From contig JAXLXP010000007.1 of assembly GCA_046327955.1 (NCBI GenBank), positions 56,029 to 120,028 on the forward strand: a stretch of DNA of 64,000 nt. The letters are read 5' to 3'. Below, piece by piece: positions 1-64,000 of the stretch (position 1 is the stretch's first letter; the number at the start of each line of letters is the position of its first letter). The notes below the pieces were generated by a model. That model did no database searches. It was not told the origin of the DNA and was given only the letters and a program-made list of their open reading frames with translations. Made by a program: the position numbers and the translations under genes. The DNA is from Candidatus Binatia bacterium (GTDB taxonomy: Bacteria; Desulfobacterota; Binatia; DP-6).

Positions 1-646
1 CGCGCAGGAGGTCCTCGCACCAACGATCGAGCTCGGCCTCGAGCCGCTCGCGCGGCACGACCGTGTTCACGAGACCCATCTGCAGCGCCTCGTGCGCCGT
101 GTAGCGCCGGCACAGCATCCACATCTCCCGCGCCCGCTTCGCCCCGACGACCCGCGTGAGGTACGGCACGAAGTAGCCGTCGGCGGGGCTCGACACCTTC
201 GGGCCGGCCTGCCCGAAGATGGCGTTGTCCGCCGCAATCGTGAAGTCGCAGCAGTAGGCCATGTGATTCGAGCCCGCGATGCAGTAGCCCTGCACCACCG
301 CGATCACCGGCTTGCGGGAGATGCGGATCACGCGGTTGTGAGGATACCGCCAGTAGAACGCCTCGCGCAGCCCCCACTGCTCCCACTCGACGTCGCCACC
401 CGTGCCGAAGTGCTCGCCCGCCCCGGCGAGCGCGACGACGCCGATCCGCGGGTCGTGATTGGCGTCGTAGAACGCGCGGAACATCTCGTCCGCGGAGTGG
501 TTGGTGAGCGCGTTGTACTTCTCCGGCCGGTTGATCGTCACGCGCGCGACACCGCCCTCGAGGTCGCGGTGGAACTTCTTCTCGTACAGGACGTCGGTGA
601 ACTCGAGGCCGGCGCCCGTGACTGGTTCCCAGCTCGTCCAGCTCAT
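1..646 (-). CDS. Crotonase-superfamily enzyme, BadI/MenB-like subfamily (2-ketocyclohexanecarboxyl-CoA hydrolase / naphthoate-synthase type); 3' end leaves the window
   Basis: Own translation from ATG at 646: MSWTSWEPVTGAGLEFTDVLYEKKFHRDLEGGVARVTINRPEKYNALT...GTGGDV...VQGYCIAGSNHMAYCCDFTIAADNAIFGQAGPKVSSPADGYFVPYLTRVVGAKRAREMWMLCRRYTAHEALQMGLVNTVVP. This follows the BadI/MenB pattern (GQxGPKxxSxDxGYG...VGxKxARExW). It is absent from the ORF track because no stop lies in the window. ATGA overlap with the upstream stop at 643. Confidence 0.8.
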   Translation of the reverse strand, partial: MSWTSWEPVTGAGLEFTDVLYEKKFHRDLEGGVARVTINRPEKYNALTNHSADEMFRAFYDANHDPRIGVVALAGAGEHFGTGGDVEWEQWGLREAFYWRYPHNRVIRISRKPVIAVVQGYCIAGSNHMAYCCDFTIAADNAIFGQAGPKVSSPADGYFVPYLTRVVGAKRAREMWMLCRRYTAHEALQMGLVNTVVPRERLEAELDRWCEDLLR

Positions 647-1071
647 AGCGTCCCGATCACCCGCTCGGCCTCCCGCAACTCTCGCAGAAGCGCCGCCGTG
701 TCGATGGCCGTGATCCCCCGCGGCAGCGCGCCGTCGAGCCCCAGCAACGTGGACCAGATCGGGCAGGCCCAGACCGTGACGCCAGCCTCGACCGCGCGCG
801 CAATCAACGCCTTCGCGTCGAGCTGCCGTCCTTCGCCCCGTCCCATGAGCGGCAGACCCGCCGCCTTGGCGCGGTCGGCGAGCTGCAGCCGCAGCGCCTG
901 ACCGGAGAGCTCCCGCGGCCACGCGAAGGTGCCGCGCACCGCCGCCGCCAGCGCTTCCTGCGTCAGCACGACCCCGACCGCCTGCCCTGCCTTGCGGGCC
1001 TCGATCGCGGTGAGCAATCCTCCCGTCAGAGAGCTCGCCAGCGCGTCGCGCAGGATGAAGAGGAGGTCCAT
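643..1071 (-). CDS. Small DsrE/DsrF-like fold protein (function unknown)
   Basis: 142-aa ORF packed without gaps between a CoA-transferase (stop at 1072) and the crotonase (ATGA overlap). The family assignment is from general resemblance only. Confidence 0.5.
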   Translation of the reverse strand: MDLLFILRDALASSLTGGLLTAIEARKAGQAVGVVLTQEALAAAVRGTFAWPRELSGQALRLQLADRAKAAGLPLMGRGEGRQLDAKALIARAVEAGVTVWACPIWSTLLGLDGALPRGITAIDTAALLRELREAERVIGTL

Positions 1072-2268
1072 TCAGCGCTTCCTCCCCGTCCGTCCTTCTT
1101 CGACCAGCCGGGCGATCTCCGCTGGCGCGTAGCCGAGCTCGCCCAGGATCTCCGCCGTGTGCTGGCCAAAGACCGGAGGGGCGAGGCGCACGCTGCCGGG
1201 CGTCCGCTCGAGGTGGATCGGCACGCCCGTGACCTCGAGCGGCCCGAGCGTCGCGTGCTGCGTGGTCGCGACCATGCCGTTGTGGCGCACCTGCGGGTCA
1301 CGCACGACGCGCGGGAGGTCGTTCACGGGGGCGGCCATCGCGTCGGCAGCCACCAGGCGCTCCATGAGCGTGTCGCGCGGCTGTTCGCGGCAGCGCGCCG
1401 CGATCAGCTGCTCGAGCTCGTCCTCGTGCTGCAGGCGGAGCTCGATCGTACGGAAGCGGGGGTCGGACGCCCAGTCGACCTCGAGCCCCTTGCACAGGTT
1501 GCGGAAGAACTTCTCCGACGGGCACGTGAGGCAGAGGCTCTCGCCGTCCGCGCAGCGGAACACGCCCGAGGGCGCGAAATACGGGCTGCGGTTGCCGGAG
1601 CGCGGCGTCACCCACTGGTTCAGGAAGTAGTTGCCGAGCCCGGTACACTGGGCGTGGACCAGCGCGTCGAGCAGCGAGACGTCGACGCGCTGCCCCTGGC
1701 CGCTCCGGGTGCGCTCGTGGAGCGCCGCGAGCACGCCCGTCGCCACCAGGAGCGACGCCATCACGTCCACCAGGGGCACGGTGACGCGAACGGGATCTCC
1801 GTCGGCCGCGCCGTTGAGCGACAGCAGGCCGGCGAAGCCCTGGGCAAGGAAGTCGATGCCGGGACGCCCCGCGTACGGGCCGTCGGCCCCGAACGCCGTG
1901 ACCGCGACCCAGATGACGTCCGGGCGATGGGTGCGCACCTGCTCGTAGGCGATCCCGATCTTCTCGGCCGCCGCGCCGCGCACGTTGGTGATGAGCACGT
2001 CGGCCGTCTGGACGAGCCGGTGGAACGCCGCGCGCCCGGCAGGCTGCTCGAGGTCGAGCACGACGTCGCGCTTGTTGCGGTTGAGGCCGATGAACGGTCC
2101 GCGCTCGCCGTTGCGTTCGGCGCCGAGCCGGCGGCAGTCGTCGCCGGCCGGCGACTCCACCTTGATGACGTCGGCTCCGAGATCGCCGAGCAGCGTCGCG
2201 CCATACGGACCGGCGAGCATGGTTGCGACGTCGAGGACACGGATGCCGGCCAGCGGCCCGCCACTCAC
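1072..2268 (-). CDS. Family III CoA-transferase (CaiB/BaiF type), copy 1
   Basis: The real start is the GTG at 2268 (VSGGPLAGIRVLDVATMLAGPYGATLLGDLGADVIKVESP...), the canonical N-terminus of the family. GTGA overlap with the upstream stop at 2265. The 837-aa track ORF is upstream read-through. Confidence 0.9.
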   Translation of the reverse strand: MSGGPLAGIRVLDVATMLAGPYGATLLGDLGADVIKVESPAGDDCRRLGAERNGERGPFIGLNRNKRDVVLDLEQPAGRAAFHRLVQTADVLITNVRGAAAEKIGIAYEQVRTHRPDVIWVAVTAFGADGPYAGRPGIDFLAQGFAGLLSLNGAADGDPVRVTVPLVDVMASLLVATGVLAALHERTRSGQGQRVDVSLLDALVHAQCTGLGNYFLNQWVTPRSGNRSPYFAPSGVFRCADGESLCLTCPSEKFFRNLCKGLEVDWASDPRFRTIELRLQHEDELEQLIAARCREQPRDTLMERLVAADAMAAPVNDLPRVVRDPQVRHNGMVATTQHATLGPLEVTGVPIHLERTPGSVRLAPPVFGQHTAEILGELGYAPAEIARLVEEGRTGRKR

Positions 2269-3473
2269 AGAATCACCCCCTGCTCCTTGAACTCGCCGAC
2301 CTGCTCCCACGAGTAGCCGAGGGTGTCGACGAGCAGCTCCTCGGTATGTTGGCCGAGCTCCGGCCCGAGGTGCCGCACCGTACCGGGCGTACGGGCGAGC
2401 GCGACCGGGAGACCCCGGACGACCACCTGGCGCTGCACCTCCTCGCAGTGGGTCTCCACGAGGTACTGGTTCTCCCACGCCTGCGGGTCCCGTGCGAGGT
2501 CGGAGAGGTCGCAGATCGTGCTCGCCGCGAGGCCGGCCGCCCGCCAGCGCCCCGTCCATTCGCCGGCGGGGCGCCGCGCGAGAATCGTCTCGAGGCGCTC
2601 GACCAGTGCTGCCGCGTTCGCGGCGCGCGCCGGCGCGGTCGCGAACCGCGCATCGGCGGCGAGCGCCGGATCCTCGAGCGTCGCGCAGAGCCGCGTCCAG
2701 TCTGCGTCGGTGTCGGGCACGCAGAGGAACACCCAGCGGTCCTGGGTCGGGTACGTGTTCCAGAGAGCGTTGGCGGGGTGGGACCGCGACTGTTGGCGGC
2801 CGCACTCCTCGGCGCCGGCGAGATAGCCCTGCAACGTCGGCGCCGCCATGAAGAGCTGCGCGCCGTAGAGCGAGGCGTCGAGGAACTGGCCGCGGCCCGT
2901 CTGCCGGCGCGCGTGCAGCGCGATCATGATGCCGAGCGCGCACATGAGCCCGCCCATCGCGTCGCCCGAGCCCATGCCGACGTAGATCGGCGGCTGTCCC
3001 GGCTCGCCGAGCCGGGGCATGAGCCCGGTGAGAGCCTGCACGGTCATGTCGAAGGCCGGCTTCACGCTCTGCGCGCGCGGACCGTAGCCGCTCGCGACGG
3101 CGTAGACCAGACGCGGGTTGATCGCCGCGAGCTTGTCGTACGCGAGGCCCCACTTCTCGAGCGCCGCCTTGCCGAGGTTCGAGAGGAAGACATCCGACAC
3201 CTCCACCAGCTTGTAGAGGATGTCCCGCCCGGCGGGCTTGTTGAGGTCGACTGCCAGACTCTTCTTGTTGCGGTTGATGACGAGGAAGTACTGGTTCCAG
3301 TCGCCGACCGGCAGGGCCTTGATCGAGCGCACCCCGCGGCCGAGGTCGCCGCCCTGGGGCCGCTCGACGTGGATCACCTCCGCGCCGAAGTCGGCGAGGT
3401 GCTGCCCCGCCACCGGCCCCTGGAACCAGACGGAGAGGTCGATGACACGGATCCCATCGAGCACGCCTGCCAT
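2265..3473 (-). CDS. Family III CoA-transferase (CaiB/BaiF type), copy 2
   Basis: ATG at 3473: MAGVLDGIRVIDLSVWFQGPVAGQHLADFGAEVIHVERP...; 402 aa. The rest of the 1007-aa track ORF is read-through. Confidence 0.9.
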   Translation of the reverse strand: MAGVLDGIRVIDLSVWFQGPVAGQHLADFGAEVIHVERPQGGDLGRGVRSIKALPVGDWNQYFLVINRNKKSLAVDLNKPAGRDILYKLVEVSDVFLSNLGKAALEKWGLAYDKLAAINPRLVYAVASGYGPRAQSVKPAFDMTVQALTGLMPRLGEPGQPPIYVGMGSGDAMGGLMCALGIMIALHARRQTGRGQFLDASLYGAQLFMAAPTLQGYLAGAEECGRQQSRSHPANALWNTYPTQDRWVFLCVPDTDADWTRLCATLEDPALAADARFATAPARAANAAALVERLETILARRPAGEWTGRWRAAGLAASTICDLSDLARDPQAWENQYLVETHCEEVQRQVVVRGLPVALARTPGTVRHLGPELGQHTEELLVDTLGYSWEQVGEFKEQGVIL

Positions 3474-3478
3474 CCCGA

Positions 3479-4661
3479 TCACCCCGCGACGACGCCGTCG
3501 CGCTGGAGGACGGCGATCTGTTCCTCGGTGTAGCCCAATGTCTCGTGGAGGACCGCCGCCGTGTGCTGGCCCACGAGCGGCGCACGCCGGTCGAGGCGCG
3601 CCGGCGTGTCGGTCATGAAGATCGGGAACCCGAGCATCGCGAGCGGCCCGAGGCTCGGGTCCGCGAGGTCGAGCACGTAGCGGTTGCGGCGCGCGTCCTC
3701 GTCGTGCGCGGGATAGTCGTAGCCCTCGATCACGTCGGCCGACATCTGCCGCTCCTGGAAGACGCGGCGCCAGTGCGCCGCCGGCCGCTGGCGGAACCCC
3801 TCGTCGAGACGGCGGATCAGCTCGAGGCGGTTGGCGTCGCAGCGCTTGTCGTGCGAGTCGAAGCGCGGATCGTGCACGTCGAGCCCGACCTCCGGGGCGA
3901 GCAGCGGCCACCACCGGTCGGTGTCGGGCATGGTGAGCGCGACCCAGCGGTCGTCGGACGTCGGATAGAAGTTGCCGCTCATCGGGTTGCCGGCATCGAG
4001 ACGCGCCACGGGGTGCAGGAACCGTTCGCCGCCGATGGCCAGGTACGCCTGCACGTCGAGACTCGCGCCGTACATGTTGCCGGCGAGCAACGACGTGTCG
4101 ACCTGCTGGCCCTCGCCCGTCGTGCCGCGATGGTAGAGCGCGAGCATCACCCCGAGCGCGAGCATGACCGTCGTACATCTGCCCGTGGCCCGGGTACACC
4201 GGCGGCTGCCCCGGCTGGCCGAGCACGCCCATGAGGCCGGTCCGCGCAGCCGCGAGCTCGTCGAGCGCGGGCGCTTCCCGATCCGGGCCCTGGGGACCGA
4301 GTCCCGAGCCGCGCGCGTACACGACGTCGGCACGCAGCGCGGCCACGCTCGCGTAGTCGAGCCCTTCGTCGCGCAGCTGGGTCTCGGGCTGGTCGGTGAG
4401 CACGACGTCGGCCTTCGCTGCCAGCGCTCGGACCAGCTCGCGCCCGCGGGCGCCGGCGAGGTCGACGGCGAGCCCGAGCTTGTTGCGGTTGGCGAGCTCG
4501 TGGCGATGGTTCCACGCCGGCGTGCTCCGCGGCCGTGCCACGGGCAGGCGCTCGACGCGGAGCACCCGCGCGCCGAAGTCGCCGAGCATCCCCGCCGCGA
4601 GCGACGCCCAGAACTCCGTCGTCAGGTCGAGGACGACGATCCCGTCCAGCCCTTTGGCCAC
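3479..4661 (-). pseudogene. Family III CoA-transferase, copy 3, split by a 1-nt frameshift near 4163-4178
   Basis: The N-terminal half (GTG 4661: VAKGLDGIVVLDLTTEFWASLAAGMLGDFGARVLRVERL...GQPPVYPGHGQMYD) is in one frame. The C-terminal half (TTVMLALGVMLALYHRGTTGEGQQVDTSLL...QRDGVVAG) is in another. The span is 1183 nt, which is not a multiple of 3. Alignment to copy 2 (GMGSGDAMGGLMCALGIMIALHARR) places the shift at catgaccgtcgtacat. Confidence 0.8.
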
Positions 4662-4675
4662 CGCGTGCCCCCCCG

Positions 4676-5218
4676 CTACTTGGACCACTCCCGAACGACG
4701 TCGAGTGTCCGGTCGACGAACTCGTGCGGATCGGGCAACGGCCGGCCGAGCCAGTCCCGATAGAACGTGTCGAGGTCGGGGAGGAACTCGAAGTCGGGCG
4801 GGCAGCCGCGCGGCACGGCCTCGACCTCGAGCTGGGTACCGCAGCCCGGGCAGTAGTACTCGCGGAGCTGGATCCACGTCGGGTCGGGCTGCTCGCGACC
4901 CCGGTAGACCTCGCTCAGCGCCGCCTCGGAGTCGCGCACGTGGATCAGCGCGGCAAGCTTCCAGTTGACGCGGTAGTCGCCGAACTCGTGCCCGCAGCGG
5001 CACTTGACGATGCGCTCCCGCCCCTTCTGCACGATCGAGAGGGCCGGCGTGAGCGGCAGCAGGATCCGCTCCTTCCACGGCACGCGGCTCTGCAGGATGC
5101 GGACCCACTTGTCGAAGCGGTCGGCGTCCTTGGGCGCCTTCATGACCTCCTGAACGCGCCGCCAGGGGAGCTTTCCGTCGACCAGCTGCTCGATCTCGTG
5201 GATGTCGTACTCGGCCAT
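4676..5218 (-). CDS. Acetone-carboxylase gamma-subunit-like Zn-binding protein
   Basis: ATG at 5218: MAEYDIHEIEQLVDGKLPWRRVQEVMKAPKDADRFDKWVRILQ...KCRCGHEFGDYRVNWK...YYCPGCGTQLEVE. It has the size and paired Cys motifs of the AcxC family and sits directly downstream of the HyuB-like gene. Confidence 0.8.
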   Translation of the reverse strand: MAEYDIHEIEQLVDGKLPWRRVQEVMKAPKDADRFDKWVRILQSRVPWKERILLPLTPALSIVQKGRERIVKCRCGHEFGDYRVNWKLAALIHVRDSEAALSEVYRGREQPDPTWIQLREYYCPGCGTQLEVEAVPRGCPPDFEFLPDLDTFYRDWLGRPLPDPHEFVDRTLDVVREWSK

Positions 5219-5235
5219 CGCGGCTCCTCGCTGCG

Positions 5236-7428
5236 TCAGAACGTGAAGTCGTCGGGCAGGTTCCAGAAGGCCCGCAGCTCCGTCGCATATCCCGGCGAGA
5301 GCTGCATCGCGGTCCGCCACATCTCGGTCACCGGCGGGGCCATGTTCTCGCCCGCCCGGATCTTCTCGCGCTCCTGCCGCCACCAGTCGCGGAACGGCAC
5401 GCCGCGCTGCTTGCGCGCCGCGCGAATCTCGTCGCGACGGCGGGCCGTGGCCGCCGCGTCGACCGTCCACTGCCCCGCGCCGTCACGGCGGGCGACGACC
5501 CCATGGACCTCGAGCGCCACGCGGTCCCGCGTGAAACCGTTCTCGAGGTCCGTCCGCACCAGCTCCGGGTCGCGCTCGATCGGGTCACCCTGGGCCTGCG
5601 CGCCGGAAACGGGATGGATCACGACGTCGTACTCGTGCAGCGCCTCGGGCACGACGAACGGTGCGATCGCGTTCGTCTCGAGTACCTTGGCGTGGATGTT
5701 CTCCGCGAGGTCCGGCTTCTCGGGGTCACCGCGCTCGTGCACCAACGGCTTCTGCGCCTCGATGAGCGCCTTGACGTTCGTGCCGCTCGCGAAGCTCGGC
5801 CGATCCGGCACCGCGGGGTACGCGCCGTACATCCCGTGGTTCGCCACCACCTTGCTCCGCATGCCGGCGCAGCCGCACTGATACTCGATCCCCGGCGTGT
5901 TCTTGATGAGCCACACCGCCGCGTGGCCGAGACCACCGCGGAACTTCCCGTACCCGCCCGAGTCGGCCTCGAGGTTCCGGCCGAGGTAGACGATCGGGTA
6001 GTAGAGCTCCGTCACCTCCGCGTTCCCGAAGTCCGCGTTGGGCGTGTAGATGCACCACGCGCTGTTCTCGCCGTCCGCCATGCCGCGCGCGGGCGCGCCG
6101 TTGCACGCCTGCTCGAGGGTGAGGCCGGCCGTGTACATCCCGTACTGGTTCGTGCCCGAGAACTCGGCCGTGAGCGTCGTCGCCGCCCCTGCGGCCATCT
6201 CCTCGACGAAGCCGCGGCTGAAATAGAAGCGGCCGAACACCTCGTAGAGACCGCTCAACCAGCACACGCCCGGTGCCCAGGCCACGCCGGAGGACGCGAA
6301 GTAGTTGACCGGGTACGGGTTGGCCCACGACCCGGCCGGCGGCGTCTCGAGCTGCCAGGCCGCGACGCAGCCCCAGTTGAACATGTCGAAGCCGACGATG
6401 TGCGAGTAGCCGTTCATGAGCGCGGAGATGATCGCCGGCGGCGTGATGTTCTCGCCGAACGGCACCCAGCCGCTCGCGCCGGGCAGCGCGAAGGTGACCT
6501 TCGCGTCGGCTCGGATCGTGACGTCCATCGGCAGGTGGAACAGGCAGTCGATGTTCTGGCTCGGCAGGATCACGCGCTTGCCCGCCATCGCCAGGTCCTT
6601 GAAGTTCGACTTCCGGATCCGGCCCGGAACCGTCTGGGACCTCACGCGCGCCACCGCGTAGCGGCGGCTGTCCTCGATGTACTCGCGCGCCGCGTCGCGG
6701 AAGAAGTCGACGCCGTACTTGTCGATGAGCGCGACCAGCCGGTCACGGAGCGTGAGGCAGCCCGCGAGCCGCCCGCGCGCGTCGCCCATCACCCAGTCGG
6801 GCACCCGGGTGCACGAGCGCATCCGTTTCTCGTACCATTTGTAGAACCGGTCGTGCTCGCCGACGCGCTCCATCGTCACCGGAACGCCGTCGCTGAAGCA
6901 GTCGGGGTTGATGAAGCCGATCGAGCCCGGCAGCACGAAGCCGGAGTCCATCACGTGCGTGACCGAGCCCGCCCACGCGACCAGCTCGCCCTTGTAGAAG
7001 ATCGGCACCGTGGTCTGGAAGTCGGGGGTGTGGATGCCGCCGTAGTGCGGGTCGTTGTTCTCGAAGATGTCGCCGGGGCGGATCCCGGGATCCTCCTCGT
7101 AGCCCTCCTCGACGTACCGTCGCAGCAGCATCGAGATGAGCCCGGGATGGGAGACGATCCCCTTGGATGCGCAGATCGCCTCGCCCGTCGGCAGGTGCAG
7201 GCTCCACAGCGCGTCGCCGCCCTCGGCGGCGATCGGCGAGGACGAGACCTTGCAGCCGACGACCCAACCCGCGTCGCAGATGTTGAGGAGGATGTGCCAC
7301 ATGGCTTCGTACGTGCCCGGGTCCTCCTCCTTGCGACGCATGCGCTCGAGGCCGAACAGATGCCCCGTCTCGCGCAGCCCCCGGTCGTTCCGCTCGAGCT
7401 GCTCCTTCAGCGAAAGCGTGCCGCTCAC
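5236..7428 (-). CDS. Hydantoinase B/oxoprolinase-family subunit, acetone-carboxylase alpha-like
   Basis: 730-aa ORF with a 4-nt overlap with the HyuA-like gene. The order HyuA-HyuB-gamma matches acxABC. Confidence 0.85.
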   Translation of the reverse strand: MSGTLSLKEQLERNDRGLRETGHLFGLERMRRKEEDPGTYEAMWHILLNICDAGWVVGCKVSSSPIAAEGGDALWSLHLPTGEAICASKGIVSHPGLISMLLRRYVEEGYEEDPGIRPGDIFENNDPHYGGIHTPDFQTTVPIFYKGELVAWAGSVTHVMDSGFVLPGSIGFINPDCFSDGVPVTMERVGEHDRFYKWYEKRMRSCTRVPDWVMGDARGRLAGCLTLRDRLVALIDKYGVDFFRDAAREYIEDSRRYAVARVRSQTVPGRIRKSNFKDLAMAGKRVILPSQNIDCLFHLPMDVTIRADAKVTFALPGASGWVPFGENITPPAIISALMNGYSHIVGFDMFNWGCVAAWQLETPPAGSWANPYPVNYFASSGVAWAPGVCWLSGLYEVFGRFYFSRGFVEEMAAGAATTLTAEFSGTNQYGMYTAGLTLEQACNGAPARGMADGENSAWCIYTPNADFGNAEVTELYYPIVYLGRNLEADSGGYGKFRGGLGHAAVWLIKNTPGIEYQCGCAGMRSKVVANHGMYGAYPAVPDRPSFASGTNVKALIEAQKPLVHERGDPEKPDLAENIHAKVLETNAIAPFVVPEALHEYDVVIHPVSGAQAQGDPIERDPELVRTDLENGFTRDRVALEVHGVVARRDGAGQWTVDAAATARRRDEIRAARKQRGVPFRDWWRQEREKIRAGENMAPPVTEMWRTAMQLSPGYATELRAFWNLPDDFTF

Positions 7429-9563
7429 GACTTGCTCCCCTTCTTCTCGAGCCAGTAGATGCCGCGCTCGTCGATCCGCGCACGCCAGCCACCGGGGACG
7501 AACAGCGTCGTGTTCGGCGCCTCGACCACCGCGAGCCCGTCGATCACGTTCCCGGGCCGCAGCTCGTCCATCTCCCAGAGCCGCGCGTCACCCCAGCGTC
7601 CGCCCTCGAAGACCGGCCGCGTCCCCTTGGAGGCCTTCTTGGCCGGCTCCGGCGCCTGGAGGTCGTAGGTGACGACCTGCGGCTTCACGGTCTGCACCTG
7701 CGCGATGACGCTCACCTCGCTGGTGAGGTAGGTCGGCTGCGGCGGCCGGCCAGCGAGCGTGAACATCTTGCCGAAGATCTCCTCGAAGCGGGCGAGCAGC
7801 TTGTCGACGTCCGCGTCCGTCTCGAGCCGCGCCACCGGGGATTCGACCTCCACGTCCTCGAGCTGGCCGTAGTACTTGATGTAGGCCATGTGCCGCAGCG
7901 AGATCTGGTCGCGCCGGAAGCCCTCGGCGAGCAGCTCTTTGAGCAGCTCGTCTTCGAGCTGGCGCCACGCCCCGCCGATGACCTGCGCCGCCTGCAGCTT
8001 GCTGCGCGGGTCGAGGGGCGTGACCATCGCCGAGACGCTCTTGTGGCGGCGGTGGGCGTAGTCCATGCACGCGCCGCCCCAGGCCGAGAACGCGGCCGCA
8101 TGCGGCGCGGTCGCCACGCCCTTCCACGGGAAGTCGCCCGCGTAGCCGACGAGGTGCATCGGCCCGGCGCCGCCGTAGCCGAGCAGCACGTAGTCGCGGA
8201 GGTCGTAGCCGAGCATGAGCGAACGCACGAGGTGCTCGCGCATCAGCACGTTGACGAGGTTCACGCACTGTTCGGCGGCAACGTAGGGGTCGAGCCCGAG
8301 CGGCTTCGCGACCAGCTCGGTGAAGACCCGCAGCGCCTTCTCCTTGTTCACCTTGACGCGGCCGCCGAGGTAGTAGTCCGGGTTGATCACGCCGAGCAGC
8401 AGGTCGCAGTCGCAGATGGTCGGCGTCTCGTTGCCGGTCTCCTGGAAGACCGGGCCGGGCGTACCACCGGCGCTGTCGGGGCCCAGCTTGATGCGTTTCG
8501 TGTGCGGGTCGAGGCGGATGTACGTGCCCGTGCCCGCGCCGATCGAACGGATGTCGAGCATCGGCACGTTCACGAACATCTGCATGAACGCCGGCTCGCG
8601 ATCGATCGGCAGGATGCCGGCCGTGATGCAGCCGGCGTCGAAGCTCGTCCCGCCCATGTCGGAGCAGACCATGTTCTCGATGCCGAGTGCCTGCGCGAGG
8701 TAGTGCCCGCCCATGAGGCCGCCCACCGGTCCCGACATGACCGTCTCGAACAGGCGCTTGTAGCGGATGTTGGTGACGCCGCCGTAGCAGAGCACGGTCT
8801 TGAGCGAGCGGTCGTAGCCGCAGTCCGCGAGCTTCTTCTCGACCGTGAGGAACACCTTGCGCGCGGGCTCCGCCGCGTAGGCCTGGATGACCGTCGCGTT
8901 CGCGCGGGAGATCTCGCGCTGCACCGGGGCCACTTCGCTCGAGATGACGACCGGGATCGTCCGCCCGCTCTTGCGGATCGCGTCCTCGGCGATCTCCCGA
9001 GCCCGCTGCTCGTGCGCCGGGTTCGTGAACGACTGGAGAAAGACGATCGCCAGGGACTCGATGCCCTGCGCGAGGAGCTCGTCGACCGCCCGCACGACCT
9101 CGTGCTCGTAGAGCGGGATCACCGCCTTCCCGAACATGTCGATGCGCTCGGTCACGCCACGCGTGAGCGACCGCGGCACGAGCGGTGCGCCGTGCTTGCG
9201 GTACTGCATGTGCGTGACCTCGGGCCAGTCGAAACCGATGAACGTCTGCCGGCCACGCCCCTGAACGATCACGTCCTCGAAGCCGCGCGTGACGATCAAG
9301 CCGGTCTTGAGCCCGTCGAGGTTGATGAGGGAGTTGAGCATCGCCGTGCCGGCGTAGATCACCGTCTCGACGTTGCCGCAGACCTCCTTCTCCGGCTTGA
9401 GGTCCCAGTACGACAGCGCGTCGACCAGCGACTCCATGTAGCCGACGCTCTCGTCGTAGCGCGTCGTCGGGGCCTTGCCGATGACGAACCGGCCCTTCTC
9501 GTCGACCACGATGACGTCCGTCATGGTCCCACCGGCATCGGACGCCACGAGATAGCGCGTCAT
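7425..9563 (-). CDS. Hydantoinase A/oxoprolinase-family ATPase subunit, acetone-carboxylase beta-like
   Basis: 712 aa; the N-terminus MTRYLVASDAGGTMTDVIVVDEKGRF is the ASKHA-type phosphate-1 motif of HyuA proteins. Confidence 0.85.
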   Translation of the reverse strand: MTRYLVASDAGGTMTDVIVVDEKGRFVIGKAPTTRYDESVGYMESLVDALSYWDLKPEKEVCGNVETVIYAGTAMLNSLINLDGLKTGLIVTRGFEDVIVQGRGRQTFIGFDWPEVTHMQYRKHGAPLVPRSLTRGVTERIDMFGKAVIPLYEHEVVRAVDELLAQGIESLAIVFLQSFTNPAHEQRAREIAEDAIRKSGRTIPVVISSEVAPVQREISRANATVIQAYAAEPARKVFLTVEKKLADCGYDRSLKTVLCYGGVTNIRYKRLFETVMSGPVGGLMGGHYLAQALGIENMVCSDMGGTSFDAGCITAGILPIDREPAFMQMFVNVPMLDIRSIGAGTGTYIRLDPHTKRIKLGPDSAGGTPGPVFQETGNETPTICDCDLLLGVINPDYYLGGRVKVNKEKALRVFTELVAKPLGLDPYVAAEQCVNLVNVLMREHLVRSLMLGYDLRDYVLLGYGGAGPMHLVGYAGDFPWKGVATAPHAAAFSAWGGACMDYAHRRHKSVSAMVTPLDPRSKLQAAQVIGGAWRQLEDELLKELLAEGFRRDQISLRHMAYIKYYGQLEDVEVESPVARLETDADVDKLLARFEEIFGKMFTLAGRPPQPTYLTSEVSVIAQVQTVKPQVVTYDLQAPEPAKKASKGTRPVFEGGRWGDARLWEMDELRPGNVIDGLAVVEAPNTTLFVPGGWRARIDERGIYWLEKKGSKS

Positions 9564-9580
9564 CGAGGCCCCCGCATCGA

Positions 9581-9596
9581 GAACGAACGTTCGTTC
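9581..9596. promoter_or_regulatory. Perfect 16-bp palindrome GAACGAACGTTCGTTC, candidate operator of the carboxylase operon
   Basis: Lies 18-33 nt upstream of the ATG at 9563, at the start of an otherwise non-coding ~300-bp upstream region. Confidence 0.4.
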
Positions 9597-9859
9597 TGTA
9601 CCATGGCAACGAAGACTCCCCGCTCAGTCACTCGACCCGACCTCGCTGGTCAGCTGCAGCGGCCGCGCGCGCGCGGCCCCGGCCCGTGGAGACGCCCATC
9701 CCCACGTGCCCATCGCCGTTCCGCTGCGAGGCATGGATGAGTGGCGTGTGCGTCATCGATTCGTCTGCCGCGCGGTGGCGGCATCGGCCGCGGACCATCG
9801 CATTGTCGGGACGTGAACGCAATGGTCGAGCGCACAACCGGCATGGCGCATCCGGGTCC

Positions 9860-10465
9860 CTAACGGCGCGGCGGGCGGCCGAGGAGCCGGCGGAAGAACC
9901 GGACCACGGCCTCCCACGCGACCCGCAGGATCACGGGCAGGATATGGAGGGGCTCCGCCTTCGCGGGCATCGTGGCGATCGGCGCCGCGGTCCCACTGGC
10001 AGACGCCGCCTCGGCGGCCGCGAGCTGCTCTTGCAGACGCGCCACGAATTGTTTGAAGAGCTGCTGCGACACGCCTTGGATCATGCCCCGGCCGACCTGC
10101 ATGATCCGCCCCGTCAGATCGACGCTCGCCTCGGCGACGACTTCCGTCTGCCCGTCGGACACCGTGCGCATCCGGCTCGACATCGTGCCCTTGGCGAGTC
10201 CGCCGCCGGTCTCCTTGCCCTCGGCCAGCATCTGGACCGTGTGCGCCTGCTCGTCGACCTGCTCGAGCCGCACCCGCCCCTTGTAGCTGGCCGTGATGGC
10301 CCCGACCTTCACCTTGACGGAGCCGACGAAGGTGCGATCGTCGACGATCTCCTCGAGCTCCGCGCCTGGCAGGCACGTGACCACGCGGCGCGGGTCCATG
10401 ACGAACGCCCATACCGCGGCGATCGGGGCGCGCACCTGAAAGGTCTCTCGAATCTCGACGGCCAT
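9860..10465 (-). CDS. coxG: CoxG-family SRPBCC protein (carbon monoxide dehydrogenase subunit G-like)
   Basis: 201 aa: MAVEIRETFQVRAPIAAVWAFVMDPRRVVTCLPGAELEEIVDDRTFVGSVKVKVGAITASYKG..., the typical CoxG N-terminal pattern. Confidence 0.8.
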   Translation of the reverse strand: MAVEIRETFQVRAPIAAVWAFVMDPRRVVTCLPGAELEEIVDDRTFVGSVKVKVGAITASYKGRVRLEQVDEQAHTVQMLAEGKETGGGLAKGTMSSRMRTVSDGQTEVVAEASVDLTGRIMQVGRGMIQGVSQQLFKQFVARLQEQLAAAEAASASGTAAPIATMPAKAEPLHILPVILRVAWEAVVRFFRRLLGRPPRR

Positions 10466-10483
10466 CGACTGGAGCCCCGCCCC

Positions 10484-11128
10484 TTAGCCTTCGGCCTTCG
10501 GGCCGTCAATCATCGCGAGGTAGTCCGCCCACGTATCGACGTCGCGAGGGGGTGCCCCCTCGCACGGCACCTCCACCACCCACTCGGGATGCGCCACAAT
10601 CAGGGCCCGCGCCCCCTGGTCGCCCTCGAGGCGGGCCACGTCCTCCCAGATACGGCGCGCGAGCAGCACCGGGTGCCCAGGCACCCGCTCCGCCCCGACC
10701 GTCCAGACCGGCCGAACGACCGCCGCGCGCGTCGTGTGAAACGCCGCCACGACCGCGCCGACGACCTCGGCCTGCACGCCCGGCTGGTCGCCGAGCAGGA
10801 TCGCCGCCGCGTCGGCGCGCGCGCTGGCCGCACGCAGGCCGACCCGCAGCGAGGAGCTCTGGCCGCACGCGTGCTCCGGATTCACGACGACGCGGACGCG
10901 GCGTCCCGCGGGCAGCCGCAATCCGGCCCGGATCTCGTCCGCCCGATGGCCGAGCACCACGACGATCTCGTCGATCGGCGCGCGCAGCGCCTCGTCGAGG
11001 ACGACCTGCAGCAGCGACCGTTCCCCGACTTCGAGGAGCTGCTTGGGGCGCCCCATCCGCGTCGACGAGCCGGCAGCGAGGACGATCCCCGAGACGACGG
11101 GGCGCGCGACGACCTCAGGTCCGGCCAT
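10484..11128 (-). CDS. MobA-like NTP transferase (molybdenum cofactor cytidylyltransferase MocA-like)
   Basis: ATG at 11128: MAGPEVVARPVVSGIVLAAGSSTRMGRPKQLLEV...LLGDQP. It carries the LAAGxSxRMG nucleotide-binding signature. Confidence 0.8.
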   Translation of the reverse strand: MAGPEVVARPVVSGIVLAAGSSTRMGRPKQLLEVGERSLLQVVLDEALRAPIDEIVVVLGHRADEIRAGLRLPAGRRVRVVVNPEHACGQSSSLRVGLRAASARADAAAILLGDQPGVQAEVVGAVVAAFHTTRAAVVRPVWTVGAERVPGHPVLLARRIWEDVARLEGDQGARALIVAHPEWVVEVPCEGAPPRDVDTWADYLAMIDGPKAEG

Positions 11129-12197
11129 GAATCGCACCCGCCGCCGTACTGAGCGGCCCGCCTTCACGCCCATGGCGCGCGGCGACCACCTCGGCCAGGA
11201 TCGCGAGCGCGATCTCCTCGGGCACGCGCCCACCCAAATCGAGGCCGATCGGCGCGCGCACCCGCGCCAGCTCGGCCTCGGAGACACCGGCGGCGCGGAG
11301 CTCCACCCGTCGGCGTTCGAGCGTGCGCCGACTTCCCATCATCCCGACGTACCGCGCGCCGGCGCGCACCGCATGCAGAACGGCCGGGACGTCGAACTTC
11401 GGATCGTGCGTCAGCACGACGACGAAGGACCAGCCGTCGAGGCCGAGCGCGTCGAGCGCCTCGCCGGGTGGCGTGCGCAGAATCGCGTCGGCCGCCCCGA
11501 ACCGCTCCGCGGTCGCGTAGGCGCTGCGCGGATCGACGACCGTCACGCGAAAGCCGAGCGATGCGGCCAGGCGGCAGAGCGCCATCGCGGTGTGCGTCGC
11601 GCCGACGATCACGAGGTGCGACGGCGGCGGGAAGGCCTCGACGAAGATCCGCGCCTCCACGCCATGCCAGGCGCGGCTCAGCACCCGCGTCCCGCCCTCC
11701 GGCAGCAGGCCGCGCGCGGCGGCGGCCACGTCCGCATCGAGCTCGCGGTCGAGCGCTCCGACGTCGGCCCCGCCCTCGAGCAGCGCGAGCTTCCGTCCGA
11801 GCAGCGCCGCCGGCTCGAGCCCGACCGCCAGCGCGGCGGGCCGCTGGTGCTCGAGCGCCGACCGCACCGCCTGCCAGGCCGGCTCGGCGACGAACGGCTC
11901 GATCAGGACCTCGATCGTGCCGCCACAGCTGAGCCCCACCTCGAACGCGACCTCGTCGGCGATGCCATAGGTCGCCATGGCTGGGGCGCCGCGGTCGAGC
12001 ACCTGCATGGCGCGCTCGAACACGTCGCTCTCCACGCAGCCGCCGCTGACCGAGCCGGCCATCCTGCCGCTGCGCGTGACGAAGAGCCGCGCGCCGGGCA
12101 GCCGGGGCGCCGAGCCGCGCATCGCCACCACGGTGGCGAGCGCGATCGCTTCGCCGTTCGCCTGCCAGGCATCGACGTCGGCCAGGATCTCCTGCAT
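11115..12197 (-). CDS. XdhC/CoxI-family molybdoenzyme maturation factor
   Basis: ATG at 12197: MQEILADVDAWQANGEAIALATVVAMRGSAPRLPGARLFVTRSGRMAGSVSGGCVE...HLVIVGATHTAMAL...DPKFD, the XdhC_CoxI plus Rossmann pattern. Confidence 0.85.
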   Translation of the reverse strand: MQEILADVDAWQANGEAIALATVVAMRGSAPRLPGARLFVTRSGRMAGSVSGGCVESDVFERAMQVLDRGAPAMATYGIADEVAFEVGLSCGGTIEVLIEPFVAEPAWQAVRSALEHQRPAALAVGLEPAALLGRKLALLEGGADVGALDRELDADVAAAARGLLPEGGTRVLSRAWHGVEARIFVEAFPPPSHLVIVGATHTAMALCRLAASLGFRVTVVDPRSAYATAERFGAADAILRTPPGEALDALGLDGWSFVVVLTHDPKFDVPAVLHAVRAGARYVGMMGSRRTLERRRVELRAAGVSEAELARVRAPIGLDLGGRVPEEIALAILAEVVAARHGREGGPLSTAAGAIHGRT

Positions 12198-12262
12198 GCG
12201 CCGCCGGTTCTCTTCCCGCCCCGCCGGGCGCGAGTCAACCGCCCCGCGCCGCCCGGCGTGCG

Positions 12263-15200
12263 CTATGTCGCCAACTGCGCGGCGGCGCGGCGGAGGGCGT
12301 CGGCGAGCACGTCGTGGAGAGCAGCGGCACACTCGTCCGACAGCGGCCCCGACGTCCGCCGACCGGCGCGCTCGACGGCGCGCAGCGTCCGCCGCAGTAG
12401 ACTGGTCGCCTCCTGCAGGAGCCGCACTCGCCGCCGCCCGGTCGCGCCGCGGGCGCGGGCCGCCCGGTCTCCGGCCTTCCGAAAGCGCAACGCGATCGTG
12501 CGCGGCACGAGATCGCCCGAACACGACGCCACGGGCAGGCCGCGATCGAACACGCAGGTCACGGCGTCGAGGCCGGTCTGCACGCGATCGACCGCGGCAC
12601 ACGTGGGGACGGTGCCGGAGCACGTGTCGGCCACGTCGCACGCATCGACGGCCGGGCGACACACCGTCGCGGGTGACGCGAAGGCGTCGCCGGGGCACTC
12701 GGCAGAGCGCCCGTCGCAGGTCTCCGCGACGTCGCAGGGGCCGGCGGCCGGGCGACACGTCGTCCCGACTGGCATTGGCTCGCACCCCTGCCGCCGGTCG
12801 CAGGCGCCAGTCAGGCAATCGCCGAGGCAGGAAGCGGCGCCTCCCGGGACGCAAACGTCGCCGTCGCCCCGACAGTGGTCGCCGACGGTGCACGCGTCGC
12901 CGTCGTCGCACGCCGCGACGGACGGCCGCGGCACGCATCCCATGAGCGCGTCGCACGTGAGACACTCCCCGACACAGGGCAGCGGCGCACCACCGACGCA
13001 CCGGCCGGCGGCGTCGCAGTGGTCGTCCACGGTGCAGGCATTCCCGTCGTCGCAGGGAGTGTCCGCCGGCCGGTCCACGCACCCGCGGGGGTCACAGAGC
13101 GTGGTCTGCGCCGCGACGTGTCTCCCGCTGGCGTCGCGCTTCGTGACCTCCAGGGTAAGCGGCGCGAAGCAGTCGAAGGGCATCCGGAACGCGAGCATGG
13201 TGGGTGTCACCGCGTCCGGGTAGAGCGTGGCCAGCAGGGCTCCGTCCGTCGTCCAGATCCGGATGCGGTTCCCGCCTGTCGCCTGGTTGCGCTGCCGGAC
13301 GGCGGGGTCGTCGATCGCGCACGGGCAGGCGCCGTCGACGCACGGCCCCGTGGGACAGACGCCCTCCGGCGTACACGCCGGCAGCGTGGCACAGGCCGAC
13401 GCGTCACCGGCCGGCAGCGCGTTACCCTCGATCGCATTGAAGCCCTCGCCGAACACGCGCACGACGTCGCTCACCCGCGGCCGCCCCGGGCTCACGCGCT
13501 CGAGCACGAGCGTCTCGGCGCGCGGACCGACCGGGCTCCCGAGATCGATGGGCGCGAGCAGTGGCGCCACGTCGTGCGCCAACACCGCCGCGACGTCGCA
13601 CGCGGCACCGGTCCCGCAGTGCTCCCACTGGTTTCCGACCGCCGGTACGGTCGCCGCGTCCGCGGTGAAGAGGTTCGCACCCGCCGCCGTGTTGCGATTG
13701 CCGCTGAACGCGTTGTGGCCGGGAGCGGCCGCCGTCCCGTAGGTGACGTCCGGGGCCTGATGACCGGCGGCCTGCGCGGTAACCGCCCCGAACCCGCGCG
13801 GGAACGATCCGGCCAGACATTGGGTCGCCGCCACGCAGTCGGGATCGACCGTCCCGTCGGCGCGCAGACAGCAGTCGTCGACGGTGCCGCACGGCTTCTC
13901 CTCGTCGGCGGGCGCGGGGCTGCACGTCCCGGTGAGGCCGGGGTACCGGTTGCAGACGAGCGCCACACCCCGGAAGCTCGCGGACGGGACGACGTCGGCG
14001 GACCCATCGACCGTGGTCTCGACGCGACTGCCCGCGAACTGGTTGTCCGCGACATAGTCCTCGTGGAAGTCCCCGACCGCGTTGTCCGCCACCGACAGCC
14101 CGCGGCCGCCCGAGAACCGGACGACGTTGCCGTCGGTGACGAGCGTGCTCCGTTCCACCGTTCCGGCGACAGAGAGCCCGTTCTGCGCCTGCCCCGGAAG
14201 GTTGTGCTGCACGACGTTCTCACGCGCCACGACGTGCCCGCCGAGCGTGCTCTGGACGCCGCCGTTGCGGTTGTCGTGCAGGCAGCTCTGCGCGATCGTC
14301 GTGTGGGCGCCGAAGTCGACCTTGACGCCCTTGTCGGCCGCGCCGGTGATGCGACTCGACTCGATCACGTTGTCGGCGGACCCCACATCGTCGGGCTGAC
14401 CGGCGTCGTCGTCCGTGCCGACGGCGTCGCCGCAGGTCGGGCCGAAAATGACCGCCTGCGCGATGCGGTTGCGCCGAGCCTTCGGCCCCGTGATCCCGAG
14501 CGTGTCGACCTGACACGGCGGCACGGGGTCGGGTTTGCGGCTCCCCTCGAGCGTGAGGCCCTGCAGGACGTTGTCGCTCCCGTACAGGCGCAGGAGCCGC
14601 CGCCCGCACGTATCCACCGACAGGATCACGCCGCCGGGGGCGGCCGCGTGGTCGAGCGCGTCGACGACGATCCGGCTGCCCGTGAAGCAGAGTCCCGCCG
14701 TCGTGCCGTCGGCGACGCCATCGGGCCGGCACTGGTTGCGGCTGTCGTCGAGCGCGCACGGGCGCTGCATCAGATAGACGCGCTGTGGATTCGACGCGCC
14801 CGGGAACGCACTCGGGTCGAAGGTCACCAGCGCCGGTCCCGGGTTGTCTCGCGTATACGCGGCCGCCTGGTCGAGCGCCGACTGCAGGTCGGCGGCCGTG
14901 GTGCCGCCGACGACGAAGGTGCGCGGGTAGGCCGTCCACACCAACGCGTTCGAGACCTCGACCGGCGATCCGGCCACGAGCACGCCGCGCTGCGCCTGTT
15001 CCTGCGGCGACGAACCCGGCACCGTCACGCGGATTCGATGCACCCATGCTCCCGGCTGCAAGCCGCCCATGGTGCCGCAGCGGACGACGCCGCTGCCGGT
15101 GCAGGTGAGCGTCTCGCGGTACGACGTCGCCCCGTCGCCCTGGCAGCCGATCGCGTCGGCCGCGACCTCACCCTCGAGCGCCACCTCGACGATCCCCGCC

Positions 15201-15343
15201 CCAGTCCGGTTGTCGAGGAACACGCTGAGAGTCGCAGTGTCGGGACACACGGGCTCCGCCCGGGTCGAGATTCCGCCGACGGCGATCAGGGCCTGCAGCA
15301 CGATCGCGGCGAGCCGTCGGCGCGGCAGGAGCACGGATCGCAC
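12263..15343 (-). CDS. Large secreted protein: right-handed beta-helix repeats, IPT-like segment, C-terminal Cys-rich repeats with disintegrin-type motifs
   Basis: Track ORF 12263-15553. The likely start is the GTG at 15343 (VRSVLLPRRRLAAIVLQALIAVGGISTRAEP, a signal peptide). Contains NVIESSRITGAADKGVKVD...ENVVQHN beta-helix repeats, CDDGNACTVDDHC repeats, and CRPAAGPCDVAETCDGRSAECPGD at 12686-12757. Confidence 0.75.
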   Translation of the reverse strand: MRSVLLPRRRLAAIVLQALIAVGGISTRAEPVCPDTATLSVFLDNRTGAGIVEVALEGEVAADAIGCQGDGATSYRETLTCTGSGVVRCGTMGGLQPGAWVHRIRVTVPGSSPQEQAQRGVLVAGSPVEVSNALVWTAYPRTFVVGGTTAADLQSALDQAAAYTRDNPGPALVTFDPSAFPGASNPQRVYLMQRPCALDDSRNQCRPDGVADGTTAGLCFTGSRIVVDALDHAAAPGGVILSVDTCGRRLLRLYGSDNVLQGLTLEGSRKPDPVPPCQVDTLGITGPKARRNRIAQAVIFGPTCGDAVGTDDDAGQPDDVGSADNVIESSRITGAADKGVKVDFGAHTTIAQSCLHDNRNGGVQSTLGGHVVARENVVQHNLPGQAQNGLSVAGTVERSTLVTDGNVVRFSGGRGLSVADNAVGDFHEDYVADNQFAGSRVETTVDGSADVVPSASFRGVALVCNRYPGLTGTCSPAPADEEKPCGTVDDCCLRADGTVDPDCVAATQCLAGSFPRGFGAVTAQAAGHQAPDVTYGTAAAPGHNAFSGNRNTAAGANLFTADAATVPAVGNQWEHCGTGAACDVAAVLAHDVAPLLAPIDLGSPVGPRAETLVLERVSPGRPRVSDVVRVFGEGFNAIEGNALPAGDASACATLPACTPEGVCPTGPCVDGACPCAIDDPAVRQRNQATGGNRIRIWTTDGALLATLYPDAVTPTMLAFRMPFDCFAPLTLEVTKRDASGRHVAAQTTLCDPRGCVDRPADTPCDDGNACTVDDHCDAAGRCVGGAPLPCVGECLTCDALMGCVPRPSVAACDDGDACTVGDHCRGDGDVCVPGGAASCLGDCLTGACDRRQGCEPMPVGTTCRPAAGPCDVAETCDGRSAECPGDAFASPATVCRPAVDACDVADTCSGTVPTCAAVDRVQTGLDAVTCVFDRGLPVASCSGDLVPRTIALRFRKAGDRAARARGATGRRRVRLLQEATSLLRRTLRAVERAGRRTSGPLSDECAAALHDVLADALRRAAAQLAT

Positions 15344-15609
15344 GGAAGCCCACACGGCAGGCGTTCCATATCGCAAGTCGCGTGCCGGCGAGACCCCCGC
15401 GCTGGCGGCATCGATGTGGGACACGCTCGCCACTTCCGCGCGCGCCGACAACGCATTCGCCGTGGCGCCGCGTCGAGCAATGCTGCACGACGGGCGGCGG
15501 TGCTCGTGCGACGCTGCGTCCCTACGACGCACGGCCGTCAAAATCGCCCGCACGGCCCGCGTCGAACCCGCGCGCCGACGTGGTACGCCCGCTGCAAGCG
15601 GGGCCCCAC

Positions 15610-15831
15610 ATGCGAGTCTTCCTGTCTCTCACGCTGCTCGTGATCGCCAGCACCGCCCGGGCCGGGCAGATCACCTATGCCACCACGCGACCCAGCGACC
15701 CGCCGCCGCCTCCGCCGGCGAGCGCGAAGGACCTGCAACGGGCGAAGACGCTCGCGGACCAGCTTCAACAGCGAATGAAGCCGGCCCGACAGAGCACCGC
15801 CTGGGCGCACGGCGACCCGACGCGCCGCTGA
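15610..15831 (+). CDS. Small secreted hypothetical protein
   Basis: ATG at 15610: MRVFLSLTLLVIASTARAGQITYATTRPSDPPPPPPASAKDLQRAKTLADQL. Signal-peptide-like N-terminus; no homology recognised. Confidence 0.35.
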   Translation: MRVFLSLTLLVIASTARAGQITYATTRPSDPPPPPPASAKDLQRAKTLADQLQQRMKPARQSTAWAHGDPTRR

Positions 15832-16379
15832 GCACCTCCCGGTGCGCGGCGTCTCGTGAGTGGACGCGGTCGCTACCAATTCGAACCGCCGCGGAAGTTC
15901 CGCTGTCGTTTTCACTACTTGAGACCCGATCCGCCTTCCTCTATCAGCGGATCGCGCCCGAGGCGCTCCGCCTCAAGACGCTCGGGATGTCGGCATCGTC
16001 CATCGCTCGGCTTCTTGGCGTGACAGACAAGACGGTGGCGAAGGCTACCCGTCGTTCTCGATTCGGCACATAGCGACGCATGAGAGGCCTGCCCCCCGAA
16101 TGCTTCGTCACCACGTACATCGTGCGCCGGAATGCGCCAGAATCAGTCGCCATGAACCGAAACCAGCACTCACGCAGCGAAACGCACGCTCGTCGCGTCG
16201 ACGGCCCCCAATGAGAGGCCCGGCTCGGTCAAGGCCAACGTGGCGGCCCCCACGGGCTGAGGTACCTACACCTATCCTCGGGGCTTCTGTTCGCACTCGC
16301 TGGGTCTGTGGACTCGGTGCACGCTGCGTCCAAGTCGCCCCCCCACGTCCGCCCCGCGGCCCGCGTGCCGCTCCCGACC

Positions 16380-16562
16380 CTACGTGGTGACAACGGTCAC
16401 CGCGATGCGACGAGGCTTCGCCGCCTCTGTCTTCGGTAGCGCGACCCCAAGCACCCCATTCGTGAGCCGCGCCGACGCGCCCCGCGATCGTCAGTCAGCA
16501 CGTTGTCGTGGATTCCCACCTCGACCTGCTCGGCGACGATACCGGGCATGTCGGTCGACAGC
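16380..16562 (-). pseudogene. Hsp20/alpha-crystallin gene, 3' remnant (cut by the IS21-family element; also internally deleted/frameshifted)
   Basis: The minus-strand translation adjacent to the IS reads STDMPGIVAEQVEVGIHDNVLT. After a frame change it reads NGVLGVALPKTEAAKPRRIAVTVVTT-stop. Both are hallmark Hsp20 segments, but only ~40 nt apart. Confidence 0.55.
16557..16562. repeat. Target-site duplication GACAGC (left copy) of the IS21-family element
   Basis: The identical hexamer recurs at 22706-22711, immediately outside the inverted termini TGCGTATACCGGCC / GGCCCGGTGCACGCA. Confidence 0.75.
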
Positions 16563-16640
16563 TGCGTATACCGGCCGAGTCGATCACCGATTCCGGCGCA
16601 AGCCGATCACCCGCGCAAGGCGATCACCCGGAGCGAAGCG
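16563..16640. repeat. IS21-family left-end terminal IR plus reiterated subterminal sites (GCAAGCCGATCACC-type)
   Basis: caccgattccgg, gcaagccgatcaccc and gcaaggcgatcaccc are inverted versions of the right-end repeats. Confidence 0.7.
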
Positions 16641-16655
16641 ACGTGAGGGCGGGGG

Positions 16656-16919
16656 TTATTTCGTCGACTTCTCGCCGGTAGTCAAGGTTGCCTTGGCCTT
16701 CCGCAGTGACTCCCCGTGGAGGGTGAGCCGGTGGGCGCCGTGGACGAGCCGGTCGCAGATGGCGTCGGCCACGGTCGCGTCCCCGATGACGGCGTGCCAG
16801 TCCGTCGGGTCGAGTTGGCTGGTGACGAGCGTCGCGGTGACGTTGTAGCGATCCTCCAGGATTTCGAGCAGGCCCTTGCGTTCGGCGGCGCCGAGAGGTT
16901 CGAGGCCGAAGTCGTCGAG
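16656..16919 (-). pseudogene. istB: istB (IS21 helper ATPase), 3' part, separated from its 5' part by the RIT element
   Basis: Minus-strand translation: LDDFGLEPLGAAERKGLLEILEDRYNVTATLVTSQLDPTDWHAVIGDATVADAICDRLVHGAHRLTLHGESLRKAKATLTTGEKSTK-stop. Confidence 0.85.
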
Positions 16920-16940
16920 TTATGTGGAGCTCGACATAAT

Positions 16941-16981
16941 TCGACTCATGTGGAGCACCTCGTAATGTGGCGTCGCCGCCG
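16941..16981. repeat. RIT left inverted repeat (41 bp, perfect)
   Basis: TCGACTCATGTGGAGCACCTCGTAATGTGGCGTCGCCGCCG is the exact reverse complement of 20349-20389. Confidence 0.9.
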
Positions 16982-17078
16982 AACCGCCCCGTCGCGACAG
17001 GGGGTGCGGCCGAGGGACTTCACATAACTCGTAGCCTCGGGTGGGCGCCGCTGGACGGTGCTCCCCAAGGAGGTTGCG

Positions 17079-18299
17079 ATGCTCGCAGAGATGTTCCCTC
17101 GCATTCATGGTCGCCTCGGCTCGCTACGGCTGCTTGGTCCACTGCTCGACGAGTTCATCGGGTGGCTGCACATGCGCGGCTTCCCCCGGTTGCCGATTCG
17201 GTTGCGTGTCCGTGCCGCGCCACGGTTGGCGGCACGGCTCCGACGGCAGGGCATCCGAGACCTCGCGGAGTTGTCCCGCGACCAATGGTTCGCCATGGCG
17301 CCTCGGGCCGACACCGATGTGTACCTCGCGGCGCTGGTCCGCGCGCTGGGGCGGTTTCTCACCGAGCGCGGGAGGTTGAAGCCCTCGACACGGACGGCAG
17401 CGGAGCAACTCGTCGCGGCCTACGGCGGGCACCTCGAGCGTGTCCGCGGATTGGCGAGGTCGACGGTCCTCCAGCACCAGCGCACGGCGTTGGACTTGCT
17501 GTCCTTCGTCGACTTCGCGTGCCCGGGCGACCTCCACACCTTGAGCGCGCGGCGCGTCGAGGACTTCGTCCGCCGGACTGGAAATCGCATCGGTCGGGAG
17601 AGCCTGCAGCACACGGTGGCGCACCTCCGCTCGTTCCTACGGTTCCTCGCAGCGCGGGGCGAGGTCGCGCACGGCCTCCCCGCGTCGATCGACACCCCGC
17701 GGACATATCGGGGGGAGCGTCTGCCGCGCGCCCTGCCATGGGACACCGTGACGGCCTTCCTCGCCGCGATCGATCGTGCGACCCCCATGGGGCGCCGCGA
17801 CTACGCGATCTTCCTGCTCATTGCGACCTATGGGCTGCGCACGAGCGAGGTGGCGGGGCTGCGTCTCGACGACGTCGAGTGGCGGGCGAGCCGGCTGTGC
17901 GTCCGCCGGCCGAAGACCCAGACGCCACTCGTGCTCCCGCTGACGGACGCGGTGGGCGCCGCCCTGCTGGACTACCTGCGTCACGCCCGGCCGTCGCGGC
18001 CATCGTACCGGGAGCTCTTTCTCCGGGTCCGTGCCCCCGCGGGTCCGCTCGCGCCCACCGCGGTCACCGAGGCGTTCCAAGGGTGGACCCGCCGGAGCCG
18101 GTTGCCGATTCCGTACCACGGCCCGCACTGCCTGCGGCACTCGCTGGCCGTGCACCTGCTGCGGCAAGGCACCTCCCTCAAAACGATCGGGGACTTGCTC
18201 GGGCACCGCAGCACCGAGAGCACCTGCGTCTACCTGCGCCTCGATGTCGAGGATCTCCGCGACGCCGCGCTCGACCTGCCACCGGGGGAGCAGCCATGA
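17079..18299 (+). CDS. ritA: Tyrosine recombinase, first of trio
   Basis: AAGGAGG lies 5 nt before the ATG at 17079. C-terminal catalytic pattern ...GLRTSEV...HCLRHSLAVHLLRQG...LLGHRSTESTCVYL (R..HxxR..Y). Confidence 0.85.
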   Translation: MLAEMFPRIHGRLGSLRLLGPLLDEFIGWLHMRGFPRLPIRLRVRAAPRLAARLRRQGIRDLAELSRDQWFAMAPRADTDVYLAALVRALGRFLTERGRLKPSTRTAAEQLVAAYGGHLERVRGLARSTVLQHQRTALDLLSFVDFACPGDLHTLSARRVEDFVRRTGNRIGRESLQHTVAHLRSFLRFLAARGEVAHGLPASIDTPRTYRGERLPRALPWDTVTAFLAAIDRATPMGRRDYAIFLLIATYGLRTSEVAGLRLDDVEWRASRLCVRRPKTQTPLVLPLTDAVGAALLDYLRHARPSRPSYRELFLRVRAPAGPLAPTAVTEAFQGWTRRSRLPIPYHGPHCLRHSLAVHLLRQGTSLKTIGDLLGHRSTESTCVYLRLDVEDLRDAALDLPPGEQP

Positions 18300-19279
18300 G
18301 CGCCGTACACACCTTCACGTCCTACCTCGGTCCCGACATTGCCGCCTACATCGCGCTGAAGCAGGCCCTCGGCCGCGGGTTCGCGCGCGAAACCGCCATC
18401 CTCGCCGATCTCGACGCGTTCCTGGCTGGTCAATCGTGCGACCTGGGTGCCGAGAGTTTCGCGGCGTGGTGTCTCACGATCGGGCGCCTGACGGCGACCG
18501 TCCGCCGCAACTGGATGCGGGTCGCACGCAATGTGTGCCTGTACCGCCGCCGCCAGGATCCCGGCTGCTTCGTCCCTGATCCGACCGGCTTTCCGGCACC
18601 CCATCCGCCGCGGCGACCGCATATCTTTACCAAGGACGAGGTGGCGCAGCTGCTGCGGGCTGCCGCGCGGCTGGCGCCGACGTCGACGTCGCCGCTCTAC
18701 GCCCCTGGGATGCGTCTCGCCGTGGTGCTGCTGTACACGACCGGCCTTCGTCGCGGCGAGCTGGTTCGCCTCCTCCTCTCCGATTACGATCCCGCTGCGC
18801 GCGCGCTCTTGATCCGCGCGTCGAAGTTCCACAAGTCGCGCGTCGTCGCGCTCTCGACCGACGCCACCCGTGAGCTGGAGGCGTTCCTGCGGAATCGCCA
18901 TCGTTGGCCGCATGCCCCTGGGGCGCCGCTGTTGGTGACCTGGCGACACAGTGGCGTGCGCCCGTACTCTGATGGTGGCCTCGGCCAGGCCCTGCGTCGC
19001 CTGTTCCGTGCCGCGGGAGTCCGGACCGCCGCAGACCGCCCGCCGCGGGTGCATGATCTGCGACACACGTATGCCGTCCACGCCCTCCTGCGCTGGTACC
19101 ACCAGGGCGTCGATGTCCAAGCCAAGCTACCGACCCTCGCGACGGCGATGGGCCACGTCTCGATCGCCTCGACCGCCTACTACCTCGCGCTGCTTCCCCC
19201 GGTTGCCGAAGCCGCCAATCAGCGCTTCGCACGACACTGCGCTCCGCTGCTCGCGGCGAGCCCGGGAGACGACCGATGA
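18296..19279 (+). CDS. ritB: Tyrosine recombinase, second of trio
   Basis: The ATG at 18296 overlaps the ritA stop (ATGA). ...GLRRGELVRL...HDLRHTYAVHAL...MGHVSIASTAYYL. Confidence 0.85.
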   Translation: MSAVHTFTSYLGPDIAAYIALKQALGRGFARETAILADLDAFLAGQSCDLGAESFAAWCLTIGRLTATVRRNWMRVARNVCLYRRRQDPGCFVPDPTGFPAPHPPRRPHIFTKDEVAQLLRAAARLAPTSTSPLYAPGMRLAVVLLYTTGLRRGELVRLLLSDYDPAARALLIRASKFHKSRVVALSTDATRELEAFLRNRHRWPHAPGAPLLVTWRHSGVRPYSDGGLGQALRRLFRAAGVRTAADRPPRVHDLRHTYAVHALLRWYHQGVDVQAKLPTLATAMGHVSIASTAYYLALLPPVAEAANQRFARHCAPLLAASPGDDR

Positions 19280-20292
19280 GCGCCGCGGCGCCCAATGCGC
19301 TTGCGCGGACCTTGCGGAGCTTCTTCGGAGATCATCTGCCGCGGGTCCGTGGGGTCAGCCCGCACACCATCCTCAGCTACCGGGACGCCTTCACGCTGCT
19401 CCTCCGGTTCCTCGCCGCGCACTGCGGGCGCGCCGTCGTCGACCTCGACCTCGTGGACCTCGAGCCCGACGCCGTGCTCACGTTCCTCCATCATCTCGAG
19501 GCCGAGCGCGGCAACGGCCCCTCGACGCGCAATGCGCGCCTCGCGGCCGTTCACGCGTTCGCCCGGTACGCGGCGACGAGCCAGCCTGAGCACCTCGAGC
19601 GCTGCCAGCGGTTGCTCGCCATCCCATTCAAGCGCGCCCGTCCCCGTGTGGTCGAGTACTTGGAGATGGAGGAGATGCGGGCGCTCCTCGCTGCGCCCGA
19701 CCCGCAGACCCCCGCCGGGCGCCGGGATCACGCGCTCCTGCTCGCGCTGTTCAACACGGGCGCCCGCGTGCAAGAAATCCTCGACGTCCGGCCGTGCGAC
19801 CTCCAGCTCGCCCGGCCGCTCCAAGTGCGGCTCCGCGGGAAGGGGCGTAAGGAGCGCGTCTGTCCCCTCTGGCCGCAGACCGCCGAGGTCTTCGCAGCGC
19901 TCCTCCGCGCGCAACGGCTCGCGCCCGACGCCATGCAGCCGCTCTTCCGCAGCGCGCGCGGCCAACCGCTGACCCGCTTCGGTGCGCGCTACCTCCTGCG
20001 CAAGTACGTCGCCCGTGTGCAATCGACGGTCCCGACCCTGACCACCAAGCGCGTGCACCCCCACACGCTGCGGCATACAACCGCCGTCCACCTGCTCCAG
20101 GCCGGCGTCGACCTCGTCACCATCAGCCACTGGCTGGGCCACGCCAGCGTCGAGACGACCAACCGCTACGCGGCCGTCGATCTCGAGATGAAGCGCGCGG
20201 CGATCGCGAAGGCCCATCCCGACGGCCTCGGCGACGTCAGCTCCGCCTGGCGGAGCGATGCCACGATCATGGACTGGCTGAAAGCCCTGTAA
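19276..20292 (+). CDS. ritC: Tyrosine recombinase, third of trio
   Basis: The ATG at 19276 overlaps the ritB stop (ATGA). ...GARVQEILDV...HTLRHTTAVHLLQAG...LGHASVETTNRYA. Confidence 0.85.
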   Translation: MSAAAPNALARTLRSFFGDHLPRVRGVSPHTILSYRDAFTLLLRFLAAHCGRAVVDLDLVDLEPDAVLTFLHHLEAERGNGPSTRNARLAAVHAFARYAATSQPEHLERCQRLLAIPFKRARPRVVEYLEMEEMRALLAAPDPQTPAGRRDHALLLALFNTGARVQEILDVRPCDLQLARPLQVRLRGKGRKERVCPLWPQTAEVFAALLRAQRLAPDAMQPLFRSARGQPLTRFGARYLLRKYVARVQSTVPTLTTKRVHPHTLRHTTAVHLLQAGVDLVTISHWLGHASVETTNRYAAVDLEMKRAAIAKAHPDGLGDVSSAWRSDATIMDWLKAL

Positions 20293-20348
20293 ACCGACCC
20301 GGTTATGTGGAGCTCTCGCCCCTCGAGTCCGCAGAATCGTGGCCCACC

Positions 20349-20389
20349 CGGCGGCGACGCCACATTACGAGGTGCTCCACATGAGTCGA
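20349..20389. repeat. RIT right inverted repeat (41 bp, perfect)
   Basis: CGGCGGCGACGCCACATTACGAGGTGCTCCACATGAGTCGA. Confidence 0.9.
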
Positions 20390-20885
20390 GGACGAGGAGC
20401 TGCACCTTGGCGAGGCGGCGCAGCGCGGTGAGGTAGGTGCCATCGGCGCGGGCCTGGGCCAGTTCATCATAGAGGCGCGACACGCGGCGGTAGGCGACGG
20501 TGAAGCCGTCCCGGCACGCCTTGTGGGCGAGCGCGCAGGCCACGTAGCTCTTCCCGACGCCGGTGGGGCCGGTGATGACCACGGTCTGGTGGGCGGCCAC
20601 CCAGCGGGAGGCGCTCAGCTCCTGCACGAGGGCCTTCGGGAGGCCGCGCGGGTGGCGGTAGTCGAGGTCTTCGACGCAGGCCGTGAGCTTGAGCTTCGCG
20701 GTCTTGAGGCGCGTGGTCAGCTTCCGGTTTTCGCGCGTGAGCCATTCCGCGTCGGCGAGGAGGCCCACGAGATCGAGCGGCGCGAGGAGCTCGCGGGGCG
20801 GCTGCGCTTGCCACTGGCGGAGCGCGGCGACCATGCCGTGGAGCTGGAGCGCGGTCAGTTTGTCGAGTGTGGGTTCGAGCAGCAT
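20385..20885 (-). pseudogene. istB: istB, 5' part
   Basis: AAGGAGG then ATG at 20885: MLLEPTLDKLTALQLHGMVAALRQW...VVITGPTGVGKSYVACALAHKA (Walker A)...LAKVQLLVLD, then the RIT end. Confidence 0.85.
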
Positions 20886-20982
20886 GGGGATCCTCCTTGG
20901 GCGCGGTGACGACCGCGCGGGTCGAGGGCTCGATGCCATCCCCCACCGCCGAGAGCCCGTGTCGGCGGCGGAGAGTGGCGCG

Positions 20983-22524
20983 TCAATGGTAGTACTTGGC
21001 GCCGCGGACGTTGGCGTGGAGCGGGAGCGGCGGGGGCTCGGCCTCGGTCGGCAGCGGCTCGGCGTCGCGATGATGACGGAGGATTGCGACGACGCTCTTG
21101 TACGAGCACGCGCGGAAGTGAAGCGCGCGGGCACAGGCCCGTTCGAGCCGCGCGCCCGGGTAGTGCTTGGCGAGCCGCATGATCCCGAGGCACGCCCGGT
21201 AGCCCTGCTCGGGGTGCGGCCGCTGCTCCATGATCGCGGCGAAGAGCGCGGCGGTGCCAGGGCCGACGGTGGCCCCCCACCCGATGAGCCGGGACGGCGT
21301 CCACTCCAGATGGGCCCGGTGCGCCGCCGGCATGTGCGCCGCCTCGGTGGTCGGGTGGTGGCGGATGTGGCTGCGCAGATGGCTCGCGACCCGACGGCCG
21401 TCGTGGAAGAGTTCGACGGTGGTCGCCGTCGCCCGCAGGTCGAGGACTTCGCCGCGGAGCTGGTACGGGACGCTGTAGTAGTGGTCCTCGAAGGCGACGT
21501 GGTAGTCGATACTCACCTTCGGGCGCGCCCAGACGGCGTAGACGTACGGCGTGGCCGGCAGCGGCCGCAGCGCGGCGCGTTCCACGGCCTCGAAGAGCTG
21601 GCGGCGCGACTGGCCCAGCCGGCGCAGTGGCCGGGCGTTCAGCCGCTCCTGCAGCGGGACGATGGCGTCGTGGAGGTCCGCGAGCGAGGGGAAGACGCGA
21701 TCGCGGAGGACCGCGAGGATCCACCGCTCCGCGAGGAGCACGGCCTGCTCGACCTTCGCCTTGTCGCGCGGCTTGTACGGCCGCGCCGGCAAGACCGCGG
21801 TGCCGTAGTGCTGTGCCAGCTCGGCGTAGGTCGGGTTGAGTTCCGGGTCGTAGTAGCACGGCCGCGCGACGCCGGCCTTCGTGTTGTCGGGCACCAGCGC
21901 CGCCGGCACGCCGCCAAAGTACCTGAAGGCGTTGACGTGGCAGGTGATCCACGTCGCCAAGTCCTGGTGGAGCACGGGCTCGACGTACGTGAGGTTGCTC
22001 GCGCCGAGCACCAGCACGAAGAGGACGGCGGTCGTTCGCGCGCCCGTGATCGGATCGACGAGCGTGAGCCCGTCGCCGCTGAAATCGACGAAGCCTTTCG
22101 CCCCGGCGCGGTGGGTCTGCCGCAGCGTCACGGGCAGCGTGCGCGCCCACACCGCGTAGCGGGCGCAGAACTGGCTGTACTGGTAGCCGTCGGGCTCGCG
22201 CTCCCGGTACTCCTGCCAGACGAGCAGCTTGGTCACGTGCGGGCGGTGCAGCTCTTGGTGGATCGCTGCCCAGTCGGGCTCGGGGCGGGCCCGCACCGGC
22301 TGCCCCTCGCTCGGAAAGAGCAGCCGGGTCAGCGCCGCATCGTCGTCGAGCTCCGGTGGTAACGGCCACACGAGCTTCGCGACCGCGATCCGGCCGAGAT
22401 AGCCGCTCACCGTGCTCACCGAGAGCCGACAGCTCCGGGCGATCGCCCGGGCCGGGAGCCCGACGTCCAGCCGGAGTCGGAGCACTTCGCGGAGTTTGCG
22501 CATGGGAATCCTCTCTGCCGCCAT
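20983..22524 (-). CDS. istA: IS21-family transposase IstA
   Basis: AGGAGG then ATG at 22524: MAAERIPMRKLREVLRLRLDVGLPARAIARSCRLSVSTVSGYL (HTH), followed by a DDE core. The track ORF starts 6 nt upstream at a GTG. Confidence 0.85.
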   Translation of the reverse strand: MAAERIPMRKLREVLRLRLDVGLPARAIARSCRLSVSTVSGYLGRIAVAKLVWPLPPELDDDAALTRLLFPSEGQPVRARPEPDWAAIHQELHRPHVTKLLVWQEYREREPDGYQYSQFCARYAVWARTLPVTLRQTHRAGAKGFVDFSGDGLTLVDPITGARTTAVLFVLVLGASNLTYVEPVLHQDLATWITCHVNAFRYFGGVPAALVPDNTKAGVARPCYYDPELNPTYAELAQHYGTAVLPARPYKPRDKAKVEQAVLLAERWILAVLRDRVFPSLADLHDAIVPLQERLNARPLRRLGQSRRQLFEAVERAALRPLPATPYVYAVWARPKVSIDYHVAFEDHYYSVPYQLRGEVLDLRATATTVELFHDGRRVASHLRSHIRHHPTTEAAHMPAAHRAHLEWTPSRLIGWGATVGPGTAALFAAIMEQRPHPEQGYRACLGIMRLAKHYPGARLERACARALHFRACSYKSVVAILRHHRDAEPLPTEAEPPPLPLHANVRGAKYYH

Positions 22525-22625
22525 CACCACCTCCTGGTGGCGGTAGGCGGGCGGGAATCCCCCGCGCCGTCAACGTGCCGGGTGACCGCCGCCGCGCGTC
22601 AGCCCGTCAGGCTGTTCGCACGGCC

Positions 22626-22705
22626 CGGAATCGGTGTTCGGCTTGCGTCGGAATGGGTGTTCGGCTTGCCCCGGAATCGGTGTTCGGAATGGCCCGGTGC
22701 ACGCA
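22626..22705. repeat. IS21-family right-end reiterated sites (3 direct copies, 23-bp period) plus terminal IR
   Basis: CGGAATCGGTGTTCGGCTTGC at 22626, CGGAATGGGTGTTCGGCTTGC at 22649, CGGAATCGGTGTTCGG at 22672, then ...GGTGCACGCA ending at 22705. Confidence 0.75.
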
Positions 22706-22711
22706 GACAGC
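22706..22711. repeat. Target-site duplication GACAGC (right copy)
   Basis: See 16557-16562. Confidence 0.75.
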
Positions 22712-22765
22712 CAGAGCGCGTCGGCATCCTCTTGGATGTCCACGTCGGGGACGTACCACCGTCCG
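22712..22765 (-). pseudogene. Hsp20 gene, 5' remnant
   Basis: The minus-strand translation next to the IS reads GRWYVPDVDIQEDADALW, the WxPxVDIxE motif of Hsp20. It joins in frame to LSTDMPG on the other side of the IS. No clean start codon lies upstream, so the remnant is degenerate. Confidence 0.5.
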
Positions 22766-22987
22766 GCGTTCCTTCCTCCGCCTGGAGCTCCTGCTTGTCC
22801 CGCATGCCTTGTTCCCCTCCCATGTTGCGGTCACGCCAGCTGAACTCGGCTTGGCCCCCGCGACCGGCCGGACCCGCAGCGTCATTCACGATCGTCACGT
22901 CGTGCTCATCGTGGTCGAGCTGACCGCAGTGCTGGCCGGCCGGTACTAGCCGGGCGAGGCGGGATGCGAGCCGACGGAAGGGCTATA

Positions 22988-24091
22988 CTATCGCTTCCGC
23001 TTTGATACCCCCGGCGAAGGCCTACGTCTGGTGCCTAACAATGACATTTCCCTGCTTTTGATCCACCTTGCGATCACGCCCTGATCACTGCCAAGTCGAC
23101 GACTGATGTCCCCGATGGACAGTTCTTCCGCGTAGAGTCGCACCGCTTCCGCCTTCCGTTCGCGATAGCCTTGGGTCCGACAAGCGGGCCGGCAGAAGCT
23201 CTTGTCAGCACGCGAGATCCCCGGCGAAAGCTCAAACCACCTCTGGCAGGCCTGGCACTTTCGATAGCGTCTATTGCCCGCGAGCGCGAGCGCAAACTGG
23301 ACCCACAGTGCGCCGAGGAGGTTGCCGGGAACCTGATGGATCGCCAGGTGGCCCTCGCGATCCCAAAGTAGACGAGAGTGTACTTGGGCCAAGTGCCGGT
23401 TGACGACCCGTTGAAGGTAGTACTGTGCGGGTTTTATGAGGTCACCGGGCGCAAACTCCGCTAGCAGCTCTGGAAAGACGCCATCGGTTGCAATATGCTC
23501 CCAGTGGGCCGTCCCTTCCTTGTCTGGCTCGCCGCTGTATTCAACCCCCGTCCGCCCGCGCCAATGAATGAAGCAACCCAGCCCCGGGATGTCCCTCTTT
23601 TGTACCAGGTCCCGAAGAAGCAGCGCCTCACGCATCGTGTGAATCTCAATGCGCCAGAGCTCGATCGGTTCTCCATGGCCTAACTGTCGGTCGCCGGATG
23701 AGTCTTGTTGCTTCAAATCGATGAGCGGCCCGTCGCGTCCCAACAACGAACCGTACTGATTGGCGAAGCCAAGCATCGATTCCTCGGTCGGGGCCAGCGC
23801 CGCGAAGGTCTGGAACAGCACCGTGTGGCTCCACAGCGGAGCGTAGCGGATGGCGGGGATCCCGCCCGTGCCCGATGGTATCCCGTCGGTCAGGAATAGC
23901 CTCGCCTTCGCTTCTTCCTCGGCGAGACAGTGGGTAGCGTGCTCTGTCTCGGTTGCATTTGGGCCGAGCGGCGGAGGCGCCTCAGGTTGATGAATCCGTT
24001 TCGTCGTAAGCCACCTGTAGCCGGCCTTGGGGACGGTCCATGCGAAGTCAAAGGCGTCCCAGCGGAGCTCATCCTGACCACAGTGACGCAT
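22988..24091 (-). CDS. Hypothetical protein with C-terminal Zn-ribbon (CQACQRWF...FCRPACRTQGYRERK) and HTH (IGDISRRLGSDQGVIARWIK)
   Basis: 367-aa ORF in a visibly lower-GC stretch, divergent from the terminase genes. No family recognised for the N-terminal ~280 aa. Confidence 0.6.
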   Translation of the reverse strand: MRHCGQDELRWDAFDFAWTVPKAGYRWLTTKRIHQPEAPPPLGPNATETEHATHCLAEEEAKARLFLTDGIPSGTGGIPAIRYAPLWSHTVLFQTFAALAPTEESMLGFANQYGSLLGRDGPLIDLKQQDSSGDRQLGHGEPIELWRIEIHTMREALLLRDLVQKRDIPGLGCFIHWRGRTGVEYSGEPDKEGTAHWEHIATDGVFPELLAEFAPGDLIKPAQYYLQRVVNRHLAQVHSRLLWDREGHLAIHQVPGNLLGALWVQFALALAGNRRYRKCQACQRWFELSPGISRADKSFCRPACRTQGYRERKAEAVRLYAEELSIGDISRRLGSDQGVIARWIKSREMSLLGTRRRPSPGVSKRKR

Positions 24092-24232
24092 ACGTGGCGA
24101 TTATATATCAGCTATGGCCGAAAGGGCAACAAATACTGGTTGCATAGACACGATTAAGATGCTACTAGCCGTCACATCTTATGACAGCCCAAATTGCGGG
24201 GCGACAGGTCCATCAAATCCACTACTAACGCT

Positions 24233-24763
24233 ATGCCCCGCACGTGCACCATCTGTCGGCATCCCGAACATGGGCAGATCGACGTCGCCCTCGTGTCTGG
24301 GCGCGGCACGCTTCGAGGCTTAGGTAACACCTATGCCCTCTCGGCTTCCGCCCTGCGCCGCCACCGGGCCGCCCATCTACCCGAGGTCCTGATCAAGGGG
24401 AAGTCGCTCGACGACATCGCCACCGCAGAGTCGCTGGTCGATCAGGTCCGAACGCTCAGGGCCCGCATCCTCGCTCTCCTCGCCAAGGCCGAGACCGACG
24501 GCGACCACAAGACGCAACTCGCCGCTCTTCGCGAGCTGCGCGCGCTCGCGGAACTCGAAGCTCGCGGCGCCGATCGCGACGCGACTGTGATTCATGTGTC
24601 CGTCGTCCAGCAATACGTTCACCGCGTCATCGAGGTTGTCCGTGAGTTTGTGCCGCCCGAGCACTACGATGAAGCGATCGCACGAATCCAGGCAGCGGCC
24701 CACCGCGAGCCGGGCGACGTGACTCCGAGCCGCCCCATCCTGCCAGGCACCGGTAGCAACTGA
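24233..24763 (+). CDS. Phage small-terminase-like / DNA-binding protein (Zn-finger CTICRH plus coiled coil)
   Basis: ATG at 24233: MPRTCTICRHPEHGQIDVALVSGRGTLRGLGNTYALSASALRRHRAAHL. Its position immediately upstream of the large terminase supports the call. The start is uncertain (TTG at 24194 in the track). Confidence 0.45.
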   Translation: MPRTCTICRHPEHGQIDVALVSGRGTLRGLGNTYALSASALRRHRAAHLPEVLIKGKSLDDIATAESLVDQVRTLRARILALLAKAETDGDHKTQLAALRELRALAELEARGADRDATVIHVSVVQQYVHRVIEVVREFVPPEHYDEAIARIQAAAHREPGDVTPSRPILPGTGSN

Positions 24764-24797
24764 ACGCGGGAAGCTCACATCCGGAGGGGGAGGGAAA

Positions 24798-26903
24798 ATG
24801 AGGAAGCTTCCGGACGTCCATGGGAATGCGAAGCCTGCCAACCTGCGACAGCTCGCCCGACTGTCGGAGCTGACACGCCTCGCGGCTACCGCGACCAGCG
24901 CAGACTCCCGCGGGGTGGAAACCGCTCGCCAGCTAACCTTCCTGGACTGGGTCATTCGCGGCAGCTTCGTGGCGGACCGCGAACGGGTCAACTTCGCCGT
25001 CTGGCGCTACCTGCGTGCGATCTACGGGGCGGTGCCCAAGGACCCGACGGGTCTCGACATGGTGATCATGAAGCCGTCGCAGGCGGGCGCGACCATCTTC
25101 GGCATGCTCTTCTGTCTGTGGCTCACGCTGCGGATGCGGTGCCAGGGCGCCTACTTCCTGCCGACCGCCGACATGGCGCTCAAGTTCAGCCAGAACCGCT
25201 TCATCCGCCTCGCGCGGGATAACGACCCGATTCACAAGCTGATGGGCGACCCGGCGAGCCCCCATGAGCACCGGATCGTCGACGAAGGCTCCGCGAGCGT
25301 GCGCCGGATTCTCCAGAGCATTCTCTATTTCAGCTACATGGGAGGGGCCATTTCGACGGAGTCACTCCCCCTCGACTTCCTCGTGCTCGATGAGGTCCAG
25401 GAGATGCTCCTCGAGGATATCCAGAAGGCTGAGGAGCGCCTCTCTGCCTCGACGCTGCGCGCGGTGCTCCGCATGAGCACGGCGAACTTTGCCGGCGCCG
25501 ACGTGCACTACTACTACGAGCGGAGTGATCAGCGGGAGTTTCACACGCGCTGCCGCTGCACGTGCGAGAAGTGCGGCAACCCGGGCATCGTGCTCACCGA
25601 GTGCTGGGATTCCCGGCTCGGGCCGCTCTGCATCAAGGATGAGGGCGGCGCCGTGTACTACCAGTGCCCGCGCTGCACCATGGTCCTCGAGAACGTGCAG
25701 GACGGCGCGTTCTACCCCCACAATCCGGGTGCGCGGCGCATCGGGTTCCACTGGGGGCAGATGCTCTCGCCACGGCAGAGCGCGCGCGACATCCTGGAGA
25801 AGTGGCGCAACAGCCCCGACACGGGGACGTTTTACCGCCGCGTGCTGGGGCTGCCGTACGCCGACCCGGCCACGCTCCCGGTGACGCAGGCGCACCTCGC
25901 GGCCGCGCAGCGGCCGGAGCTGCGCTGGGGACTACCCGCGGTGCCGCGCGCGCTCGACGGGACGTTCATGGGCGTCGACCAGATGGGCCAGGTGAACTAC
26001 TGCGTCCTGAAGGGCCGGGACGCGCAGACGGGGCGCCAGCAGCTCCTCCATCTTGAGGTCATCCAAGCCGAGGACCCTTGGGAGAGGTGCGCGGCGCTGA
26101 TGCACGAGTACCGCGTGACCATCTGCGCGACGGAGGCGCTCCCGAATTTCAACGAGGCGTTCCGGTTCGCGAAGCGCTTCAACGGCAAAGTGTTCGTGGT
26201 CGACTACGCGGACCTAGCTGACGAGCTGGTGCTCTGGGGCGACCGCCCGAAGGACAAGGTGACGGTGCGGCGGACCGACCAGGAGGCGCGCCTCCGCTAC
26301 GTGGCGCGCGTCGACCAGTTCCGGATGATGAGTTGGTCGCTCGGGCGCTGGTCGAATCTGCTCGTCGACACGCCCGACGCCCGGACGCTCCTGCAGTCGG
26401 TGCGCACGCCCGAGGGCGTCGCCGTCCGCCAGGTCTGCCGCGACCTCTTCTGGTTACATCTCCAACGCGTGGCGCTGGTCACCGAGCTGCGCGAGGGGAA
26501 GACGGACGAACGCCGCTTCCGGCGCGCGGTCAAGAAGGTCGGCATCGACCCGCACTTTGCGTTCGCGAACATGCTCTGTGATGTCGCCTGGGTGCGGGCC
26601 CACGGCACCGAGATGCTCCTCGGGACCCAGGACACGGGGCGCATTTTGATCGATCCCCCAGGACCGCTGCGGAATACGTCCTACCTGGAGCAGATTGTGG
26701 AGGGGTTGCCTGAGGTCTTTGCCGGCGCGGGCATGCGGATGCTCTCGCCGATCAGCCGCGACGCGAACGCGCCAGCGTGCGGCAGCTGCTGGAACCGGGA
26801 CAAGGAGACGAATTACTGCCGCGCGAGGTACTGGACCGTGCAGCCCGAGCAACCGCCGTGCGCGGCGTACGCGCCGGAGGAGGAGGCGCCGACGTATCCA
26901 TGA
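24798..26903 (+). CDS. Phage terminase large subunit, GpA (lambda-type) family
   Basis: GGAGGGGGAGGG RBS. 701 aa. Walker A-like MKPSQAGATI, Walker B FLVLDEVQE, and an internal Zn-ribbon CTCEKCGN...YQCPRC typical of Terminase_GpA. Confidence 0.8.
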   Translation: MRKLPDVHGNAKPANLRQLARLSELTRLAATATSADSRGVETARQLTFLDWVIRGSFVADRERVNFAVWRYLRAIYGAVPKDPTGLDMVIMKPSQAGATIFGMLFCLWLTLRMRCQGAYFLPTADMALKFSQNRFIRLARDNDPIHKLMGDPASPHEHRIVDEGSASVRRILQSILYFSYMGGAISTESLPLDFLVLDEVQEMLLEDIQKAEERLSASTLRAVLRMSTANFAGADVHYYYERSDQREFHTRCRCTCEKCGNPGIVLTECWDSRLGPLCIKDEGGAVYYQCPRCTMVLENVQDGAFYPHNPGARRIGFHWGQMLSPRQSARDILEKWRNSPDTGTFYRRVLGLPYADPATLPVTQAHLAAAQRPELRWGLPAVPRALDGTFMGVDQMGQVNYCVLKGRDAQTGRQQLLHLEVIQAEDPWERCAALMHEYRVTICATEALPNFNEAFRFAKRFNGKVFVVDYADLADELVLWGDRPKDKVTVRRTDQEARLRYVARVDQFRMMSWSLGRWSNLLVDTPDARTLLQSVRTPEGVAVRQVCRDLFWLHLQRVALVTELREGKTDERRFRRAVKKVGIDPHFAFANMLCDVAWVRAHGTEMLLGTQDTGRILIDPPGPLRNTSYLEQIVEGLPEVFAGAGMRMLSPISRDANAPACGSCWNRDKETNYCRARYWTVQPEQPPCAAYAPEEEAPTYP

Positions 26904-27103
26904 CCGCCAGAGCGTGGGGTCCGCAGGTCACGACGGAGCCGACGACGAGCAGGGGGGAGGCGTAGGTCAGGACGAGAGCTAACCTCAATGTGACAGAAGC
27001 CAGCACTAGCAAAGTGGCATGGTAGGGACAAAAGGGGCTTCCGTTGTGGTAGAGTCGCGGTCGCGAAGCCAGCGAAACCACCCTTAACGAAAGGCCATTC
27101 CCA

Positions 27104-27307
27104 ATGCTGTGGAGAAAAGCGGATTTGCGGGGCCGGGTCAATGGGGATCTGACACTCCGGTTCGGGCACGGCGGGCTGACGTCTTACGCGGGACTCGAGT
27201 TCGTGCGGCGGTACTTCGACGCGCTCGGCTTGGTGCGGCTGGTGCGGCGCGAGTTGGCGACCGCCGTGCCGCGCACCGACTTCAGGGTAACCGCGATGGT
27301 ACTGTGA
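27104..27307 (+). pseudogene. N-terminal fragment of an IS1380/IS4-superfamily DDE transposase
   Basis: Only 67 aa: ...DLTLRFGHGGLTSYAGLEFVRRYFDALGLVRLV, the typical transposase N-terminal pattern. No DDE domain follows. Confidence 0.45.
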
Positions 27308-27322
27308 GCCGTCGCCCGCCGC

Positions 27323-27646
27323 TCACCGTTCCTCGGCATAGCGCACGCTAGGGAGCCCCTCCGCGCCGCGACCTTCCGGCGTGAGATCGAGGACACCCCA
27401 CAGTGGCCAGAGCAGATCGACGTGACGAGGGTGTTGTCCCGCCTCCGGCCGGAGGAAGAGCAGCTCGGTGGCGGAGAAGTGCTCGATGCGATCGCCGACC
27501 CTGCGGAAGACGTTCAGGTTCGGGATCCGCTCGCCCGCATCGTTCTCCCCGAAGCAGTCGCGACTGAAGGTGTTCCGGCTCGACGACAAGAGGCGCAGAT
27601 GCGTCCAGCCACCTTGCCGGCCCCAGTCGTGGATCGCTGCCAGCAT
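27323..27646 (-). pseudogene. DUF899 (thioredoxin-like) protein, C-terminal fragment
   Basis: LAAIHDWGRQGGW...SSSRNTFSRDCFG...NLNVFRRVGDRIEHF...LDLTPEGRG follows the DUF899 C-terminal pattern. An in-frame TAG lies directly upstream and an IS5-family element is ~100 bp away. Confidence 0.5.
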
Positions 27647-27743
27647 GGTCTATATGGACCCAGCTGGCCATCGGCGCGACGCCGACCTGCGAGCGTGGCT
27701 TGCGCGCGCGGTGCGCCTCGCCCGGGCGCTGCCACCGAAGTAG

Positions 27744-29067
27744 CTAGCAGGTTGCTGAAGAACGCGTCGATGACGGCACTTGCATGATGAAAGAGCGGCG
27801 GCGCGACGACCTCAGCGGCGGGGAGATGGGGTTCCGGGGCGGCGTTGGGCAGCCGGTTTCGGCTCCGGCCGACACCCCGGCCACCGTCTCATGCTACCGC
27901 GATCTCGGGCATCAGCTTCGCCATCCGCAACAGGTCGTAGGCCGCCCCCACGAGGTAGGCCCAGAAGCCGGTGCGTTGCACGCCGCGGTAGCGTGTTTTC
28001 CGCAAGCCCCCGATCGTCTTCCCCCACCCGAAGATCTCCTCGACCTTCTTGCGGCACCGCTGGCTGAGCTGGTAGCCCGCGTGGCGCAGGGTCCGCCAAT
28101 CGAGGGTGGAATCCCGCCGCGTCGTGATGTTCGGCGCCACGTGCGGGGTAATCCCTTCCGCGCGCAGGCCGGCCACGAAGGCGGCCGTGTCGTAGGCCTT
28201 GTCCGCGCCGAGCGTCCGCGGCCGAATCCCGTTGCGGCGCTGCCGCCGGACCATCGTGAGCGCCGCCTCCCGTTCGGCCGTCCCCGTCGCGCGGGTGACC
28301 AGGATGTCGACGCACAGGCCGTGGCGGTTCTCCATGAGGACATGCCCCGCGAAGGCGAGCTTCGCCTCCTTGCCGTTGCCCTTGCGCGCCAACAGCGCAT
28401 CACTGTCGGTGATCGACGCATGCGTCGCGTTGCTGCGCCGCTCCCCGTGAAAGTTCACGGTGGGATTGCCGGGATCGTCGGGGGGCGGCCGGTCCTCGGC
28501 CCGCTCGCCCTTCGGGCGGAAGCTCTTGAGCGACGCCCACGCCTCAATCAGCGTCCCGTCCACGGTGAAGTGCTCGGCCGACAGCAGGTGGGCGGCCTTC
28601 GCCTGCTGCACCACCCCCTCGAAAAACCGCCGCGCCACGTCGGCGCGCAGCAGCCGCTCCTTGTTCTTGGCGATCGTCGAGGCGTCGAAGGGGACGGTGT
28701 GGAGGTCCAGGTCGAGAAACCATTGGAAGAGGAGGTTGTACTGCAGCTGCTCGCAAAGCTGCCGCTCGCTGCGAATGCTGTAGAGCGCGATCAGCAGGCA
28801 CGCCTTGAGCAACCGCTCGGGCGGGACCGACGGGCGGCCGCGCTCGGCGTACATCCGCTCGAACACGGGCGAGAGCCGGGCGAGTTCCGCATCCGCCAGC
28901 GCTTTGATCCGCCGCAACGGATGGTCCGCCGGAATCCGGTGCTCCGCGCTCACCACGCTCAACATCGTCCGCTGCCGCTCCACCTCTCCCCGCATCCCGG
29001 CCTCCTCCTCGGAAACCCTATAGATCCGCGCGCGGGCGAAGTCGAGCGTTTTTCAGCAGCCTGCTAG
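27744..29067 (-). mobile_element. IS5-family insertion sequence (single DDE transposase)
   Basis: 22-bp IRs CTAGCAGGTTGCTGAAGAACGC / CTAGCAGGCTGCTGAAAAACGC (2 mismatches). The terminal CTAG could equally be a 4-bp palindromic TSD. Confidence 0.85.
27889..28995 (-). CDS. IS5-family transposase
   Basis: 368 aa: ...HPLRRIKALADAEL...RPSVPPERLLKACLLIALYSIRSERQLCEQLQYNLLFQWFL...GADKAYD... Confidence 0.9.
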   Translation of the reverse strand: MRGEVERQRTMLSVVSAEHRIPADHPLRRIKALADAELARLSPVFERMYAERGRPSVPPERLLKACLLIALYSIRSERQLCEQLQYNLLFQWFLDLDLHTVPFDASTIAKNKERLLRADVARRFFEGVVQQAKAAHLLSAEHFTVDGTLIEAWASLKSFRPKGERAEDRPPPDDPGNPTVNFHGERRSNATHASITDSDALLARKGNGKEAKLAFAGHVLMENRHGLCVDILVTRATGTAEREAALTMVRRQRRNGIRPRTLGADKAYDTAAFVAGLRAEGITPHVAPNITTRRDSTLDWRTLRHAGYQLSQRCRKKVEEIFGWGKTIGGLRKTRYRGVQRTGFWAYLVGAAYDLLRMAKLMPEIAVA

Positions 29068-29290
29068 AGTCGGCGCCAGCCCGCGCCAGCATTGCGGGGC
29101 CCGGCCACGAGCAGGCGCTCCGAGACGGGCACGCAGCCTCTCGGGGCTGCCCACTCACCGTACTGCCGAGTTGCTGATCTCGATCCTCGTCGACGGCGGG
29201 ACTTGTGGCACGGGAACTTCCAGAAGGCCGCGCGCGTCAACAGCATGTAGAGGCAGCGTGTCGGGACGGGCGGCCTCGGAGGAACAGCGT

Positions 29291-30031
29291 ATGAACCAGA
29301 CGCACGCCCATGGGAACGGGATGCCATTTCGGGCGCTGCGACGGATACCCGCGCAGAGATGGCCCACTCCTCTTGGTCCTGTAATCGGAGCGCTGGTCGC
29401 CGGCTGCTTTTCCATCGGCGCAACGGCAAGTGAGGCGCCATCACCCGTGCCAAGTCGGGCGGAGACAACCTTCGCCGCCCATCGAGAGCACGGCGGTCTC
29501 GTGATCGACCATATGCGGGGTACCGGGACGGCGGATGTCTTCATCTGCCAATCGGGGTCGGCAGCTCGAGCCCGCGTAGAAGAAGGAGACGGGAAGAGGG
29601 TGGTGGCACTCCGCTCGCTCGGGCCTGGCGAGGTCGCCGTCCGAGCCAGATGCTGTACCGAGGCACCGACAACCGGTCGGGTCGAACCACGCTGGGAAGA
29701 CAATGCCATCCGTTTGGCTCTCCGCACCGATGCATTGTCCCTGGAAACGGGCTTCTTCGAGCGAGTCGACTCGGGGCGGTCTAGACGCTTGAGCCGGGCC
29801 GTCGACATGGCCATCAGCCTCCGTGGGACCTACGAGGCGTTGTTGCGAGATCCCGGCGGCAGGTCCGTAGGCTGGCTCCGCGTTCAGGTCCAACGTTGCG
29901 GGGCGCGGACGTACGAGGGCGTTCTTCCGGAGGCCGTCGCCCCAGGGCTCGCGGCAGCTGCGGCCTTGGCGCTCGACACTGAGATCGACTGGATCGAGAG
30001 CCATTCGCTGGACGTGTACAGCGGGAGCTAG
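29291..30031 (+). CDS. Secreted/membrane-anchored hypothetical protein
   Basis: GGAGGA lies 7 nt before the ATG at 29291: MNQTHAHGNGMPFRALRRIPAQRWPTPLGPVIGALVAGCFSIGATA... Confidence 0.5.
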   Translation: MNQTHAHGNGMPFRALRRIPAQRWPTPLGPVIGALVAGCFSIGATASEAPSPVPSRAETTFAAHREHGGLVIDHMRGTGTADVFICQSGSAARARVEEGDGKRVVALRSLGPGEVAVRARCCTEAPTTGRVEPRWEDNAIRLALRTDALSLETGFFERVDSGRSRRLSRAVDMAISLRGTYEALLRDPGGRSVGWLRVQVQRCGARTYEGVLPEAVAPGLAAAAALALDTEIDWIESHSLDVYSGS

Positions 30032-30066
30032 AGTTCACCCTCCCTGAGCGCCTTCAGCGGTCCCCG

Positions 30067-30630
30067 ATGAGTACTGGTCGCCACACGGAATTTGCCGCGG
30101 TCGCCATCAGCTTTCTGTCCGCGATCTACAACGCGGCGCGCCGCATGACGGGCAACGAGCACGACGCCGAGGATCTGGCGCAGGAGACCTACGTCGAGGC
30201 GTTCCGTCACGCGGCGCAGCTGCGCGACCTGGCCCACTGTAAGGCCTGGCTCTTCTGCATCCTCCGCAACCGCTTCATCTCGTCCGAGCGGAAGCGCCGC
30301 GCGCGGCCGGAGCTGGTCATGGTCGAGGGCGGCGTCGAGGCGGCGGACGCCAACGCGGCGCAGGAGAGCCTGCCGCGGCTCGAACGCGCCATGATGGCAC
30401 GACTCGCCAGACCAGCCATCGTGCACGCTCTGGAACGATTGCCCGACGAGCTGCGCACGGGGCTTCTCCTCTGTGACCTGGAAGGTTTCACGTACGAAGA
30501 GATCGCCGAGATCATGGGCTGCCCGATCGGGACCGTGCGTTCCCGGATCGCTCGGGCGCGTGCCCGCCTCATCAAGCAGCTCGCTGTCGAGGCAGCTGCT
30601 CTTGGCGTAGGCAAGGAGCCGTTCCGATGA
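30067..30630 (+). CDS. ECF-type RNA polymerase sigma-70 factor
   Basis: Region 2 (DAEDLAQETYVEAF) and region 4 (LPDELRTGLLLCDLEGFTYEEIAEIMGCPIGTVRSRIARAR). Confidence 0.9.
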   Translation: MSTGRHTEFAAVAISFLSAIYNAARRMTGNEHDAEDLAQETYVEAFRHAAQLRDLAHCKAWLFCILRNRFISSERKRRARPELVMVEGGVEAADANAAQESLPRLERAMMARLARPAIVHALERLPDELRTGLLLCDLEGFTYEEIAEIMGCPIGTVRSRIARARARLIKQLAVEAAALGVGKEPFR

Positions 30631-31391
30631 AGGGCTGCAATACCCCGTTTGACCTGCTCAACGCGTACGTCGACGGCGAGCTCGCGCCACCGGAAGAGCT
30701 CGAGCTGCGGCGACACCTCGACGTCTGCGAGGCGTGTCGGAGCCAGGTAGAGACGCTGCTCGCCCTCAAGGAAGCCGTGGCCGCCAGCGCGGAGACGCGG
30801 CCGGTCCCCCATACGTTACGCGAGCGACTCGGGATGCTGGCCCAGCCGAGGACAGGACGGTTACTCAGCCGCCGCACGTGGGTCACAGGACTCGCAGCCG
30901 GGCTGTTGCTCGCGGTGGGTGTCACCGGCTGGTTCATGCTCCGGCCGCAGGCACACACTGACATTGTCACGGAGGCGCTGGTCGCCGACCATCTGCACTT
31001 CCTCCAAGAACCGGACGCCCTGGAGATCGCGTCGAACGACCCGCAGCAGATCGCCGCGTGGTTCAGCGACAAGGTGGCGTTCCCGGTCCCTGTGCCCGCC
31101 CTCCGCGCTGCCGACCTGGTGGGCGGCCGACTCTGCTCGCTCTGGGGTCACAAGATCGCCCTCGCCTTCTACGAGGTGCACGGCAAGCGATTGTCGCTCT
31201 TCATGGCCGATCCGGCCACGTTCCCGCTCGGCAGTCGGCCGGCGGGCAGCTGCCGCACCGCCCTCGGTGACTACGACGTCTGTATCGTCCCGACGTCGTC
31301 GACCGTCCTCGCCCTCGTCGGCGACAAGGACGAGATGGCCGGCGTTCTGCGGGAGCTCGAGACGCTGGCCACCCAGCACCCCCAGAGCTGA
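30627..31391 (+). CDS. Membrane-spanning anti-sigma factor (zf-HC2)
   Basis: 4-nt overlap with the sigma gene. N-terminal LLNAYVDGELAPPEELELRRHLDVCEACRSQ (HxxxCxxC), then one TM segment. Confidence 0.8.
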   Translation: MKGCNTPFDLLNAYVDGELAPPEELELRRHLDVCEACRSQVETLLALKEAVAASAETRPVPHTLRERLGMLAQPRTGRLLSRRTWVTGLAAGLLLAVGVTGWFMLRPQAHTDIVTEALVADHLHFLQEPDALEIASNDPQQIAAWFSDKVAFPVPVPALRAADLVGGRLCSLWGHKIALAFYEVHGKRLSLFMADPATFPLGSRPAGSCRTALGDYDVCIVPTSSTVLALVGDKDEMAGVLRELETLATQHPQS

Positions 31392-31406
31392 GGCGTAAGA
31401 GACTCC

Positions 31407-34400
31407 ATGCGCCTCGTTCGCTTCGCGCTCGCGAATCCGTACACCGTGATCGTGGGTGTCCTCGCCATCATCGTGCTCGGCGTCACGGCGGCCGTCCGCA
31501 TGCCCGTCGACATCCTGCCACAGTTCCACACTCCCGCCGTCCAGATTGTGACCTTCTACCCCGGGATGCCGGCCGAGGTGATGGAGAAGGACATCACGAC
31601 ACGCCTCGAGCGCTGGACCGGCCAGTCGGCGGGAATCGCGCGCCAGGAGTCCCGCTCGATGATCGGGGTCTCGATCGTCAAGGACTTCTTTCACGAGGGG
31701 ATCGATCCCGCGTCGGCGATCGCGCAGGTGAGCTCGTACGCCATGTCCGACCTCTTCTACCTTCCACCCGGCACCGTGCCGCCCATGGTCATGCCGTTCG
31801 ACCCGACAGCGACCGTGCCGCTCGCGCTGATCACGGTGTCGAGCCCGCAGTTCGACGAGACCAAGCTCTACGACGTCGCGTACTTCGATCTCCGGAACCG
31901 CCTCCAGGGGATCTCGGGCGTCATCGCCCCCGCGGTCTACGGCGGGAAGCTCCGCCGCATCCTCGCCTACGTCGGCCCGCGCAAGCTCGAGGCGCGCGGC
32001 CTCTCGCCGATGGATGTCGTGCAGACGCTCCGGAGCTTCAGCACGCTCATCCCGACGGGCACGGCGAAGCTCGGGGACCTCGACTACCAGGTCATCACGA
32101 ACGGCCTGCCGGAGCGCGTCGAGGAGATGAACGACTTCCCCATCCGCATCGAAGGTGACGCCCCAGTGCTGATCCGGGACGTCGGGGAGGTCAAGGACTC
32201 GCACCAGATCCAGACGAACATCGTCCGCATCAGCGCGCCGCCCGACATGGTCGGCAAGCGGCAGGTGTACATCCCCATCTATCGCCAGCCAGGCGCGAAC
32301 ACGATCGCAGTCGTCGACGGCGTTCGAAGCGCGCTCGCCTCGATCCTCGAGCGCCTGCCCAAGGGGATCAACCTGGGCGTCGTCATGGACCAGTCGGTCT
32401 ACGTGCGCCGTGCCATCCGGAGCCTCGTCGACGAGGGGCTTCTCGGGGCCGGGCTCGCGGCGCTCATGATCCTGCTCTTCCTCGGCGACCTGCGCTCGAC
32501 CCTCATGACGGCGTTCGCGATCCCGCTGTCGATCCTGGCCGCCTTCATCGGCCTCTACTTCACCGGCCACTCAATCAACGCGATGACGCTCGGCGGGCTC
32601 GCGCTCGCCGTCGGCCGGCTCGTCGACGACGCGATCGTCGTGCTCGAGAACACGGACCGCCACCTCGCAGCGGGCGCTCCGCCCGCCCGGGCCGCCCTCG
32701 AGGCCGCAGGCGAGGTGTCGATGCCGGTGCTCGCCGCGACCGTCACGACCATCGTCGTCTTCTTCCCCGTCGTATTTCTGACCGGCATCGGGAAGTTCCT
32801 GTTCACGCCGCTGGCGCTGGCCGTCGGCTTCTCCATCGCGGCCTCCTATCTCGTGGCGATGGCGGTGGTGCCCGTCTACTGCGCGCGGTTCCTGAGTCGT
32901 AGCGACCACAAGAGTTCGGACGGCGCGCCTGGCCCGGTCACCAGCTTCCTCCGGCGCTTCGAGCAGGGCGTCGAGCGCGTGCGGGAGCACTATGGGCGAT
33001 GGCTCGTGCGCGCCATGGACCGTCGGACGCGCGTGCTCGGTGCCGTCGCAGCGCTGTTCGTGGTCGCCCTCCTGCTCGCACCCTTCGTCGGGACGGATCT
33101 CTTCCCCGAGGTCGACGCTGGCCAGTTCTCGGTGCGCGTCCGGGCCACGAGCGGCACGCGGATCGAGCGGACAGAGGAGCTCGTCGCCCGGGTCGAGCAA
33201 ACCCTCAAGGAGACCATCCCATCCCGCGACCTGGCGATGGTCATCGCCAACGCCGGCGTCCTCCTCGACTGGCCGGCCGCGTACACCCCCAACGCCGGCG
33301 TCCAGGACGCCTTCATCGACGTGCAGCTGACCGACCGCCGCAGCCGCTCGGCGCAGGAGTACGCCCGCGCGGTTCGCCGCGTGCTGAACGAGCGCTTCCC
33401 CGAGGCGGCGTTCTCGGTCCACACCGGCGGCATCGTCACCGCCGCGCTCAACGGCGGGCTCCCCTCGCCCATCGACATCCAGGTGAGCGGCAACAAGCTC
33501 GACGTCGCCCACGATGTCGCCGAGCGGGTGCGCCGCGCCGTGGCGATGGTCCGCGGCGCGGCCGACGTCCGCATCCAGCAGCGCCTCGACTACCCGGCGA
33601 TCAAGGTCAACGTCGACCGCACGAAGGCGGCCTACCTGGGCCTCACGCCGAGCCAGGTCGTCAAGAACGTGGTCTCGAGCCTCAACTCGTCGATCAACTT
33701 CGACCCGGCGTTCTGGATCGACGAATCCAACGGCAATCACTACTTCCTCGGGGTGCAGTACCCGGAGGAGATGATCGAGTCGCTCCAGACGCTCGAGAAC
33801 ATCCCGCTTACCGCCCCCGGGGCCGCAACGCTTGCCCCCATGCCGGTGCGGGGCATGCCGGACGGCCACCTGTCCCCGCCGGCGCGCCTCGCGCTGCTCA
33901 AGAACGTCGCGGCCTTCGAGCCCAGGACGGCGCCGACCGAGGTGAACCACTTGAACATCAGCCGGGTGATCGACGTGTACGCCAACGTCGACGGCCGCGA
34001 CGTGGGCGGCGTAGCGGTGGACGTCGAACGCAAACTCGACCCGATCCGCGCCACGATGCCCGCCGGGTACACGATCACGATGCGCGGCGAGGTGCAGAGC
34101 ATGCGCGAGTCCTTCGCGAGCCTCGGCTTCGGCTTCGTGCTCGCAGCGGTCCTGGTCTACCTGATCATGGTCGCCCAGTTCCGGTCCTTCCTGGACCCCT
34201 TCGTCGTCATGTTCGCCGTGCCGCTCGGCCTGATCGGCGTCGTGGTGATCCTGCTCGTCACCGGCAGCACACTCAACGTCCAGTCCTTCATGGGGGTGAT
34301 CTTCATGCTCGGCATCGCGGTCTCCAACTCCGTCCTGCTCGTCGAATTCGCGAACCGCCTGCGTGCTGAGGGCGCTTCGCCCGAGGAGGCCGCCATCCGC

Positions 34401-34637
34401 GCCGCCGAGATCCGCTTCCGGCCGATCGTGATGACCTCGCTCGCCGCCGTGCTCGGGCTGATGCCGATGGCGATCGGCCTCGGTCACGGCAGCGAGGCGA
34501 ACGTGCCCCTCGCCCGCGCCGTGATGGGTGGTCTCGCCGTCTCGACCGTCCTCACGCTCTTCGTCGTTCCGTTGCTCTACAGGATTCTCAAGCGAGGGCC
34601 GGCGCCGGCGGGCGCGGCGGCATCGGGCGGCATATGA
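31407..34637 (+). CDS. RND efflux permease (AcrB/CzcA superfamily)
   Basis: 1076 aa with 12-TM RND architecture: MRLVRFALANPYTVIVGVLAIIVLG... Confidence 0.95.
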   Translation: MRLVRFALANPYTVIVGVLAIIVLGVTAAVRMPVDILPQFHTPAVQIVTFYPGMPAEVMEKDITTRLERWTGQSAGIARQESRSMIGVSIVKDFFHEGIDPASAIAQVSSYAMSDLFYLPPGTVPPMVMPFDPTATVPLALITVSSPQFDETKLYDVAYFDLRNRLQGISGVIAPAVYGGKLRRILAYVGPRKLEARGLSPMDVVQTLRSFSTLIPTGTAKLGDLDYQVITNGLPERVEEMNDFPIRIEGDAPVLIRDVGEVKDSHQIQTNIVRISAPPDMVGKRQVYIPIYRQPGANTIAVVDGVRSALASILERLPKGINLGVVMDQSVYVRRAIRSLVDEGLLGAGLAALMILLFLGDLRSTLMTAFAIPLSILAAFIGLYFTGHSINAMTLGGLALAVGRLVDDAIVVLENTDRHLAAGAPPARAALEAAGEVSMPVLAATVTTIVVFFPVVFLTGIGKFLFTPLALAVGFSIAASYLVAMAVVPVYCARFLSRSDHKSSDGAPGPVTSFLRRFEQGVERVREHYGRWLVRAMDRRTRVLGAVAALFVVALLLAPFVGTDLFPEVDAGQFSVRVRATSGTRIERTEELVARVEQTLKETIPSRDLAMVIANAGVLLDWPAAYTPNAGVQDAFIDVQLTDRRSRSAQEYARAVRRVLNERFPEAAFSVHTGGIVTAALNGGLPSPIDIQVSGNKLDVAHDVAERVRRAVAMVRGAADVRIQQRLDYPAIKVNVDRTKAAYLGLTPSQVVKNVVSSLNSSINFDPAFWIDESNGNHYFLGVQYPEEMIESLQTLENIPLTAPGAATLAPMPVRGMPDGHLSPPARLALLKNVAAFEPRTAPTEVNHLNISRVIDVYANVDGRDVGGVAVDVERKLDPIRATMPAGYTITMRGEVQSMRESFASLGFGFVLAAVLVYLIMVAQFRSFLDPFVVMFAVPLGLIGVVVILLVTGSTLNVQSFMGVIFMLGIAVSNSVLLVEFANRLRAEGASPEEAAIRAAEIRFRPIVMTSLAAVLGLMPMAIGLGHGSEANVPLARAVMGGLAVSTVLTLFVVPLLYRILKRGPAPAGAAASGGI

Positions 34638-35788
34638 AGGCAGCGTACAACGTACTGGCAGCGGCGCTGCTGATGGCCGGCGGATGCTCGCGGCCCTCGG
34701 AGGGCACGAAAGGACCGGACGCGACGGCGGCACCCGCCCGAGTGGAGGTCACGCGGCCGGAGCGTCGAGACGTTGCGCGGACGATCACGCTCTCCGCGAG
34801 CGTCGAGGCGTTCGAGCAGGCGCCCGTCTGCGCAAAGGTGGGGGGATACGTCGACCGCATCATCGTCGACATCGGCGACCGGGTGACCGAGGGCCAGGTC
34901 CTCGCCACGCTCGATATCCCCGAGATGGCTGACCAGTCCGCACAGGCGGAGCAACAGCTCGCCCAACAGCAGGCAGAGGTGACGAAGGCGGAAGCCGAGG
35001 CCGCGCTCCAGAAGACCATCTCTGCCCGCAGCCAAGGGCTGCGCGCGAAGGACGCCATCACCGAGCAGGACCTGGACGAGGCCCGGGCGGGGGCCGCAAA
35101 GGCGAGGGCCGAGCTCGAGCTGGCCCGCGCACGCGGAAAGAGCGCGGAGGCGCGGGTCGCTGAGCTTCGGGCGCTCATGCAGTACGCCACGTTGCGCGCT
35201 CCGTTCGCAGGCATCGTCACCCGCCGATTCGTAGATCGGGGTGCGCTCGTGCAGGCGTCCAGCTCGAACAACTCCCCTCTGCTGATCGTGGCGCGCACCG
35301 ACACCGTGCGGGTGTTTGCGGACGTCCCGGAGCCGGACGTGTCCTTCATCAGCCGGGGCGATCGCGCCGTGCTCGCAGTCGCCGCGCTTCCCGGCAGAGC
35401 GTTCGCCGGTCAGATCACCCGCTTCGCCGAGGCGCTCGAGCCGAGCTCCCGCACGATGCGGACCGAGGTCGACCTTCCCAATCCCGACGGGACCCTGCGC
35501 GCGGGCATGTACGGCACCGTGACGATCGCGGTGGAAACGCACCCCGACGCGCTCACGGTCCCGGAGGCCGCCGTGCGGCGGGAGAAGACGCGAGCGGTCG
35601 TGTACGCCGTCGACGGTGACCGCTCCGCAGAGCGAATCGTGAAGGCTGGCCTCGCCGCTGAGGGGCGTGTGGAGATCCTCGAGGGGCTTGGCGACGGCGA
35701 CCGCGTGATCACGTCCGGCGCGATCGGGCTCGGCGAAGGGGCTCCCGTTCAGGTGGTGGAGGCTCCGCGAACGGGTGCCACGCCATGA
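34634..35788 (+). CDS. RND periplasmic adaptor (HlyD/MFP family) lipoprotein
   Basis: 4-nt overlap. Lipobox LLMAGGC, a coiled-coil hairpin and a beta-barrel. Confidence 0.9.
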   Translation: MKAAYNVLAAALLMAGGCSRPSEGTKGPDATAAPARVEVTRPERRDVARTITLSASVEAFEQAPVCAKVGGYVDRIIVDIGDRVTEGQVLATLDIPEMADQSAQAEQQLAQQQAEVTKAEAEAALQKTISARSQGLRAKDAITEQDLDEARAGAAKARAELELARARGKSAEARVAELRALMQYATLRAPFAGIVTRRFVDRGALVQASSSNNSPLLIVARTDTVRVFADVPEPDVSFISRGDRAVLAVAALPGRAFAGQITRFAEALEPSSRTMRTEVDLPNPDGTLRAGMYGTVTIAVETHPDALTVPEAAVRREKTRAVVYAVDGDRSAERIVKAGLAAEGRVEILEGLGDGDRVITSGAIGLGEGAPVQVVEAPRTGATP

Positions 35789-37188
35789 GCCCAGCCCGCG
35801 CCGTAGCGTTGCTCCTCGCCGCGGTCACCCCGGCTCTGGCAGGAGAGGCTGCGTCGGCCGGCAGCTCGCCCCACGAGATGCCGCTGCCGGCCGTCCAGAT
35901 GCGGCTCATCGAGGAAGGGAAGTCCCTGCCCATCGATCTCGCGACCGGGCTTGCGCTCGCGCAGGCGAACAACCTGGACATCCTCGCGGCGCGGGCTCAT
36001 CTCGCGGACGCGCGCGGGGTGCGGAACGAGTCGCTCGGCTACCTCGTCCCGGAGTATCACGGCTCGTTCACCGCCAACCGGATCGACGGGGAGATCCAGG
36101 CCTCGTTCGGTAACCTGGAGCGGCACACGTTCAATACCTTCATCCCGGCAACCGGCGCTGCCCTCACCCTCAACCCGGGGCGGGTAGTGTTCGACGCGCT
36201 CGCCGCCCATCGCAGCCTCGCCGCCGCCGAGCACGACAGCGAACAGGTGACGCAGGACGTCCTTGCCACCGTGGCCCAGCAGTACTTCGCCCTCCAGGAG
36301 GCGCAGGCACGCATCAAGATCGCCGAAGAGGCGCTGGCCGCCTCGCGGCAGCTGGCCCGCGTCGGGCGCGACCGCGAGGCGGAAGGCGCGGGTCTCAAGG
36401 TGGACGTGGCGCGGGCCGAGGCCCGTGCCGCCGCCGACGAGGTGCGACTCGCAGAGGCCGAAAGGAGGTTGCGCAACGCCTCGGTACGACTCGCCCTCAC
36501 GCTGAAGACCGATCCGGCGGTGATGCTCTTCCCGCTGGAGACCGTCGTCCGGCAGCGGGCGATCGTCGACCCCACGCGGCCACTCGAAGAGCTGACCACG
36601 CGAGCTGCTGGGAGTCGACCCGACCTCGCCGCGCAGCTTCGGCGGGTGACCGCCGCGGAGAGCCGGCACACGGCGACCTGGGCGGGTGCTGTCGGCCCGA
36701 CGATCGCCGGATCGGTGGAAGAGAGCGCCGTCGGAGAGCGTGTCAGCAACCTAGGGGAGCGTCAGATCTACGGCGGCTTCATCGGCTTCCGCCTCTCGCC
36801 GGCATCGATCGGCCAGGTTCAGGCGGCGAAGGCCCGGGTCGAGCAGGCGCGCCTCGCGGAGGAGCGCCTCGCGCAGCAGGTTACCGGCGACGTGATCATG
36901 GCGCGCGAGAGCGTGCTGACCGCCGGGGAGCAGATCGAGGCCGCGCTGGGGGGCCTCCGCGCGGCGGAGGCGGCCTTCGAGCTGAGCCAGGTGCGCTTCA
37001 AGGGGGGCGTGGGTATCGGACTGGAGGTACTTGACGCCCAGGCCGCGCTCAGCGAGGCACGGTCCAACGTGGTCACCGCGATCGTCACCTACGACGTGGC
37101 GCAGGTGGCGCTCCTGCGCGCGCTGGGCGGTGTCTCCGTGCCGGCACTCCTCCAGCAAGCCGATGCGGGTGGGCCCCCGTCGCCGTGA
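35785..37188 (+). CDS. TolC-family outer-membrane efflux protein
   Basis: 467 aa with a signal peptide and two repeated OEP halves. Confidence 0.85.
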
Positions 37189-39464
37189 GGGCCATGACCG
37201 CGCGCTTGCTCGCCGCCCTGGTGATCTTGGGCTTCGGCGTCGCCTGCAGTGACCCAACGCACGACCCGCCGCCGCCCGCGATCGGGCCGCTCCCGGGGGC
37301 CGAATCGTTCAGCTCGAAACTGCAGGCCGAGCTCGCCGCCGCCCTCGCCGCGAAGGGAGCCGCCTATCACCCCCACACGCGCCACCTTCGTCCCGACGGC
37401 ACCCCTCGCTACACGAACCGCCTGATCCTCGAGTCGAGCCCGTATCTACTCCAGCACGCCCACAACCCCGTCAACTGGTACCCCTGGGGCGACGAGGCGT
37501 TCGCGCACGCGGCGCGCGAGTCGAAGCCCGTGCTCCTCAGCGTCGGCTACTCGACGTGCCACTGGTGCCACGTGATGGAGGACGAGTCCTTCGAGGACGA
37601 GGAGATCGCGACCTACCTCAACCAGCACTACGTCGCCATCAAGGTCGACCGGGAGGTCCGCCCCGACGTGGATGACGTCTACATGAGTGTCGTGCAGATG
37701 CTGACGGGGAGCGGTGGCTGGCCGATGACGGTCTGGCTGACGCCGGAACGCCAACCCTTCTCCGGTGGCACGTACTTCCCGCCGCGCCAGTTCCTCAGCG
37801 CACTCCAGCAGCTTCGCCAAGCGTTCGATGTCGAGCCCTTCCGCGTCGCCGAGCAGGCGGGCGAGATTACCCGCCGGCTACAGCAGTCGGCGGAACGCCC
37901 CGGCGGCGAGGCGTTGCCCGACGCCACCGTGCTCCGTCGCGCGTTCGACGGCTTCGCCACGACCTTCGACGGGGCGAACGGTGGGTTCGGGCGCGCCCCC
38001 AAGTTCCCGCGCCCACCGGACCTGGAGCTTCTCCTCCGTTACCACCGTCATGTGGCGAGCGCGCGGGCCCTCGACATGGTGACCCTGACGCTCGAGAAGA
38101 TGGCGGCCGGGGGTATCCACGACCACGTCGGCGGTGGCTTTCACCGCTACGCGACCGACGCGACGTGGCAGGTGCCGCACTTCGAGAAGATGCTCTACGA
38201 CAACGCCCAGCTCGCCGCCGTCTACCTCGCCGCCTACCAGGTCACCAAACGCGACGAGTTCGCCGACATGACCCGCGACATACTCGACTACGTCGGCCGG
38301 GAGATGACGGCGCCCGAGGGTGGCTTCTACGCAGCGACCGATGCGGACAGCGAGGGCGCAGAAGGGAAGTTCTTCGTCTGGACCCCGGCCGAGGTCCGCG
38401 CCGCGCTCGACGGCCCGCACGCCGACGTCGTCCTCGCCGACTATGGCGTCACCGACAAGGGGGACTTCCACGGCAAGAACATCCTCCACGTCACGGCACC
38501 GCTTCCCGAAGTGGCGTCGAAGCTCGGGCTCGAGCCTACCCGGCTCCGCCAGCTTCTCGACGAAGCGCGCGCGGAGCTCTACGCCGTCCGCGCACGGCGC
38601 GTGGCGCCCCACAAGGACACGAATATCCTCGCCGCCTGGAACGGCCTCATGATCTCGGCCTTCGCCCGCGCCGGCTCGGTCCTGGGGAATCCCGGCTACA
38701 TCGGGCGGGCGACCGCGGCGGCACGGTTCGCCCTCGAGCGGATGCGGGCCGACGGCCGCTTGCGACGGAGCTTCGCCGGGGGCACGGCACACGAGGAAGC
38801 GTTCCTCGACGACTATGCCTTCGTGGCTGCCGGACTCCTCGACCTCTACGAGGCGACCTTCGAGCTACGCTGGCTGCGCGAAGCCATCGCACTCCAGGAC
38901 GTCCTCGTGCGCGACTTCTCGGATGCAGACAAGGGCGGATTCTTCCTGACCGGGGCGCGCCGGGAAGTGACGCTCAGCCGGCAGAAGCCGTACTACGATG
39001 GGGCCACCCCGTCCGGGAACGCCGTTGCCGCGCTGAACATGCTCAGACTCGCCGAGTTCACCGCCGACGACCGGTGGCGTGGCCGGGCCGAGGCGACGCT
39101 CCGCACCTTTGCCCTCATCCTTCAGCGCACGCCAGGGGCGGCGCCCGCGCTCCTCGCGGCCCTCGACTTCCGCCTCGACCGGCCGAAGGAGATTGTGATC
39201 ATCAGCCCCGCCGGCCAGACCGACGGCAGTCGCCCCCTGCTCAACACCGTGCACGCTGCCTACGTGCCAAATCACGTCCTTACGGTCACGACCGAGGGGG
39301 AGGAGCAGGCCCGCCAGCGCAGCCTCATCCCCTTGGTGGCCGAGAAGCTGGCGCTCCACGGAACGGCGACGGCCTATGTCTGCGAGCAGAAGGTCTGCTC
39401 GCTTCCGACCTCGGATCCTGCCGTGCTCGCCGCTCAGCTGGCGAAGGTCCATCCACTCGAGTAG
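37185..39464 (+). CDS. Thioredoxin-domain (DUF255, YyaL-like) protein fused to a six-hairpin glycosidase-like domain; lipoprotein
   Basis: [80 protein letters not shown]. Lipobox ILGFGVAC. Confidence 0.85.
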
Positions 39465-39521
39465 CGTCTGTTCCTCTCACGCGCATTGCAACGCCTGTCC
39501 GCCTGGGACTAGGAGACAATC

Positions 39522-39563
39522 ATGACGAACAGGCACGACGTCGACAGCTGGCGTTTCCTGTGA
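39522..39563 (+). CDS. 13-codon leader ORF (MTNRHDVDSWRFL) coupled to the downstream GTG start
   Basis: A strong AGGAGA lies 5 nt upstream of the ATG. Its TGA overlaps the GTG at 39560 (cctGTGAacc). Confidence 0.3.
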   Translation: MTNRHDVDSWRFL

Positions 39564-40015
39564 ACCCGACTACCCAACTCGCCGAATCCGCGCCCGCCAT
39601 CGCCGCCGCCATGCGAGCCGAGCAGGTGCACGGCGCGGTACTCACGCCCGTTTGACCGGACTGCTGCCGGTCCGTTGGACTGGTCGCACGCGTGATCGAG
39701 GAGGCGGGGGTGCCAACCGTCGTTTTGAACATGATGCCCGCTTACCAGCCCTCGGTCGGCGCGCCGCGCGTTGCCGCGATCTCATATCCTTTCGGCCGCC
39801 CGTACGGGAACGTCGGCGATGCCGACTTGCAGCGCGCGGTGCTCCGGGCGGCGCTCGGGGTGCTCGAGACGGCGCGCACGCCGGGCGAGGTCGTCCATCT
39901 CCCCTTCCGCTGGCCCGAGGACCCGAAGGCAACAAACTGGGCGCCCGACAAGCCCTCGCCGATCACGGCGATGATGCTGAAGGCTCGGCGGTGCCCCTGG
40001 CGCATGCGGTCCTGA
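39560..40015 (+). CDS. Candidate selenoprotein: GrdB C-terminal-domain-like small protein with in-frame UGA (39653-39655) in a U-P-D-C redox motif
   Basis: Read through the TGA: VNPTTQLAESAPAIAAAMRAEQVHGAVLTPV-U-PDCCRSVGLVARVIEEAGVPTVVLNMMPAYQPSVGAPRVAAISYPFGRPYGN... This follows the glycine reductase protein B pattern around its Sec (U-x-x-C...E-x-AGIP-V...VGA-x-R...P-x-G-x-P). A hairpin lies 11 nt after the UGA. A paralogue is at 63642+. Confidence 0.55.
39667..39683 (+). promoter_or_regulatory. SECIS-like hairpin (7-bp stem CCGGTCC/GGACTGG, loop GTT)
   Basis: Starts exactly 11 nt after the TGA. A G and U are in the apical loop. The same architecture occurs in the paralogue. Confidence 0.45.
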
Positions 40016-40147
40016 ACCCGTTTCCCGGTCGCCGCGGGGACCCGGCGCGCACCATGCCGATCGTGGTGGGCGCCCTGGGTAGGCGCCAGTCGAAGCAGCG
40101 CAGCCTCCATTTGTTGTCTCCGTTGGCGAAATGTTGCCGGGCCAGCT

Positions 40148-41788
40148 ATGCCGCCCTCTGTCGTGGACCCTTCGCCACCGACCGGGCCTCCCAAGCCGGT
40201 CTCTCTCGAGGATGACGACGCGACGCCGCAGGTCGTGAGTGGCGAGATCCGCGATTTTCTCCGCGCTCACGAGCAACGGCGGCGGCAACTCCCTCGGGCC
40301 ATTCTCATCGGGATCCTCAGTGGCCTTACCGCGGTCGCGTTCAGTCGCACGTTGGCAGCCGCTGATCTACTTCGGACGGGGCTCATCGAGTATGCGCACG
40401 GATGTCCAGGCTGGGGCGTAATTGTTCCCGCCCTCCTAGGCGCGCTCGGGGCAGCCATCGCCGTGTCCCTCGTTCGGCAGGTCGCCCCGGAGGCCTCGGG
40501 GAGCGGCATCCCGCACCTTAAGGCGGTTGTCCATCACCTGCGGACGATGCGTTGGGGCCGCGTTCTCGGCGTCAAGTTCGTCGGTGGTGTAGTCGGTATC
40601 GGCGGCGGGTTAACGCTCGGGCGGGAGGGGCCGACCATTCAGATGGGGGGCGCCATCGGCCAGATGGTGAGCGGCTGGTTCACGTGCTCTCCTCGGGAAC
40701 GCCAGACGCTGATCACGGCTGGCGCGGGCGCGGGCCTCGCGGCGGCATTCAATGCGCCGCTGGCTGGCCTCGTCTTCGTCCTCGAAGAGGTCCAACGGGA
40801 TTTCGCTCCGACGGTGTTCACGGCGACCTTGATCGCGGCGGCGACAGCGGACGTCGTCACTCGACTTCTCACCGGACAACTGCCCGTCTTCCATGTCGAG
40901 ACTCACGCGATTCCTCCCCTCCTCGCGCTCCCGGTCTCGTTGCTGCTTGGCCTCGCCGCGGGCGTGCTCGGTGTGGCGTTCAATCGCTCGCTCGTCGGCA
41001 CACTGGACCTCTTCCAACGAATCCGGCGGTGGCCCCCGTGGGTGACCGGCGCGCTAGTAGGAATCGCCGTTGGCGCCGTGGGATGGTTTGTCCCCGAAGC
41101 GCTCGGGGGAGGGCACCGCCTCGTCGAGAGGACCCTCGCGGGGCAACTGCCATTGCGCGCCCTGGTGGGATTCTTCGGGCTCCGCTTCTGTCTCACGATG
41201 GTGAGCTACGGCAGCGGCGCTCCAGGGGGGATATTCGCGCCCCTCCTCGTACTCGGCTCTGAGCTGGGTCTCGGCCTAGGTCTGCTGTCCCAGTGGGTCC
41301 TGCCTGGCACAGTCGAGCACCCCGAGACGTTCGCGGTCGTTGGCATGGCGGCGTACTTCACTGCCATCGTTCGCGCACCGCTGACGGGAATTGTCCTCAT
41401 GGTCGAGATGACCGGGGATTATTCTCTCATCCTTCCGCTGCTGGTCGCGTGCCTGAGCGCATACGGCGTGGCGGACCTTCTCAGAGACCGGCCCGTCTAT
41501 GAGGCACTGCTAGAGAGAGACCTCTTGCGGGGCCACGAGGGCCCAGCGTTGCCGGGAACGTTGCTTCTGGAACTGACCGTCGCGCCGGGAGCACCGTTTG
41601 AGGGGAAGTGCGTCAGGGATCTTGGACTGCCCGCCGGCTGCATCCTCATCACCCTCCACCGGCATCTCCGCGAAGAGGTTCCGACGGCGGCCTCACTGAT
41701 CCAGGCCGGTGACCGCATCACGGCCGTGGTCAGCCCCGAAGCTGTCAGCGCCGTGGCGCTTCTCCGGCATGGGACTACCGGGTCCTGA
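40148..41788 (+). CDS. ClC-family chloride channel / H+-Cl- antiporter with C-terminal TrkA-C (RCK_C) domain
   Basis: GSGIPHLK, GREGPTIQMG and GAPGGIFAPLL selectivity motifs. The C-terminal segment ...AGDRITAVVSPEAV is a TrkA_C pattern. Confidence 0.9.
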   Translation: MPPSVVDPSPPTGPPKPVSLEDDDATPQVVSGEIRDFLRAHEQRRRQLPRAILIGILSGLTAVAFSRTLAAADLLRTGLIEYAHGCPGWGVIVPALLGALGAAIAVSLVRQVAPEASGSGIPHLKAVVHHLRTMRWGRVLGVKFVGGVVGIGGGLTLGREGPTIQMGGAIGQMVSGWFTCSPRERQTLITAGAGAGLAAAFNAPLAGLVFVLEEVQRDFAPTVFTATLIAAATADVVTRLLTGQLPVFHVETHAIPPLLALPVSLLLGLAAGVLGVAFNRSLVGTLDLFQRIRRWPPWVTGALVGIAVGAVGWFVPEALGGGHRLVERTLAGQLPLRALVGFFGLRFCLTMVSYGSGAPGGIFAPLLVLGSELGLGLGLLSQWVLPGTVEHPETFAVVGMAAYFTAIVRAPLTGIVLMVEMTGDYSLILPLLVACLSAYGVADLLRDRPVYEALLERDLLRGHEGPALPGTLLLELTVAPGAPFEGKCVRDLGLPAGCILITLHRHLREEVPTAASLIQAGDRITAVVSPEAVSAVALLRHGTTGS

Positions 41789-41992
41789 TACTTGGTTGGC
41801 GAACGCGGGAACGCGCTCCGCAGGGGCGGGAGGGCCGAGGTGGTCGTCGCCATACGAGATCGCCTCAGACAGGTCGCTCACCGGTCCGAATCGAGCGGGT
41901 CTCGCGCCACGGTCGGCTGCGTCGCAGCGGTCCACGTCATCTACCTGAGCTACGCGCTCCGCATGTGGGTCGGGCCGTAGAAGCCCGCCCCA

Positions 41993-42820
41993 TCAGCCCG
42001 GCTTGACGAACTTCAGCACGAAGCGGTCGCTCGTCCCCCGCCGGTCGCCCGCCGCCGATGGTGCATCGTTCCAGTCGCGCGGATCCGCCGGATTGCGCAG
42101 GAAGCCCGCCTGGGCGACGAGCCGGAAGCCCGCGGCTTCGATCTCCTCTCGCACGACCCGTTCTTCGATGCGGTGGAGCGTCTTCACTTCGTTCGTCCCC
42201 GAGCCCGGGCGGCCGCTGTGATCGATGATCCCGTAGATGCCGCCGGGCCGGAGTGCCCGAAAGACGGCGCCGTTCATCCGCGTTCGATCGACGCCCATCC
42301 ACACGGTGTCGTGATAGAAGAGCACGATGAGCACCATGTCGAGACTGCGCGCCTCCGGGGGCAGCGGATCGTCGAACTCCCTGTCGATGCGCACGACGTA
42401 CTGCATGACGGACTTGGCAAGCCGCGCGCTCCACGGGCGCTCCGCGAAGCGCTCCAGGATGAACCGCGAATTCTGTCCGTAGACGACCCCGATAGGACCG
42501 ACGACGCGAGCCAGGAGCTCCGTCGTGTAGCCGCCTCCTGCGCCCAGGTCCGCCACCCGCATGCCGGGCGCCACACCGAAGAAGGCGAGCATCTCCCCCG
42601 GGCGCCGGCCGCGGTCAAGCGCGCGGTCCTCATCCGTCCGATCCAGAGCGTCGACAGCCGCACCGATGGAGGGCGGAACCGGGACGGCGGCGACCGCAGA
42701 CCGGGCGTTCACCGCACCCGTCGTCGGGCCCGACGTCCTGTTGCAGGCGGGAACCAACAGGGCGGCGCCGGCCAAGAGCAATCCCGGGAGAGCCATCGAG
42801 TCGTGCACGCCGCGCCTCAC
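41993..42820 (-). CDS. Exported class I SAM-dependent methyltransferase (lipoprotein signal)
   Basis: LLVPAC lipobox and the SAM motif VADLGAGGGYTTELLA. GTGA overlap with the upstream gene. An alternative ATG is at 42796. Confidence 0.8.
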   Translation of the reverse strand: MRRGVHDSMALPGLLLAGAALLVPACNRTSGPTTGAVNARSAVAAVPVPPSIGAAVDALDRTDEDRALDRGRRPGEMLAFFGVAPGMRVADLGAGGGYTTELLARVVGPIGVVYGQNSRFILERFAERPWSARLAKSVMQYVVRIDREFDDPLPPEARSLDMVLIVLFYHDTVWMGVDRTRMNGAVFRALRPGGIYGIIDHSGRPGSGTNEVKTLHRIEERVVREEIEAAGFRLVAQAGFLRNPADPRDWNDAPSAAGDRRGTSDRFVLKFVKPG

Positions 42821-43182
42821 GTGCGACCGCCCAGGACGTAGCGGATGACGTCGACGTAGTCGATGACGAGCGACAGCGAATTCGTGGCGAGTAGCACCGT
42901 GACCCAGGTACTGAAGGCGCTACCCGGCTCGAGGCGCGGGCGCTGGCGTACCAGATAGATGACGAGCGGCGTCCAGAAGACCACGTGGGCCAGCCCGAGG
43001 AGCCGATTGAAGCCGTTCAACGTGAGCAGGACCGACATGAAGATCGCCGCGCCGCCGAAGGCGGCGAGCGCCCAGCGGGCCTGGACTTGGCGGAGAAACA
43101 GAATGGCGGCGAGGTTGACCAACCCCAGCCACGCGATCCACGCCTGCAGCCAGAGCGGGTACCTCAGGATGTGTTCGAGCAT
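42817..43182 (-). CDS. Small integral membrane protein (4 predicted TM)
   Basis: 121-aa hydrophobic ORF, translationally coupled to the methyltransferase. Confidence 0.6.
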   Translation of the reverse strand: MLEHILRYPLWLQAWIAWLGLVNLAAILFLRQVQARWALAAFGGAAIFMSVLLTLNGFNRLLGLAHVVFWTPLVIYLVRQRPRLEPGSAFSTWVTVLLATNSLSLVIDYVDVIRYVLGGRT

Positions 43183-43213
43183 GGCGAGGCTCCCTTCGTG
43201 TGTCTCGAGACAG

Positions 43214-43396
43214 TCAGGCGCTCACGACCCGGAGATGCTCGAGCACTTCGCCGAGTCTCCAGACGCGTATACCTACGACTTCCCGGGGATGCTTGGTTCG
43301 GACGTGATCTGCGAGCTGCTGCGTCTCCTCGTCCCCGATGATGTCGGCAGTCGCGACGGTCTGCGCGCAGCACATGCAAGTCGCAGCATAGCTCAT
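43214..43396 (-). CDS. Small Cys-containing protein (DUF1059-like?)
   Basis: ATG at 43396: MSYAATCMCCAQTVATADIIGDEETQQLADHVRTKHPREVV...; weak family resemblance only. Confidence 0.4.
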   Translation of the reverse strand: MSYAATCMCCAQTVATADIIGDEETQQLADHVRTKHPREVVGIRVWRLGEVLEHLRVVSA

Positions 43397-43483
43397 GGAC
43401 GACCTCGCTAACCGTAGTCGCACCAGTACCTCCCGCAGCACGGACGCCGAGAGCGATATTCTGGAAGTCCTTGTGGGCATCCC

Positions 43484-44395
43484 TCACGCGAACTTCCCCA
43501 GGCTCGGCAGCCACGCGACGAACTCCCGCGCAATCGCGTCGGGCACTTCCTCTTGAATGAAGTGGCCGGCTCGACCCACGTCGCGAATCCGCACGCCGGG
43601 CACGTTCGCCTCCAGCCAGCGGATCCGTGCAGGCGTCGTGATCGCCCCCGGCGTGGCCCGTAGCCAGAGGAGTGGAATGCCGAGCGTCGGCAGCCGGCGC
43701 TCGATCTCCGCCAGCACCGCATACGTGGGTTCCGACGGGTCGAGCGGCAGCATGGCCGGCCAGCGTCTGATCGCCTTTCGGGATGCCACCGTCGGGTAGA
43801 ACGCGCGGTACTGCTCGAGCGCTTCGCGGGAGATCGCGCCCGGGGTCGCTGCGGTCGCGGGGAGCACGCGCTCGACAAACAGGTTCAGCATCTGCAACAG
43901 GACGAAGCCCAGTGTCGGAACGCGGAAGGCCCGGAACGCGAGCTGGAACGGCAGCGGGAAGTCCTCCCAGCGCAGCGGCCAGGGGAAGGTCTCCATTGCG
44001 GCGATCCCACGCACGTTGCCGGGCGCTTCGAGCGCATAGTGGAAACCAAGCGGCCCGCCCCAGTCGTGCAGCACCAGCACGAGGTCGCGGAGCGCGAGCG
44101 CCTCGATCACCCCCCGGACGACGGCCGCATGCTCGGCGAACGTGTAGACCACGTCCGGCTTGTCGGAGAGCCCGTGGCCCATGAGATCGATGGCGATCGC
44201 GCGGCCGTGGCGGGCGGCGGCCGGCAGGACGTTCCGCCACAGGAACGACGACGTCGGATTGCCATGCAGGAAGAGGATCGGCCGGCCCTCTCCCGCCTCC
44301 ACGTACTGGATGCGGACACGGGTCAGGTGGTAGCCCGCCAACGCCGACGGCGGCTCGAGATCGAGGAAGCGGCTGAAGAGCAACGCGTCCATCAT
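43484..44395 (-). CDS. Haloalkane dehalogenase-type alpha/beta hydrolase
   Basis: PILFLHGNPTSSFLWRNV and LVLHDWGG are the signature motifs of haloalkane dehalogenases. Confidence 0.85.
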   Translation of the reverse strand: MMDALLFSRFLDLEPPSALAGYHLTRVRIQYVEAGEGRPILFLHGNPTSSFLWRNVLPAAARHGRAIAIDLMGHGLSDKPDVVYTFAEHAAVVRGVIEALALRDLVLVLHDWGGPLGFHYALEAPGNVRGIAAMETFPWPLRWEDFPLPFQLAFRAFRVPTLGFVLLQMLNLFVERVLPATAATPGAISREALEQYRAFYPTVASRKAIRRWPAMLPLDPSEPTYAVLAEIERRLPTLGIPLLWLRATPGAITTPARIRWLEANVPGVRIRDVGRAGHFIQEEVPDAIAREFVAWLPSLGKFA

Positions 44396-44397
44396 CC

Positions 44398-45522
44398 CTA
44401 CCGCGTCCCGACCACGGCGAAGACGGCGACCCCAAGAGCCGCCGCAGCGGGCACGGTCACGACCCAGGCAAGGACCATTCCATGCACGGTCCTCCAGTTG
44501 ATCGCCCCTCGTTCGGCGCCGGCGGCGATGATCGCCCCCGATGACACGTGGGTGGTCGACATCGGCAGTCCGCCGACCGCCCCGGCGGTGACGACCGCCG
44601 CCGTCACGAGGTTAGCCACGAATCCACCGCGATGGTCGAGCCGCGTGACCTTCTCGGCCAGGACGTTGGTCACCCGGCGGCCGCCGACGAGGCTCCCCGC
44701 AACCATGCCGAGCGTGGCCAGCACGAACATCAACGACGGGGCCACGGGCGATCCGCCGGAGAGCGCCGAGGCCGCCAACATGAGCGCGACTATCTTGGGG
44801 GCATCATTCATGCCGCGGGCGAAGCTGGTCGCGCCGCTCGTGAGCCAGTGCACATGGTCGACGGTCAGGCGGAGCGCCGTCGGCCGTTCGGTGGCGCAGG
44901 CGACCTGTGTTCCGATGGTGATTCGGGCCTGCAAGCCCTGCGCAACCAGGGCGGCCGTGTTGGACGCGCCCACCGGCACCAGCGATGGCTCGATCTCGGT
45001 GCAGAGGCAGTCCGCCGGCTCAGCCGCCGGAGACGTCGCAACGGAGGCCACGCGAAGCAGCAGCAGCGTCACGACGAGCGACACGACGGGGCTGAGCAGC
45101 AGCGGCAGGACGACCTTCCCGCCGATAGCGACCCAGTTGATCCCGTGGAAGCCGTAGGCGACCGCGCCGACGCCGGCAATCGCACCGACGATCGCGTGGG
45201 TCGTCGAGACCGGCAGGCCGGAGCGCGTCGCGATCAGCACCCAGGCGGTGGCACCGAGGATGGTCGCGAGCGCGGCTGCAAAGGTCGGCGGGGTTCCGGG
45301 CGCCAGCAGCCCGTTGCCGAAGGTGGACACCATGGCCCACGCCAGACTCCCACCCGTCAGCCCACCGAGGGCCGTGCAGAGTGCGCCCCAGCGGATGGCG
45401 CGGCGATAGTCGCTCACGCCGCTTCCGACCAGGGTTGCGATGCCCTTCGAGACGTCGTTGGCCCCGTTCGCGAGGGCAACGAGGAAGCCTGCAACGACGA
45501 CGATGGAGCCTGCGGAACTCAT
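44398..45522 (-). CDS. PiT-family inorganic phosphate (arsenate-permeable class) transporter
   Basis: ATG at 45522: MSSAGSIVVVAGFLVALANGANDVSKGIATLVG...ARGMNDAPKIVA, the two PHO4 repeats. Confidence 0.9.
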   Translation of the reverse strand: MSSAGSIVVVAGFLVALANGANDVSKGIATLVGSGVSDYRRAIRWGALCTALGGLTGGSLAWAMVSTFGNGLLAPGTPPTFAAALATILGATAWVLIATRSGLPVSTTHAIVGAIAGVGAVAYGFHGINWVAIGGKVVLPLLLSPVVSLVVTLLLLRVASVATSPAAEPADCLCTEIEPSLVPVGASNTAALVAQGLQARITIGTQVACATERPTALRLTVDHVHWLTSGATSFARGMNDAPKIVALMLAASALSGGSPVAPSLMFVLATLGMVAGSLVGGRRVTNVLAEKVTRLDHRGGFVANLVTAAVVTAGAVGGLPMSTTHVSSGAIIAAGAERGAINWRTVHGMVLAWVVTVPAAAALGVAVFAVVGTR

Positions 45523-46504
45523 GGTCCCCCCAGTGCGCCGCCACAGCTCGACCCGGCGCCGGCCGTACACCGAAGCAGTGGCTGGCCGTCGCGACCGGTT
45601 GGCCGGCGAGCCCGTCAATTGAATCGACTCCCCAGATCGTTCGAGCTCCCGTCTGGCGGGTCGCCCCGAGCGGGATGTCGAGCATCTGGTTGAAGTCACA
45701 GTCGTAGAGGCGCCCGTCCCAGCCGACGCTCACCAGCGACCGGCACATGAGCGCCGGCACAGTGGCAGGATTGAAGTGGTTCACGAGCAAGCCCATGTAC
45801 GCGTCGAGCCAACCCTCGCGAGCGAGCGCGTCGGCGAATCGCTTGATCGGCATGTTCGTGATGGTGAGGAGCCGGCGGAACTCGATCCCGAAGCCTCGCC
45901 GTAGTTCCTCTCGATACCGCGCCTCGAGTTCCTGCTGGCACGGCGGAAGGAAGGCGCCCACCGGGTTGTAGACGAGGTCAAGCACGAGGTCGGAGCCCGG
46001 GCGGCCGTATCCGAGCGCGTTCAACCGCTGGAGTGCCTCGATGCTCTTGTCGAACACCCCCCCGCCTCGCTGCTTGTCCACGTTGCCCGCGCTGTAGCAG
46101 GGCAGGCTCGCGACCACCTCGACGGCGTTCTCGGCGAGGAACTCGGCGAGGTCCGCCATGCCCGGTTCGAGGAGCACGGTGAGATTGCAGCGATCGATCA
46201 CGTGCCGGCCAAGCCGCCGCGCCTCCGCCACGAGCCAGTGGAAGTTCGTGTTCAGCTCCGGCGCGCCGCCGGTCACGTCGACGACCTCCACGTCCGGACT
46301 GCCCTCAAGCAGCTCGATGACGCGCGCGGCGACCGGTCGACCCATCATCTCGGTCCGCTTCGGCCCCGCGTCGACGTGGCAGTGATGGCACGCCTGGTTG
46401 CAGCGCTTGCCCACGTTCACCTGCAGGGTGGTGACCCGCTCGCGCGCGAGCGGCGCGAGCCCGTGCTGCGCGAGGGCGCGGTCGAAGTCCGCCGCGGCCG
46501 TCAA
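45519..46504 (-). CDS. arsS: Arsenosugar-biosynthesis radical SAM protein ArsS (radical SAM/Cys-rich domain family), with an apparent 1-nt deletion 17 codons before the stop
   Basis: TTG at 46504 (TTGA overlap with the arsM stop): (M)TAAADFDRALAQHGLAPLARERVTTLQVNVGKRCNQACHHCHVDAGP... The main frame ends ...ATASHCFG. The expected tail CTAGAGSSCGGALGGP-stop lies in the -1 frame and terminates in an ATGA overlap with the PiT start. The span is 986 nt, not a multiple of 3. Confidence 0.8.
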
Positions 46505-47691
46505 CAGCAGCTTCCGCCCTTGGCGGCATTCCCGCCGCACCCGTTGCCGACCGCGTCGGTCGTCACGCGATACTCCTGGCCCTTCGTCTCCCGCGGATGG
46601 CGCTCGAGCGCTTCCCCCGTGCACGGAAACGCGGGCGCATCCTCGAGGGGGATCAGCACGCGCGGCGGGATGAGTTCCAGGTGCGCGCGGTAGGGCTCCT
46701 GCGAGTAGATGCGGAACGTCTTCTCACAGACGGCCGTTCGCATACCCCTACGCAGCACGTGCCCGTCGTCGTCCTCCACCTGCCGGAAGGGGCCACGATA
46801 GACGACCGCGTGCTTCTGGTCCCAGCACGGCCCCTCCTTGCCCTTGTAGGCCGCGACTGTCACGCTCCGAAACTCGATGCCCTGGACTGTCCGCCAGGGC
46901 TCGGTCTGGCGCTCAAGGAGCGTCACGCCGTAGAAGCTTGCGGCTTCGAACGCGGCGAGGAAGATATCCTCACGCAGCGCCCCCGCGATGCAGCCGCTCC
47001 AGAGTTCCGGGTCTCGCTGGATGGGCTCCGGGACATCCTCATCGCTCACGATGTCGGAGATGACGGCCCGCCCGCCGCGCCGCAGCACGCGGAAGATCTC
47101 AGCAAAGAGCTCTCGCTTGTCCTCTGGGCGCACGAGGTTCAGGACGCAGTTGGAGATGACGACGTCGACCGACTGGTCCGCCACCAGCGGTCGAAGACGC
47201 CGCTGCTCCGCAATCCGCGCCTCCAGGCGTGCGAGGTCCGTCTCCGAGCGAACGGGTTCCGCGCGCAGGAGATCGTCGAGCCACTCGCGGTCGAGGCGCA
47301 GGTCCTGGATCTTCCCCTTCTGGAAGCTCGTGTTCGCATAGCCGACCCGTCGGGCCACCTCGGGGGCGTTCCGGCGCGCCACCGCGAGCATGTCGTCGTT
47401 CATGTCGACGCCGATGACCCGCCCGGTCGGGCCGACCACCTGGCTCGCGAGGAAGCACACCTTGCCGCTGCCCGAGCCCAGATCCAGCACGGTCTCGCCT
47501 GGCCCCACGTGTCGCGTTGGATCGCCGCAGCCGTAGTCCCGCGCCAGCACCTCTTCGGGGAGTGCGGCGAGCAACCGCGAATCGTACGAGGTCGGACAGC
47601 AGAGCGCCGGCTCCGCCGTCCGCGCGCCTGCGGAGTAGCGCTCTCGAACGGCAGCCTCGACGTCGATCCCTTGTTGAGCCTGCTCGGACAT
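46501..47691 (-). CDS. arsM: Arsenite S-adenosylmethionine methyltransferase
   Basis: GGGAGGAAG RBS then ATG at 47691: MSEQAQQGIDVEAAVRERYSAGARTAEPALCCPTSYD...DYGCGDPT...VLDLGSGSG..., with a Cys-rich C-terminus. Confidence 0.9.
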   Translation of the reverse strand: MSEQAQQGIDVEAAVRERYSAGARTAEPALCCPTSYDSRLLAALPEEVLARDYGCGDPTRHVGPGETVLDLGSGSGKVCFLASQVVGPTGRVIGVDMNDDMLAVARRNAPEVARRVGYANTSFQKGKIQDLRLDREWLDDLLRAEPVRSETDLARLEARIAEQRRLRPLVADQSVDVVISNCVLNLVRPEDKRELFAEIFRVLRRGGRAVISDIVSDEDVPEPIQRDPELWSGCIAGALREDIFLAAFEAASFYGVTLLERQTEPWRTVQGIEFRSVTVAAYKGKEGPCWDQKHAVVYRGPFRQVEDDDGHVLRRGMRTAVCEKTFRIYSQEPYRAHLELIPPRVLIPLEDAPAFPCTGEALERHPRETKGQEYRVTTDAVGNGCGGNAAKGGSCC

Positions 47692-47704
47692 GTCTTCCTC
47701 CCGT

Positions 47705-48511
47705 TCAGGAAACTGCGAGGATGCCATCCTCGATCCAGCGGAGCAGGAGCTGCGCCGCTTCGCGCACCGCCTCCTCCGAGCCCACCACCGACTCCAGGGC
47801 CGCACACACGCTGGCGAACGGCTCGCCGCAAATCACACGCCCGAGGGCCAGATGCTCCTCCACACCCATGCTTGCCTGGTACACCATGAATCCATCACGC
47901 CAGACCCGAAGCGACGTCCTCGTCGGGCGTACGCCCTCGGGAGGCCCGCCCTCCTCGGCGGCCGCCCACAGCTCGTGGACCGGCCAGGCGCTGTGGAGGA
48001 GCTGGACCGCCGGCACCAACCGGAAGATGAGGCGCGGCCACTCCGGCAGCGCGACCGCACCCAGGTCGTCGACGCGCAGCCGTTGCGCGTCGGGCGCATC
48101 GAAGACCGCCAAGCGGGCCCACTCGAGCCGCGCGAGATCGGCTAGAAACGGCAGCCCCTCGATCTCGGGTCCCAGAGCAAGGAACGCCGCAAACCGCTCG
48201 CCGACGTGCCGAACGGACGGGTGCAGCGACGGGTTCCGCGCCAGGTAGGTGCGCACTACAGCGTCAAACCGCTCCGCACCGAGGATCGCCGCCACGCGCG
48301 GGAAGTCCTCGCTCAGCACGTCGTGCAGCCGTGCCCAGTACATCTGCGCGTAGATGTCGAGGCGGTCTACGGGCCCCAGCGGCCCTCGCCCCTCCACCAC
48401 CCGCACGAGGGCCGGGTCAAACTCCTCCGACGCTGACGGCCCGGGGCTCGCCGCGATCGAGCGGAAGAAGGACGTCTGCAGGTCATGCAGAGCGAGCACG
48501 GGCACCTCCAA
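47705..48511 (-). CDS. bufC: DUF2063 protein (BufC/HvfC-type partner of the MNIO enzyme)
   Basis: 268 aa: ...LQTSFFRSI...DRLDIYAQMYWARLHDVLSEDFPRV... Overlaps the DUF692 gene by 29 nt. Confidence 0.85.
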   Translation of the reverse strand: MEVPVLALHDLQTSFFRSIAASPGPSASEEFDPALVRVVEGRGPLGPVDRLDIYAQMYWARLHDVLSEDFPRVAAILGAERFDAVVRTYLARNPSLHPSVRHVGERFAAFLALGPEIEGLPFLADLARLEWARLAVFDAPDAQRLRVDDLGAVALPEWPRLIFRLVPAVQLLHSAWPVHELWAAAEEGGPPEGVRPTRTSLRVWRDGFMVYQASMGVEEHLALGRVICGEPFASVCAALESVVGSEEAVREAAQLLLRWIEDGILAVS

Positions 48512-49331
48512 TGACCTCCGTTTCTACGGCGCGGGCGCACTCCGCTTCCGCGCACAGGACCTCCCATTCGGGGATCTGATCGTCCCACTCGACGAGCGTG
48601 GAGACGGGGCCGAAGCGGCGCAGCGCCAGGCGATAGAGGTCCCACACCGCGGGGACAACGTGTCCGTCGTGCGTGTCGAGGAGATGCGTCCCCTTGTCGC
48701 TGTGGCCCGCCAGGTGGATCTGGCCGACCCGATCGGCGGGCATGGCCATCACGTAGGCGGCCGCGTCGAACCCGTGGTTCACGCTGCTCACGTAGACGTT
48801 GTTCACATCCAACAGGATGCCGCAGTCGGCGCGCTCGGCGATCTCGGCCAGAAACTGCCACTCGGGCATGACCGAGTGCTTGAAGGTGAGGTAGCTCGAG
48901 ACGTTCTCGACGAGGATCTGCCGATTGAGCCGATCCTGCGCCCGCCGCACTCGCTCCACGACGTGCGTCAGCGCCTCCTCGGTATACGGCAGCGGCAGCA
49001 GGTCGTGCGCGTAGTGGCCGCCGATGCTGCCCCAGCAGAGGTGATCCGACACCCACGCAGGCTCGAAGCGATCCGCCAGCACGCGGAGCGCGGTGAGATA
49101 GGTTTCGTTCAGGGGATCGGTCGAGCCGAGCGACAGCGACACGCCGTGAAGGACGAGCTGGGCCAGCGCCCGGGCCCGCTCGAGCACCGCCAGCGGCCGG
49201 CCGCCCCGGATCATGAAGTTCTCCGAGATCGCTTCGAACCAGTCGATCTGCGCCGTGCCCTCGAGCACGCGGGGAAAGTGCTTCGTGCGCAGCCCGACGC
49301 CGTGACCGAGATATGGAACGATGCACGCCAT
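48483..49331 (-). CDS. bufB: DUF692 / MNIO (multinuclear non-heme iron oxidative) enzyme, MbnB/BufB-type
   Basis: MACIVPYLGHGVGLRTKHFPRVLEGTAQIDWFEAISENFM...VSDHLCW...ILVENVSSY...LLDVNNVYVS...IHLAGH. The start is either the ATG at 49331 or the track start at 49352. Confidence 0.9.
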   Translation of the reverse strand: MACIVPYLGHGVGLRTKHFPRVLEGTAQIDWFEAISENFMIRGGRPLAVLERARALAQLVLHGVSLSLGSTDPLNETYLTALRVLADRFEPAWVSDHLCWGSIGGHYAHDLLPLPYTEEALTHVVERVRRAQDRLNRQILVENVSSYLTFKHSVMPEWQFLAEIAERADCGILLDVNNVYVSSVNHGFDAAAYVMAMPADRVGQIHLAGHSDKGTHLLDTHDGHVVPAVWDLYRLALRRFGPVSTLVEWDDQIPEWEVLCAEAECARAVETEVIGGARARSA

Positions 49332-49407
49332 CTGCGTTTCCCTCTTCGACACCCGGAGGCGGTCGGGTCCCTGGCTGTCAGCCAGGGACCCTCCCCGCGA
49401 TCGCTCA

Positions 49408-49677
49408 CTACAGCTTCTTGGGTTCGATGACTTTGCCGCCCTGCTTTGCGCACTCCTCGGCGCTGCTCACGTCCACGAATCCCTTCCCCTTGCAGGCGTT
49501 CTTACCCTTGCAGGCATTCTCCGCCCCGGCGCAGCTGCCCTTCCCCTTGCACGCGTTGATGCCGGCGCAGTGCACCTCACTCCCCGCCTTGTCCGTGGCC
49601 CGTGCCACGACTCCGCCCGACAGCAGCAGCGCGGCGGCCGCGCTCGCGATCAGAATGCCTCTTCCGACTGTGTTCAT
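49408..49677 (-). CDS. bufA: Bufferin-type RiPP precursor (DUF2282-related, 6-Cys class) with Sec signal peptide
   Basis: MNTVGRGILIASAAAALLLSGGVVARA / TDKAGSEVHCAGINACKGKGSCAGAENACKGKNACKGKGFVDVSSAEECAKQGGKVIEPKKL. Six Cys, reiterated AC-KGK units, directly upstream of the MNIO gene. Confidence 0.8.
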   Translation of the reverse strand: MNTVGRGILIASAAAALLLSGGVVARATDKAGSEVHCAGINACKGKGSCAGAENACKGKNACKGKGFVDVSSAEECAKQGGKVIEPKKL

Positions 49678-49760
49678 CCGTCTCTCCTCATGGTTGATTG
49701 TGGGTGGGCTCGGCTGGCCCGTCGATCCAGCGCCCCAATGGCGCCGGATTGGCTCACCGT

Positions 49761-50453
49761 CTACGGCTGCTTCTCACCTTCATGCGCATCCGGGACGGCC
49801 GCGAAGAGGTTGACGTCGACCGTCCCCTCGGTGCCGACTACGTCCGCCAGCTGCTGCACCCGGGCAAGCCAGCCGGCGGTGTTCTTGGGGCTCACACCAT
49901 ACTTCTCCCGGTCGAACTGCTCGATGCGAGCGCGGATGCGGAGCGTCCGCGTCGAGCCGTAGGTGCCGGGTGGCAAGTAGATCACCGTCCCCTGGATGCG
50001 CTCCCGGCGGTGATCGTCGCGCGGCCGGCCGCAGATCGTGAACGTGCCCTCGGTGGTGAAGGCCACCGGCTTCTTGGGCTCGACCGGGGGTGGCAGCTTG
50101 ACGGCCGGCACCTCGAGGGTGAACGTGCACTGGGCCGGCTCCATCTTCTTGTTGGTGGCCCACTGGCCGAAGTGCTCAGTCTTCGTGTCGTCGTTGTCGA
50201 CGCGGATGGAGGTCAGGGGGACCGAGCAGGTTGCATGGCCTTCCAGCTTTCCCTCGTCGACCGTCAACGTACAGCCGACCGCGGAGCTTAGGGCCATGAT
50301 GCGCTCCCCGATGGTCGAGTCGAAGACCGCGGTAAAGGCGTTGTTACCGACCTCGGGATCCACGGTGAACTTCGTGTCGGCAACCGCGGGCGCGGCCAAG
50401 AGCGCCACCACCATCACGGCGGCCAACGGCAGGTGGATGACACGCGACCTCAT
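49761..50453 (-). CDS. Periplasmic YceI-like protein
   Basis: ATG at 50453: MRSRVIHLPLAAVMVVALLAAPAVADTKFTVDPEVGNNAFTAVFDS...SIRVDNDDTKTEHF. Signal peptide plus a YceI-like pattern; moderate resemblance. Confidence 0.55.
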   Translation of the reverse strand: MRSRVIHLPLAAVMVVALLAAPAVADTKFTVDPEVGNNAFTAVFDSTIGERIMALSSAVGCTLTVDEGKLEGHATCSVPLTSIRVDNDDTKTEHFGQWATNKKMEPAQCTFTLEVPAVKLPPPVEPKKPVAFTTEGTFTICGRPRDDHRRERIQGTVIYLPPGTYGSTRTLRIRARIEQFDREKYGVSPKNTAGWLARVQQLADVVGTEGTVDVNLFAAVPDAHEGEKQP

Positions 50454-50521
50454 AGGCAACCCCCCAAATGTCAGGATGCCCGTTGGATGCGGCTCGGCCT
50501 GTCGTGTCGCATGCCCCAGCG

Positions 50522-50800
50522 TCAGCGGCCGGCCGCAAACCGCTCCCGCAGGGCACGCCGGACTCGGAGGCATACTTCCTCGGGGATCTCGTCAGCAGGC
50601 AGCTCGCCGGTCAGCTTGATGACCGTCGCGTAGGTGCGGGCGAACGCCTCGCAGTCAGGGCAGTTCTGCAGATGCCGCGTGATGATCGCGGTCAGCTTCG
50701 GCTCGAGCAGGCCCTCGAAGTAGTCGTGCAGGACGGCCACGACCTCCTCGCAGCTCCGCTTGCCCAGCACGCGCATCATGCGTCCCATGACCTGCTTCAT
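50522..50800 (-). CDS. Cytoplasmic ZAS-family anti-sigma factor (RsrA-like, C-x26-HxxxCxxC)
   Basis: 92 aa: MKQVMGRMMRVLGKRSCEEVVAVLHDYFEGLLEPKLTAIITRHLQNCPDCEAF. ATGA overlap with the sigma gene. No TM segment. Confidence 0.75.
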   Translation of the reverse strand: MKQVMGRMMRVLGKRSCEEVVAVLHDYFEGLLEPKLTAIITRHLQNCPDCEAFARTYATVIKLTGELPADEIPEEVCLRVRRALRERFAAGR

Positions 50801-51516
50801 CGTTCGTCTCCAACGTGCTGCGCGAGCTGTGCTCTGAGCCAGAGTCGCGCTCGGTGGAGCCGGCTGCGGGTGGCTGACACCGTGAGCCCAGTCGCCGCCG
50901 CGATGTCCTCGTGACTCTGGCCCTCCCCGTCCTTCAACCAGACGATCGCCCGATCGAGCTCCGGGAGCGCGTCGAGCGCGGTCTTGAGAGCGGCGCGCAG
51001 CTCCGCCCGGCGCACGGGGGCCTCCGCCGACTCCGCCCAGTCGGGCACGGCCTGCGCATGCATGCCCATCCAATTGAACTTCGGGAGGTCCTCCTCGGAG
51101 ATCACCCGCGTGTGCGCCGGAGCCCTCCGGCGCATGAACGCGCAATTGACCGCGATCCGGTAGAGCCAGGACCCGAACGCCGCGTCACCGCGGAAGCCAT
51201 CGAGCTTCTCGAAGGCGGCCAGCAACGCCTCCTGGTACACATCGGCGGCCTCGGTGGGATCGCGGGTGATGCGAAGGATGCCCCGGTAGACCGGGCGCTC
51301 GTAAGGCTGAATCAGTTCCTCGAACGCCGGCAGGTCGCCCTGCCGCACGCGCGCGACGAGCGCAGCCTCCTCCGGGGCCCGCGTCCCGACCGTACTGGTA
51401 CCAGCGTCATCCACCCGTGCGGTCCTCCTGACGTTGGATGCAGCTGCGGTGTCGGCGTTGTACGGCGCACCCCCCCGCAACGGCCGAACCGCCCCGCGCA
51501 TCAAGATCTCGGACAC
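50797..51516 (-). CDS. ECF-type RNA polymerase sigma factor (start uncertain, probably downstream of 51516)
   Basis: ...ALVARVRQGDLPAFEELIQPYERPVYRGILRITRDPTEAADVYQEALLAAF...LPELDRAIVWLKDGEGQSHEDIAAATGLTVSATRSRLHRAR. Confidence 0.9.
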   Translation of the reverse strand: MSEILMRGAVRPLRGGAPYNADTAAASNVRRTARVDDAGTSTVGTRAPEEAALVARVRQGDLPAFEELIQPYERPVYRGILRITRDPTEAADVYQEALLAAFEKLDGFRGDAAFGSWLYRIAVNCAFMRRRAPAHTRVISEEDLPKFNWMGMHAQAVPDWAESAEAPVRRAELRAALKTALDALPELDRAIVWLKDGEGQSHEDIAAATGLTVSATRSRLHRARLWLRAQLAQHVGDER

Positions 51517-51570
51517 CTATGGACCGTCAACCCGGCGGGAACATTGACGATCGGTCCTTCCGCGCCCGCG
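51432..51570. repeat. Copy A of a ~138-bp direct repeat (sigma-gene upstream region plus a dead 5' end of the thioredoxin-like gene)
   Basis: cgttggatgcagctgcggtgtcggcgttgtacggcgcaccc...atggaccgtcaacccggcgggaacattgacgatcggtccttcc aligns, with scattered mismatches and small indels, to 53153-53289. Confidence 0.8.
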
Positions 51571-51609
51571 ACCATTCTCGTATGGTGCCGCTATGCCGCT
51601 GAGGGCTGC

Positions 51610-52266
51610 GTGAGCGACCGTCGGGGCGCCCTCTGCGTCTTTGCCAAGCCCCCTATGCCTGGACGGGTCAAGACGCGGCTCGTGCCGGCCCTGGGGGTCG
51701 AGGGGGCGGCCCATCTCGCACATGCTGTTCTCTGCGATACCTGGTCCAGCGCCCGGGCCCTTCCCTGGGCCAGTCCTATCCTCGCCACGACCCACGTCTT
51801 CCCGCCCGCCCTCCGGCCCGCACCGGATGCCGTCGTGTGGATGCAGGGCAGCGGAGACCTGGGACGCCGCATCGAGCGGATCCTCGCCCGCGCGCTCGGG
51901 CGCTTCCCGTTCGCGATCGCACTCGGCGCGGACACGCCCGGCCTGCCCGTCCGGTTCCTCGAGGAAGCACGGGTGGCACTCGGCTCGGCCGACGCGGTTG
52001 TCGGTCCCACGGAGGACGGTGGCTTCTATCTCCTGGGCCTCAGGCGGTGTCCGCGGGGCCTCCTCGCCGGCCTGCCGTGGAGCGATCGCGACACTTGCGC
52101 GCGCACGCTCGAGCGGCTACGGGCCCGCGGACTCATCACCGTCGTCCTGGATTCGTGGTTTGACATCGACCGCCCGGAAGATCTGGACCGCTTGCGGGCA
52201 CTCCTTGGGCGCGGCGAACTCGCGGCGCCGGCGACATGCCGGGCGCTGGGGCGGACGCAGGCCTGA
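51610..52266 (+). CDS. TIGR04282-type (DUF2064) arsenosugar-associated glycosyltransferase
   Basis: GTG at 51610: VSDRRGALCVFAKPPMPGRVKTRLVPALG...GDLGRRIERI...IALGADTPGLP...VVGPTEDGGFYLLGL... Confidence 0.8.
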   Translation: MSDRRGALCVFAKPPMPGRVKTRLVPALGVEGAAHLAHAVLCDTWSSARALPWASPILATTHVFPPALRPAPDAVVWMQGSGDLGRRIERILARALGRFPFAIALGADTPGLPVRFLEEARVALGSADAVVGPTEDGGFYLLGLRRCPRGLLAGLPWSDRDTCARTLERLRARGLITVVLDSWFDIDRPEDLDRLRALLGRGELAAPATCRALGRTQA

Positions 52267-53003
52267 AGCTGTCCTGGCGGAGACGCAGGCGCCAGACGCC
52301 GCCCGCCGCGCGGCCGGGCGGCATCTCGATCATCGTTCCCGTCATCGACGAGGAGCGCCGCATCGGGCAGCGCCTGAAGGAGCTGCGCGGAACCCCGGAC
52401 GTGGCCGAGGTGATCGTCGTCGATGGCGGGAGCAGAGACCGCACGCTGGAGATCGTGCGAGGATGTCCAGGGGTGCGCCTGCTTGCAGCGCTGCGGGGTC
52501 GTGGCGTGCAGATGAACGCGGGCGCCAGGGCTGCGTCGGGCGACGTGCTCCTTTTCCTGCACGCAGACGTCTCCCTTCCCCCCGATGCCACCGCATGCGT
52601 CGCCCGGGCACTCGCCGCTCCGGAGGTGGTCGCAGGAGCGTTTCGCACCTGGACCGTCGACGATGCCGGCCGCTCCTGCCTCACACCGCTCTTGCATCTC
52701 GCGGATCTGCGCTCGCGCGTCGCGCGCTTGCCGTACGGGGATCAGGCGGTCTTCGTTCGTCGCGAAGCGTTCGTGCGTGTCGGTGGCTTCCCCGACCAAC
52801 CGCTCATGGAGGACCTCGAGCTGGCGCGCCGCCTGAGGAGAATCGGGCGGATTGTCGTGGTACCTGCCGTCGTCCGCGTCTCCGGACGCCGCTTCCTCGC
52901 CCATCCACTGTCTGCCATTCTGACCATGCGACTGTTCCCGCTCCTGTATCGCCTGGGTGTCTCGGCGCGGGTACTCGACCGGCTCTACGGGCGCCCGCGC
53001 TGA
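52236..53003 (+). CDS. TIGR04283-type family-2 glycosyltransferase (arsenosugar-associated)
   Basis: ISIIVPVIDEERRIGQRLKEL...VIVVDGGSRDRT...LLFLHADVSLP...LPYGDQAVFVRREAF...MEDLELARRLRR. Confidence 0.85.
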   Translation: MPGAGADAGLKLSWRRRRRQTPPAARPGGISIIVPVIDEERRIGQRLKELRGTPDVAEVIVVDGGSRDRTLEIVRGCPGVRLLAALRGRGVQMNAGARAASGDVLLFLHADVSLPPDATACVARALAAPEVVAGAFRTWTVDDAGRSCLTPLLHLADLRSRVARLPYGDQAVFVRREAFVRVGGFPDQPLMEDLELARRLRRIGRIVVVPAVVRVSGRRFLAHPLSAILTMRLFPLLYRLGVSARVLDRLYGRPR

Positions 53004-53020
53004 CGCCTCCCGCCCTCGTC

Positions 53021-53155
53021 TCAGCGCCGCAGCGCGCGCCATCGCTCGAAGAGCCGCCGGACGCGCGGGGTGAGCCGGCTCCGGCTGTAGGCGTCCCCGG
53101 CATTCTTCATCACCTCCGCCTGGGTGGGGTACGGATGGATCGCGGCCGCGATCGT
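53021..53155 (-). pseudogene. 3' remnant (~45 codons) of a pyridine nucleotide-disulfide oxidoreductase (dimerisation-domain tail)
   Basis: The minus-strand tail reads ...TIAAAIHPYPTQAEVMKNAGDAYSRSRLTPRVRRLFERWRALRR-stop. The upstream part is replaced by repeat copy B. Confidence 0.5.
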
Positions 53156-53289
53156 TGGATGCAGCTCCGGTGTCGGTGTCGTACGGCACACCCGTGCAAC
53201 AGCCGAACCGTCCCCCGCATCAAGACATCGGGCACCCATGGACCGCCAACCCGCCGAGATCGTTGACGATCGATCCTTCCCCACCCGCG
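53153..53289. repeat. Copy B of the ~138-bp direct repeat (functional promoter/5' end of the thioredoxin-like gene)
   Basis: See 51432-51570. Confidence 0.8.
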
Positions 53290-53879
53290 TGCTCGAACCC
53301 CGGCACCCGACGCTGGTGCTCTTCACTGCCCGGGATTGTCTCCCGTGCGACTTCCTGGCGCACCGGCTTCCGGCCATGGCCTCGGACCTCGAGGGTTCGA
53401 TCGACATCGTCTGCTGCGCGACCGAGGCCAGCCCGCGGACGGTCCAGCGGTACAACATCGCCCGGACCCCGACTCTCCTCCTGTTCATGGACGGCGGACT
53501 GATTGCCTCGCGAGTCGGACCTGCCCCTCTCCCGGTGATCCGGCGCTGGGTCGTAGAGGCCCTGAAGGGCCACGTGGAGGTCGAAACGGAACAGGACGCG
53601 CCGATCTCTGGGGGAGGAGGACCCATGAACGCGGTGCGGGTCTTCTTCCGGCATGTCGTGAGTCGCCCGATCGTCCTGCGATCCTGCGGAGTCGCGAGTG
53701 TGGTCGCCCCTGTGCTGCTTCTCCTGAATCACGCGGATTCTCTGCTGAGCAGTCCCTTGAGTTACCCCGCCCTGCGGAAGCTCGCTCTCAACTTCGTTGT
53801 CCCTTATCTCGTTTCCTCGTACTCCTCGGCACGGGCCGCGACCCGATGGGCTGCCACCGATCCCGGAGCGACACCATGA
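53238..53879 (+). CDS. Thioredoxin-like protein (DCLPC) continuous with a NrtS-like membrane module
   Basis: MDRQPAEIVDDRSFPTRVLEPRHPTLVLFTARDCLPCDFL...RTPTLLLFMDG. After a Gly-rich linker comes MNAVRVFFRHVVSRPIVLRSCGVASVVAPVLLLLNHADSLL...LNFVVPYLVSSYS (NrtS pattern). An internal GGAGGAGG plus the ATG at 53625 could also give a separate product. Confidence 0.7.
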   Translation: MDRQPAEIVDDRSFPTRVLEPRHPTLVLFTARDCLPCDFLAHRLPAMASDLEGSIDIVCCATEASPRTVQRYNIARTPTLLLFMDGGLIASRVGPAPLPVIRRWVVEALKGHVEVETEQDAPISGGGGPMNAVRVFFRHVVSRPIVLRSCGVASVVAPVLLLLNHADSLLSSPLSYPALRKLALNFVVPYLVSSYSSARAATRWAATDPGATP

Positions 53880-53926
53880 CCCGGCCCGGCAGTCCTGCCC
53901 AGAGGCCCGGGCTTTCCGACGGGACG
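53876..53926 (+). pseudogene. Patatin-like phospholipase gene, first 17 codons (split by the IS701-family element; continues at 59442)
   Basis: The ATG at 53876 overlaps the upstream stop (ATGA): MTRPGSPAQRPGLSDGT. Rejoined at 59442 it gives ...DGT-ALVLSGGGITGFLYQIGVRAAL...FDLFVGTSAG (GGGxxG and GxSxG motifs). Confidence 0.6.
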
Positions 53927-53985
53927 CCTAGTACTACTGTGTCATAAACCTTGCGGGGCCGGCCGTGGTATGGCACGAGTCAGCC

Positions 53986-55149
53986 ATGGGGGGACAGGCG
54001 GCGGGGGCGGGGCGGTTTGCGGAGTACGTGGAGCGGTTGGGGGCGGCGGTCGGACACGCCGACCGTGGCGAGCCGTTGCGCGCCTATCTGACGGGCCTCT
54101 TACTCCCGGGCGAGCGCAAGAGCGTTGAACCGATGGCGGCGAAGATCGACCCCCGGCGGGTGCGGGCGCGGCACCAGTCGATGCATCACTTTGTCGCCGT
54201 GGCGCCCTGGGATGAGCGCGCCGTGTTGCGCACGGCCCGCGACTACTTGCTTCCGGAGCTCGAGCGCCATGCCCCGGTGGGGGCGTGGGTCGTCGATGAC
54301 ACCGGCATCCCGAAGAAGGGCTTGCATTCCGTCGGGGTGGCGCGCCAGTACTGTGGCCCGCGCGGCAAGCAGGACAATTGTCAGGTCGCGGTCACCGTCT
54401 CGCTGGTCAATGCGGTGCTCAGCGTGCCCGGTGCCTATCGGCTCTATCTGCCCGAGGCGTGGGCGCGGGACCGGCGGCGCCGGGCGGCCGCCCACGTCCC
54501 GGTGGCGGTGCGGTTTCAAACGAAGTGGGCCATCGCCCTGGAGGCGATCGACGAGCTGCTGGCCGAAGGGCTGCCCCGCGCCCCCGTCGTCGCCGACGCC
54601 GGCTACGGGGTGATCACCGCGTTTCGCGAGGGGCTCAGCACGCGCGGCTTCTCGTACGCCGTCGGCATCACGAGCGAAACGACGGTGTGGCCGCCCGGCC
54701 AGGGCCCGTTGCCGCCCGCGCCGTGGAGCGGGCAGGGGCGTCCGCCGACGCGGCTGCGACGGACGGCGCGCGTGCACCCACTGGCGGTGGAGGTGCTGGC
54801 GCGACGGCTGGCCCCGACGATGTGGCGCCCCGTGCGGTGGCGGGCCGGGACGCGGGGCACGATGCAGTCGCGCTTTGCGACGGTGCGCGTGCGCGCGGCC
54901 CATCGCGACGATCAGCGGGCGGAGGCGCGGGCCCCCGAGTGGTTGCTGATCGAGTGGCCGCGGGGCAACGAGGCGCCCGCCAAGTATTGGCTCTCCACGG
55001 TCCCGGCCGACGTCCCGCTCGACGAACTCGTGCGGCTCGTCAAGATTCGCTGGCGCATCGAGCGCGATTTCCAGGAACTCAAGGACGAGCTGGGGGGCGA
55101 CCACTATGAGGGCCGCGGCTGGCGGGGCTTTCATCACCACGGGGCCTTA
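53986..55149 (+). pseudogene. IS701-family transposase, 5' part
   Basis: MGGQAAGAGRFAEYVERLGAAVGHADRGEPLRAYLTGLLLPGERKSVEPMAA...VVDDTGIPKKG...RWRIERDFQELKDELGGDHYEGRGWRGFHHHGAL, then the interruption. Confidence 0.85.
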
Positions 55150-55152
55150 GAG

Positions 55153-56611
55153 CCACCCGTTTCAAGGTGTCTTCTTGGTCCGTGCCGCCGCCATGAGCCG
55201 CGCCGTGGAGTGATGGCGCTGGGCGACCCTCCGCGCGACGTAGCCTTTGGGCGCGGGTACCTTGGGCGCGCGCCGACTCTTCCGCACCGTGGCGATGTTC
55301 AGTCCCGCCGCGGTCTTCCGCAGCAGGGCCGCGAAGCGCGCGTCGCCGAGGGCGTCCCAGGGGGCCCAGTCGGTGGTGTCGGTCGCGATCGCGAAGCCCT
55401 GGTACCTCGCACGGATCTCGACCGCCACGTGATACGACGACACGGCCGGGACGTCCCCGTCGACCGTGTGGGTCGCTTCGACCGCGCGGCGCACTACCTG
55501 GAGCACATTGAACGCCAAGACCGCGAGCCCAAACGCGAACAGCGCCGCCTTCGGCTGGCCGAGCGTGCGCAGCCCGCCGGCCAGCGCGGCTTCGAGTTCG
55601 CCGAACATCCCCTCGATCGTCCACCGCCCACGGTAGTGCTCGGCGATCTCACGGGCCCGCAGCCGCGTGGCGGGCACGTTCGTCAGCAGCACGAGCGTGG
55701 TGGCACCATCCTGGGTCGGCGCGTCCGAGTGCACCCGGACCTGCCGGAGTGGCAGCGTCCGGCCATCGCTGCGCGTCATGGTGACCGGCTGTTCGTCCAC
55801 GGTCCCCGTGGCCGTGCGGCCACCGCGGCGGGGCATCCCCGACGCCACCACGATCGGCGAGCGCCCGTGCTTGCGCACGATGAAGACGGCGCCCTGGTCC
55901 GCAAACCCCTCGAACAAGCGCGTCGTGCTGAAATTCCGATCCGCCACCCACAACTGCCCGCGGGCAGCCAGGGCGACCAGCGCCTCCGTGAGCGAGCGCT
56001 CTTGGGCATGCGCGTCCTCACACGGGACGAGGTCCACCGCCAGCCCGAGCTGCGGATCGTAGACCACCAACGTGTGGCCGGGCAGCGCGGCGCCCCGCAG
56101 GCCGCGCAACGCCTTGAGCCGCTTCTCCGTCGCCGGCAAGTGATTGCCGTCGACGATGCGCACCGCGTACCCGCCGCCCCCCACTGCGGGCCCCGACCGT
56201 CAGCGCGGCGAGCACGCCGGCGAGTCGCTGCGCGCCGTCGCGGACCATTGCCCGCACCAGGGCGGGCTCCGTCCGGTTAATCTTGTCGTACAGCGCCGTC
56301 AGCGACACCGGGAGGGTGGCGCCCGCCGCTCGGACCGCCGCGTGAATCGACGGCCGGAACCCGAACGTGACCGAGGCGAGCAAATCCACGACCGTCGAGA
56401 ACAGCAGCGACCGGACGTACTGCCGCTCGGCGTGCTGGGCGAACAGCGCATCGAGCCACGGCGCCGCCAGCGCCCGCCGCAGCGTCAGGTGCGCCATTAC
56501 GGTCAGCGGACTCCGTTTGAGGAACCGCTCCACCACCGCATCCCACCCCATCCGCCACCTCCCACCCTCGAGGCAGCGCTACCTCACGGGGGGTCACCTT
56601 GAAAGGGGTGG
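55153..56611 (-). mobile_element. IS4-family-like insertion sequence
   Basis: 17-bp IRs CCACCCGTTTCAAGGTG (55153-55169) and CACCTTGAAAGGGGTGG (56595-56611), with 1 mismatch. Flanked by the 9-bp direct repeat GCCTTAGAG (55144-55152 and 56612-56620). Confidence 0.8.
55162..56551 (-). pseudogene. IS4-family DDE transposase with a frameshift at a C/G run near 56175-56185
   Basis: The N-terminal frame (MGWDAVVERFLKRSPLTVMAHLTLRRAL...) and the C-terminal frame (...GGYAVRIVDGNHLPATEKRLKAL...WVADRNF...HYRGRWTIEGMFGELE...) overlap. The span is 1390 nt, not a multiple of 3. Confidence 0.8.
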
Positions 56612-56620
56612 GCCTTAGAG

Positions 56621-56768
56621 CCACCCCTTTCAAGGTGACGAACGCCCGTAATCATTGAGGTATTTCGAGAAAGTCGGCGAAGGGCCGTCTGTAGAAACCG
56701 GCCTCTGGAGCGGTGATCGAGCGGAAAGGTGCTGATTTCATCGACTTCCGCCACCTTGAAAGGGGTGG
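56621..56768. mobile_element. 148-bp MITE-like derivative of the IS4-like element
   Basis: Same IRs (CCACCCCTTTCAAGGTG ... CACCTTGAAAGGGGTGG) and no ORF. Followed by a third GCCTTAGAG copy (56769-56777). Confidence 0.7.
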
Positions 56769-56778
56769 GCCTTAGAGC

Positions 56779-57603
56779 CTATCCCAATAGGCCTGCGGCA
56801 CGCCACGTGATAATCGCGCAGGCGATGTGCAACATCCCGAGGTAGGTCTCCGGCTTCTCTCCCACCGAATCAACACCCGCCGGAATCAATTCATCCAGCT
56901 ATGCGCGCGCGCGACCACCCACCGCCGCGCTTTGAAGCCGGCGCGGCGCTTGAGTGCCCGGGCTTCCTCCCCGCGGGTGCGCAGGTGCAGCGTGAAGCCG
57001 AAGGTGCGGGCGAGGGTGCGGACCTCGTCGTAGTCGTAGCCCTTGACGAGACAGAGCCCCTGCCGGACCGTCGGCCGGGGGCGCGGGCGCCGCACCGGCA
57101 CGCTGGCGACCGTCTCGGCGAACAACTTGAAGTCATTGCGATTGGCGCCGGCGATCGCGAGCCCGATCGGCACGCCCGCGGCCTCGGTCAGCAGACTGCG
57201 TTTGGTCCCGCCTTTGGCGCGATCCGTGGGGTTGGGCCCGGTTTTTTCCCCCACCCAACGGGGCCTTGGTCATCGCCCCGTCCATCGACAGCCAGCGCCA
57301 GTCCAGCCCGTACGCCTGATCGTAGTGGCGCAACGCCCGGCGCCACAACGTGCGAAACACCCCGGCCGCCGTCCATTCCTGAAAGCGCCGATGCGCGGAC
57401 GACGACGAACAGAGGCCCGTGCTGTTCAGGGCATTCCACTGACACCCGGTCCGGAGCACGAAGAGAATCGCGTCCAGTGCCGCGCGGTCTGGGACCCGCG
57501 GGTTGTGACATCCCAGCGGATGCGGCTTCCGCGCGGGCAGCAACGGCTCGATCTTCGCCCACAGCGCATCCGGCATCCGCCACCCATCATCCTTTGCCAC
57601 CAT
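56779..57603 (-). pseudogene. IS5-family transposase (orfA/orfB with GGGAAAAAAC slippery site), also carrying a nonsense codon and a 1-nt deletion in the 3' part
   Basis: orfA: MVAKDDGWRMPDALWAKIEPLLPARKPHPLGCHNPRVPDRAALDAILFVLRTGCQWNAL. orfB: EKTGPNPTDRAKGGTKRSLLTEAAGVPIG...YDYDEV. The tail reads HSWMN-TGA-FRRVLIRWE(frameshift)KKPETYLGMLHIACAIITWRAAGLLG. Confidence 0.75.
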
Positions 57604-57653
57604 CCCCACATCACCACCCCCCGCACCGTCTACCACGTCTTGACCCCTACCGG

Positions 57654-59168
57654 TCGGAGTAGGGACCGCGGTCGCCCGCGGCCCCTCCACAGATCCGGAC
57701 GTGCGGCATTACCGCATCCGGCTCCTGCCTTGGGTGACGACGCCAAAGCGGACGAGGGGATACGGGTGACAGATGCGGACGGGCGGAAGCCACCGGTCGA
57801 TGTAGCGTTGCATCCGGCGCCACGGCAGGTGGTGCTGCTGGCTGCGGCGACGCAGGGCGCGCCACCACAGCCGTCCCACTGCTTGGCGGAAGGCCCCGAG
57901 CGCCGAGCCGTTCATCGGGACGCCGTAGTACCGCATATGGCCCCCAACAGCGGCCCGGAGTAGAGATTGGCCAGGAGCGGGCTGATGCTGCCCCCCTGGA
58001 CTGTACCGCTCTCCCTCTGTGTTCGCTTCCCCTCCTCCAGCACGCCGGCCCACAGCCATTTCTGGATGAGGCGCACGACGCGCCGGTCCCCCACACGGTG
58101 CTCGAGAAACTTCACCAGCCATCCGTGGTCGAGGGTATCGAAGAAGCCACGGATATCGGCATCGAGCACCCAGTTCACCCTCCTCGTCGAGAGCCCGACC
58201 GTGAGCGCGTCCAGAGCCTGATGCGGATTGCGTCGCGGTCGGAATCCATACGAGAAACCGAGGAAGTCGCCCTCGTAGATGGCGTTGAGCACCTCAACGA
58301 CGGCGCGCTGGACGACCTTGTCTTCCAGCGCGGGAACGCCGAGCGGCCGCAGCCGCCCGTCCGCCTTCGGGATGTACACTCTACGCACTGGCTTCGCCCG
58401 GTACGCCCCCCGTTGGAGCCGGCCGGAGAGGTCCTGCAGATGCGCTTCCAGATTCTCTCCGTAGTGCCGCCACGTCTCGCCATCGATGCCAGCAGCCGCA
58501 TCACGTTTGAGCTCCCAGTAGGCTGCCCGCAACCGCTCGATGGCGTACACGTGGTGAAGGAGCGCGGTGAACCGCTGCTGCCTGTCTCTCCTCGCTGCCT
58601 GCCGTACCCGCTCGAGCGCGCTGAGCGTGCTTCCCCGGCTCTGCGTCCGGCGCGCGTTACGCTCGGGCGAGTTCCCCTTGGCCAGCCCCCTTCCCTCCAC
58701 CACCTCCGCGGCCGGTTCCTCGGCGTTGTTCGGTGGCTTCCCGGGTACTACGAGGCTGTCCGACTTCCCGCGTCCGTCCATCATCGGCGTACGTCCTCGG
58801 ACTTCCCGATGCGGCCGGCGGTCCCCTCGACCGCCGGCAGACGCGGGACCTCCCGGTTCCCGTGCGAGGTGCATCCGTACATGCGTGGGGTCTTCGACCG
58901 CGCGGGGTCCTGGGACGCCTCGCGCTCCCGGCGCCCCCGGTCTGGCCTTCCGCGTCTATCCACCGCGTCGGCACCCCGGAGTACCCGCCGCTTGCGCAGC
59001 GGGGTAAGAGATTTCGCGGCTCAATACCCAGCCTGCACGTACCCCTGCCAACGCTTCACCTCCGCCCTCACGGGCGACGGCGCATGACTCAGCGTCAGAG
59101 CGGATCGCTACTCCTTTCTCTGTGTGGCTCTTTCATCCACGACACCTCGCCGGTTTGTACCGGCGCAC
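57654..59168 (-). mobile_element. Group II intron with internally deleted reverse-transcriptase/maturase ORF
   Basis: 5' end GTGCGCC (59168 downward). Domain V GAGCCGGATGCGGTAATGCCGCACGTCCGGATC (57692-57724). Domain VI helix GGGGCCGCGGGCGACCGCGGTCCCTAC with a bulged A. 3' end ...CCGAC at 57654. The IEP frame (58784 downward) reads MMDGRGKSDSLVVPGKPPNN...LRPLGVPALEDKVVQRAV...GGSISPLLANLY, then jumps frame to ...GHMRYYGVPMNGSALGAFRQAV; the YADD region is missing. Confidence 0.8.
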
Positions 59169-59178
59169 CGATAGGCTC

Positions 59179-59434
59179 TTATGCATTGCCGCGTACGCCT
59201 TCCTCGCCGCCGAGCGAGCTCGGCTCCCCCCCCCAGCACCTCTTGCCTTCCTCCGCCCCGCTCGCCTACCCGGTGGGTTCCGACCACGCGGCGCTGCCCA
59301 TGCGTCCTGAACGCCATCACCCGGCGTCGATCACGACGATGCGAGTGCACCAGGCGCGCACCCTCGTCGCCCTCCTGCCCGGCTGCCCGTACTGCGGCAC
59401 GAACGACGGGGCGTCGGCGTTTATGACACAGTAG
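59179..59434 (+). pseudogene. IS701-family transposase, 3' part (additional frameshift)
   Basis: ...LCIAAYAFLAAERARLPPPAPLAFLRPARLPGGFRPRG, then in another frame RPERHHPASITTMRVHQARTLVALLPGCPYCGTNDGASAFMTQ-stop. Confidence 0.75.
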
Positions 59435-59441
59435 TACTAGG

Positions 59442-59590
59442 ACGGCGCTGGTGCTCTCGGGGGGCGGCATCACGGGGTTTCTCTACCAGATCGGTGTGCG
59501 CGCTGCGCTCGCGCACGCCGTACCACCCGGGCCGTTCAACGAACACTTCGATCTCTTCGTCGGGACCAGCGCGGGAGTGGTCACGGTCGC
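59442..59590 (+). pseudogene. Patatin-like phospholipase gene, continuation, truncated after ~45 codons
   Basis: ALVLSGGGITGFLYQIGVRAALAHAVPPGPFNEHFDLFVGTSAGVV. It then runs into the opposite-strand hydrolase remnant. Confidence 0.55.
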
Positions 59591-59965
59591 GACGGCCACC
59601 GCTTCCGGCACCCGCGCCGCGGCCGCCAGCACCGCAGCACCGCCCAGGCTGTGGCCAACGAGCAGCTTGGAGGCCCGGTACCGCTCGCGCAGGAAGCGCG
59701 TCGCCGCCACTATGTCGTCCACGTTCGAGGAGAAATTCGTATTGGCGAACTCCCCTTCGCTGCTGCCGAGCCCCGTGAAGTCGAAGCGCAGGACCGCGAT
59801 GCCCCGCTCTGCCAACGCGCCGCTGATGCGTGCGGCGGGGAAAAGGTCTTTGGAGCAGGTGAAGCAGTGGGCGACCACGGCGTGGGCGATCGACTCGCCG
59901 GGAGGCAGATCGAGTCGGGCCGCCAGCAAGACTTCCTGCAACCCCAGAAAACCTGACCTTCTCAC
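59483..59965 (-). pseudogene. Alpha/beta hydrolase (N-terminal module of the hydrolase/OsmC bifunctional type), 3'-truncated
   Basis: ...HAVVAHCFTCSKDLFPAARISGALAERGIAVLRFDFTGLGSSEGEFANTNFSSNVDDIVAATRFL...LLVGHSLGGAAVLAAAARVPEAVAVATV, then non-homologous tail sequence. Confidence 0.6.
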
Positions 59966-60011
59966 TGCGGTTCGCTATGTGTCTTCTCCCGTTCGTCGGT
60001 CGCGGCTACCC

Positions 60012-61439
60012 TCAGCGCCGGTCCTCCAGCAAGAGATAGAGGACGTTGTCGGCGAAGGCCGGATCGCGTGTCATGCCGAGGTGATCGCTGAAGAGGAAGG
60101 TGGCGCCTCGCCAGACGATCGGCGACACGAGGGTGGGGCTCCAGGTACCACCGACCCGCTCGTCGAGCAGGGCGCTACTCCGGAGCACGGTGCCGTCGCC
60201 CGGCTCCCATCGCACCACTGCGAGCCGCCCGTTCGCTCCGCGGAGAGCAGCGACCGCACTGGTTGGAGCGGCGTCGCCAGCCACTAGGAACAGGTCCCCT
60301 CCCTCGTGTGGCGGCTCTGGCTGATCGAGCGCCGTGAAGAGCTGCTGTGCCCGGGCGAAGCATTTTCGCTGATGGTCGAGCGCGATCCGCCGACGGGTGG
60401 CGGGATCCGGGATCTCCGGCAGGAGCCAGCTCAGGATCCGATCCTGGTCGCGAGACGCCAGACCCCAGCCCATACGCTCCCAAAGCCCGGGATCGAGGAC
60501 GTCGGCGCGCGGGGCGCCGGCCTCGTCCGACTCGACCAGTGCGCCGTGTCGGGTCCGCGGGAGTAGCTGATAAACGGAGGGGAAGGTGCCGAGGATCGCC
60601 GGCCCGTACCACGGAAGGAAGCGGCCGACGCTGCTCCCGTTGACCAGCTGCATGAGCGCGTCGACCGACCCGGCATCGGGTGTCCCGACGAGGATCACGC
60701 GGTCGACGTAGCGCAGCCCTGCCCAGGTGATCGGCGACGTCGAGCCGTCGCTCGGCAGGTCGGCGGCTCCGTACAGACGGTAGTAGCGCGCGATCAGCCC
60801 GCCCATGGAATGGGCGACGATGTCGAACTTCACGTCGCGGTCCACCCCATACCGCCTGCGGATCTCCTCGCGGACGTAGGCTCCCTTCTCGAGGATGAAC
60901 TGGTGGAGCCGCACGGCGTTCTCGACGTTGTCCCGTCGCCAGTCGTACGGAAACTGAAAGCAGGTGAAGTGATCGCGGCCGTAGTCGATGGCGCCGAGGA
61001 GACCGACGCTCTGGTCGCGGAAACCCCCGGCGCCGAGCGTCGCGAGGATCTCGAAGTACGCCTTGAGCTGGACGGGAAGGCCGAAGAGCCTCACCCGGAG
61101 TTTGTCCAGGACGCCATCCGGGACGACGTCGTCGCGGAGCTCGCGCAGCGGGACCCCTTCTCGCATCGGGAGAGCAACGACGCGAGCCCCGGCGGGGCTC
61201 GTAGGGTCCGCATAGTCGCGGTCGAAGGCGCCCCATATCGTACGGCCGGTCCTCGCGTCTCTCAGCCGGGAGCCGACGATCCCCGGGATGACGATGATCG
61301 GGTTCCGAAACGGGCCGTGATGTTGGGCGGCACGGTTGTAGATGGCCCCGAGCTGCGGCACCCTCGGCGACGTGGTGCAGCCGGCGATCGCGACCAAGCC
61401 GGCCAGCGCCGCGGCGAGAACTCGCTGCGTGCCCACCAT
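60012..61439 (-). CDS. LCAT/PDAT-like alpha/beta-hydrolase lipoprotein (lecithin:cholesterol acyltransferase family)
   Basis: ATG at 61439: MVGTQRVLAAALAGLVAIAGC (lipobox)...NPIIVIPGIVGSRL...FPYDWRRD...IVAHSMGGLIARYY. Confidence 0.75.
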   Translation of the reverse strand: MVGTQRVLAAALAGLVAIAGCTTSPRVPQLGAIYNRAAQHHGPFRNPIIVIPGIVGSRLRDARTGRTIWGAFDRDYADPTSPAGARVVALPMREGVPLRELRDDVVPDGVLDKLRVRLFGLPVQLKAYFEILATLGAGGFRDQSVGLLGAIDYGRDHFTCFQFPYDWRRDNVENAVRLHQFILEKGAYVREEIRRRYGVDRDVKFDIVAHSMGGLIARYYRLYGAADLPSDGSTSPITWAGLRYVDRVILVGTPDAGSVDALMQLVNGSSVGRFLPWYGPAILGTFPSVYQLLPRTRHGALVESDEAGAPRADVLDPGLWERMGWGLASRDQDRILSWLLPEIPDPATRRRIALDHQRKCFARAQQLFTALDQPEPPHEGGDLFLVAGDAAPTSAVAALRGANGRLAVVRWEPGDGTVLRSSALLDERVGGTWSPTLVSPIVWRGATFLFSDHLGMTRDPAFADNVLYLLLEDRR

Positions 61440-61455
61440 CACGATCGCCGGCGCC

Positions 61456-62100
61456 TCACTGGACCTTGAGATCGAGCACGTCTGACATCTTGCGCAGTCT
61501 CTCCGCGAACTGCTGGTGCTCGGAGTGCGAGTTGCAGAAGGCAAACCGCATGAGAAATCGTCCGTCTTGCCGATCGAAGGAGAGAGGACCCTCCTGGGTG
61601 TGGCCGCGACTCAGGGCGTCGTGTACCGCGCCCACGAGTTCCTCGTTCTCGCGTGCGGTCACTTGGTACTGATGCACGCTACACTTCGTCGCCATCCGTT
61701 GCTCGACCGCACCGAGGGTGCGCAGTGCCAAGAGGACGACGACCGTCCCCGCTGCTGCCAAGAAGTAGTTCTCCAGAGCGGCGGCTAATCCAAGCGCGCC
61801 GTTTACCCAGATCAGCGCCGCCGTCGTTAGCCCACGTACCGTCCCCCGCTCCCGAACGATCACCCCGGCACCCAAGAACCCCAACCCGGTCACCACGTTC
61901 GCGGCGATCTTCCCCGCCCCATCCGTTCCGAGAGACTTGCCAGCCAAGAAGAAGAGCGCCGTTCCGACGGTCACCAGGACCTGCGTACGCAAGCCGGCCA
62001 GCTTGTGCGACAACTCCCGCTCGAGTCCGAGCACGAGGCCGATTGCCGAAGCAACCGCCAAGGGGATGAGCAGGGCAACTACTGTACCAGTCTCAGACAA
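61456..62100 (-). CDS. MgtC/SapB-family membrane protein
   Basis: ...AIGLVLGLERELSHKLAGLRTQVLVTVGTALFF...GLGFLGAGVIVRERGTVRGLTTAALIW, plus a C-terminal ACT-like domain. Confidence 0.85.
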   Translation of the reverse strand: MSETGTVVALLIPLAVASAIGLVLGLERELSHKLAGLRTQVLVTVGTALFFLAGKSLGTDGAGKIAANVVTGLGFLGAGVIVRERGTVRGLTTAALIWVNGALGLAAALENYFLAAAGTVVVLLALRTLGAVEQRMATKCSVHQYQVTARENEELVGAVHDALSRGHTQEGPLSFDRQDGRFLMRFAFCNSHSEHQQFAERLRKMSDVLDLKVQ

Positions 62101-62253
62101 ATTCCTCTCCTCGTGTCAGAACGTATTCGAGCCCGACGACGAACAGCGCTCCCGCGAAGTCGGCTCCCACGCTGACCAACGCGGCGTGAAAGAGCGTCCT
62201 CCCCACGATGCGCTGGTCGAGGGGCGCAGTCTCGGCCACCGTCCACATCTTCC

Positions 62254-63552
62254 TCATGACCTGGGCCGCCGCCCCAGGCTCCACTTGAGCGCGGGCGGGG
62301 TCATCATCGTTGTCATGATCACCATGACGACGACAGCGGAGAAGGTAGTATCGTCGATCACGCGTCGGCCGCCGACATAGAGCGAGAGCCCGATGTTGGC
62401 GAAGATGAGGCCCACCTCGCCGCGAGGGATCATCGCGATTCCGACGGTCAGCCGGTCAACGCCCTTGCCCAGAACCCCGAGGGAGCAAGCCTGCTTTCCA
62501 AGGATGGCGACGACCGTGAGCGCAACGGCAAGCCCGAGGACTCCTGGTTGTGCAAATGAACGAAGATCGGTCCGCATCCCCATGACCACGAAGAAGATCG
62601 GCACGAGGAACGAAGAGATCGGATGGATCAGATCCTCGAGACCGTGCTCCCCGCGGTCCACGAAATCTCGGTAGTGAACCTGCTCCAGGATGAGGCCAGC
62701 GGCAAAGGCTCCAACGATGGGCGCGAGCCCGATGAGGTTGGCGAGCCAAGAGAGCAAGAAGCAGAACGCGAGGCCGATCGCGAGCAGGACGCCACGCGTG
62801 CGCAGCTTGGAGGCGAGCGAGAAGAGCTTTCGCGAGAACAGCACGCCCAGCGCCAACGAGACGACGAGGAACCCGGTCGCTTCGCCAAGCACCCAGAGGA
62901 CGTCGACCGGCGCGAGGCTGCCGCCGCGATTGGCGGCGCCGATGACCCCGGTGACCACGGCCAGAATGACGAGCCCGAGCACATCGTCGATGACCGCCGC
63001 CCCGAGGATGACGCGCGCCTCGTCCGACTGCGAGCGACCGAGGTCTTTGAGGACGCGGGCCGTGATGCCCACGCTCGTGGCGGTGAGGGTGGCGCCGATG
63101 AACGCGTGGACGCAGGGACCGTGGGAAGGCAACAGCCAGGCTCCCACACCCCAGCCCAGAGCGAACGGCGTGACGACCCCGAGGATCGCCACGAGGAGTG
63201 CGGACCAGCCGACCTTGAGCATCTGACCAACCGTCGATTCGAGCCCGACCTCGAACAGGAGGACGAGAACACCGACCCGAGCGAACATGTCGATGAACGG
63301 GTCCGTCTTGATCGGCTCGACCCCCGAGAAGCCGGCGAGCGTGAGGTTCCCAAGGACGACGCCGATGATAAGCTCGCCGAGCACGGCCGGCTGGCCGATC
63401 CGCACCACCAGGTCGCCGCCGACCTTGGCTGCGAGCAAGATGACGACGAGCCAGAGCGCCACCGAGGCAACCGGATCGGCGTGCCCCCCTCCCTCCGATG
63501 CGTAGGCGGGAACGGCGAGCACGAAGCATCCGATCGCGGCGGCTATCTTGAT
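62254..63552 (-). CDS. CPA2-family cation:proton antiporter; start unclear (ATC 63552 with signal-like leader, or GTG 63522 / 63462)
   Basis: ...VALWLVVILLAAKVGGDLVVRIGQPAVLGELIIGVVLGN...VGLES...GAAVIDDVLGLV. There is no ATG. (M)KIAAAIGCFVLAVPAYA/SEGGGHADP would be a signal-like leader beginning at an ATC, preceded by AAGGGAG. Confidence 0.8.
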   Translation of the reverse strand: MKIAAAIGCFVLAVPAYASEGGGHADPVASVALWLVVILLAAKVGGDLVVRIGQPAVLGELIIGVVLGNLTLAGFSGVEPIKTDPFIDMFARVGVLVLLFEVGLESTVGQMLKVGWSALLVAILGVVTPFALGWGVGAWLLPSHGPCVHAFIGATLTATSVGITARVLKDLGRSQSDEARVILGAAVIDDVLGLVILAVVTGVIGAANRGGSLAPVDVLWVLGEATGFLVVSLALGVLFSRKLFSLASKLRTRGVLLAIGLAFCFLLSWLANLIGLAPIVGAFAAGLILEQVHYRDFVDRGEHGLEDLIHPISSFLVPIFFVVMGMRTDLRSFAQPGVLGLAVALTVVAILGKQACSLGVLGKGVDRLTVGIAMIPRGEVGLIFANIGLSLYVGGRRVIDDTTFSAVVVMVIMTTMMTPPALKWSLGRRPRS

Positions 63553-63611
63553 TAGGCTCCCTTCACGGTTCCGGTCGCCTGCTCCTCGCCGATCAGTTTG
63601 ATCGTCGCCAT
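63552..63611 (-). CDS. 19-codon upstream ORF (MATIKLIGEEQATGTVKGA), possibly a CMD/AhpD-like N-terminal remnant or a coupling leader
   Basis: Strong GGGAGGAGGAA RBS 4 nt before the ATG at 63611. Its TAA overlaps the ATC at 63552 (TAATC). Confidence 0.3.
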   Translation of the reverse strand: MATIKLIGEEQATGTVKGA

Positions 63612-63641
63612 GTCGTTCCTCCTCCCGTGCTGCGTTCCAGT

Positions 63642-64000
63642 TCACCGTCGTGGCACCGGCCCCGGCATCATCGCGAGCGCCGGCACCGCGGTTGCAAGGC
63701 AGAGCTCCAGCAGTGCCCGCAGGATCGCTCGCTGCCGTGGCGGGTCGTCCAACGCTCCGAGGGGGTAGCCCAGGGGATAGGGCACCGCGAGCGCACGGGG
63801 CGGCCGCACCTTCCTGGTGATCTCCGGGAGCAGCGTCAACGAGGCGGTCACGATCCCCCGTCGCTCCAGCTCCACCTGGACCAGGCCAACGACCTGGTGA
63901 CACATGGGTCACACCGGCACCAGGAGGGCCACGTCGACCTCGTCGTCCACCAGGAGTGTCGCGGCCTTCGGCGCCGTGTCGCGGATCAGCCGGCCTGGTG
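63642..64000 (-). CDS. Candidate selenoprotein, GrdB C-terminal-domain-like, paralogue of 39560-40015; in-frame UGA at 63909-63911; 5' end outside the window
   Basis: Minus strand: ...[100 protein letters not shown]... The track shows only the part after the TGA. Confidence 0.55.
63880..63898 (-). promoter_or_regulatory. SECIS-like hairpin (ACCAGGTC/GGCCTGGT, loop GTT)
   Basis: Starts 10 nt after the TGA. Loop and position match the hairpin at 39667-39683. Confidence 0.45.

Follow-up and report, generated by a model that had tools for sequence, protein, structure and literature searches.

An acetone-carboxylase-like gene block within a cluster of uncultured bacteria, tentatively assigned to oxygen-independent breakdown of alicyclic ketones

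Eight tightly packed minus-strand genes of a Candidatus Binatia bacterium, encoding the beta, alpha and gamma subunits of a carboxylase, the CoA-transferases CT1, CT2 and CT3, the small protein p142 and a crotonase, constitute the middle of a cluster of about 21 kb that continues on both sides and is shared among uncultured members of five or more bacterial phyla. Tentatively, and with a confidence somewhat short of an even chance, the block is regarded as the central part of a catabolic cluster for the breakdown, likely oxygen-independent, of an alicyclic ketone that would probably be substituted or multi-ring. Gene content, family placement, conserved metal ligands, the loss of the catalytic Asp from CT1 and the conserved linkage were all observed directly.

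Architecture of the gene cluster

The window, that is, the whole stretch of DNA analysed, comprises 64,000 nt (GCA_046327955.1 JAXLXP010000007.1:56029-120028), and its features are listed in Table 1. Beta and alpha overlap by 4 nt, and gaps of 17 nt and 14 nt separate alpha from gamma and gamma from CT1. CT1 and CT2 lie 5 nt apart or, with the GTG at 3482 taken as the start of CT2, overlap by 4 nt; CT2 and CT3 overlap by 4 nt, CT3 and p142 are directly adjacent, and p142 overlaps the crotonase gene (ATG at 646) by 4 nt. Genes for XdhC, MocA and CoxG are located upstream of beta on the same strand, and those for CoxM, CoxS, CoxL, Amidohydro_2, SCPx, DUF35, ECH and thiolase downstream of the crotonase. 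The sequence-only reading had described one operon of eight packed minus-strand genes. The genes are present and packed, but CT1 has a frameshift, the window ends within the crotonase gene, whose stop is 220 nt beyond position 1, and the block, rather than being an eight-gene operon, lies inside a larger cluster with Mo-hydroxylase, Amidohydrolase-2 and SCPx-DUF35 genes.

Table 1. Features in the window, with the matches on which they are assigned
Feature	Position	Strand	Evidence
MenB/BadI-like crotonase (codons 1-215 of 288)	1..646	-	NCBIfam, PDB matches
p142: small protein, DsrE/DrsE_2-like predicted fold	643..1071	-	Atlas structure match
CT3: family-III CoA-transferase, 398 aa	1072..2268	-	CoA_transf_3 3.8e-118, profile 1-366
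CT2: family-III CoA-transferase, 402 aa	2265..3473	-	CoA_transf_3 full length (profile 1-366)
CT1: family-III CoA-transferase paralogue, Asp-less clade	3479..4661	-	CoA_transf_3 in two pieces
Carboxylase gamma (AcxC-like zinc protein), 180 aa	4676..5218	-	Pfam Acetone_carb_G 1.6e-37
Carboxylase alpha (HyuB-like, Mn site), 730 aa	5236..7428	-	Pfam Hydantoinase_B; acetone carboxylase alpha 389 bits
Carboxylase beta (HyuA-like, nucleotide-binding), 712 aa	7425..9563	-	3 Hydantoinase_A domains incl. N- and C-terminal (Pfam)
Perfect 18-bp palindrome AGAACGAACGTTCGTTCT, candidate operator	9580..9597		Sequence; 16 nt upstream of beta ATG
CoxG-like SRPBCC protein, accessory of CoxLMS-type Mo enzymes	9860..10465	-	Pfam COXG 2.8e-20
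MocA/MobA-like nucleotidyltransferase (cytosine-dinucleotide cofactor), start approximate	10484..11101	-	Pfam NTP_transf_3 2.8e-36
XdhC/CoxI-type Mo-cofactor insertion chaperone, start approximate	11115..12263	-	Pfam XdhC_CoxI 3.6e-26, XdhC_C 1.3e-43

The palindrome ahead of beta, with up to two mismatches allowed, occurs only twice in the genome, and its second copy is located between the divergent genes for NMO and CoA-transferase-4 (contig C35:43473-43490). In a control with scrambled palindromes, 17 of 20 trials gave no match. Both ends of the region carry the same 16-bp core of the palindrome.

The carboxylase

The three subunits, encoded at this locus in the order beta, alpha, gamma, most resemble true acetone carboxylase, yet by sequence they form a separate clade at about 33% identity. 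The best PDB match of beta, over its full length, is acetone carboxylase beta (5m45_B / 5svb_B), and gamma matches 5svb_C over the full length with the CxCGH...CPxCG zinc motif kept. In alpha, H133, D136 and H158 align without gaps to residues 150, 153 and 175 of 5m45_A and are invariant in 11 clade orthologues. The Mn ligands of X. autotrophicus AcxA are reportedly His150, Asp153 and His175 (numbering of Mus et al. 2017). Against the PDB, alpha, beta and gamma score 389, 554 and 155 bits with AcxA, AcxB and AcxC, and 141, 363 and 38 bits with acetophenone carboxylase; alpha and beta score 63 and 287 bits with caprolactamase (6yra) and 82 and 206 bits with N-methylhydantoinase (7hk5), all below Acx. 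None of the NCBIfam Acx models was matched by these subunits, and the other NCBIfam scores were ApcC 387 bits (cut-off 1500), ApcD 157 (1500), ApcB 39 (250), CapA 382 and CapB 73 (both 1000).

An acetophenone carboxylase was rejected, as there is only one HyuA-like gene, in contrast to Apc, whose five subunit types include two HyuA-like paralogues and an epsilon subunit, and the Apc equivalog scores are far under cut-off. Caprolactamase, 5-oxoprolinase and N-methylhydantoinase, which are two-subunit or fused HyuAB enzymes lacking gamma, were likewise rejected on the presence of a gamma subunit and on the lower lactam-hydrolase scores. The earlier assignment to the acetone carboxylase type rather than to oxoprolinases or hydantoinases is thereby upheld.

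It is conceivable, albeit improbable, that the cluster serves a lactam or N-heterocycle in the manner of iaa, with a Mo hydroxylase making the lactam, the HyuAB-like enzyme opening it with ATP, and CoA-transferases and beta-oxidation finishing. A Mo hydroxylase, a hydantoinase-like enzyme and a family-III CoA-transferase reportedly occur together in the iaa cluster for anaerobic indoleacetate degradation (Ebenau-Jehle et al. 2012), and this co-occurrence, together with the match of CoxL to quinoline 2-oxidoreductase, speaks for such a route. Against it are the full AcxC-like gamma, the conserved carboxylase-type Mn ligands, the low caprolactamase and N-methylhydantoinase scores, and the lack of any deaminase, amidase or B12 mutase seen in the cluster.

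Even less probable is an ordinary acetone or butanone carboxylase amid unrelated catabolic genes. The subunit set and metal ligands match such an enzyme, and public annotations name the alpha orthologues 'acetone carboxylase alpha subunit'; alpha, however, is only 32-34% identical to PDB and plasmid-borne Acx, against 62-86% within its own clade across phyla, and linkage to CoA-transferases, crotonase and Mo enzyme is kept in five phyla. Furthermore, neither a family-I acetoacetate CoA-transferase or acetoacetyl-CoA synthetase, which would activate acetoacetate, nor an AcxR-type activator was found near the locus. All clade members found in this analysis come from metagenome-assembled genomes.

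The CoA-transferases

CT1, the first of the three transferases, is frameshifted at 4169-4181, its halves lying in different frames, with a net deletion of 2 nt relative to four intact orthologues (L002, L003, L011, L076). Its clade carries GQ(M/T)Y(T/S)x in 14/14 aligned orthologues where CT2 has GSGD, with a 2-residue deletion, and the PDB alignment places a Tyr opposite the reference catalytic Asp. In CT2 the catalytic Asp, placed by PDB alignment, is within GSGDAMGG and is kept in all 14 orthologues aligned, and CT3 also has it, in LVDVM by alignment column. CT1 is probably a non-catalytic partner subunit, and the adjacency of the family-III paralogues CT1 and CT2 suggests a heteromeric transferase. 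The best NCBIfam match of CT3 is succinate--glutarate CoA-transferase, at 247 bits and under the cut-off of 750. The families named in the sequence-only reading (HyuA-like, HyuB-like, AcxC-like, a MenB/BadI-like crotonase and three CoA_transf_3 proteins) were recovered with Pfam and NCBIfam, except that CT1 falls in a clade from which the catalytic Asp is missing.

The crotonase and p142

By sequence, the crotonase belongs to neither the MenB nor the BadI lineage and represents a third one next to them. It scores 233.2 bits (cut-off 380) and 206.5 bits (342.7) with NCBIfam MenB models and 224.8 bits (467.6) with BadI TIGR03210, against at most 126 bits with ordinary enoyl-CoA hydratases, and it matches PDB MenB at 209 bits over the full length of the fold. 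SSPADG, of which SPADG is invariant in the clade, takes the place of MenB GSFDGG, EWExWGLR and YPDWFD are clade-specific invariant motifs, and a Phe occupies the site of the Tyr near the C-terminus of aligned MenB. GSFDGG is the active-site motif of MenB; given that this motif differs, the chemistry of the crotonase may differ too.

A BadI equivalog was rejected on the score, and MenB itself on both scores, the lack of GSFDGG, and neighbours (p142 and CoxM) that are not men genes. Both MenB cut-offs are exceeded by another gene of this genome, on contig C33, with 381.8 and 347.4 bits. The claim that the crotonase tracks BadI and MenB thus holds, with no men genes adjoining.

For p142, no Pfam match at E <=0.01 and no NCBIfam match at E <=1e-5 was obtained, PF02635 and PF13686 included. 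An Atlas model resembles DsrE/DrsE_2 clusters with a TM of 0.81 and a feature score of 0.87, values at lead level only, and a single-sequence AlphaFold model had a pLDDT of 42, too low for use. Among related loci, only two (L002 and L076) have p142, at 59-64% identity.

The Mo enzyme and Amidohydrolase-2

CoxM carries the Pfam domains FAD_binding_5 and CO_deh_flav_C, CoxS Fer2 and Fer2_2, and CoxL Ald_Xan_dh_C, MoCoBD_1 and MoCoBD_2. Amidohydro_2 (Pfam 2.9e-30) follows CoxMSL directly, such that a xanthine-oxidase-family enzyme with Mo, FAD and 2x[2Fe-2S] subunits stands together with a candidate ring-opening hydrolase, an architecture found also in the enone hydratase/dehydrogenases AtcABC (1-testosterone hydratase/dehydrogenase) and MhyADH. 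Among the best PDB matches of CoxL is quinoline 2-oxidoreductase (446 bits). An aerobic CO dehydrogenase was rejected: neither AYxCSFR nor AYRGAGR, the active-site loops of CoxL forms I and II, respectively, is present in the 835-aa translation, and TIGR02416 gives 518 bits against 991.

A phenolic route, in which the carboxylase would yield a hydroxy-aryl carboxylate, the CoA-transferases an aryl-CoA, and the Mo enzyme would remove the hydroxyl reductively like 4-hydroxybenzoyl-CoA reductase, is extremely improbable. CoxL does match the alpha subunit of that reductase (304 bits in the PDB, 414 in NCBIfam TIGR03194), but the latter score is below the cut-off of 995, and the PDB scores of CoxL with CO dehydrogenase and quinoline oxidoreductase exceed that with the reductase. 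The FAD subunit of 4-hydroxybenzoyl-CoA reductase has a Cys-containing insertion for a [4Fe-4S] cluster, whereas CoxM, of ordinary length (289 aa) and without any cysteine, cannot hold this extra cluster, and this reductase was accordingly rejected. Neither benzoyl-CoA reductase nor box genes were seen nearby.

Contig C32 carries a paralogous module, with a KstD-like flavoprotein, CoxL (70%), Amidohydro_2 (67%), SCPx and DUF35 (59%), an acyl-CoA dehydrogenase, MaoC and a glycyl-radical synthase. The main cluster has neither a KstD-like gene nor an acyl-CoA dehydrogenase, and no IpdAB-like gene was found in this genome.

Conservation and distribution

Carriers of the linkage were found in Myxococcota, Binatia, Chloroflexota, Acidimicrobiia and Gammaproteobacteria, and the cluster has probably spread horizontally. 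Among the 49 loci of at least 15 kb, 36 have CT1 and CT2, 31 have CT3, 21 have the crotonase and 17 have CoxG immediately upstream of beta; the XdhC family is ahead of beta in seven related loci. The block stands between XdhC, MocA, CoxG and CoxM, CoxS, CoxL in this genome and at four other loci (L002, L031, L072, L076). An Amidohydro_2 orthologue with 61-77% identity was found in 10/10 other carrier genomes tested, but a search of 18 same-family genomes found neither an alpha nor an Amidohydro_2 orthologue; conservation of the linkage is thus strong in distant carriers and lacking in these close relatives. In five Acidimicrobiia genomes, the locus has no CT1-CT3 orthologue or crotonase, and a crotonase orthologue (70-73%) lies 8-12 kb beyond. 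In Steroidobacteraceae MAGs, the same carboxylase clade is found beside IpdAB-like, IpdC-like and MaoC genes. With regard to the Mo enzyme and the amidohydrolase, none of the proteins returned by a search from the Steroidobacteraceae paralogue was named as coming from an established steroid degrader.

Proposed route

Every chemical step is inferred, as are the sequence in which the two modules act and the identity of the substrate. The Mn-dependent, ATP-driven three-subunit carboxylase would add CO2 next to the keto group to give a beta-keto acid, which a family-III CoA-transferase, probably a heteromer of catalytic CT2 and Asp-less CT1, would convert to beta-ketoacyl-CoA; CT3 may act as a second transferase or as an intramolecular CoA shifter. 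The crotonase would then cleave the beta-keto thioester by retro-Claisen (BadI-type) hydrolysis, but with a thiolase and SCPx in the cluster as well, thiolytic cleavage of the beta-ketoacyl-CoA is an alternative. Following the precedent of 1-testosterone hydratase/dehydrogenase with the ring-A hydrolase, and of MhyADH, the CoxMSL-type Mo enzyme, served by its own maturation proteins, and Amidohydrolase-2 may form a 1,3-diketone from a cyclic enone and open this diketone hydrolytically, and ECH, SCPx/DUF35 and thiolase may remove C2 or C3 units. The wiring proposed earlier, from ketone to beta-keto acid, CoA ester and hydrolytic cleavage, is plausible and incomplete. A feed of cyclohexanone into the BadI step, also proposed there, is conceivable; the crotonase scores under both the BadI and the MenB cut-offs. 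NCBIfam equivalog scores of the cluster enzymes are all far under cut-off, so that none matches a characterised enzyme at equivalog level, and the frameshift in CT1 suggests that the route may be impaired in this genome.

The modules may also act in the reverse order, which we consider unlikely but the foremost alternative. The Mo enzyme and Amidohydrolase-2 would act first, opening the ring of a cyclic enone or 1,3-diketone and leaving a delta-oxo acid with a methyl or ethyl ketone, the carboxylase would act on this open-chain ketone, much as acetone carboxylase does with acetone or butanone, the CoA-transferases would activate the 3-oxo-dicarboxylate, and SCPx/DUF35 or thiolase would cleave it; the crotonase would have another job, such as acetate release from a vinylogous beta-keto thioester. 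2-Methyl-branched 3-oxoacyl-CoA is a suitable substrate for SCPx-type thiolases, open-chain methyl ketones are the substrates of characterised carboxylase relatives, and the Acidimicrobiia carboxylase genes form one string with CoxMSL, Amidohydro_2, SCPx, DUF35 and ECH, no CoA-transferase intervening, all of which count in favour of this order. In addition, in the published account of steroid degradation, opening of ring A yields a methyl ketone acid, and the acetate-releasing hydrolase is still unassigned. However, the commonest arrangement, with CT1 directly after gamma in 42 of the 61 loci with room for it, has CoA-transferases and crotonase straight after gamma, which suggests that the activated product is used by the crotonase, and an unsubstituted delta-oxo acid would be degradable by plain beta-oxidation at no ATP cost.

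Comparison with known systems

AcxABC of Xanthobacter autotrophicus (5svb) and Aromatoleum aromaticum (5m45) has the same three subunits, with full-length alignments and metal motifs kept. Unlike AcxABC, the present clade is linked to family-III CoA-transferases, a MenB/BadI-like crotonase and often a Mo hydroxylase, and the locus has the 18-bp palindrome instead of an acetoacetate-activating enzyme or sigma-54 activator. BadI (2-ketocyclohexanecarboxyl-CoA hydrolase) and MenB (DHNA-CoA synthase) are the best-scoring families for the crotonase, which nevertheless falls below both curated cut-offs and differs from MenB in active-site motif and gene context. The putative CT1-CT2 pair resembles benzylsuccinate CoA-transferase BbsEF, whose structure (PDB 9fn0) has two different subunits, CT2 scoring 166 bits with chain B and 85 with chain A; SCPx matches BbsB of the DUF35 and SCPx-type thiolase BbsAB at 119 bits, and DUF35 is present too. 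In contrast to the Bbs set, the cluster has no glycyl-radical synthase, although the C32 module has one.

In anaerobic steroid degradation, as described in PMC11780191, ring A is opened by a xanthine-oxidase-family Mo enzyme and an Amidohydrolase-2 beta-diketone hydrolase, and the later steps involve a CoA transferase or ligase, acyl-CoA dehydrogenase, hydrolase, enoyl-CoA hydratase and aldolase; MhyADH of Alicycliphilus adjoins a KstD-like gene (PMC3692508). By analogy with AtcABC plus the steroid ring-A hydrolase SRAH and with MhyADH, the present cluster has a three-subunit Mo enzyme directly beside an Amidohydrolase-2; as with AtcABC plus SRAH (WP_154715975), ECH and aldolase- or thiolase-type SCPx/DUF35 follow, with CoA-transferases nearby, and a KstD-like flavoprotein, shared with the AtcABC and MhyADH systems, is found in the C32 module. 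The likeness to AtcA, MhyADH and SRAH is drawn here at the level of family and gene context, and the published steroid clusters are reported from beta- and gammaproteobacteria only, with no carboxylase mentioned in the text consulted. It is a long shot that the carboxylase, CoA-transferases and BadI-like hydrolase form a general O2-independent opener of the saturated cyclohexanone ring left after the Mo enzyme and Amidohydrolase-2 have removed a first ring. If so, the block would be the still-missing ring-B step in steroid-degrading Gammaproteobacteria, in which the three-ring ketone STA and CO2 would give a HIP-CoA-like product and propionyl-CoA, in agreement with reports that, on balance, a C2 unit is lost.

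Gene content and extent of the cluster

The draft genome (4.27 Mb in 37 contigs, 71% G+C, completeness 99.7%, contamination 1.2%) carries, at the start of the window (contig C35:56029-120028), the eight tightly packed minus-strand genes that a sequence-only reading had described, and gene calling bore this out in substance, the junctions being either overlaps of 4 nt or gaps of 0-17 nt. The genes are all present, but CT1, the first of three family-III CoA-transferase paralogues (CT1, CT2 and CT3), is split, the window edge truncates the crotonase gene, whose stop codon lies 220 nt past window position 1, and the string continues on both sides. As XdhC, MocA-like and CoxG genes lie upstream and CoxM, CoxS and CoxL (CoxMSL) downstream, all on the same strand, the block of carboxylase (subunits alpha, beta and gamma), CoA-transferases and crotonase sits inside one gene set, with the maturation genes of a single Mo hydroxylase on one side and its structural genes on the other.

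Features of the cluster (window positions; L001 is the same contig beyond the window)
Feature	Position	Strand	Remark
XdhC	about 11115-12263	-	upstream of beta
MocA-like nucleotidyltransferase	about 10484-11101	-	upstream of beta
CoxG	9860-10465	-	upstream of beta
beta	7425-9563	-	712 aa
alpha	5236-7428	-	730 aa
gamma	4676-5218	-	180 aa
CT1	3479-4661	-	frameshifted
CT2	2265-3473	-	402 aa
CT3	1072-2268	-	398 aa
p142	643-1071	-	142 aa
crotonase	start 646	-	288 aa
CoxM-like FAD subunit	L001	-	downstream of crotonase
CoxS-like 2x[2Fe-2S] subunit	L001	-	downstream of crotonase
CoxL-like molybdopterin subunit	L001	-	downstream of crotonase, about 790-835 aa
Amidohydrolase-2 protein (Amidohydro_2)	L001	-	downstream of crotonase
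SCPx-type thiolase	L001	-	downstream of crotonase
DUF35 protein, ChsH2-type OB/Zn-ribbon	L001	-	downstream of crotonase
second enoyl-CoA hydratase	L001	-	downstream of crotonase
thiolase	L001	-	downstream of crotonase

Further out lie an NMO-type flavoprotein, ETF alpha, another SCPx-like gene, another crotonase and two more family-III CoA-transferase genes, which stand in tandem on the plus strand (L001:3671-6228; C35:43698-46255) and bring the total to five paralogues in 25 kb. The gene after the thiolase (L001:6246-7370; window -9754 to -8630) encodes a protein of 374 aa that starts like a signal peptide and carries the motif GANG(I/L)AE several times; this secreted repeat protein has no Pfam match and no conservation in the related loci.

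A perfect 18-bp palindrome occupies window positions 9580-9597, 16 nt upstream of the beta ATG, and its 16-bp core has exactly one other copy genome-wide, about 22 kb off at C35:43473-43490 (L001:3445-3462), in the divergent promoter region between the NMO gene and CoA-transferase 4. Scrambled palindromes of the same composition gave zero matches in 17 of 20 genome searches. Because the core occurs only twice in the genome, at both ends of the region, it suggests a candidate operator through which one regulator may control both, and the carboxylase operon and the NMO/CoA-transferase-4 operon look like one small regulon. No regulator gene was found near the two palindrome-bearing operons, and a scan of window 9400-12300 for sigma-70 promoters and terminators found nothing.

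A separate clade of the acetone-carboxylase lineage

The carboxylase was placed by PDB and NCBIfam scores. Against solved structures, alpha scored 389 bits with acetone carboxylase, 141 with acetophenone carboxylase, 82 with N-methylhydantoinase and 63 with caprolactamase; the corresponding values for beta were 554, 363, 206 and 287, and gamma scored 155 and 38 with the two carboxylases. The NCBIfam Apc and Cap scores of the subunits were all far under the cut-offs, and a lactam route is regarded as improbable. The small subunit is AcxC-like, as had been read from the sequence, and retains the CxCGH...CPxCG motif, and acetone carboxylase scores highest with all subunits, which speaks against an oxoprolinase or hydantoinase clade. 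In alpha, H133, D136 and H158 align opposite residues 150, 153 and 175 of 5m45_A, which we take to be Mn ligands, and are invariant in 11 clade members.

Identity to acetone carboxylases (Acx) is about 33%, both for PDB entries and for the plasmid-borne Acx of Paracoccus, Methylorubrum and haloarchaea, and plasmid searches returned distant homologues only (32-34% for alpha, 33% or less for the amidohydrolase). By contrast, identity is 67-100% among the best 120 database homologues and 62-84% in the related loci. Since the top scores go to Acx structures, yet identity to them is so far below that among relatives, the enzyme is assigned on sequence to a separate, uncharacterised clade within the acetone-carboxylase lineage. 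To our knowledge, acetone, butanone and acetophenone are the only substrates for which a ketone carboxylase has been described; that the present enzyme simply carboxylates acetone, the substrate of its nearest structures, seems very improbable.

CoA-transferases and p142

Each CoA-transferase paralogue was aligned with its 14 top-scoring orthologues, drawn from 47 (CT1), 44 (CT2) and 36 (CT3) in related loci. GSGD is present in all CT2 sequences aligned, at the position that PDB alignment marks as the catalytic Asp, and CT3 has an Asp (V/I-D) in every aligned orthologue. In CT1, every aligned orthologue instead has GQ(M/T)Y(T/S)x, is two residues shorter there and lacks the Asp, so that CT1 is a conserved Asp-less paralogue. 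Family-III CoA-transferases are interlocked dimers, and benzylsuccinate CoA-transferase (PDB 9fn0), both chains of which are matched by CT2, consists of two different subunits. From these features together, we infer that CT1 and CT2 would form a heteromer whose active sites are all of one kind; CT3 would be a second enzyme, possibly an intramolecular CoA shifter on a dicarboxylate. The need for three CoA-transferases, previously left unexplained, is thereby answered in part. As assembled, CT1 is broken in this genome: the first 160 codons are read in one frame and the C-terminal 229 codons in another, and the spacer between the aligned blocks, 15 nt in four intact orthologues, is 13 nt here, a net 2-nt deletion and no homopolymer slip. 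With the Asp-less paralogue, the idea of a pseudo-enzyme subunit in family III can be put to the test.

The small protein p142, previously called DsrE-like, deserves that name at the level of fold only, as its Atlas model matches DsrE/DrsE_2 clusters (TM 0.81), whereas no Pfam or NCBIfam family matches. It is found in two related loci only and is therefore outside the cluster core.

A crotonase beside MenB and BadI

The crotonase tracks MenB and BadI over ordinary hydratases, as had been proposed: its NCBIfam scores are 233 (MenB), 225 (BadI) and 206 (MenB) bits, with ordinary hydratases at 126 or less and every curated cut-off missed, and among structures MenB gives about 209 bits and the best ordinary crotonase-family structure 119. 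It has SSPADG where MenB has GSFDGG, and this motif, together with EWExWGLR and YPDWFD, is invariant in 18 orthologues. No men genes adjoin it, and a MenB function is rejected in view of a different gene on contig C33 that exceeds the MenB cut-offs (381.8 and 347.4 bits). Given scores nearest to MenB and BadI but under the cut-offs, divergent invariant motifs and the separate MenB-grade gene, the crotonase represents a third lineage, which would most probably catalyse a (retro-)Claisen reaction on a CoA ester.

Conservation and spread

A pattern scan with one genome per species yielded 116 relatives of alpha, of which the best 80 loci, with flanks of up to 10 kb each, were searched by tblastn with 20 cluster proteins, orthologues being defined by 50% identity or more. 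All of these best 80 come from MAGs, belonging to Myxococcota, Binatia, Chloroflexota/Dehalococcoidia, Acidimicrobiia, Steroidobacteraceae, Halieaceae and other Gammaproteobacteria; the carriers come from soil, sediment and the deep ocean, and all are uncultured. Where a locus left enough room, the next gene after gamma was CT1 in 42 of 61 and CoxM in 7 of 61. In this sample, defined by alpha, the limited flanks make all co-occurrence counts lower bounds. Among the 49 loci that span at least 15 kb, CT1 and CT2 occur in at least 36, CT3 in at least 31, the crotonase in at least 21, CoxG in at least 17, CoxM and CoxS in at least 15, Amidohydro_2 in at least 12, and CoxL, as well as SCPx, DUF35 and ECH2, in at least 11. 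Other genes that recur in the neighbourhood encode acyl-CoA dehydrogenases, ETF alpha and beta, Hdr-like ETF oxidoreductase, NMO flavoproteins, luciferase-like proteins, CoA ligases and MFS transporters.

In Acidimicrobiia, the order is CoxG, beta, alpha, gamma, CoxMSL, Amidohydro_2, SCPx, second gamma, DUF35 and ECH2, and an orthologue of the crotonase (70-73%) is encoded outside the locus, 8-12 kb further on. The full-length gamma-like gene between the SCPx thiolase and DUF35 (L053:18867-19403) is 65-76% identical to the gamma of the present cluster; an insert at the equivalent position occurs in L049, L054, L058, L061, L064, L075 and L079, and it is a second gamma copy in seven of the eight loci and the sole gamma match in L075.

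An Amidohydro_2 orthologue (61-77%) is present in 10 of 10 other carrier genomes tested, mostly less than 20 kb away. Neither alpha nor this amidohydrolase was found in any of 18 same-family genomes, while 3 of 12 same-class genomes have alpha at 29-34% only, one of them also with a 71% amidohydrolase. Linkage thus holds among distant carriers but not among the closest kin, and a cluster patchy in its host lineage yet conserved far from it fits horizontal spread.

Proposed route

A literature search found no paper describing this cluster, and one paper merely annotated the Dehalococcoidia homologues as a possible acetone carboxylase. Known enzyme families stand in an undescribed, widely conserved wiring, in which a distinct, highly conserved carboxylase clade is firmly tied to CoA-transferases, to a C-C hydrolase of the MenB/BadI type and to a Mo hydroxylase accompanied by Amidohydrolase-2. 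We infer all chemistry from what the sequences show: which genes are present, the families they belong to, their conserved residues and their linkage. Our best-supported, still tentative reading, to which we give somewhat less than an even chance as a whole, is oxygen-independent degradation of an alicyclic ketone: the carboxylase would turn the ketone into a beta-keto acid, CT1-CT2, perhaps also CT3, would form its CoA ester, the crotonase would cleave this ester, the Mo enzyme and Amidohydrolase-2 module would open an enone or 1,3-diketone ring, and ECH, SCPx/DUF35 and thiolase would shorten the chain. The same parts would also serve a scheme in which the carboxylase acts on an open-chain methyl or ethyl ketone released by the hydrolase, the main rival, which we consider unlikely. 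If the alicyclic model holds, it implies an ATP- and CO2-dependent, oxygen-independent opening of alicyclic rings, which would matter for how terpenoid, steroid-like and carboxyl-rich alicyclic organic matter is turned over and for the ring-B step that is still unsolved in anaerobic steroid degradation.

The Mo hydroxylase and steroid-type precedents

CoxL has neither the AYxCSFR nor the AYRGAGR loop, which we take as the marks of form I and form II CO dehydrogenase, and both forms are ruled out. The 4-hydroxybenzoyl-CoA reductase type is likewise rejected, the FAD subunit being entirely free of cysteine and thus of the Cys-containing insertion for a [4Fe-4S] cluster in that enzyme; a phenolic route is the least probable of the alternatives.

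A second catabolic island of the same genome (C32:849000-872000; loci L103 and L104) is paralogous to the Mo/amidohydrolase module (CoxL 70%, Amidohydro_2 67%, SCPx and DUF35 59%) and also holds a KstD-like flavoprotein, acyl-CoA dehydrogenase, MaoC, two CoA ligases, a LysR regulator and an S15-type hydrolase. Its CoxL paralogue has no adjoining CoxM or CoxS gene. The glycyl-radical enzyme and activase in this module point to an anaerobic lifestyle.

In Steroidobacteraceae MAGs, the carboxylase clade stands beside MaoC, NMO (IpdC-like) and a 596-aa family-I CoA-transferase-like (IpdAB-like) gene, and a homologue search from their amidohydrolase paralogue returned MAG proteins only, none from named steroid degraders. 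One such MAG has a CoxL homologue (62%) in a 916-aa open frame (L060:18756-21503), about 100 residues over the usual length, which may be fused to an N-terminal domain. As no IpdAB-like gene was found in the present genome, a steroid substrate is not indicated for this organism.

Anaerobic opening of steroid ring A begins with a xanthine-oxidase-family Mo enzyme (1-testosterone hydratase/dehydrogenase), followed by a previously unknown Amidohydrolase-2 beta-diketone hydrolase and, later, by CoA ligase/transferase, acyl-CoA dehydrogenase, acetate-releasing hydrolase, enoyl-CoA hydratase and aldolase, while ring-B opening is still unsolved (Jacoby et al. 2025, PMC11780191); the main text of that paper makes no mention of carboxylases. 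MhyADH of Alicycliphilus, a Mo enzyme of the same type, acts on 2-cyclohexenone, and a KstD-like gene adjoins it (PMC3692508). As in the ring-A scheme, the Mo enzyme genes of the present cluster are followed directly by Amidohydrolase-2 and then, by gene family, by SCPx/DUF35 and ECH, while CoA-transferase genes and one for a hydrolase of the crotonase type lie close by, an arrangement that, by analogy, is compatible with the scheme for opening steroid ring A.

Follow-up and report, generated by a model that had tools for sequence, protein, structure and literature searches.

A RIT element inside an IS21 istB gene: its ends, its junctions and a candidate route of integration

RIT (recombinase-in-trio) elements have been known since 2009, and plasmids that carry them number in the hundreds. 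The RitC protein described here is 46-55% identical to proteins in 584 PLSDB plasmid records, and the genes stand as a trio in all four of the records examined (the CH34 archetype was left out of this comparison). Van Houdt 2012 reported varying sequence at RIT ends and repeats that 'do not fit' the usual binding sites (PMC3414803), and the table of a 2023 review gives their target specificity and movement as 'not tested' (PMC10214605). The locus presented here raises the question of what the ends of such an element are, and how three tyrosine recombinases bring it into one codon pair of a gene that belongs to another mobile element. The reading of RIT ends that we offer is absent from the accessible literature; Ricker et al. 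2013 may already mention istB targeting.

The element and the gene it interrupts

We believe that positions 16920-20390 of the window (the whole 64-kb stretch of DNA that was analysed) are probably an intact, recently active RIT element, which moves by conservative site-specific recombination and not by DDE-type transposition. The features are as follows.

16656-16919, minus strand: 3' part of istB (LDDFGLEP to STK and the stop codon); it begins with two codons formed by the hexamer copy at 16914-16919
16914-16919: GTCGAG, the PAL-side junction hexamer; the istB strand reads CTCGAC, which encodes Leu-Asp
16920-16939: PAL, a 20-bp near-palindrome, TTATGTGGAG followed by CTCGACATAA; two head-to-head putative recombinase half-sites, part of the element
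16940-16945: hexB, TTCGAC, the centre of the intact, unused candidate core site B, built from the right arm of PAL, hexB and the outer arm of IRL
16941-16981: left arm of a terminal inverted repeat (IR) that is perfect over 41 bp, pairing with 20349-20389
16946-16958: left outer arm TCATGTGGAGCAC, inside the left IR arm
16963-16974: left inner box TAATGTGGCGTC, inside the left IR arm
17016-17029: third box of the left end, inward-facing, GACTTCACATAACT
17079-18299, plus strand: ritA, a 406-aa tyrosine recombinase; Pfam Phage_integrase (PF00589)
18296-19279, plus strand: ritB, a 327-aa tyrosine recombinase; Pfam Phage_integrase; ATGA overlap with ritA
19276-20292, plus strand: ritC, a 338-aa tyrosine recombinase; Pfam Phage_integrase; ATGA overlap with ritB
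20301-20315: third box of the right end, GGTTATGTGGAGCTC
20349-20389: right arm of the perfect 41-bp IR, holding an inner box at 20354-20366
20372-20384: right outer arm GTGCTCCACATGA, inside the right IR arm
20385-20390: junction hexamer GTCGAG on the PAL-less side; the putative site-A centre after crossover with target CTCGAC
20385-20885, minus strand: 5' part of istB (M1 to KVQLLVLD167), ending in the Walker-B aspartate codon
20983-22530, minus strand: istA of the host IS21-family element; rve domain and Mu-transposase C-terminal domain

We start ritA at ATG 17079, with AAGGAGG upstream at 17067-17073; the open frame itself reaches back to GTG 17058. The catalytic R/HxxR/H/Y motifs are kept in RitA (GLRTSE...HCLRH...GH..Y), RitB (TGLRRGE...HDLRH...GH..Y) and RitC (TGARVQE...HTLRH...GH..Y), as judged by a motif scan and not by structure. 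RitA has a SAM-like domain at residues 121-201, and the roughly 120 residues N-terminal to it match no domain. In RIT elements generally RitA is the longest Rit protein, and at its N-terminus it carries an additional DNA-binding domain, a second CB (PMC8138268). The only enzymes in the element are the three tyrosine recombinases, with no DDE, HUH or serine enzyme. Non-coding DNA takes up only about 160 bp at its left end and 100 bp at its right end, and the element has no fourth small accessory gene of the TnpC/Srap/GinD kind.

Nothing in this element differs in kind from the RITs of Cupriavidus metallidurans CH34 and C. necator pHG1 ritABC (Van Houdt et al. 2009, 2012, PMC3414803; Ricker et al. 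2013; Smyshlyaev et al. 2021, PMC8138268), and we count it as a member. It has in common with them the ritA-ritB-ritC order, the 4-bp overlaps, a length of about 3.5 kb, long imperfect terminal IRs with an 'overlapping palindromic sequence', and several identical copies per genome, often inside other mobile elements.

The perfect 41 bp of the IR continue imperfectly to about 90 bp, reaching a CACATAAC box. Within the 64-kb window GTTATGTG is found only at 16919(+), 17021(-) and 20302(+), where 0.23 would be expected. ATGTGGMG occurs at 16922, 16948, 16965 and 20305 on the plus strand and at 20358 and 20375 on the minus strand, and these six of its nine matches in the window lie no more than about 160 nt from the element ends. 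PAL, TTATGTGGAGCTCGACATAA, is self-complementary at 18 of its 20 positions. The GTCGAG copy at 20385-20390 sets the right boundary at 20390 instead of 20389. Most of this anatomy had been described correctly in the first-pass annotation: the complete trio with its ATGA overlaps (now backed by ORF coordinates, Pfam matches and catalytic motifs), the extent of the IRs, the plus-strand boxes and GTCGAG at both junctions. The two inverse boxes, placed at 20360 and 20373, were off by 2.

When 16920-20390 is removed in silico, the flanks give a 252-aa IstB with LLVLDD intact (Pfam IstB_IS21, E = 3.9e-65). The gene is split between the codons for LLVLD and the D that follows.

Three copies in one genome

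The genome holds three copies. Copy 1, the one in the window, matches copy 2 at 100% identity over 3,448 bp; copy 3 (C32:691735-695148) has 36 small indels, real or apparent. All three split the same Walker-B codon pair, LLVLD before D or E, in three different istB genes whose proteins are only 24-38% identical. This bears out the suggestion, made from the window alone, that the core site accounts for the choice of an IS21 istB. Base differences between copies 2 and 3 amount to about 0.4% within the RIT but to about 17% in the flanking IS21, so they are independent insertions. Two intact istB copies (G000 C3:178791 and C35:234041) have their consensus site unoccupied.

The copies are found in two configurations. 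PAL stands to the left of IRL in the window copy but to the right of IRR in the other two, in the same orientation with respect to the rit genes. The 21-bp left tip had been called a near-palindrome, which it is, but it is not a fixed left end. Since PAL can stand at the right end, the joint of the two ends would carry two mirror-image core sites. The joined form, a putative double- or single-stranded circle, would be one long palindrome running IRR outer arm-hexA-PAL-hexB-IRL outer arm, that is ..GCTCCACATGA, hexA GTCGAG, TTATGTGGAG and CTCGACATAA, hexB TTCGAC, TCATGTGGAGC.. in order. The predicted 58-nt joint reads ...GGTGCTCCACATGA GTCGAG TTATGTGGAGCTCGACATAA TTCGAC TCATGTGGAGCACC.... Each of the mirror-image cores would have the Xer/dif geometry, two 11-bp arms around a 6-bp centre: site A is GCTCCACATGA-GTCGAG-TTATGTGGAGC and site B is CTCGACATAA-TTCGAC-TCATGTGGAGC (consensus of 46 unique ends). 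An earlier parsing had 9-bp arms around a 10-bp spacer. The window copy appears to have used the core so described, but by sequence analogy the dif-like 11-6-11 parsing seems to us the better reading. The core has CATNA-N6-TTATGT in common with the dif sites of PMC3025954.

Ordinary transposition would explain the window copy as a 6-bp target-site duplication beside an element with fixed asymmetric ends, PAL belonging to the left one. GTCGAG does stand on both sides of the window copy, and identical hexamers flank 12 of the 20 simple insertions found in a wider survey (below). However, PAL sits at opposite ends of identical element copies, and the junction hexamers of the fresh copies 2 and 3 are CTGGAC vs TTCGAC despite (near-)identical RITs. 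Junction hexamers often differ (8 of the 20 simple insertions), and therefore they are not the product of fill-in duplication, which would leave identical repeats of fixed length; we reject it. The enzymes of the element and its extreme targeting, to one codon pair, also speak against this account, and we consider it scarcely credible.

An assembly artefact is just as hard to credit. Perfect IRs could cause flanks to be joined wrongly, and PAL would then only seem to move. Three metagenome contigs (L021, L072, L074) carry the same inverted flank on both sides and can come from such mis-joins across the IRs, and the indels of copy 3 might be counted on the same side. Against this, removal of the element restores an open istB frame with matching halves in all three copies, the copies lie inside contigs of 325-954 kb, and finished plasmids from cultured bacteria obey the same junction rule. 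We reject the artefact on the restored istB genes and the finished plasmids.

The source metagenome, from wastewater, was consulted as Logan k=31 contigs. They contain no 16919-to-20391 joint, which would be the empty site, and no contig of the joint; the diagnostic joint takes at least 34 nt, so at this k, too short for the circle, the absence of a joint contig is uninformative. Depth in X1 is 54 over the RIT body vs 13-15 over the flanks, a ratio that is confounded by related metagenome elements and gives no count of copies or circles.

The junction rule among relatives

We parsed 116 ends from 86 loci and added four complete proteobacterial plasmids. One rule describes the junctions: next to PAL comes the target's 3' half, and next to the PAL-less end its 5' half, which ends in hhhhD. 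An Asp ends the flank after at least three hydrophobic residues in four in 44 of 46 unique PAL-less flanks. Among 43 unique PAL-side flanks Asp is the second residue in 37 and D/E the third in 36. The flank peptides (n=49) match IstB_IS21 in 27 cases, TnpB_IS66 in 6 and rve in 2. The same architecture is found in the complete plasmids, Bradyrhizobium pLCT2, Rhizobium pTiK15/93, Mycetohabitans and P. phymatum. A pattern search for PAL in 401 genomes of the phylum matched only two other genomes, and a scan of genome contigs with RitB yielded no more than 3 loci. In G013 no PAL was found, so the reciprocal product of the G013 rearrangement is missing.

The arms and PAL are conserved across the relatives, with about 2 bits at CACAT/ATGTG, and the spacing from inner box to outer arm is 17 nt throughout. 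Variants of PAL remain symmetrical. A derivation of PAL from the target was considered and rejected, as PAL is conserved across IstB, IS66 and rve targets. These conserved arms, with NTCGAC-like hexamers in two more copies and about 90 relatives, agree with the first-pass proposals that the joined ends rebuild a tyrosine-recombinase core and that the arms would be conserved among related RITs. The recurrence of one type of target, and hexamers that often differ, likewise favour the proposed site-specific crossover over a transposase duplication. What has to be given up is the expectation of a shared core at both junctions: the NTCGAC-like hexamers recur, but the two need not be identical.

Two further accounts accept site-specific recombination and differ from ours in the route. 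In the first, a single core site serves for integration, and the rit body later flips in place to give the two PAL configurations, either through site-specific exchange of the PAL-less junction with the intact core or through homologous recombination of the two IRs. The IRs match without a difference over 41 bp, the junction is inverted with respect to the intact core, the two orientations are about equal (38 R0 vs 31 R+), and the products would be indistinguishable from those of two-site integration. Yet an extra step is required for about half of the insertions, and in most elements hexB comes close to hexA in reverse complement (5 or 6 of the 6 positions match in 29 of 46), a mirror symmetry that two equivalent sites predict. 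We think such an inversion unlikely as the general explanation.

The second account is a single-stranded hairpin intermediate, as in CTX phage and integron cassettes. The palindrome of about 200 nt would fold, its stem would present one dif-like core for a single strand exchange with the target, and replication would complete the integration. The entire joint is palindromic, and PAL variants stay symmetrical through changes in both halves, though two identical protein half-sites would explain the latter equally well. In the informative cases (copies 2/3, L034, L050), which number only three or four, the target hexamer stays at the PAL-less junction and the element hexamer on the PAL side, a polarity to be expected if a single cleavage position defined both junctions. 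Nielsen et al. (PMC5737581) reported RIT DNA that was protected from exonuclease but gave no circular read pairs, and they proposed hairpins. On the other side, the element has no replication or nicking function. We give the hairpin some chance, a minor one.

A candidate mechanism and its place among known systems

We prefer integration from two equivalent sites. Site A or site B would exchange strands with a target hexamer NT(C/G)GAC, the hydrophobic-residue and Asp codon pair of hhhhD(D/E), above all in the Walker-B motif of IS21 IstB. Sites A and B are mirror images, which would allow entry in either orientation, and PAL would always end up beside the 3' half of the target. By this scheme the window copy would have used site A and copies 2 and 3 site B. 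The outcome would be a split target gene and a RIT in a 'safe' site inside another mobile element. The circular intermediate is inferred, and so are cleavage at the borders of the 6-bp centre (from the 6-bp stretch that the junctions share or swap), the assignment of Rit proteins to boxes and the number of strand pairs exchanged, one or both.

A close parallel is XerC/XerD-dif, with two inverted arms of about 11 bp around a 6-bp centre and inner bases CATNA / TTATGT (PMC3025954); the Rit proteins are themselves 'simple' Xer-like tyrosine recombinases (PMC8138268), and CTX integration at dif also tolerates heterologous centres. In contrast to XerCD-dif and IMEX systems, which use chromosomal dif and host XerCD, the RIT brings its own three recombinases and targets an IS coding motif (all three copies lie in istB coding sequence), and it has two mirror-image cores around a central palindrome. 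Tn554, SE and GInt are also site-specific tyrosine transposons with several recombinases, and their 6-bp junction hexamer does not represent a true duplication. They require a fourth small protein (TnpC/Srap/GinD), however, and Tn554 is without terminal IRs, whereas the RIT has three tyrosine recombinases only, long IRs and the PAL twin site. Tn916 and CTnDOT excise and integrate by a tyrosine recombinase through a circle (which for the RIT is only inferred), with 'coupling' sequences of 6-7 bp that may be heterologous, but they have a single integrase plus Xis, large cargo, AT-rich or loosely defined targets and no twin palindromic core.

It is an even question, in our opinion, whether RITs as a class are homing 'hyperparasites' of other mobile elements in the full sense, in which four things hold jointly. 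Each RIT lineage may have a twin dif-like core around a shared palindrome. Entry may be in either orientation into DNA for an invariant catalytic motif (the IstB Walker-B Asp, IS66 TnpB WD-GQG, rve D-VFSR). One defined strand cut may set both junctions, with the 6-bp centre then rewritable by each target. Finally, the leftover intact second core may drive inversions and fusions of IS copies, giving head-to-head IS21-RIT-IS21 arrangements.

The genome is a natural experiment, with (near-)identical copies in three different istB genes and in both configurations. From these copies come exact attachment sites, the predicted joint and a minimal target of about 24 bp, and the predictions about orientation and hexamer inheritance make the RIT mechanism directly testable. 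A tyrosine-recombinase element that disables IS21 helper genes, and may join or flip IS copies, bears on genome plasticity; there may also be a bearing on programmable, motif-directed integration tools.

In the survey, 11 of the 31 loci with both ends parsed have L0R0 or L+R+ forms, for which a second event is needed. The target motif is short, and NT[CG]GACGA-N4-GG occurs 599 times in this genome, so the enrichment in IS genes may partly be purifying selection against insertions elsewhere.

The element and its three copies

The element in the window is a member of the known recombinase-in-trio (RIT) class. Reports on this class describe RIT ends as variable and not fitting known binding-site schemes (PMC3414803), circular forms as not found (PMC5737581), and target specificity and movement as not tested (PMC10214605). 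We found no later literature addressing ends, circles or target specificity, Ricker et al. 2013 being outside our coverage.

Features of the window copy
17058/17079-18299: ritA, co-oriented with ritB and ritC; Pfam Phage_integrase and SAM-like N-terminal domain
18296-19279: ritB, co-oriented with ritA and ritC; Pfam Phage_integrase
19276-20292: ritC, co-oriented with ritA and ritB; Pfam Phage_integrase and SAM-like N-terminal domain
16941-16981 and 20349-20389: perfect 41-bp inverted repeat, extending imperfectly to about 90 bp
16914-16919 and 20385-20390: GTCGAG hexamers, one at each junction
20983-22530: IstA-like gene, upstream of the rebuilt IstB gene

The first-pass annotation read the trio, its repeats and its left tip correctly. 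ATGA overlaps link the three open reading frames, a motif scan finds R / HxLRH / GH...Y kept in each product, and the 20-21 extra bases left of the left repeat, TTATGTGGAGCTCGACATAA(T), are self-complementary at 18 of 20 positions; we call this near-palindrome PAL. The short end motifs it listed are present and concentrated at the ends, but its positions were off by up to 2 nt: GTTATGTG occurs three times in the 64-kb window, always inside the RIT (0.23 expected), and six of nine window matches to ATGTGGMG lie no more than about 160 nt from an end. In-silico removal of 16920-20390 leaves a 252-aa IstB (IstB_IS21, E = 3.9e-65) with LLVLDD intact, and the GTCGAG listed earlier is present at both junctions.

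The source assembly (4.27 Mb, 37 contigs, 71% G+C) holds three copies: the window copy (copy 1), copy 2 (C35:182757-186205), which is 100% identical to it over 3,448 bp, and copy 3 (C32:691735-695148). All three interrupt an IstB-like gene exactly past its LLVLD codons. The window istB shares only 24-38% protein identity with the hosts of copies 2 and 3, and 15 substitutions over 3,449 bp separate these two copies within the RIT, against about 17% divergence in the flanking IS21 DNA. The different hosts and divergent flanks make these repeated, independent insertions at one codon pair.

Copy 3 (surveyed as L010/L103) also differs from copy 2 by 36 small indels that split ritC into several frames. 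These may be assembly consensus errors rather than decay, since there are only 15 substitutions and since a 3,427-nt short-read contig from X1, a sequencing run of the source metagenome, matches copy 1 without mismatch. Logan contig depth in X1 (window 16300-21000) is about 54 on the RIT body against 13-15 on the istB flanks, closer to four copy-equivalents than three; the excess may point to an additional copy, to extrachromosomal forms or to related elements in the metagenome.

Core sites and the shift of PAL

In every copy PAL faces the same way with respect to the rit genes, and between copies it changes sides, adjoining the 3' half of istB every time (IRL and IRR are the left and right terminal inverted repeats).

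Order of parts
Copy 1: istB-3'(rc) - GTCGAG - PAL - TTCGAC - IRL ... IRR - GTCGAG - istB-5'(rc)
Copies 2 and 3: istB-5' - CTGGAC - IRL ... IRR - GTCGAG - PAL - TTCGAC - istB-3'

Closing either form end to end yields one predicted joint, IRR - GTCGAG - PAL - TTCGAC - IRL, which is a near-perfect long palindrome holding two mirror-image core sites.

Core sites of the predicted joint
Site A: GCTCCACATGA GTCGAG TTATGTGGAGC
Site B (mirror of A): (G)CTCGACATAA TTCGAC TCATGTGGAGC

We are highly confident that the window RIT arrived by site-specific tyrosine-recombinase integration at the hexamer. The intermediate, judging from these sequences, was likely a joined form carrying both cores; copy 1 would have crossed over at site A, the very site that the first-pass annotation rebuilt from the joined ends, and copies 2 and 3 at site B. 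A double-stranded circle, a single-stranded hairpin, and single-site integration with inversion of the body are inseparable by sequence.

The inverted arms around a spacer proposed earlier stand, though 9-bp arms and a 10-bp spacer are probably not the best parse. We lean towards 11-bp arms around a 6-bp centre because of the 6-bp shared or swapped junction block, the conservation of CACATNA / TNATGTG, and the resemblance to dif. E. coli dif is GGTGCGCATAA TGTATA TTATGTTAAAT with a 'canonical 6 bp' centre (PMC3025954). The likeness to Xer/dif lies in this 11-6-11 parse and is consistent with the classing of RitA, RitB and RitC among simple, Xer-like tyrosine recombinases (PMC8138268); cleavage positions are predicted from this sequence analogy.

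Junction hexamers are identical in 12 of 20 simple insertions and different in 8, including the fresh insertions of copies 2 and 3 (CTGGAC vs TTCGAC). This rules out a target-site duplication and bears out the earlier preference for crossover over transposase duplication. Where the element's own hexamer is knowable (copies 2/3 and loci L034 and L050), the target hexamer sits at the PAL-less junction and the element hexamer on the PAL side. These three or four cases hint, and we hold this loosely, that one defined strand cut may set both junctions.

Junctions among relatives

Scanning metagenomes with a RitC alignment gave 80 loci (RitC identity 57-86%), to which we added two MAG contigs, the related genome G013 and the source genome's three copies. 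From this set a script that detects only ends built as in this clade parsed 116 ends. In every one the inner box ACTCCACAT(T/A)A lies exactly 17 nt ahead of the outer arm ..CTC(A/C)ACAT(G/T)A, and the 6-bp hexamer comes next. The hexamer of a PAL-less end leads directly into the reverse complement of the gene's 5' half (46 unique flanks); 44 of 46 flanks are Asp-terminal and 44 have at least three hydrophobic residues among the preceding four. PAL ends (43 unique flanks) read outward as hexamer, about 20-bp palindrome, hexamer and gene 3' half, with Asp as second residue in 37/43 and D/E as third in 36/43. Taken over 46 unique PAL ends, the consensus reads G.GCTCaACATgA / GTCGA. / TTATGTGGAGCTCCACATAA /.TCGAC, and variants such as TTATGTTGAGCTCAACATAA (five times), TAATGTGGAGCTCCACATTA, AAATGTGGAGCTCCACATTT and TAATGGTGAGCTCACCATTA retain the symmetry.

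PLSDB contains 584 plasmids with RitC homologues, and all four finished plasmids examined obey the junction rule.

RIT arrangement in finished plasmids
Bradyrhizobium pLCT2: LLILD / RIT / PAL / LDDWGPEPL
Rhizobium pTiK15/93: mirror arrangement of pLCT2
Mycetohabitans and P. phymatum plasmids: both RIT ends PAL-less

From survey ends and plasmids together, the arms are conserved and NTCGAC-like hexamers are common to all junctions, as the first-pass model expected of other copies and relatives.

A solo consensus palindrome, TTATGTGGAGCTCCACATAA, stands in genome G287 (L105:1501-1520) with no adjacent RIT, within apparent coding sequence and between inverted 7-mers AGCTGAT / ATCAGCT; it may be a footprint of alternative excision.

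Targets and rearranged forms

The target logo from surveyed flanks is ..T..T..TC NTCGAC GA....GG. In the 49 flank peptides that reach 60 residues (out of 66 flanks of at least 35), domain search found IstB_IS21 in 27, TnpB_IS66 in 6, rve in 2, and DNA ligase and SNF2 helicase once each. The motif NT[CG]GACGA-N4-GG occurs 599 times in the source genome, yet all three copies lie in istB, so a short motif is not enough to explain so narrow a choice of target. Either recognition reaches beyond it, as the 21 of 24 bases common to the three targets would suggest, or insertions elsewhere were purged. Outside the window, at C3:178791 and C35:234041, two istB genes of IS21 are intact and of a third type (PLLIIDDLGM). 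Each carries an unoccupied TCCTCATC ATCGAC GACCTCGG that fits the consensus, and they could become targets in future or serve as empty-site controls.

Protein-coding motifs are the target for some RIT lineages, not all: at L089:5050-5700 (metagenome contig Ga0209648_10015135) a RIT with hexamer GGGCTA/TAGCCC heads an array of eight tRNA genes, and the sequence past its PAL resembles the 3' part of a tRNA. A Vicinamibacterales RIT (L017), like those of the source genome, sits at an istB Walker-B site; an in-frame TGA replaces the conserved Trp of CPLWPQ in its ritC (732-1745), and it is probably a dead copy.

Both ends were parsed at 31 loci: PAL is on the left only in 11, on the right only in 9, absent in 6 and at both ends in 5. 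Some loci whose two flanks are identical and inverted may have been mis-joined in assembly; the forms in G013 and the finished Mycetohabitans plasmid are real, since each brings together, head to head, the 5' halves of two distinct istB genes. In G013 (L012, C1:18500-27500) a single RIT, 81% identical to the window RIT, lies between two unrelated IS21 elements whose complete istA genes and 5' istB halves face each other; G013 yielded neither the matching 3' istB halves nor a PAL. Recombination between two insertions, one of each configuration, would be expected to give head-to-head pairs as its reciprocal products, and copies 1 and 2, inverted and 110 kb apart on one contig, could yield such pairs in the source genome. 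Alternatively, an intact spare core could have recombined with a second target; loci L029 and L030 have the element and left flank in common and differ in the right flank. In a Vicinamibacteraceae MAG contig (L018, JBOGIN010001239), several Rit gene matches, some partial and some full, lie within 5 kb in both orientations, which suggests that RITs there are nested or have recombined with one another.

Follow-up and report, generated by a model that had tools for sequence, protein, structure and literature searches.

A probable recent pseudogene of the stand-alone PrdB-like selenoprotein family with an intact UGA codon and a SECIS-type hairpin in a Candidatus Binatia bacterium

The stretch of DNA analyzed in our study, referred to as the window, comprises 64,000 nucleotides of a Candidatus Binatia bacterium and has a G+C content of 69%. 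It harbors two genes related to selenoprotein B, one at 39522-40015 and a paralogue at the window end (Table 1). For the first of them the original prediction had described an open reading frame of 107 amino acids (39692-40015) which can be extended through an in-frame TGA back to a GTG at 39560. This arrangement is indeed present, and read-through of the TGA yields ...VHGAVLTPV-U-PDCCRSVGLVARVIEEAGVPTVVL... with the motif U-P-D-C-C spanning 39653-39667. The same frame stays open far 5' of GTG 39560 as part of a spurious high-GC open reading frame starting at 38165. Therefore, the GTG is an arbitrary choice of start codon. The ancestral start, ATG 39522, lies in a different frame, and the short peptide encoded from it matches the N-termini of intact orthologues, namely MMGTHEVDSWRFLPPRL in L081 and M..IEVDSWRFMPRRL in L002. 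L081 is a close relative (89% amino-acid identity) with an intact gene of 284 amino acids and selenocysteine (Sec) at residue 172. At the end of the short frame GTG 39560 and the TGA at 39561-39563 overlap as GTGA. The conserved element further upstream is possibly part of the ancestral promoter or 5' leader, as judged from its alignment with L081.

Table 1. Position and strand of the features of the two PrdB-like genes in the window
Feature	Position	Strand	Evidence
Conserved upstream element TTGCAACGCCTGTCCG	39486..39501	+	Aligns with TTGCAACGCCTCTCCG 5' of the intact orthologue in L081
Shine-Dalgarno sequence GGAG of the ancestral start	39512..39515	+	Read from the sequence; TAGGAGA also before the ATG of L081
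Remnant of the ancestral 5' end, ATG and 13 codons (MTNRHDVDSWRFL), then premature TGA from the frameshift	39522..39563	+	Matches orthologue N-termini
Deletion junction; 382 nt (127 codons + 1) absent relative to L081, equal to orthologue residues ~14-140	39560..39563	.	Comparison with L081
Pre-Sec coding segment kept (..TTQLAESAPAIAAAMRAEQVHGAVLTPV), in frame of the downstream ORF	39564..39652	+	In-frame alignment with all orthologues
Predicted UGA selenocysteine codon of U-P-D-C-C	39653..39655	+	TGA in 84/84 sequences at this column
SECIS-type hairpin CCGGUCC-GUU-GGACUGG, 11 nt past the UGA	39667..39683	+	98.2% of cells paired, 81 distinct sequences
Post-Sec coding segment	39656..40015	+	Identity of 85-90% with close relatives
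Intact paralogue, second PrdB-like selenoprotein gene, 5' part beyond the window end	63642..64000	-	tblastn, 38% identity, TGA aligned
Predicted UGA selenocysteine codon of the paralogue (U-P-M-C)	63909..63911	-	Same alignment column as the TGA of the first copy
SECIS-type hairpin of the paralogue, CCAGGUC-GUU-GGCCUGG, 11 nt past the UGA	63881..63897	-	Sequence and alignment

The first copy is preceded by an RND efflux operon and a gene for a DUF255 thioredoxin-domain protein, and it is followed by a ClC channel gene with a TrkA-C domain. None of the Grd and Prd partners, including grdA, grdC, grdD and grdE, was found among the annotated neighbours in the window. In these points the original prediction was right, as it had named the ClC gene as the next gene and had noted that Grd partners were missing. 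Neither a ClC gene nor an intact DUF255 gene stands beside the orthologue in any of 82 related loci, a DUF255 remnant being present in L081 only. From the absence of ClC in the related loci it follows that its adjacency carries no functional signal and is incidental. No cluster of neighbouring genes recurs in more than nine of the 82 related loci, the most frequent ones being SDR, luciferase-like and P450 proteins, and no PrdA-like gene was detected in these neighbourhoods. Moreover, no sel genes were found among the 20 window ORFs scanned, the window, which covers 64 kb of a contig of 324.6 kb, contains no tRNA, and tRNA-Sec was detected neither in the window nor in 60 related loci. That the genome decodes Sec is indirectly supported by the paralogue, as a further intact gene with UGA and SECIS in this assembly.

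The evidence for Sec at this position comes from an alignment of 84 sequences, which consists of 80 loci obtained in a scan of GTDB species genomes, two close metagenomic relatives and the two window copies. The 80 loci belong to metagenome-assembled genomes of Myxococcota, 'Deltaproteobacteria', Binatia, Acidobacteriota, Gammaproteobacteria and others. Intact orthologues are present in complete genomes such as CP070734.1 and OZ245002.1. All 84 sequences have TGA in the Sec column with conserved coding sequence on both sides, and the motif LAPV-U-PDCCRSVGLVAR is near-invariant among the orthologous loci. In the 16 loci whose upstream region was read, the frame upstream of the UGA is open and strongly conserved over about 170 codons, back to a start of the form M..(E/R)VD(S/P)(W/F)RF.., which makes the intact protein as large as PrdB or slightly larger. 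In L012, L019 and L078 the upstream frame breaks about 35-55 codons 5' of the UGA. Full-length homologues with 43-46% identity (P0139, P0148, P0156, P0202 and P0203) have Cys in the Sec column and read C-P-L-C-C or C-P-D-C-C. The locus thus shows a UxxC motif with in-frame UGA and Cys in the non-Sec homologues, as in the selenoprotein B superfamily. The original prediction had proposed such Sec/Cys alternation as a check, and it had named a sense codon other than Cys or Sec, or a real stop without conservation upstream, as findings that would speak against Sec; neither of these was seen in the sequences compared. A search of 5.8 billion proteins resulted in 225 matches, and the 120 matches listed are about 86-130 amino acids long and start at or just after the UGA. 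Among the matches listed, the UGA is the precise point at which the family's open reading frames in the databases are split, leaving one piece of about 171 and one of about 100 amino acids. Judged by these comparative data, the TGA at 39653-39655 can be regarded as a genuine Sec codon.

In E. coli fdhF the minimal upper stem-loop of the SECIS is located 11 nt after the UGA and carries G and U in its loop. At our locus the TGA is followed by an 11-nt spacer (39656-39666), the 5' arm CCGGTCC (39667-39673), the loop GTT (39674-39676) and the 3' arm GGACTGG (39677-39683), just as had been predicted. On the window sequence alone this hairpin is unremarkable, and its significance comes from the comparative data. 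The single-sequence fold was not significant (z = -0.21). The window contains 1240 TGA triplets, of which 3 are followed by a hairpin of 7 bp with a 3-nt loop at +11 compared to about 1.9 expected, and two of these three triplets are the UGAs of the two PrdB-like genes. Across the alignment the 7-bp helix is paired in 98.2% of the cells (81 distinct sequences), whereas slid registers reach at most 68%. Two base pairs show compensatory changes, one from G-C to A-U by the synonymous exchanges CGG>CGA and CTG>TTG and the other from U-A to A-U or G-C. The observed covariation score was matched by none of 500 shuffles. The codons that form the stem are near-fixed (TGC in 83/83, CGG in 76/81, TCC in 73/81, GGA in 77/83 and CTG in 77/82), and their synonymous entropy is 0-0.47 bit versus 0.8-2.3 bit in most flanking codons of equally conserved residues. 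Arg and Gly in the flanks reach 2.3 and 1.9 bit with mixed codon usage, unlike the Arg and Gly of the stem; the one outlier in the flanks is a Glu at -10 with 0.33 bit. The G and U of the loop (G28, U29) are invariant in 84 of 84 sequences, while the loop codon GUN is unconstrained at its third base.

The features of a bacterial SECIS, i.e. the spacing, G and U in the loop and a structure that is kept across orthologues, were all found in this family. These data indicate that selection maintains the hairpin as an RNA structure at the spacing canonical for SECIS elements, as would be expected for a SelB-type SECIS embedded in coding sequence. RNAalifold proposed an alternative fold which pairs the UGA region. 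We set it aside for the 7-bp hairpin because the latter is paired in 98.2% of the cells and falls on just those codons in which synonymous changes are rare; the alternative fold seems less probable to us, and the exact structure of the hairpin appears supported rather than proven. The element resembles the fdhF-type SECIS in the spacing of 11 nt, the short GC-rich stem, the invariant G and U of the loop and its location inside the coding sequence. It differs in that the loop is only 3 nt as drawn, no bulged U was identified and there is no match in Rfam. The loop would measure 5 nt if the closing C-G pair opens, as in eight variants with TCG-GTC. Rfam searches of the whole window at gathering thresholds and of 39500-39800 at E <=10 gave nothing at the locus, a spurious lncRNA match being the sole result. 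For the stand-alone PrdB-like subfamily the alignment of 84 sequences provides a clean SECIS model supported by covariation.

The paralogue with the same Sec context and hairpin, which had likewise been pointed out in the original prediction, was recovered at the window end. It reads within the window on the minus strand from 63998 to 63642, and its TGA falls into the same column as the TGA of the first copy. In its hairpin one pair is changed on both sides relative to the first copy (U-A to G-C) and two are changed on one side, and all of them still pair. A full version of the paralogue gene in L084 encodes 248 amino acids with Sec161, and the N-terminal 160 amino acids match PF07355 in precomputed data. 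NCBI names the N-terminal fragment of the paralogue 'glycine/sarcosine/betaine reductase selenoprotein B family protein [Candidatus Binatia bacterium]'. The family of the paralogue includes many Cys forms with PVCPMC at 47-57% identity.

The original prediction had called the first copy GrdB-like. This was correct in so far as the locus belongs to a Sec family of the GrdB/PrdB superfamily, but the best profile is that of PrdB and the motif is U-P-D-C-C instead of UxxCxxC. The 151-aa read-through fragment matched PrdB TIGR04483 best among the NCBIfam profiles (E 4.8e-20, 72 bits, profile positions 125-234 of 238), while the GrdF, GrdH and GrdB profiles were much weaker. The intact orthologue matched TIGR04483 with E 3e-36 and 125 bits at positions 17-234 of 238. 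Both scores stay below the equivalog cutoff of TIGR04483, which is 300 bits. TIGR01918 gave 25.7 bits with the fragment and 40.5 bits with the intact orthologue L081 versus a cutoff of 65.45, and TIGR01917, the GrdB equivalog, gave 25-40 bits versus a cutoff of 602. A scan with PF07355 (GRDB), which had been suggested as a check, gave no match in Pfam on the 151-aa fragment because this profile models only the pre-Sec part, which is the part deleted here. Intact L081 was matched with 25.3 bits at residues 31-169 (cutoff 22). Of the pre-Sec N-terminal half that belongs to a complete selenoprotein B domain, residues ~14-140 are missing in the first copy. A prd operon with PrdA proprotein and PrdC is not present around it, the neighbours in the window being the DUF255 thioredoxin-domain protein and ClC. 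Based on profile, motif and Sec/Cys alternation we assign the family by sequence to the GrdB/PrdB selenoprotein B superfamily, of which it is a stand-alone PrdB-like branch. It does not represent a PrdB or GrdB equivalog, since the scores are far below the cutoffs, a prd or grd operon is lacking and UPDCC takes the place of UxxCxxC. Both the literature and database annotation already contain this family. JGI lists homologues of both window copies as 'D-proline reductase (dithiol) PrdB', and one Cys homologue bears the name 'glycine/sarcosine/betaine reductase selenoprotein B family protein' at NCBI.

According to the original prediction the first copy was a naturally short module resembling the C-terminal domain of GrdB. 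This has to be revised, as the orthologues examined are about 240-290 amino acids long, with about 284 in the intact orthologues, and the first copy is a frame-shifted remnant that starts at ATG 39522 and has lost 382 nt. The 5' leader, the Shine-Dalgarno sequence and the first 13 codons are conserved, and past the junction homology to L081 resumes in another frame at ..TTQLAESAPAIAA... In a tblastn search with the N-terminal half of L081 only residues 1-17 and 137-171 found a match in the window, which thus does not contain the missing N-terminal part at another place. Where L081 and L082 have the ancestral stop ..GGG TGA, the first copy reads ..CGG TGC. Due to the loss of this stop the frame carries an extension of nine codons (..RCPWRMRS) into the former 3' UTR, up to 40013-40015. 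Branch dN/dS, obtained from three-point comparisons of NG86 distances, was about 0.36 for the first copy versus about 0.12 for L081 and about 0.09 for L082, and about 12 amino-acid changes are specific to the first copy compared with about 3 in L081. The 136 retained codons are 85-90% identical to those of relatives and contain no further stops or frameshifts. Therefore, the loss is either very recent or the fragment is partly constrained. Programmed frameshifting at the junction was also considered and rejected, as there is no slippery heptamer at ..CGU UUC CUG UGA.. and the arrangement occurs in no orthologue. We consider it probable that a stand-alone PrdB-like selenoprotein gene has decayed at 39522-40015 and that this copy is most likely a pseudogene of recent origin.

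The extent of the loss can be seen in the AlphaFold2 model of the Cys homologue P0156, which forms one compact alpha/beta body (pLDDT 93, pTM 0.92). In this model Cys173, the equivalent of Sec, is located between the strand 166-170 and the helix 174-189. Mapped on it, the deletion takes out five of nine strands and four helices. Neither a single sequence nor a profile found a match among the PDB sequences, and Foldseek with the P0156 model likewise gave none in the PDB at E <=0.001.

Several other readings of the locus have to be weighed against a pseudogene. If the TGA were an ordinary stop, the 107-aa frame would represent a small gene of its own, and the hairpin would have arisen by chance in a GC-rich genome. 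The non-significant fold of the single sequence and the nearly chance rate of +11 hairpins in the window fit this idea, and gene callers annotate the downstream piece only. Nevertheless, it is hardly credible in view of a TGA kept in all 84 sequences, protein conservation that runs straight across it, Cys in the Sec column of homologues, synonymous suppression specific to the stem and a PrdB profile that aligns across the position. A different concern is that the deletion and the frameshift may be artefacts of assembly or sequencing, or may belong to a minor variant in the population, so that the organism would have an intact 284-aa gene at this place. The source is a metagenome-assembled genome, and the two genes also occur as a further unusual chimera with a deletion, P0103, in a 531-bp ENA contig. 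On the other hand, the junction is identical in L083, a contig of the Logan assembly of SRR26348421 that was assembled by a different method and shows 100% identity over 1489 bp, although it derives from one SRA run and may share the reads of the source contig. The similarity flanking the deleted segment is short and imperfect (about 7 nt), which is too little for a repeat collapse. Because of the identity of L083 across the junction and this scant flanking similarity an assembler artefact is unlikely as the source of the deletion. Besides, the independent loss of the stop codon and the raised dN are not effects of assembly, and we regard artefact and population variant together as quite improbable.

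The truncated gene could also be functional. Ribosomes would end the leader at the UGA at 39561 and reinitiate at GUG 39560, resulting in a 151-aa Sec-containing C-terminal half that serves as a minimal U-x-x-C redox module, which comes close to the model of the original prediction. Two observations indeed count against a pseudogene: the GTGA overlap of stop and start at 39560-39563 could allow termination-reinitiation, and the branch dN/dS of 0.36 lies below 1 and is not neutral. Moreover, UGA, SECIS and downstream frame are preserved in full, and the retained part is free of further lesions and holds the strand-Sec-helix unit together with three more beta-alpha units. We still consider a functional truncated gene unlikely. 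No other short form occurs in the 82 other loci or among the database open reading frames listed, all of which indicate the long form, and the deleted part is strongly conserved and packs with the remainder into one body in the model (pTM 0.92). In addition, GTG 39560 is not preceded by a Shine-Dalgarno sequence, the nonsynonymous rate is 3-4 times that of the sister branches and the ancestral stop is gone. That the 13-codon leader with its GTGA overlap drives reinitiation and that the resulting 151-aa 'half-PrdB', with its strand-Sec-helix and three beta-alpha units, acts as a free-standing selenol/thiol redox module seems very doubtful to us. If true, it would be a natural experiment showing that the C-terminal half of the selenoprotein B fold is autonomous.

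Taking the first copy as a recent pseudogene, the following sequence of events can be proposed. The intact gene encodes a protein of about 284 amino acids which forms a single alpha/beta body, with Sec in U-P-D-C-C placed where a beta-strand ends and a helix begins. The UGA would be read as Sec by means of the 7-bp hairpin 11 nt downstream with its invariant G-U loop, presumably in a SelB-dependent manner. By analogy with PrdB and GrdB, Sec may attack the substrate and form a selenenyl-sulfide with the neighbouring Cys, which would then be reduced by a dithiol donor. The internal deletion of 382 nt removed residues ~14-140 and shifted the frame, so that translation from the conserved Shine-Dalgarno sequence and ATG 39522 would reach TGA 39561 after 13 codons and stop there. 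In sequence the C-terminal half, with UGA and SECIS, is intact yet severed from its start codon, and the copy has presumably lost its function. The intact paralogue at 63642-64000(-) would be the working PrdB-like selenoprotein gene of this region.

The locus itself holds little new biology, as it most likely represents a decayed member of a family that was included in counts from marine metagenomes as early as 2005 and bears names at JGI and NCBI. It illustrates a trap for selenoprotein prediction, since an intact UGA, a SECIS and a good downstream open reading frame do not guarantee a functional gene. The deletion was exposed because the N-terminus was checked against orthologues. The family is abundant and has no PrdA partner, conserved neighbourhood, solved structure or structural neighbour in the PDB, and the question of its substrate was already known. 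Our literature search for 'PrdB-like' and 'GrdB-like' proteins found nothing relevant to the stand-alone subfamily.

Compared with clostridial PrdB, the family shares the best-scoring profile, which covers nearly its whole length on the intact orthologue, and the UxxC Sec motif in the corresponding region. In contrast to clostridial PrdB, it is extended at the C-terminus by about 25 amino acids (PGEVVHLPFxWPEDPK..W.P.EPSPI), neither a PrdA pyruvoyl proprotein nor PrdC is located nearby in the window or the 82 related loci, and the hosts are metagenome-assembled genomes of Binatia, Myxococcota and Gammaproteobacteria rather than Stickland-fermenting Clostridia. GrdB, GrdF and GrdH, the selenoprotein B subunits that are specific for the substrate in the glycine, sarcosine and betaine reductases, are homologous to the family over the last ~200 residues of their profiles of ~431-435 amino acids (PF07355, TIGR01917, NF040794 and NF040795), the Sec region included. 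They differ from it in that the E-values are 1e-5 to 1e-11 with scores far under the cutoffs, and in the U-P-D-C-C motif of the family. GrdB has about 430 amino acids and carries UxxCxxC (PMC13188914). Clostridial D-proline reductase contains PrdB as its selenoprotein subunit of 26 kDa (Kabisch et al. 1999, as cited in PMC1088965 and PMC13188914). In reviews, PrdB (TIGR04483) and GrdB (PF07355) appear among the established selenoproteins of the UxxC type (PMC13188914, PMC9312934).

The likeness extends to the environmental proteins reported under the same name. In the Sargasso Sea 'proline reductase PrdB' (UxxC, pfam07355) ranked third in abundance among the known selenoprotein families with 42 genes (PMC1088965), and in GOS 235 Sec and 110 Cys forms of PrdB were counted (PMC2398784). 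The intact orthologues and the paralogue resemble these proteins in matching the same profiles, in the UxxC Sec motif and in a length of about 250-290 amino acids, a likeness drawn from these features. Furthermore, Sec and Cys forms coexist, the hosts are environmental bacteria and a conserved prd operon neighbour is lacking. The first copy differs from them in that it is without residues ~14-140, frame-shifted and deprived of its stop codon, and it is therefore best regarded as a probable remnant rather than a working member of this widespread family.

The junction between the DUF255 gene and the prdB-like gene seems, on comparison of the sequences, to be prone to rearrangement in this lineage. 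In the window the DUF255 gene is intact (37185-39464) and lies beside the internally deleted prdB-like copy. In L081, the locus of a close relative, the prdB-like gene is intact and DUF255 is reduced to a 76-aa C-terminal remnant (L081 5061-5288) which follows a P450 gene. Moreover, in the database protein P0103, encoded on a 531-bp ENA contig, the N-terminus of DUF255 is joined directly to the last ~67 PrdB-like residues, and this PrdB-like part begins at ..FGRPYGNVGDAD.

Mobile-element genes are clustered at 17058-28995 of the window, a region that looks like a plastic island, and such island-like plasticity is consistent with gene decay nearby. The window also harbours a group II intron, for which Rfam matched domains D1-D4 (RF02005, 157 bits, 58888-59133) and the catalytic domain (RF00029, 57653-57726). 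Between the two matches lies an ORF of ~320 aa (57912-58874, minus strand), presumably the intron-encoded protein.

Mobile-element genes and group II intron of the window
Feature	Position	Strand	Source
Tyrosine integrase	17058-18299		
Tyrosine integrase (second)	19276-20292		
Mu-type transposase with rve domain	20983-22530	-	
gpA-like terminase large subunit	24798-26903		
DDE IS transposase	27889-28995	-	
Group II intron	57653-59133	-	Rfam matches at two parts

Variation was also observed in the hairpin that follows the UGA. In the orthologue alignment A4 a linked TCG-GTC variant is carried by eight orthologues, in which the closing pair of the hairpin is opened and a GGUCG loop results. A third TGA of the window that is followed at +11 by a hairpin of 7 bp with a 3-nt loop (62432, minus strand) is located inside the Na+/H+ exchanger gene, and this hairpin is probably due to chance.

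The AF2 model of P0156, the 293-aa homologue with Cys at the Sec column, was of high confidence (pLDDT 93, pTM 0.92). A Foldseek comparison of this model with the PDB gave no match at E <= 0.001, and a sequence search of the PDB found no relative. Within the PDB copy searched there seems to be no solved structure that represents the selenoprotein B (PrdB/GrdB) fold.

The closest full-length homologue of the intact paralogue, P0242 (70% identity), has Arg-Arg at the position of Sec-Pro (PVRRTCHE vs PVUPMCHQ). A change from Sec to Arg is reachable by one base (TGA to CGA or AGA), and P0242 may represent a copy that has decayed or been re-purposed. A 19-codon ORF (MATIKLIGEEQATGTVKGA, then a stop; 63552-63611, minus strand) sits in the interval that separates the paralogue from the Na+/H+ exchanger gene; it is possibly a truncated remnant, and we take it to resemble the N-terminus of AhpD-like/CMD-domain proteins, another selenoprotein-prone family. 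In L082 (938-2281), a further close relative's locus, the intact prdB-like gene is followed by an SBP56 gene and then by a gene for an SCO1/SenC-MauG-type protein, an arrangement seen at this one locus only; SBP56 belongs to the selenium-binding protein 56 / methanethiol oxidase family.
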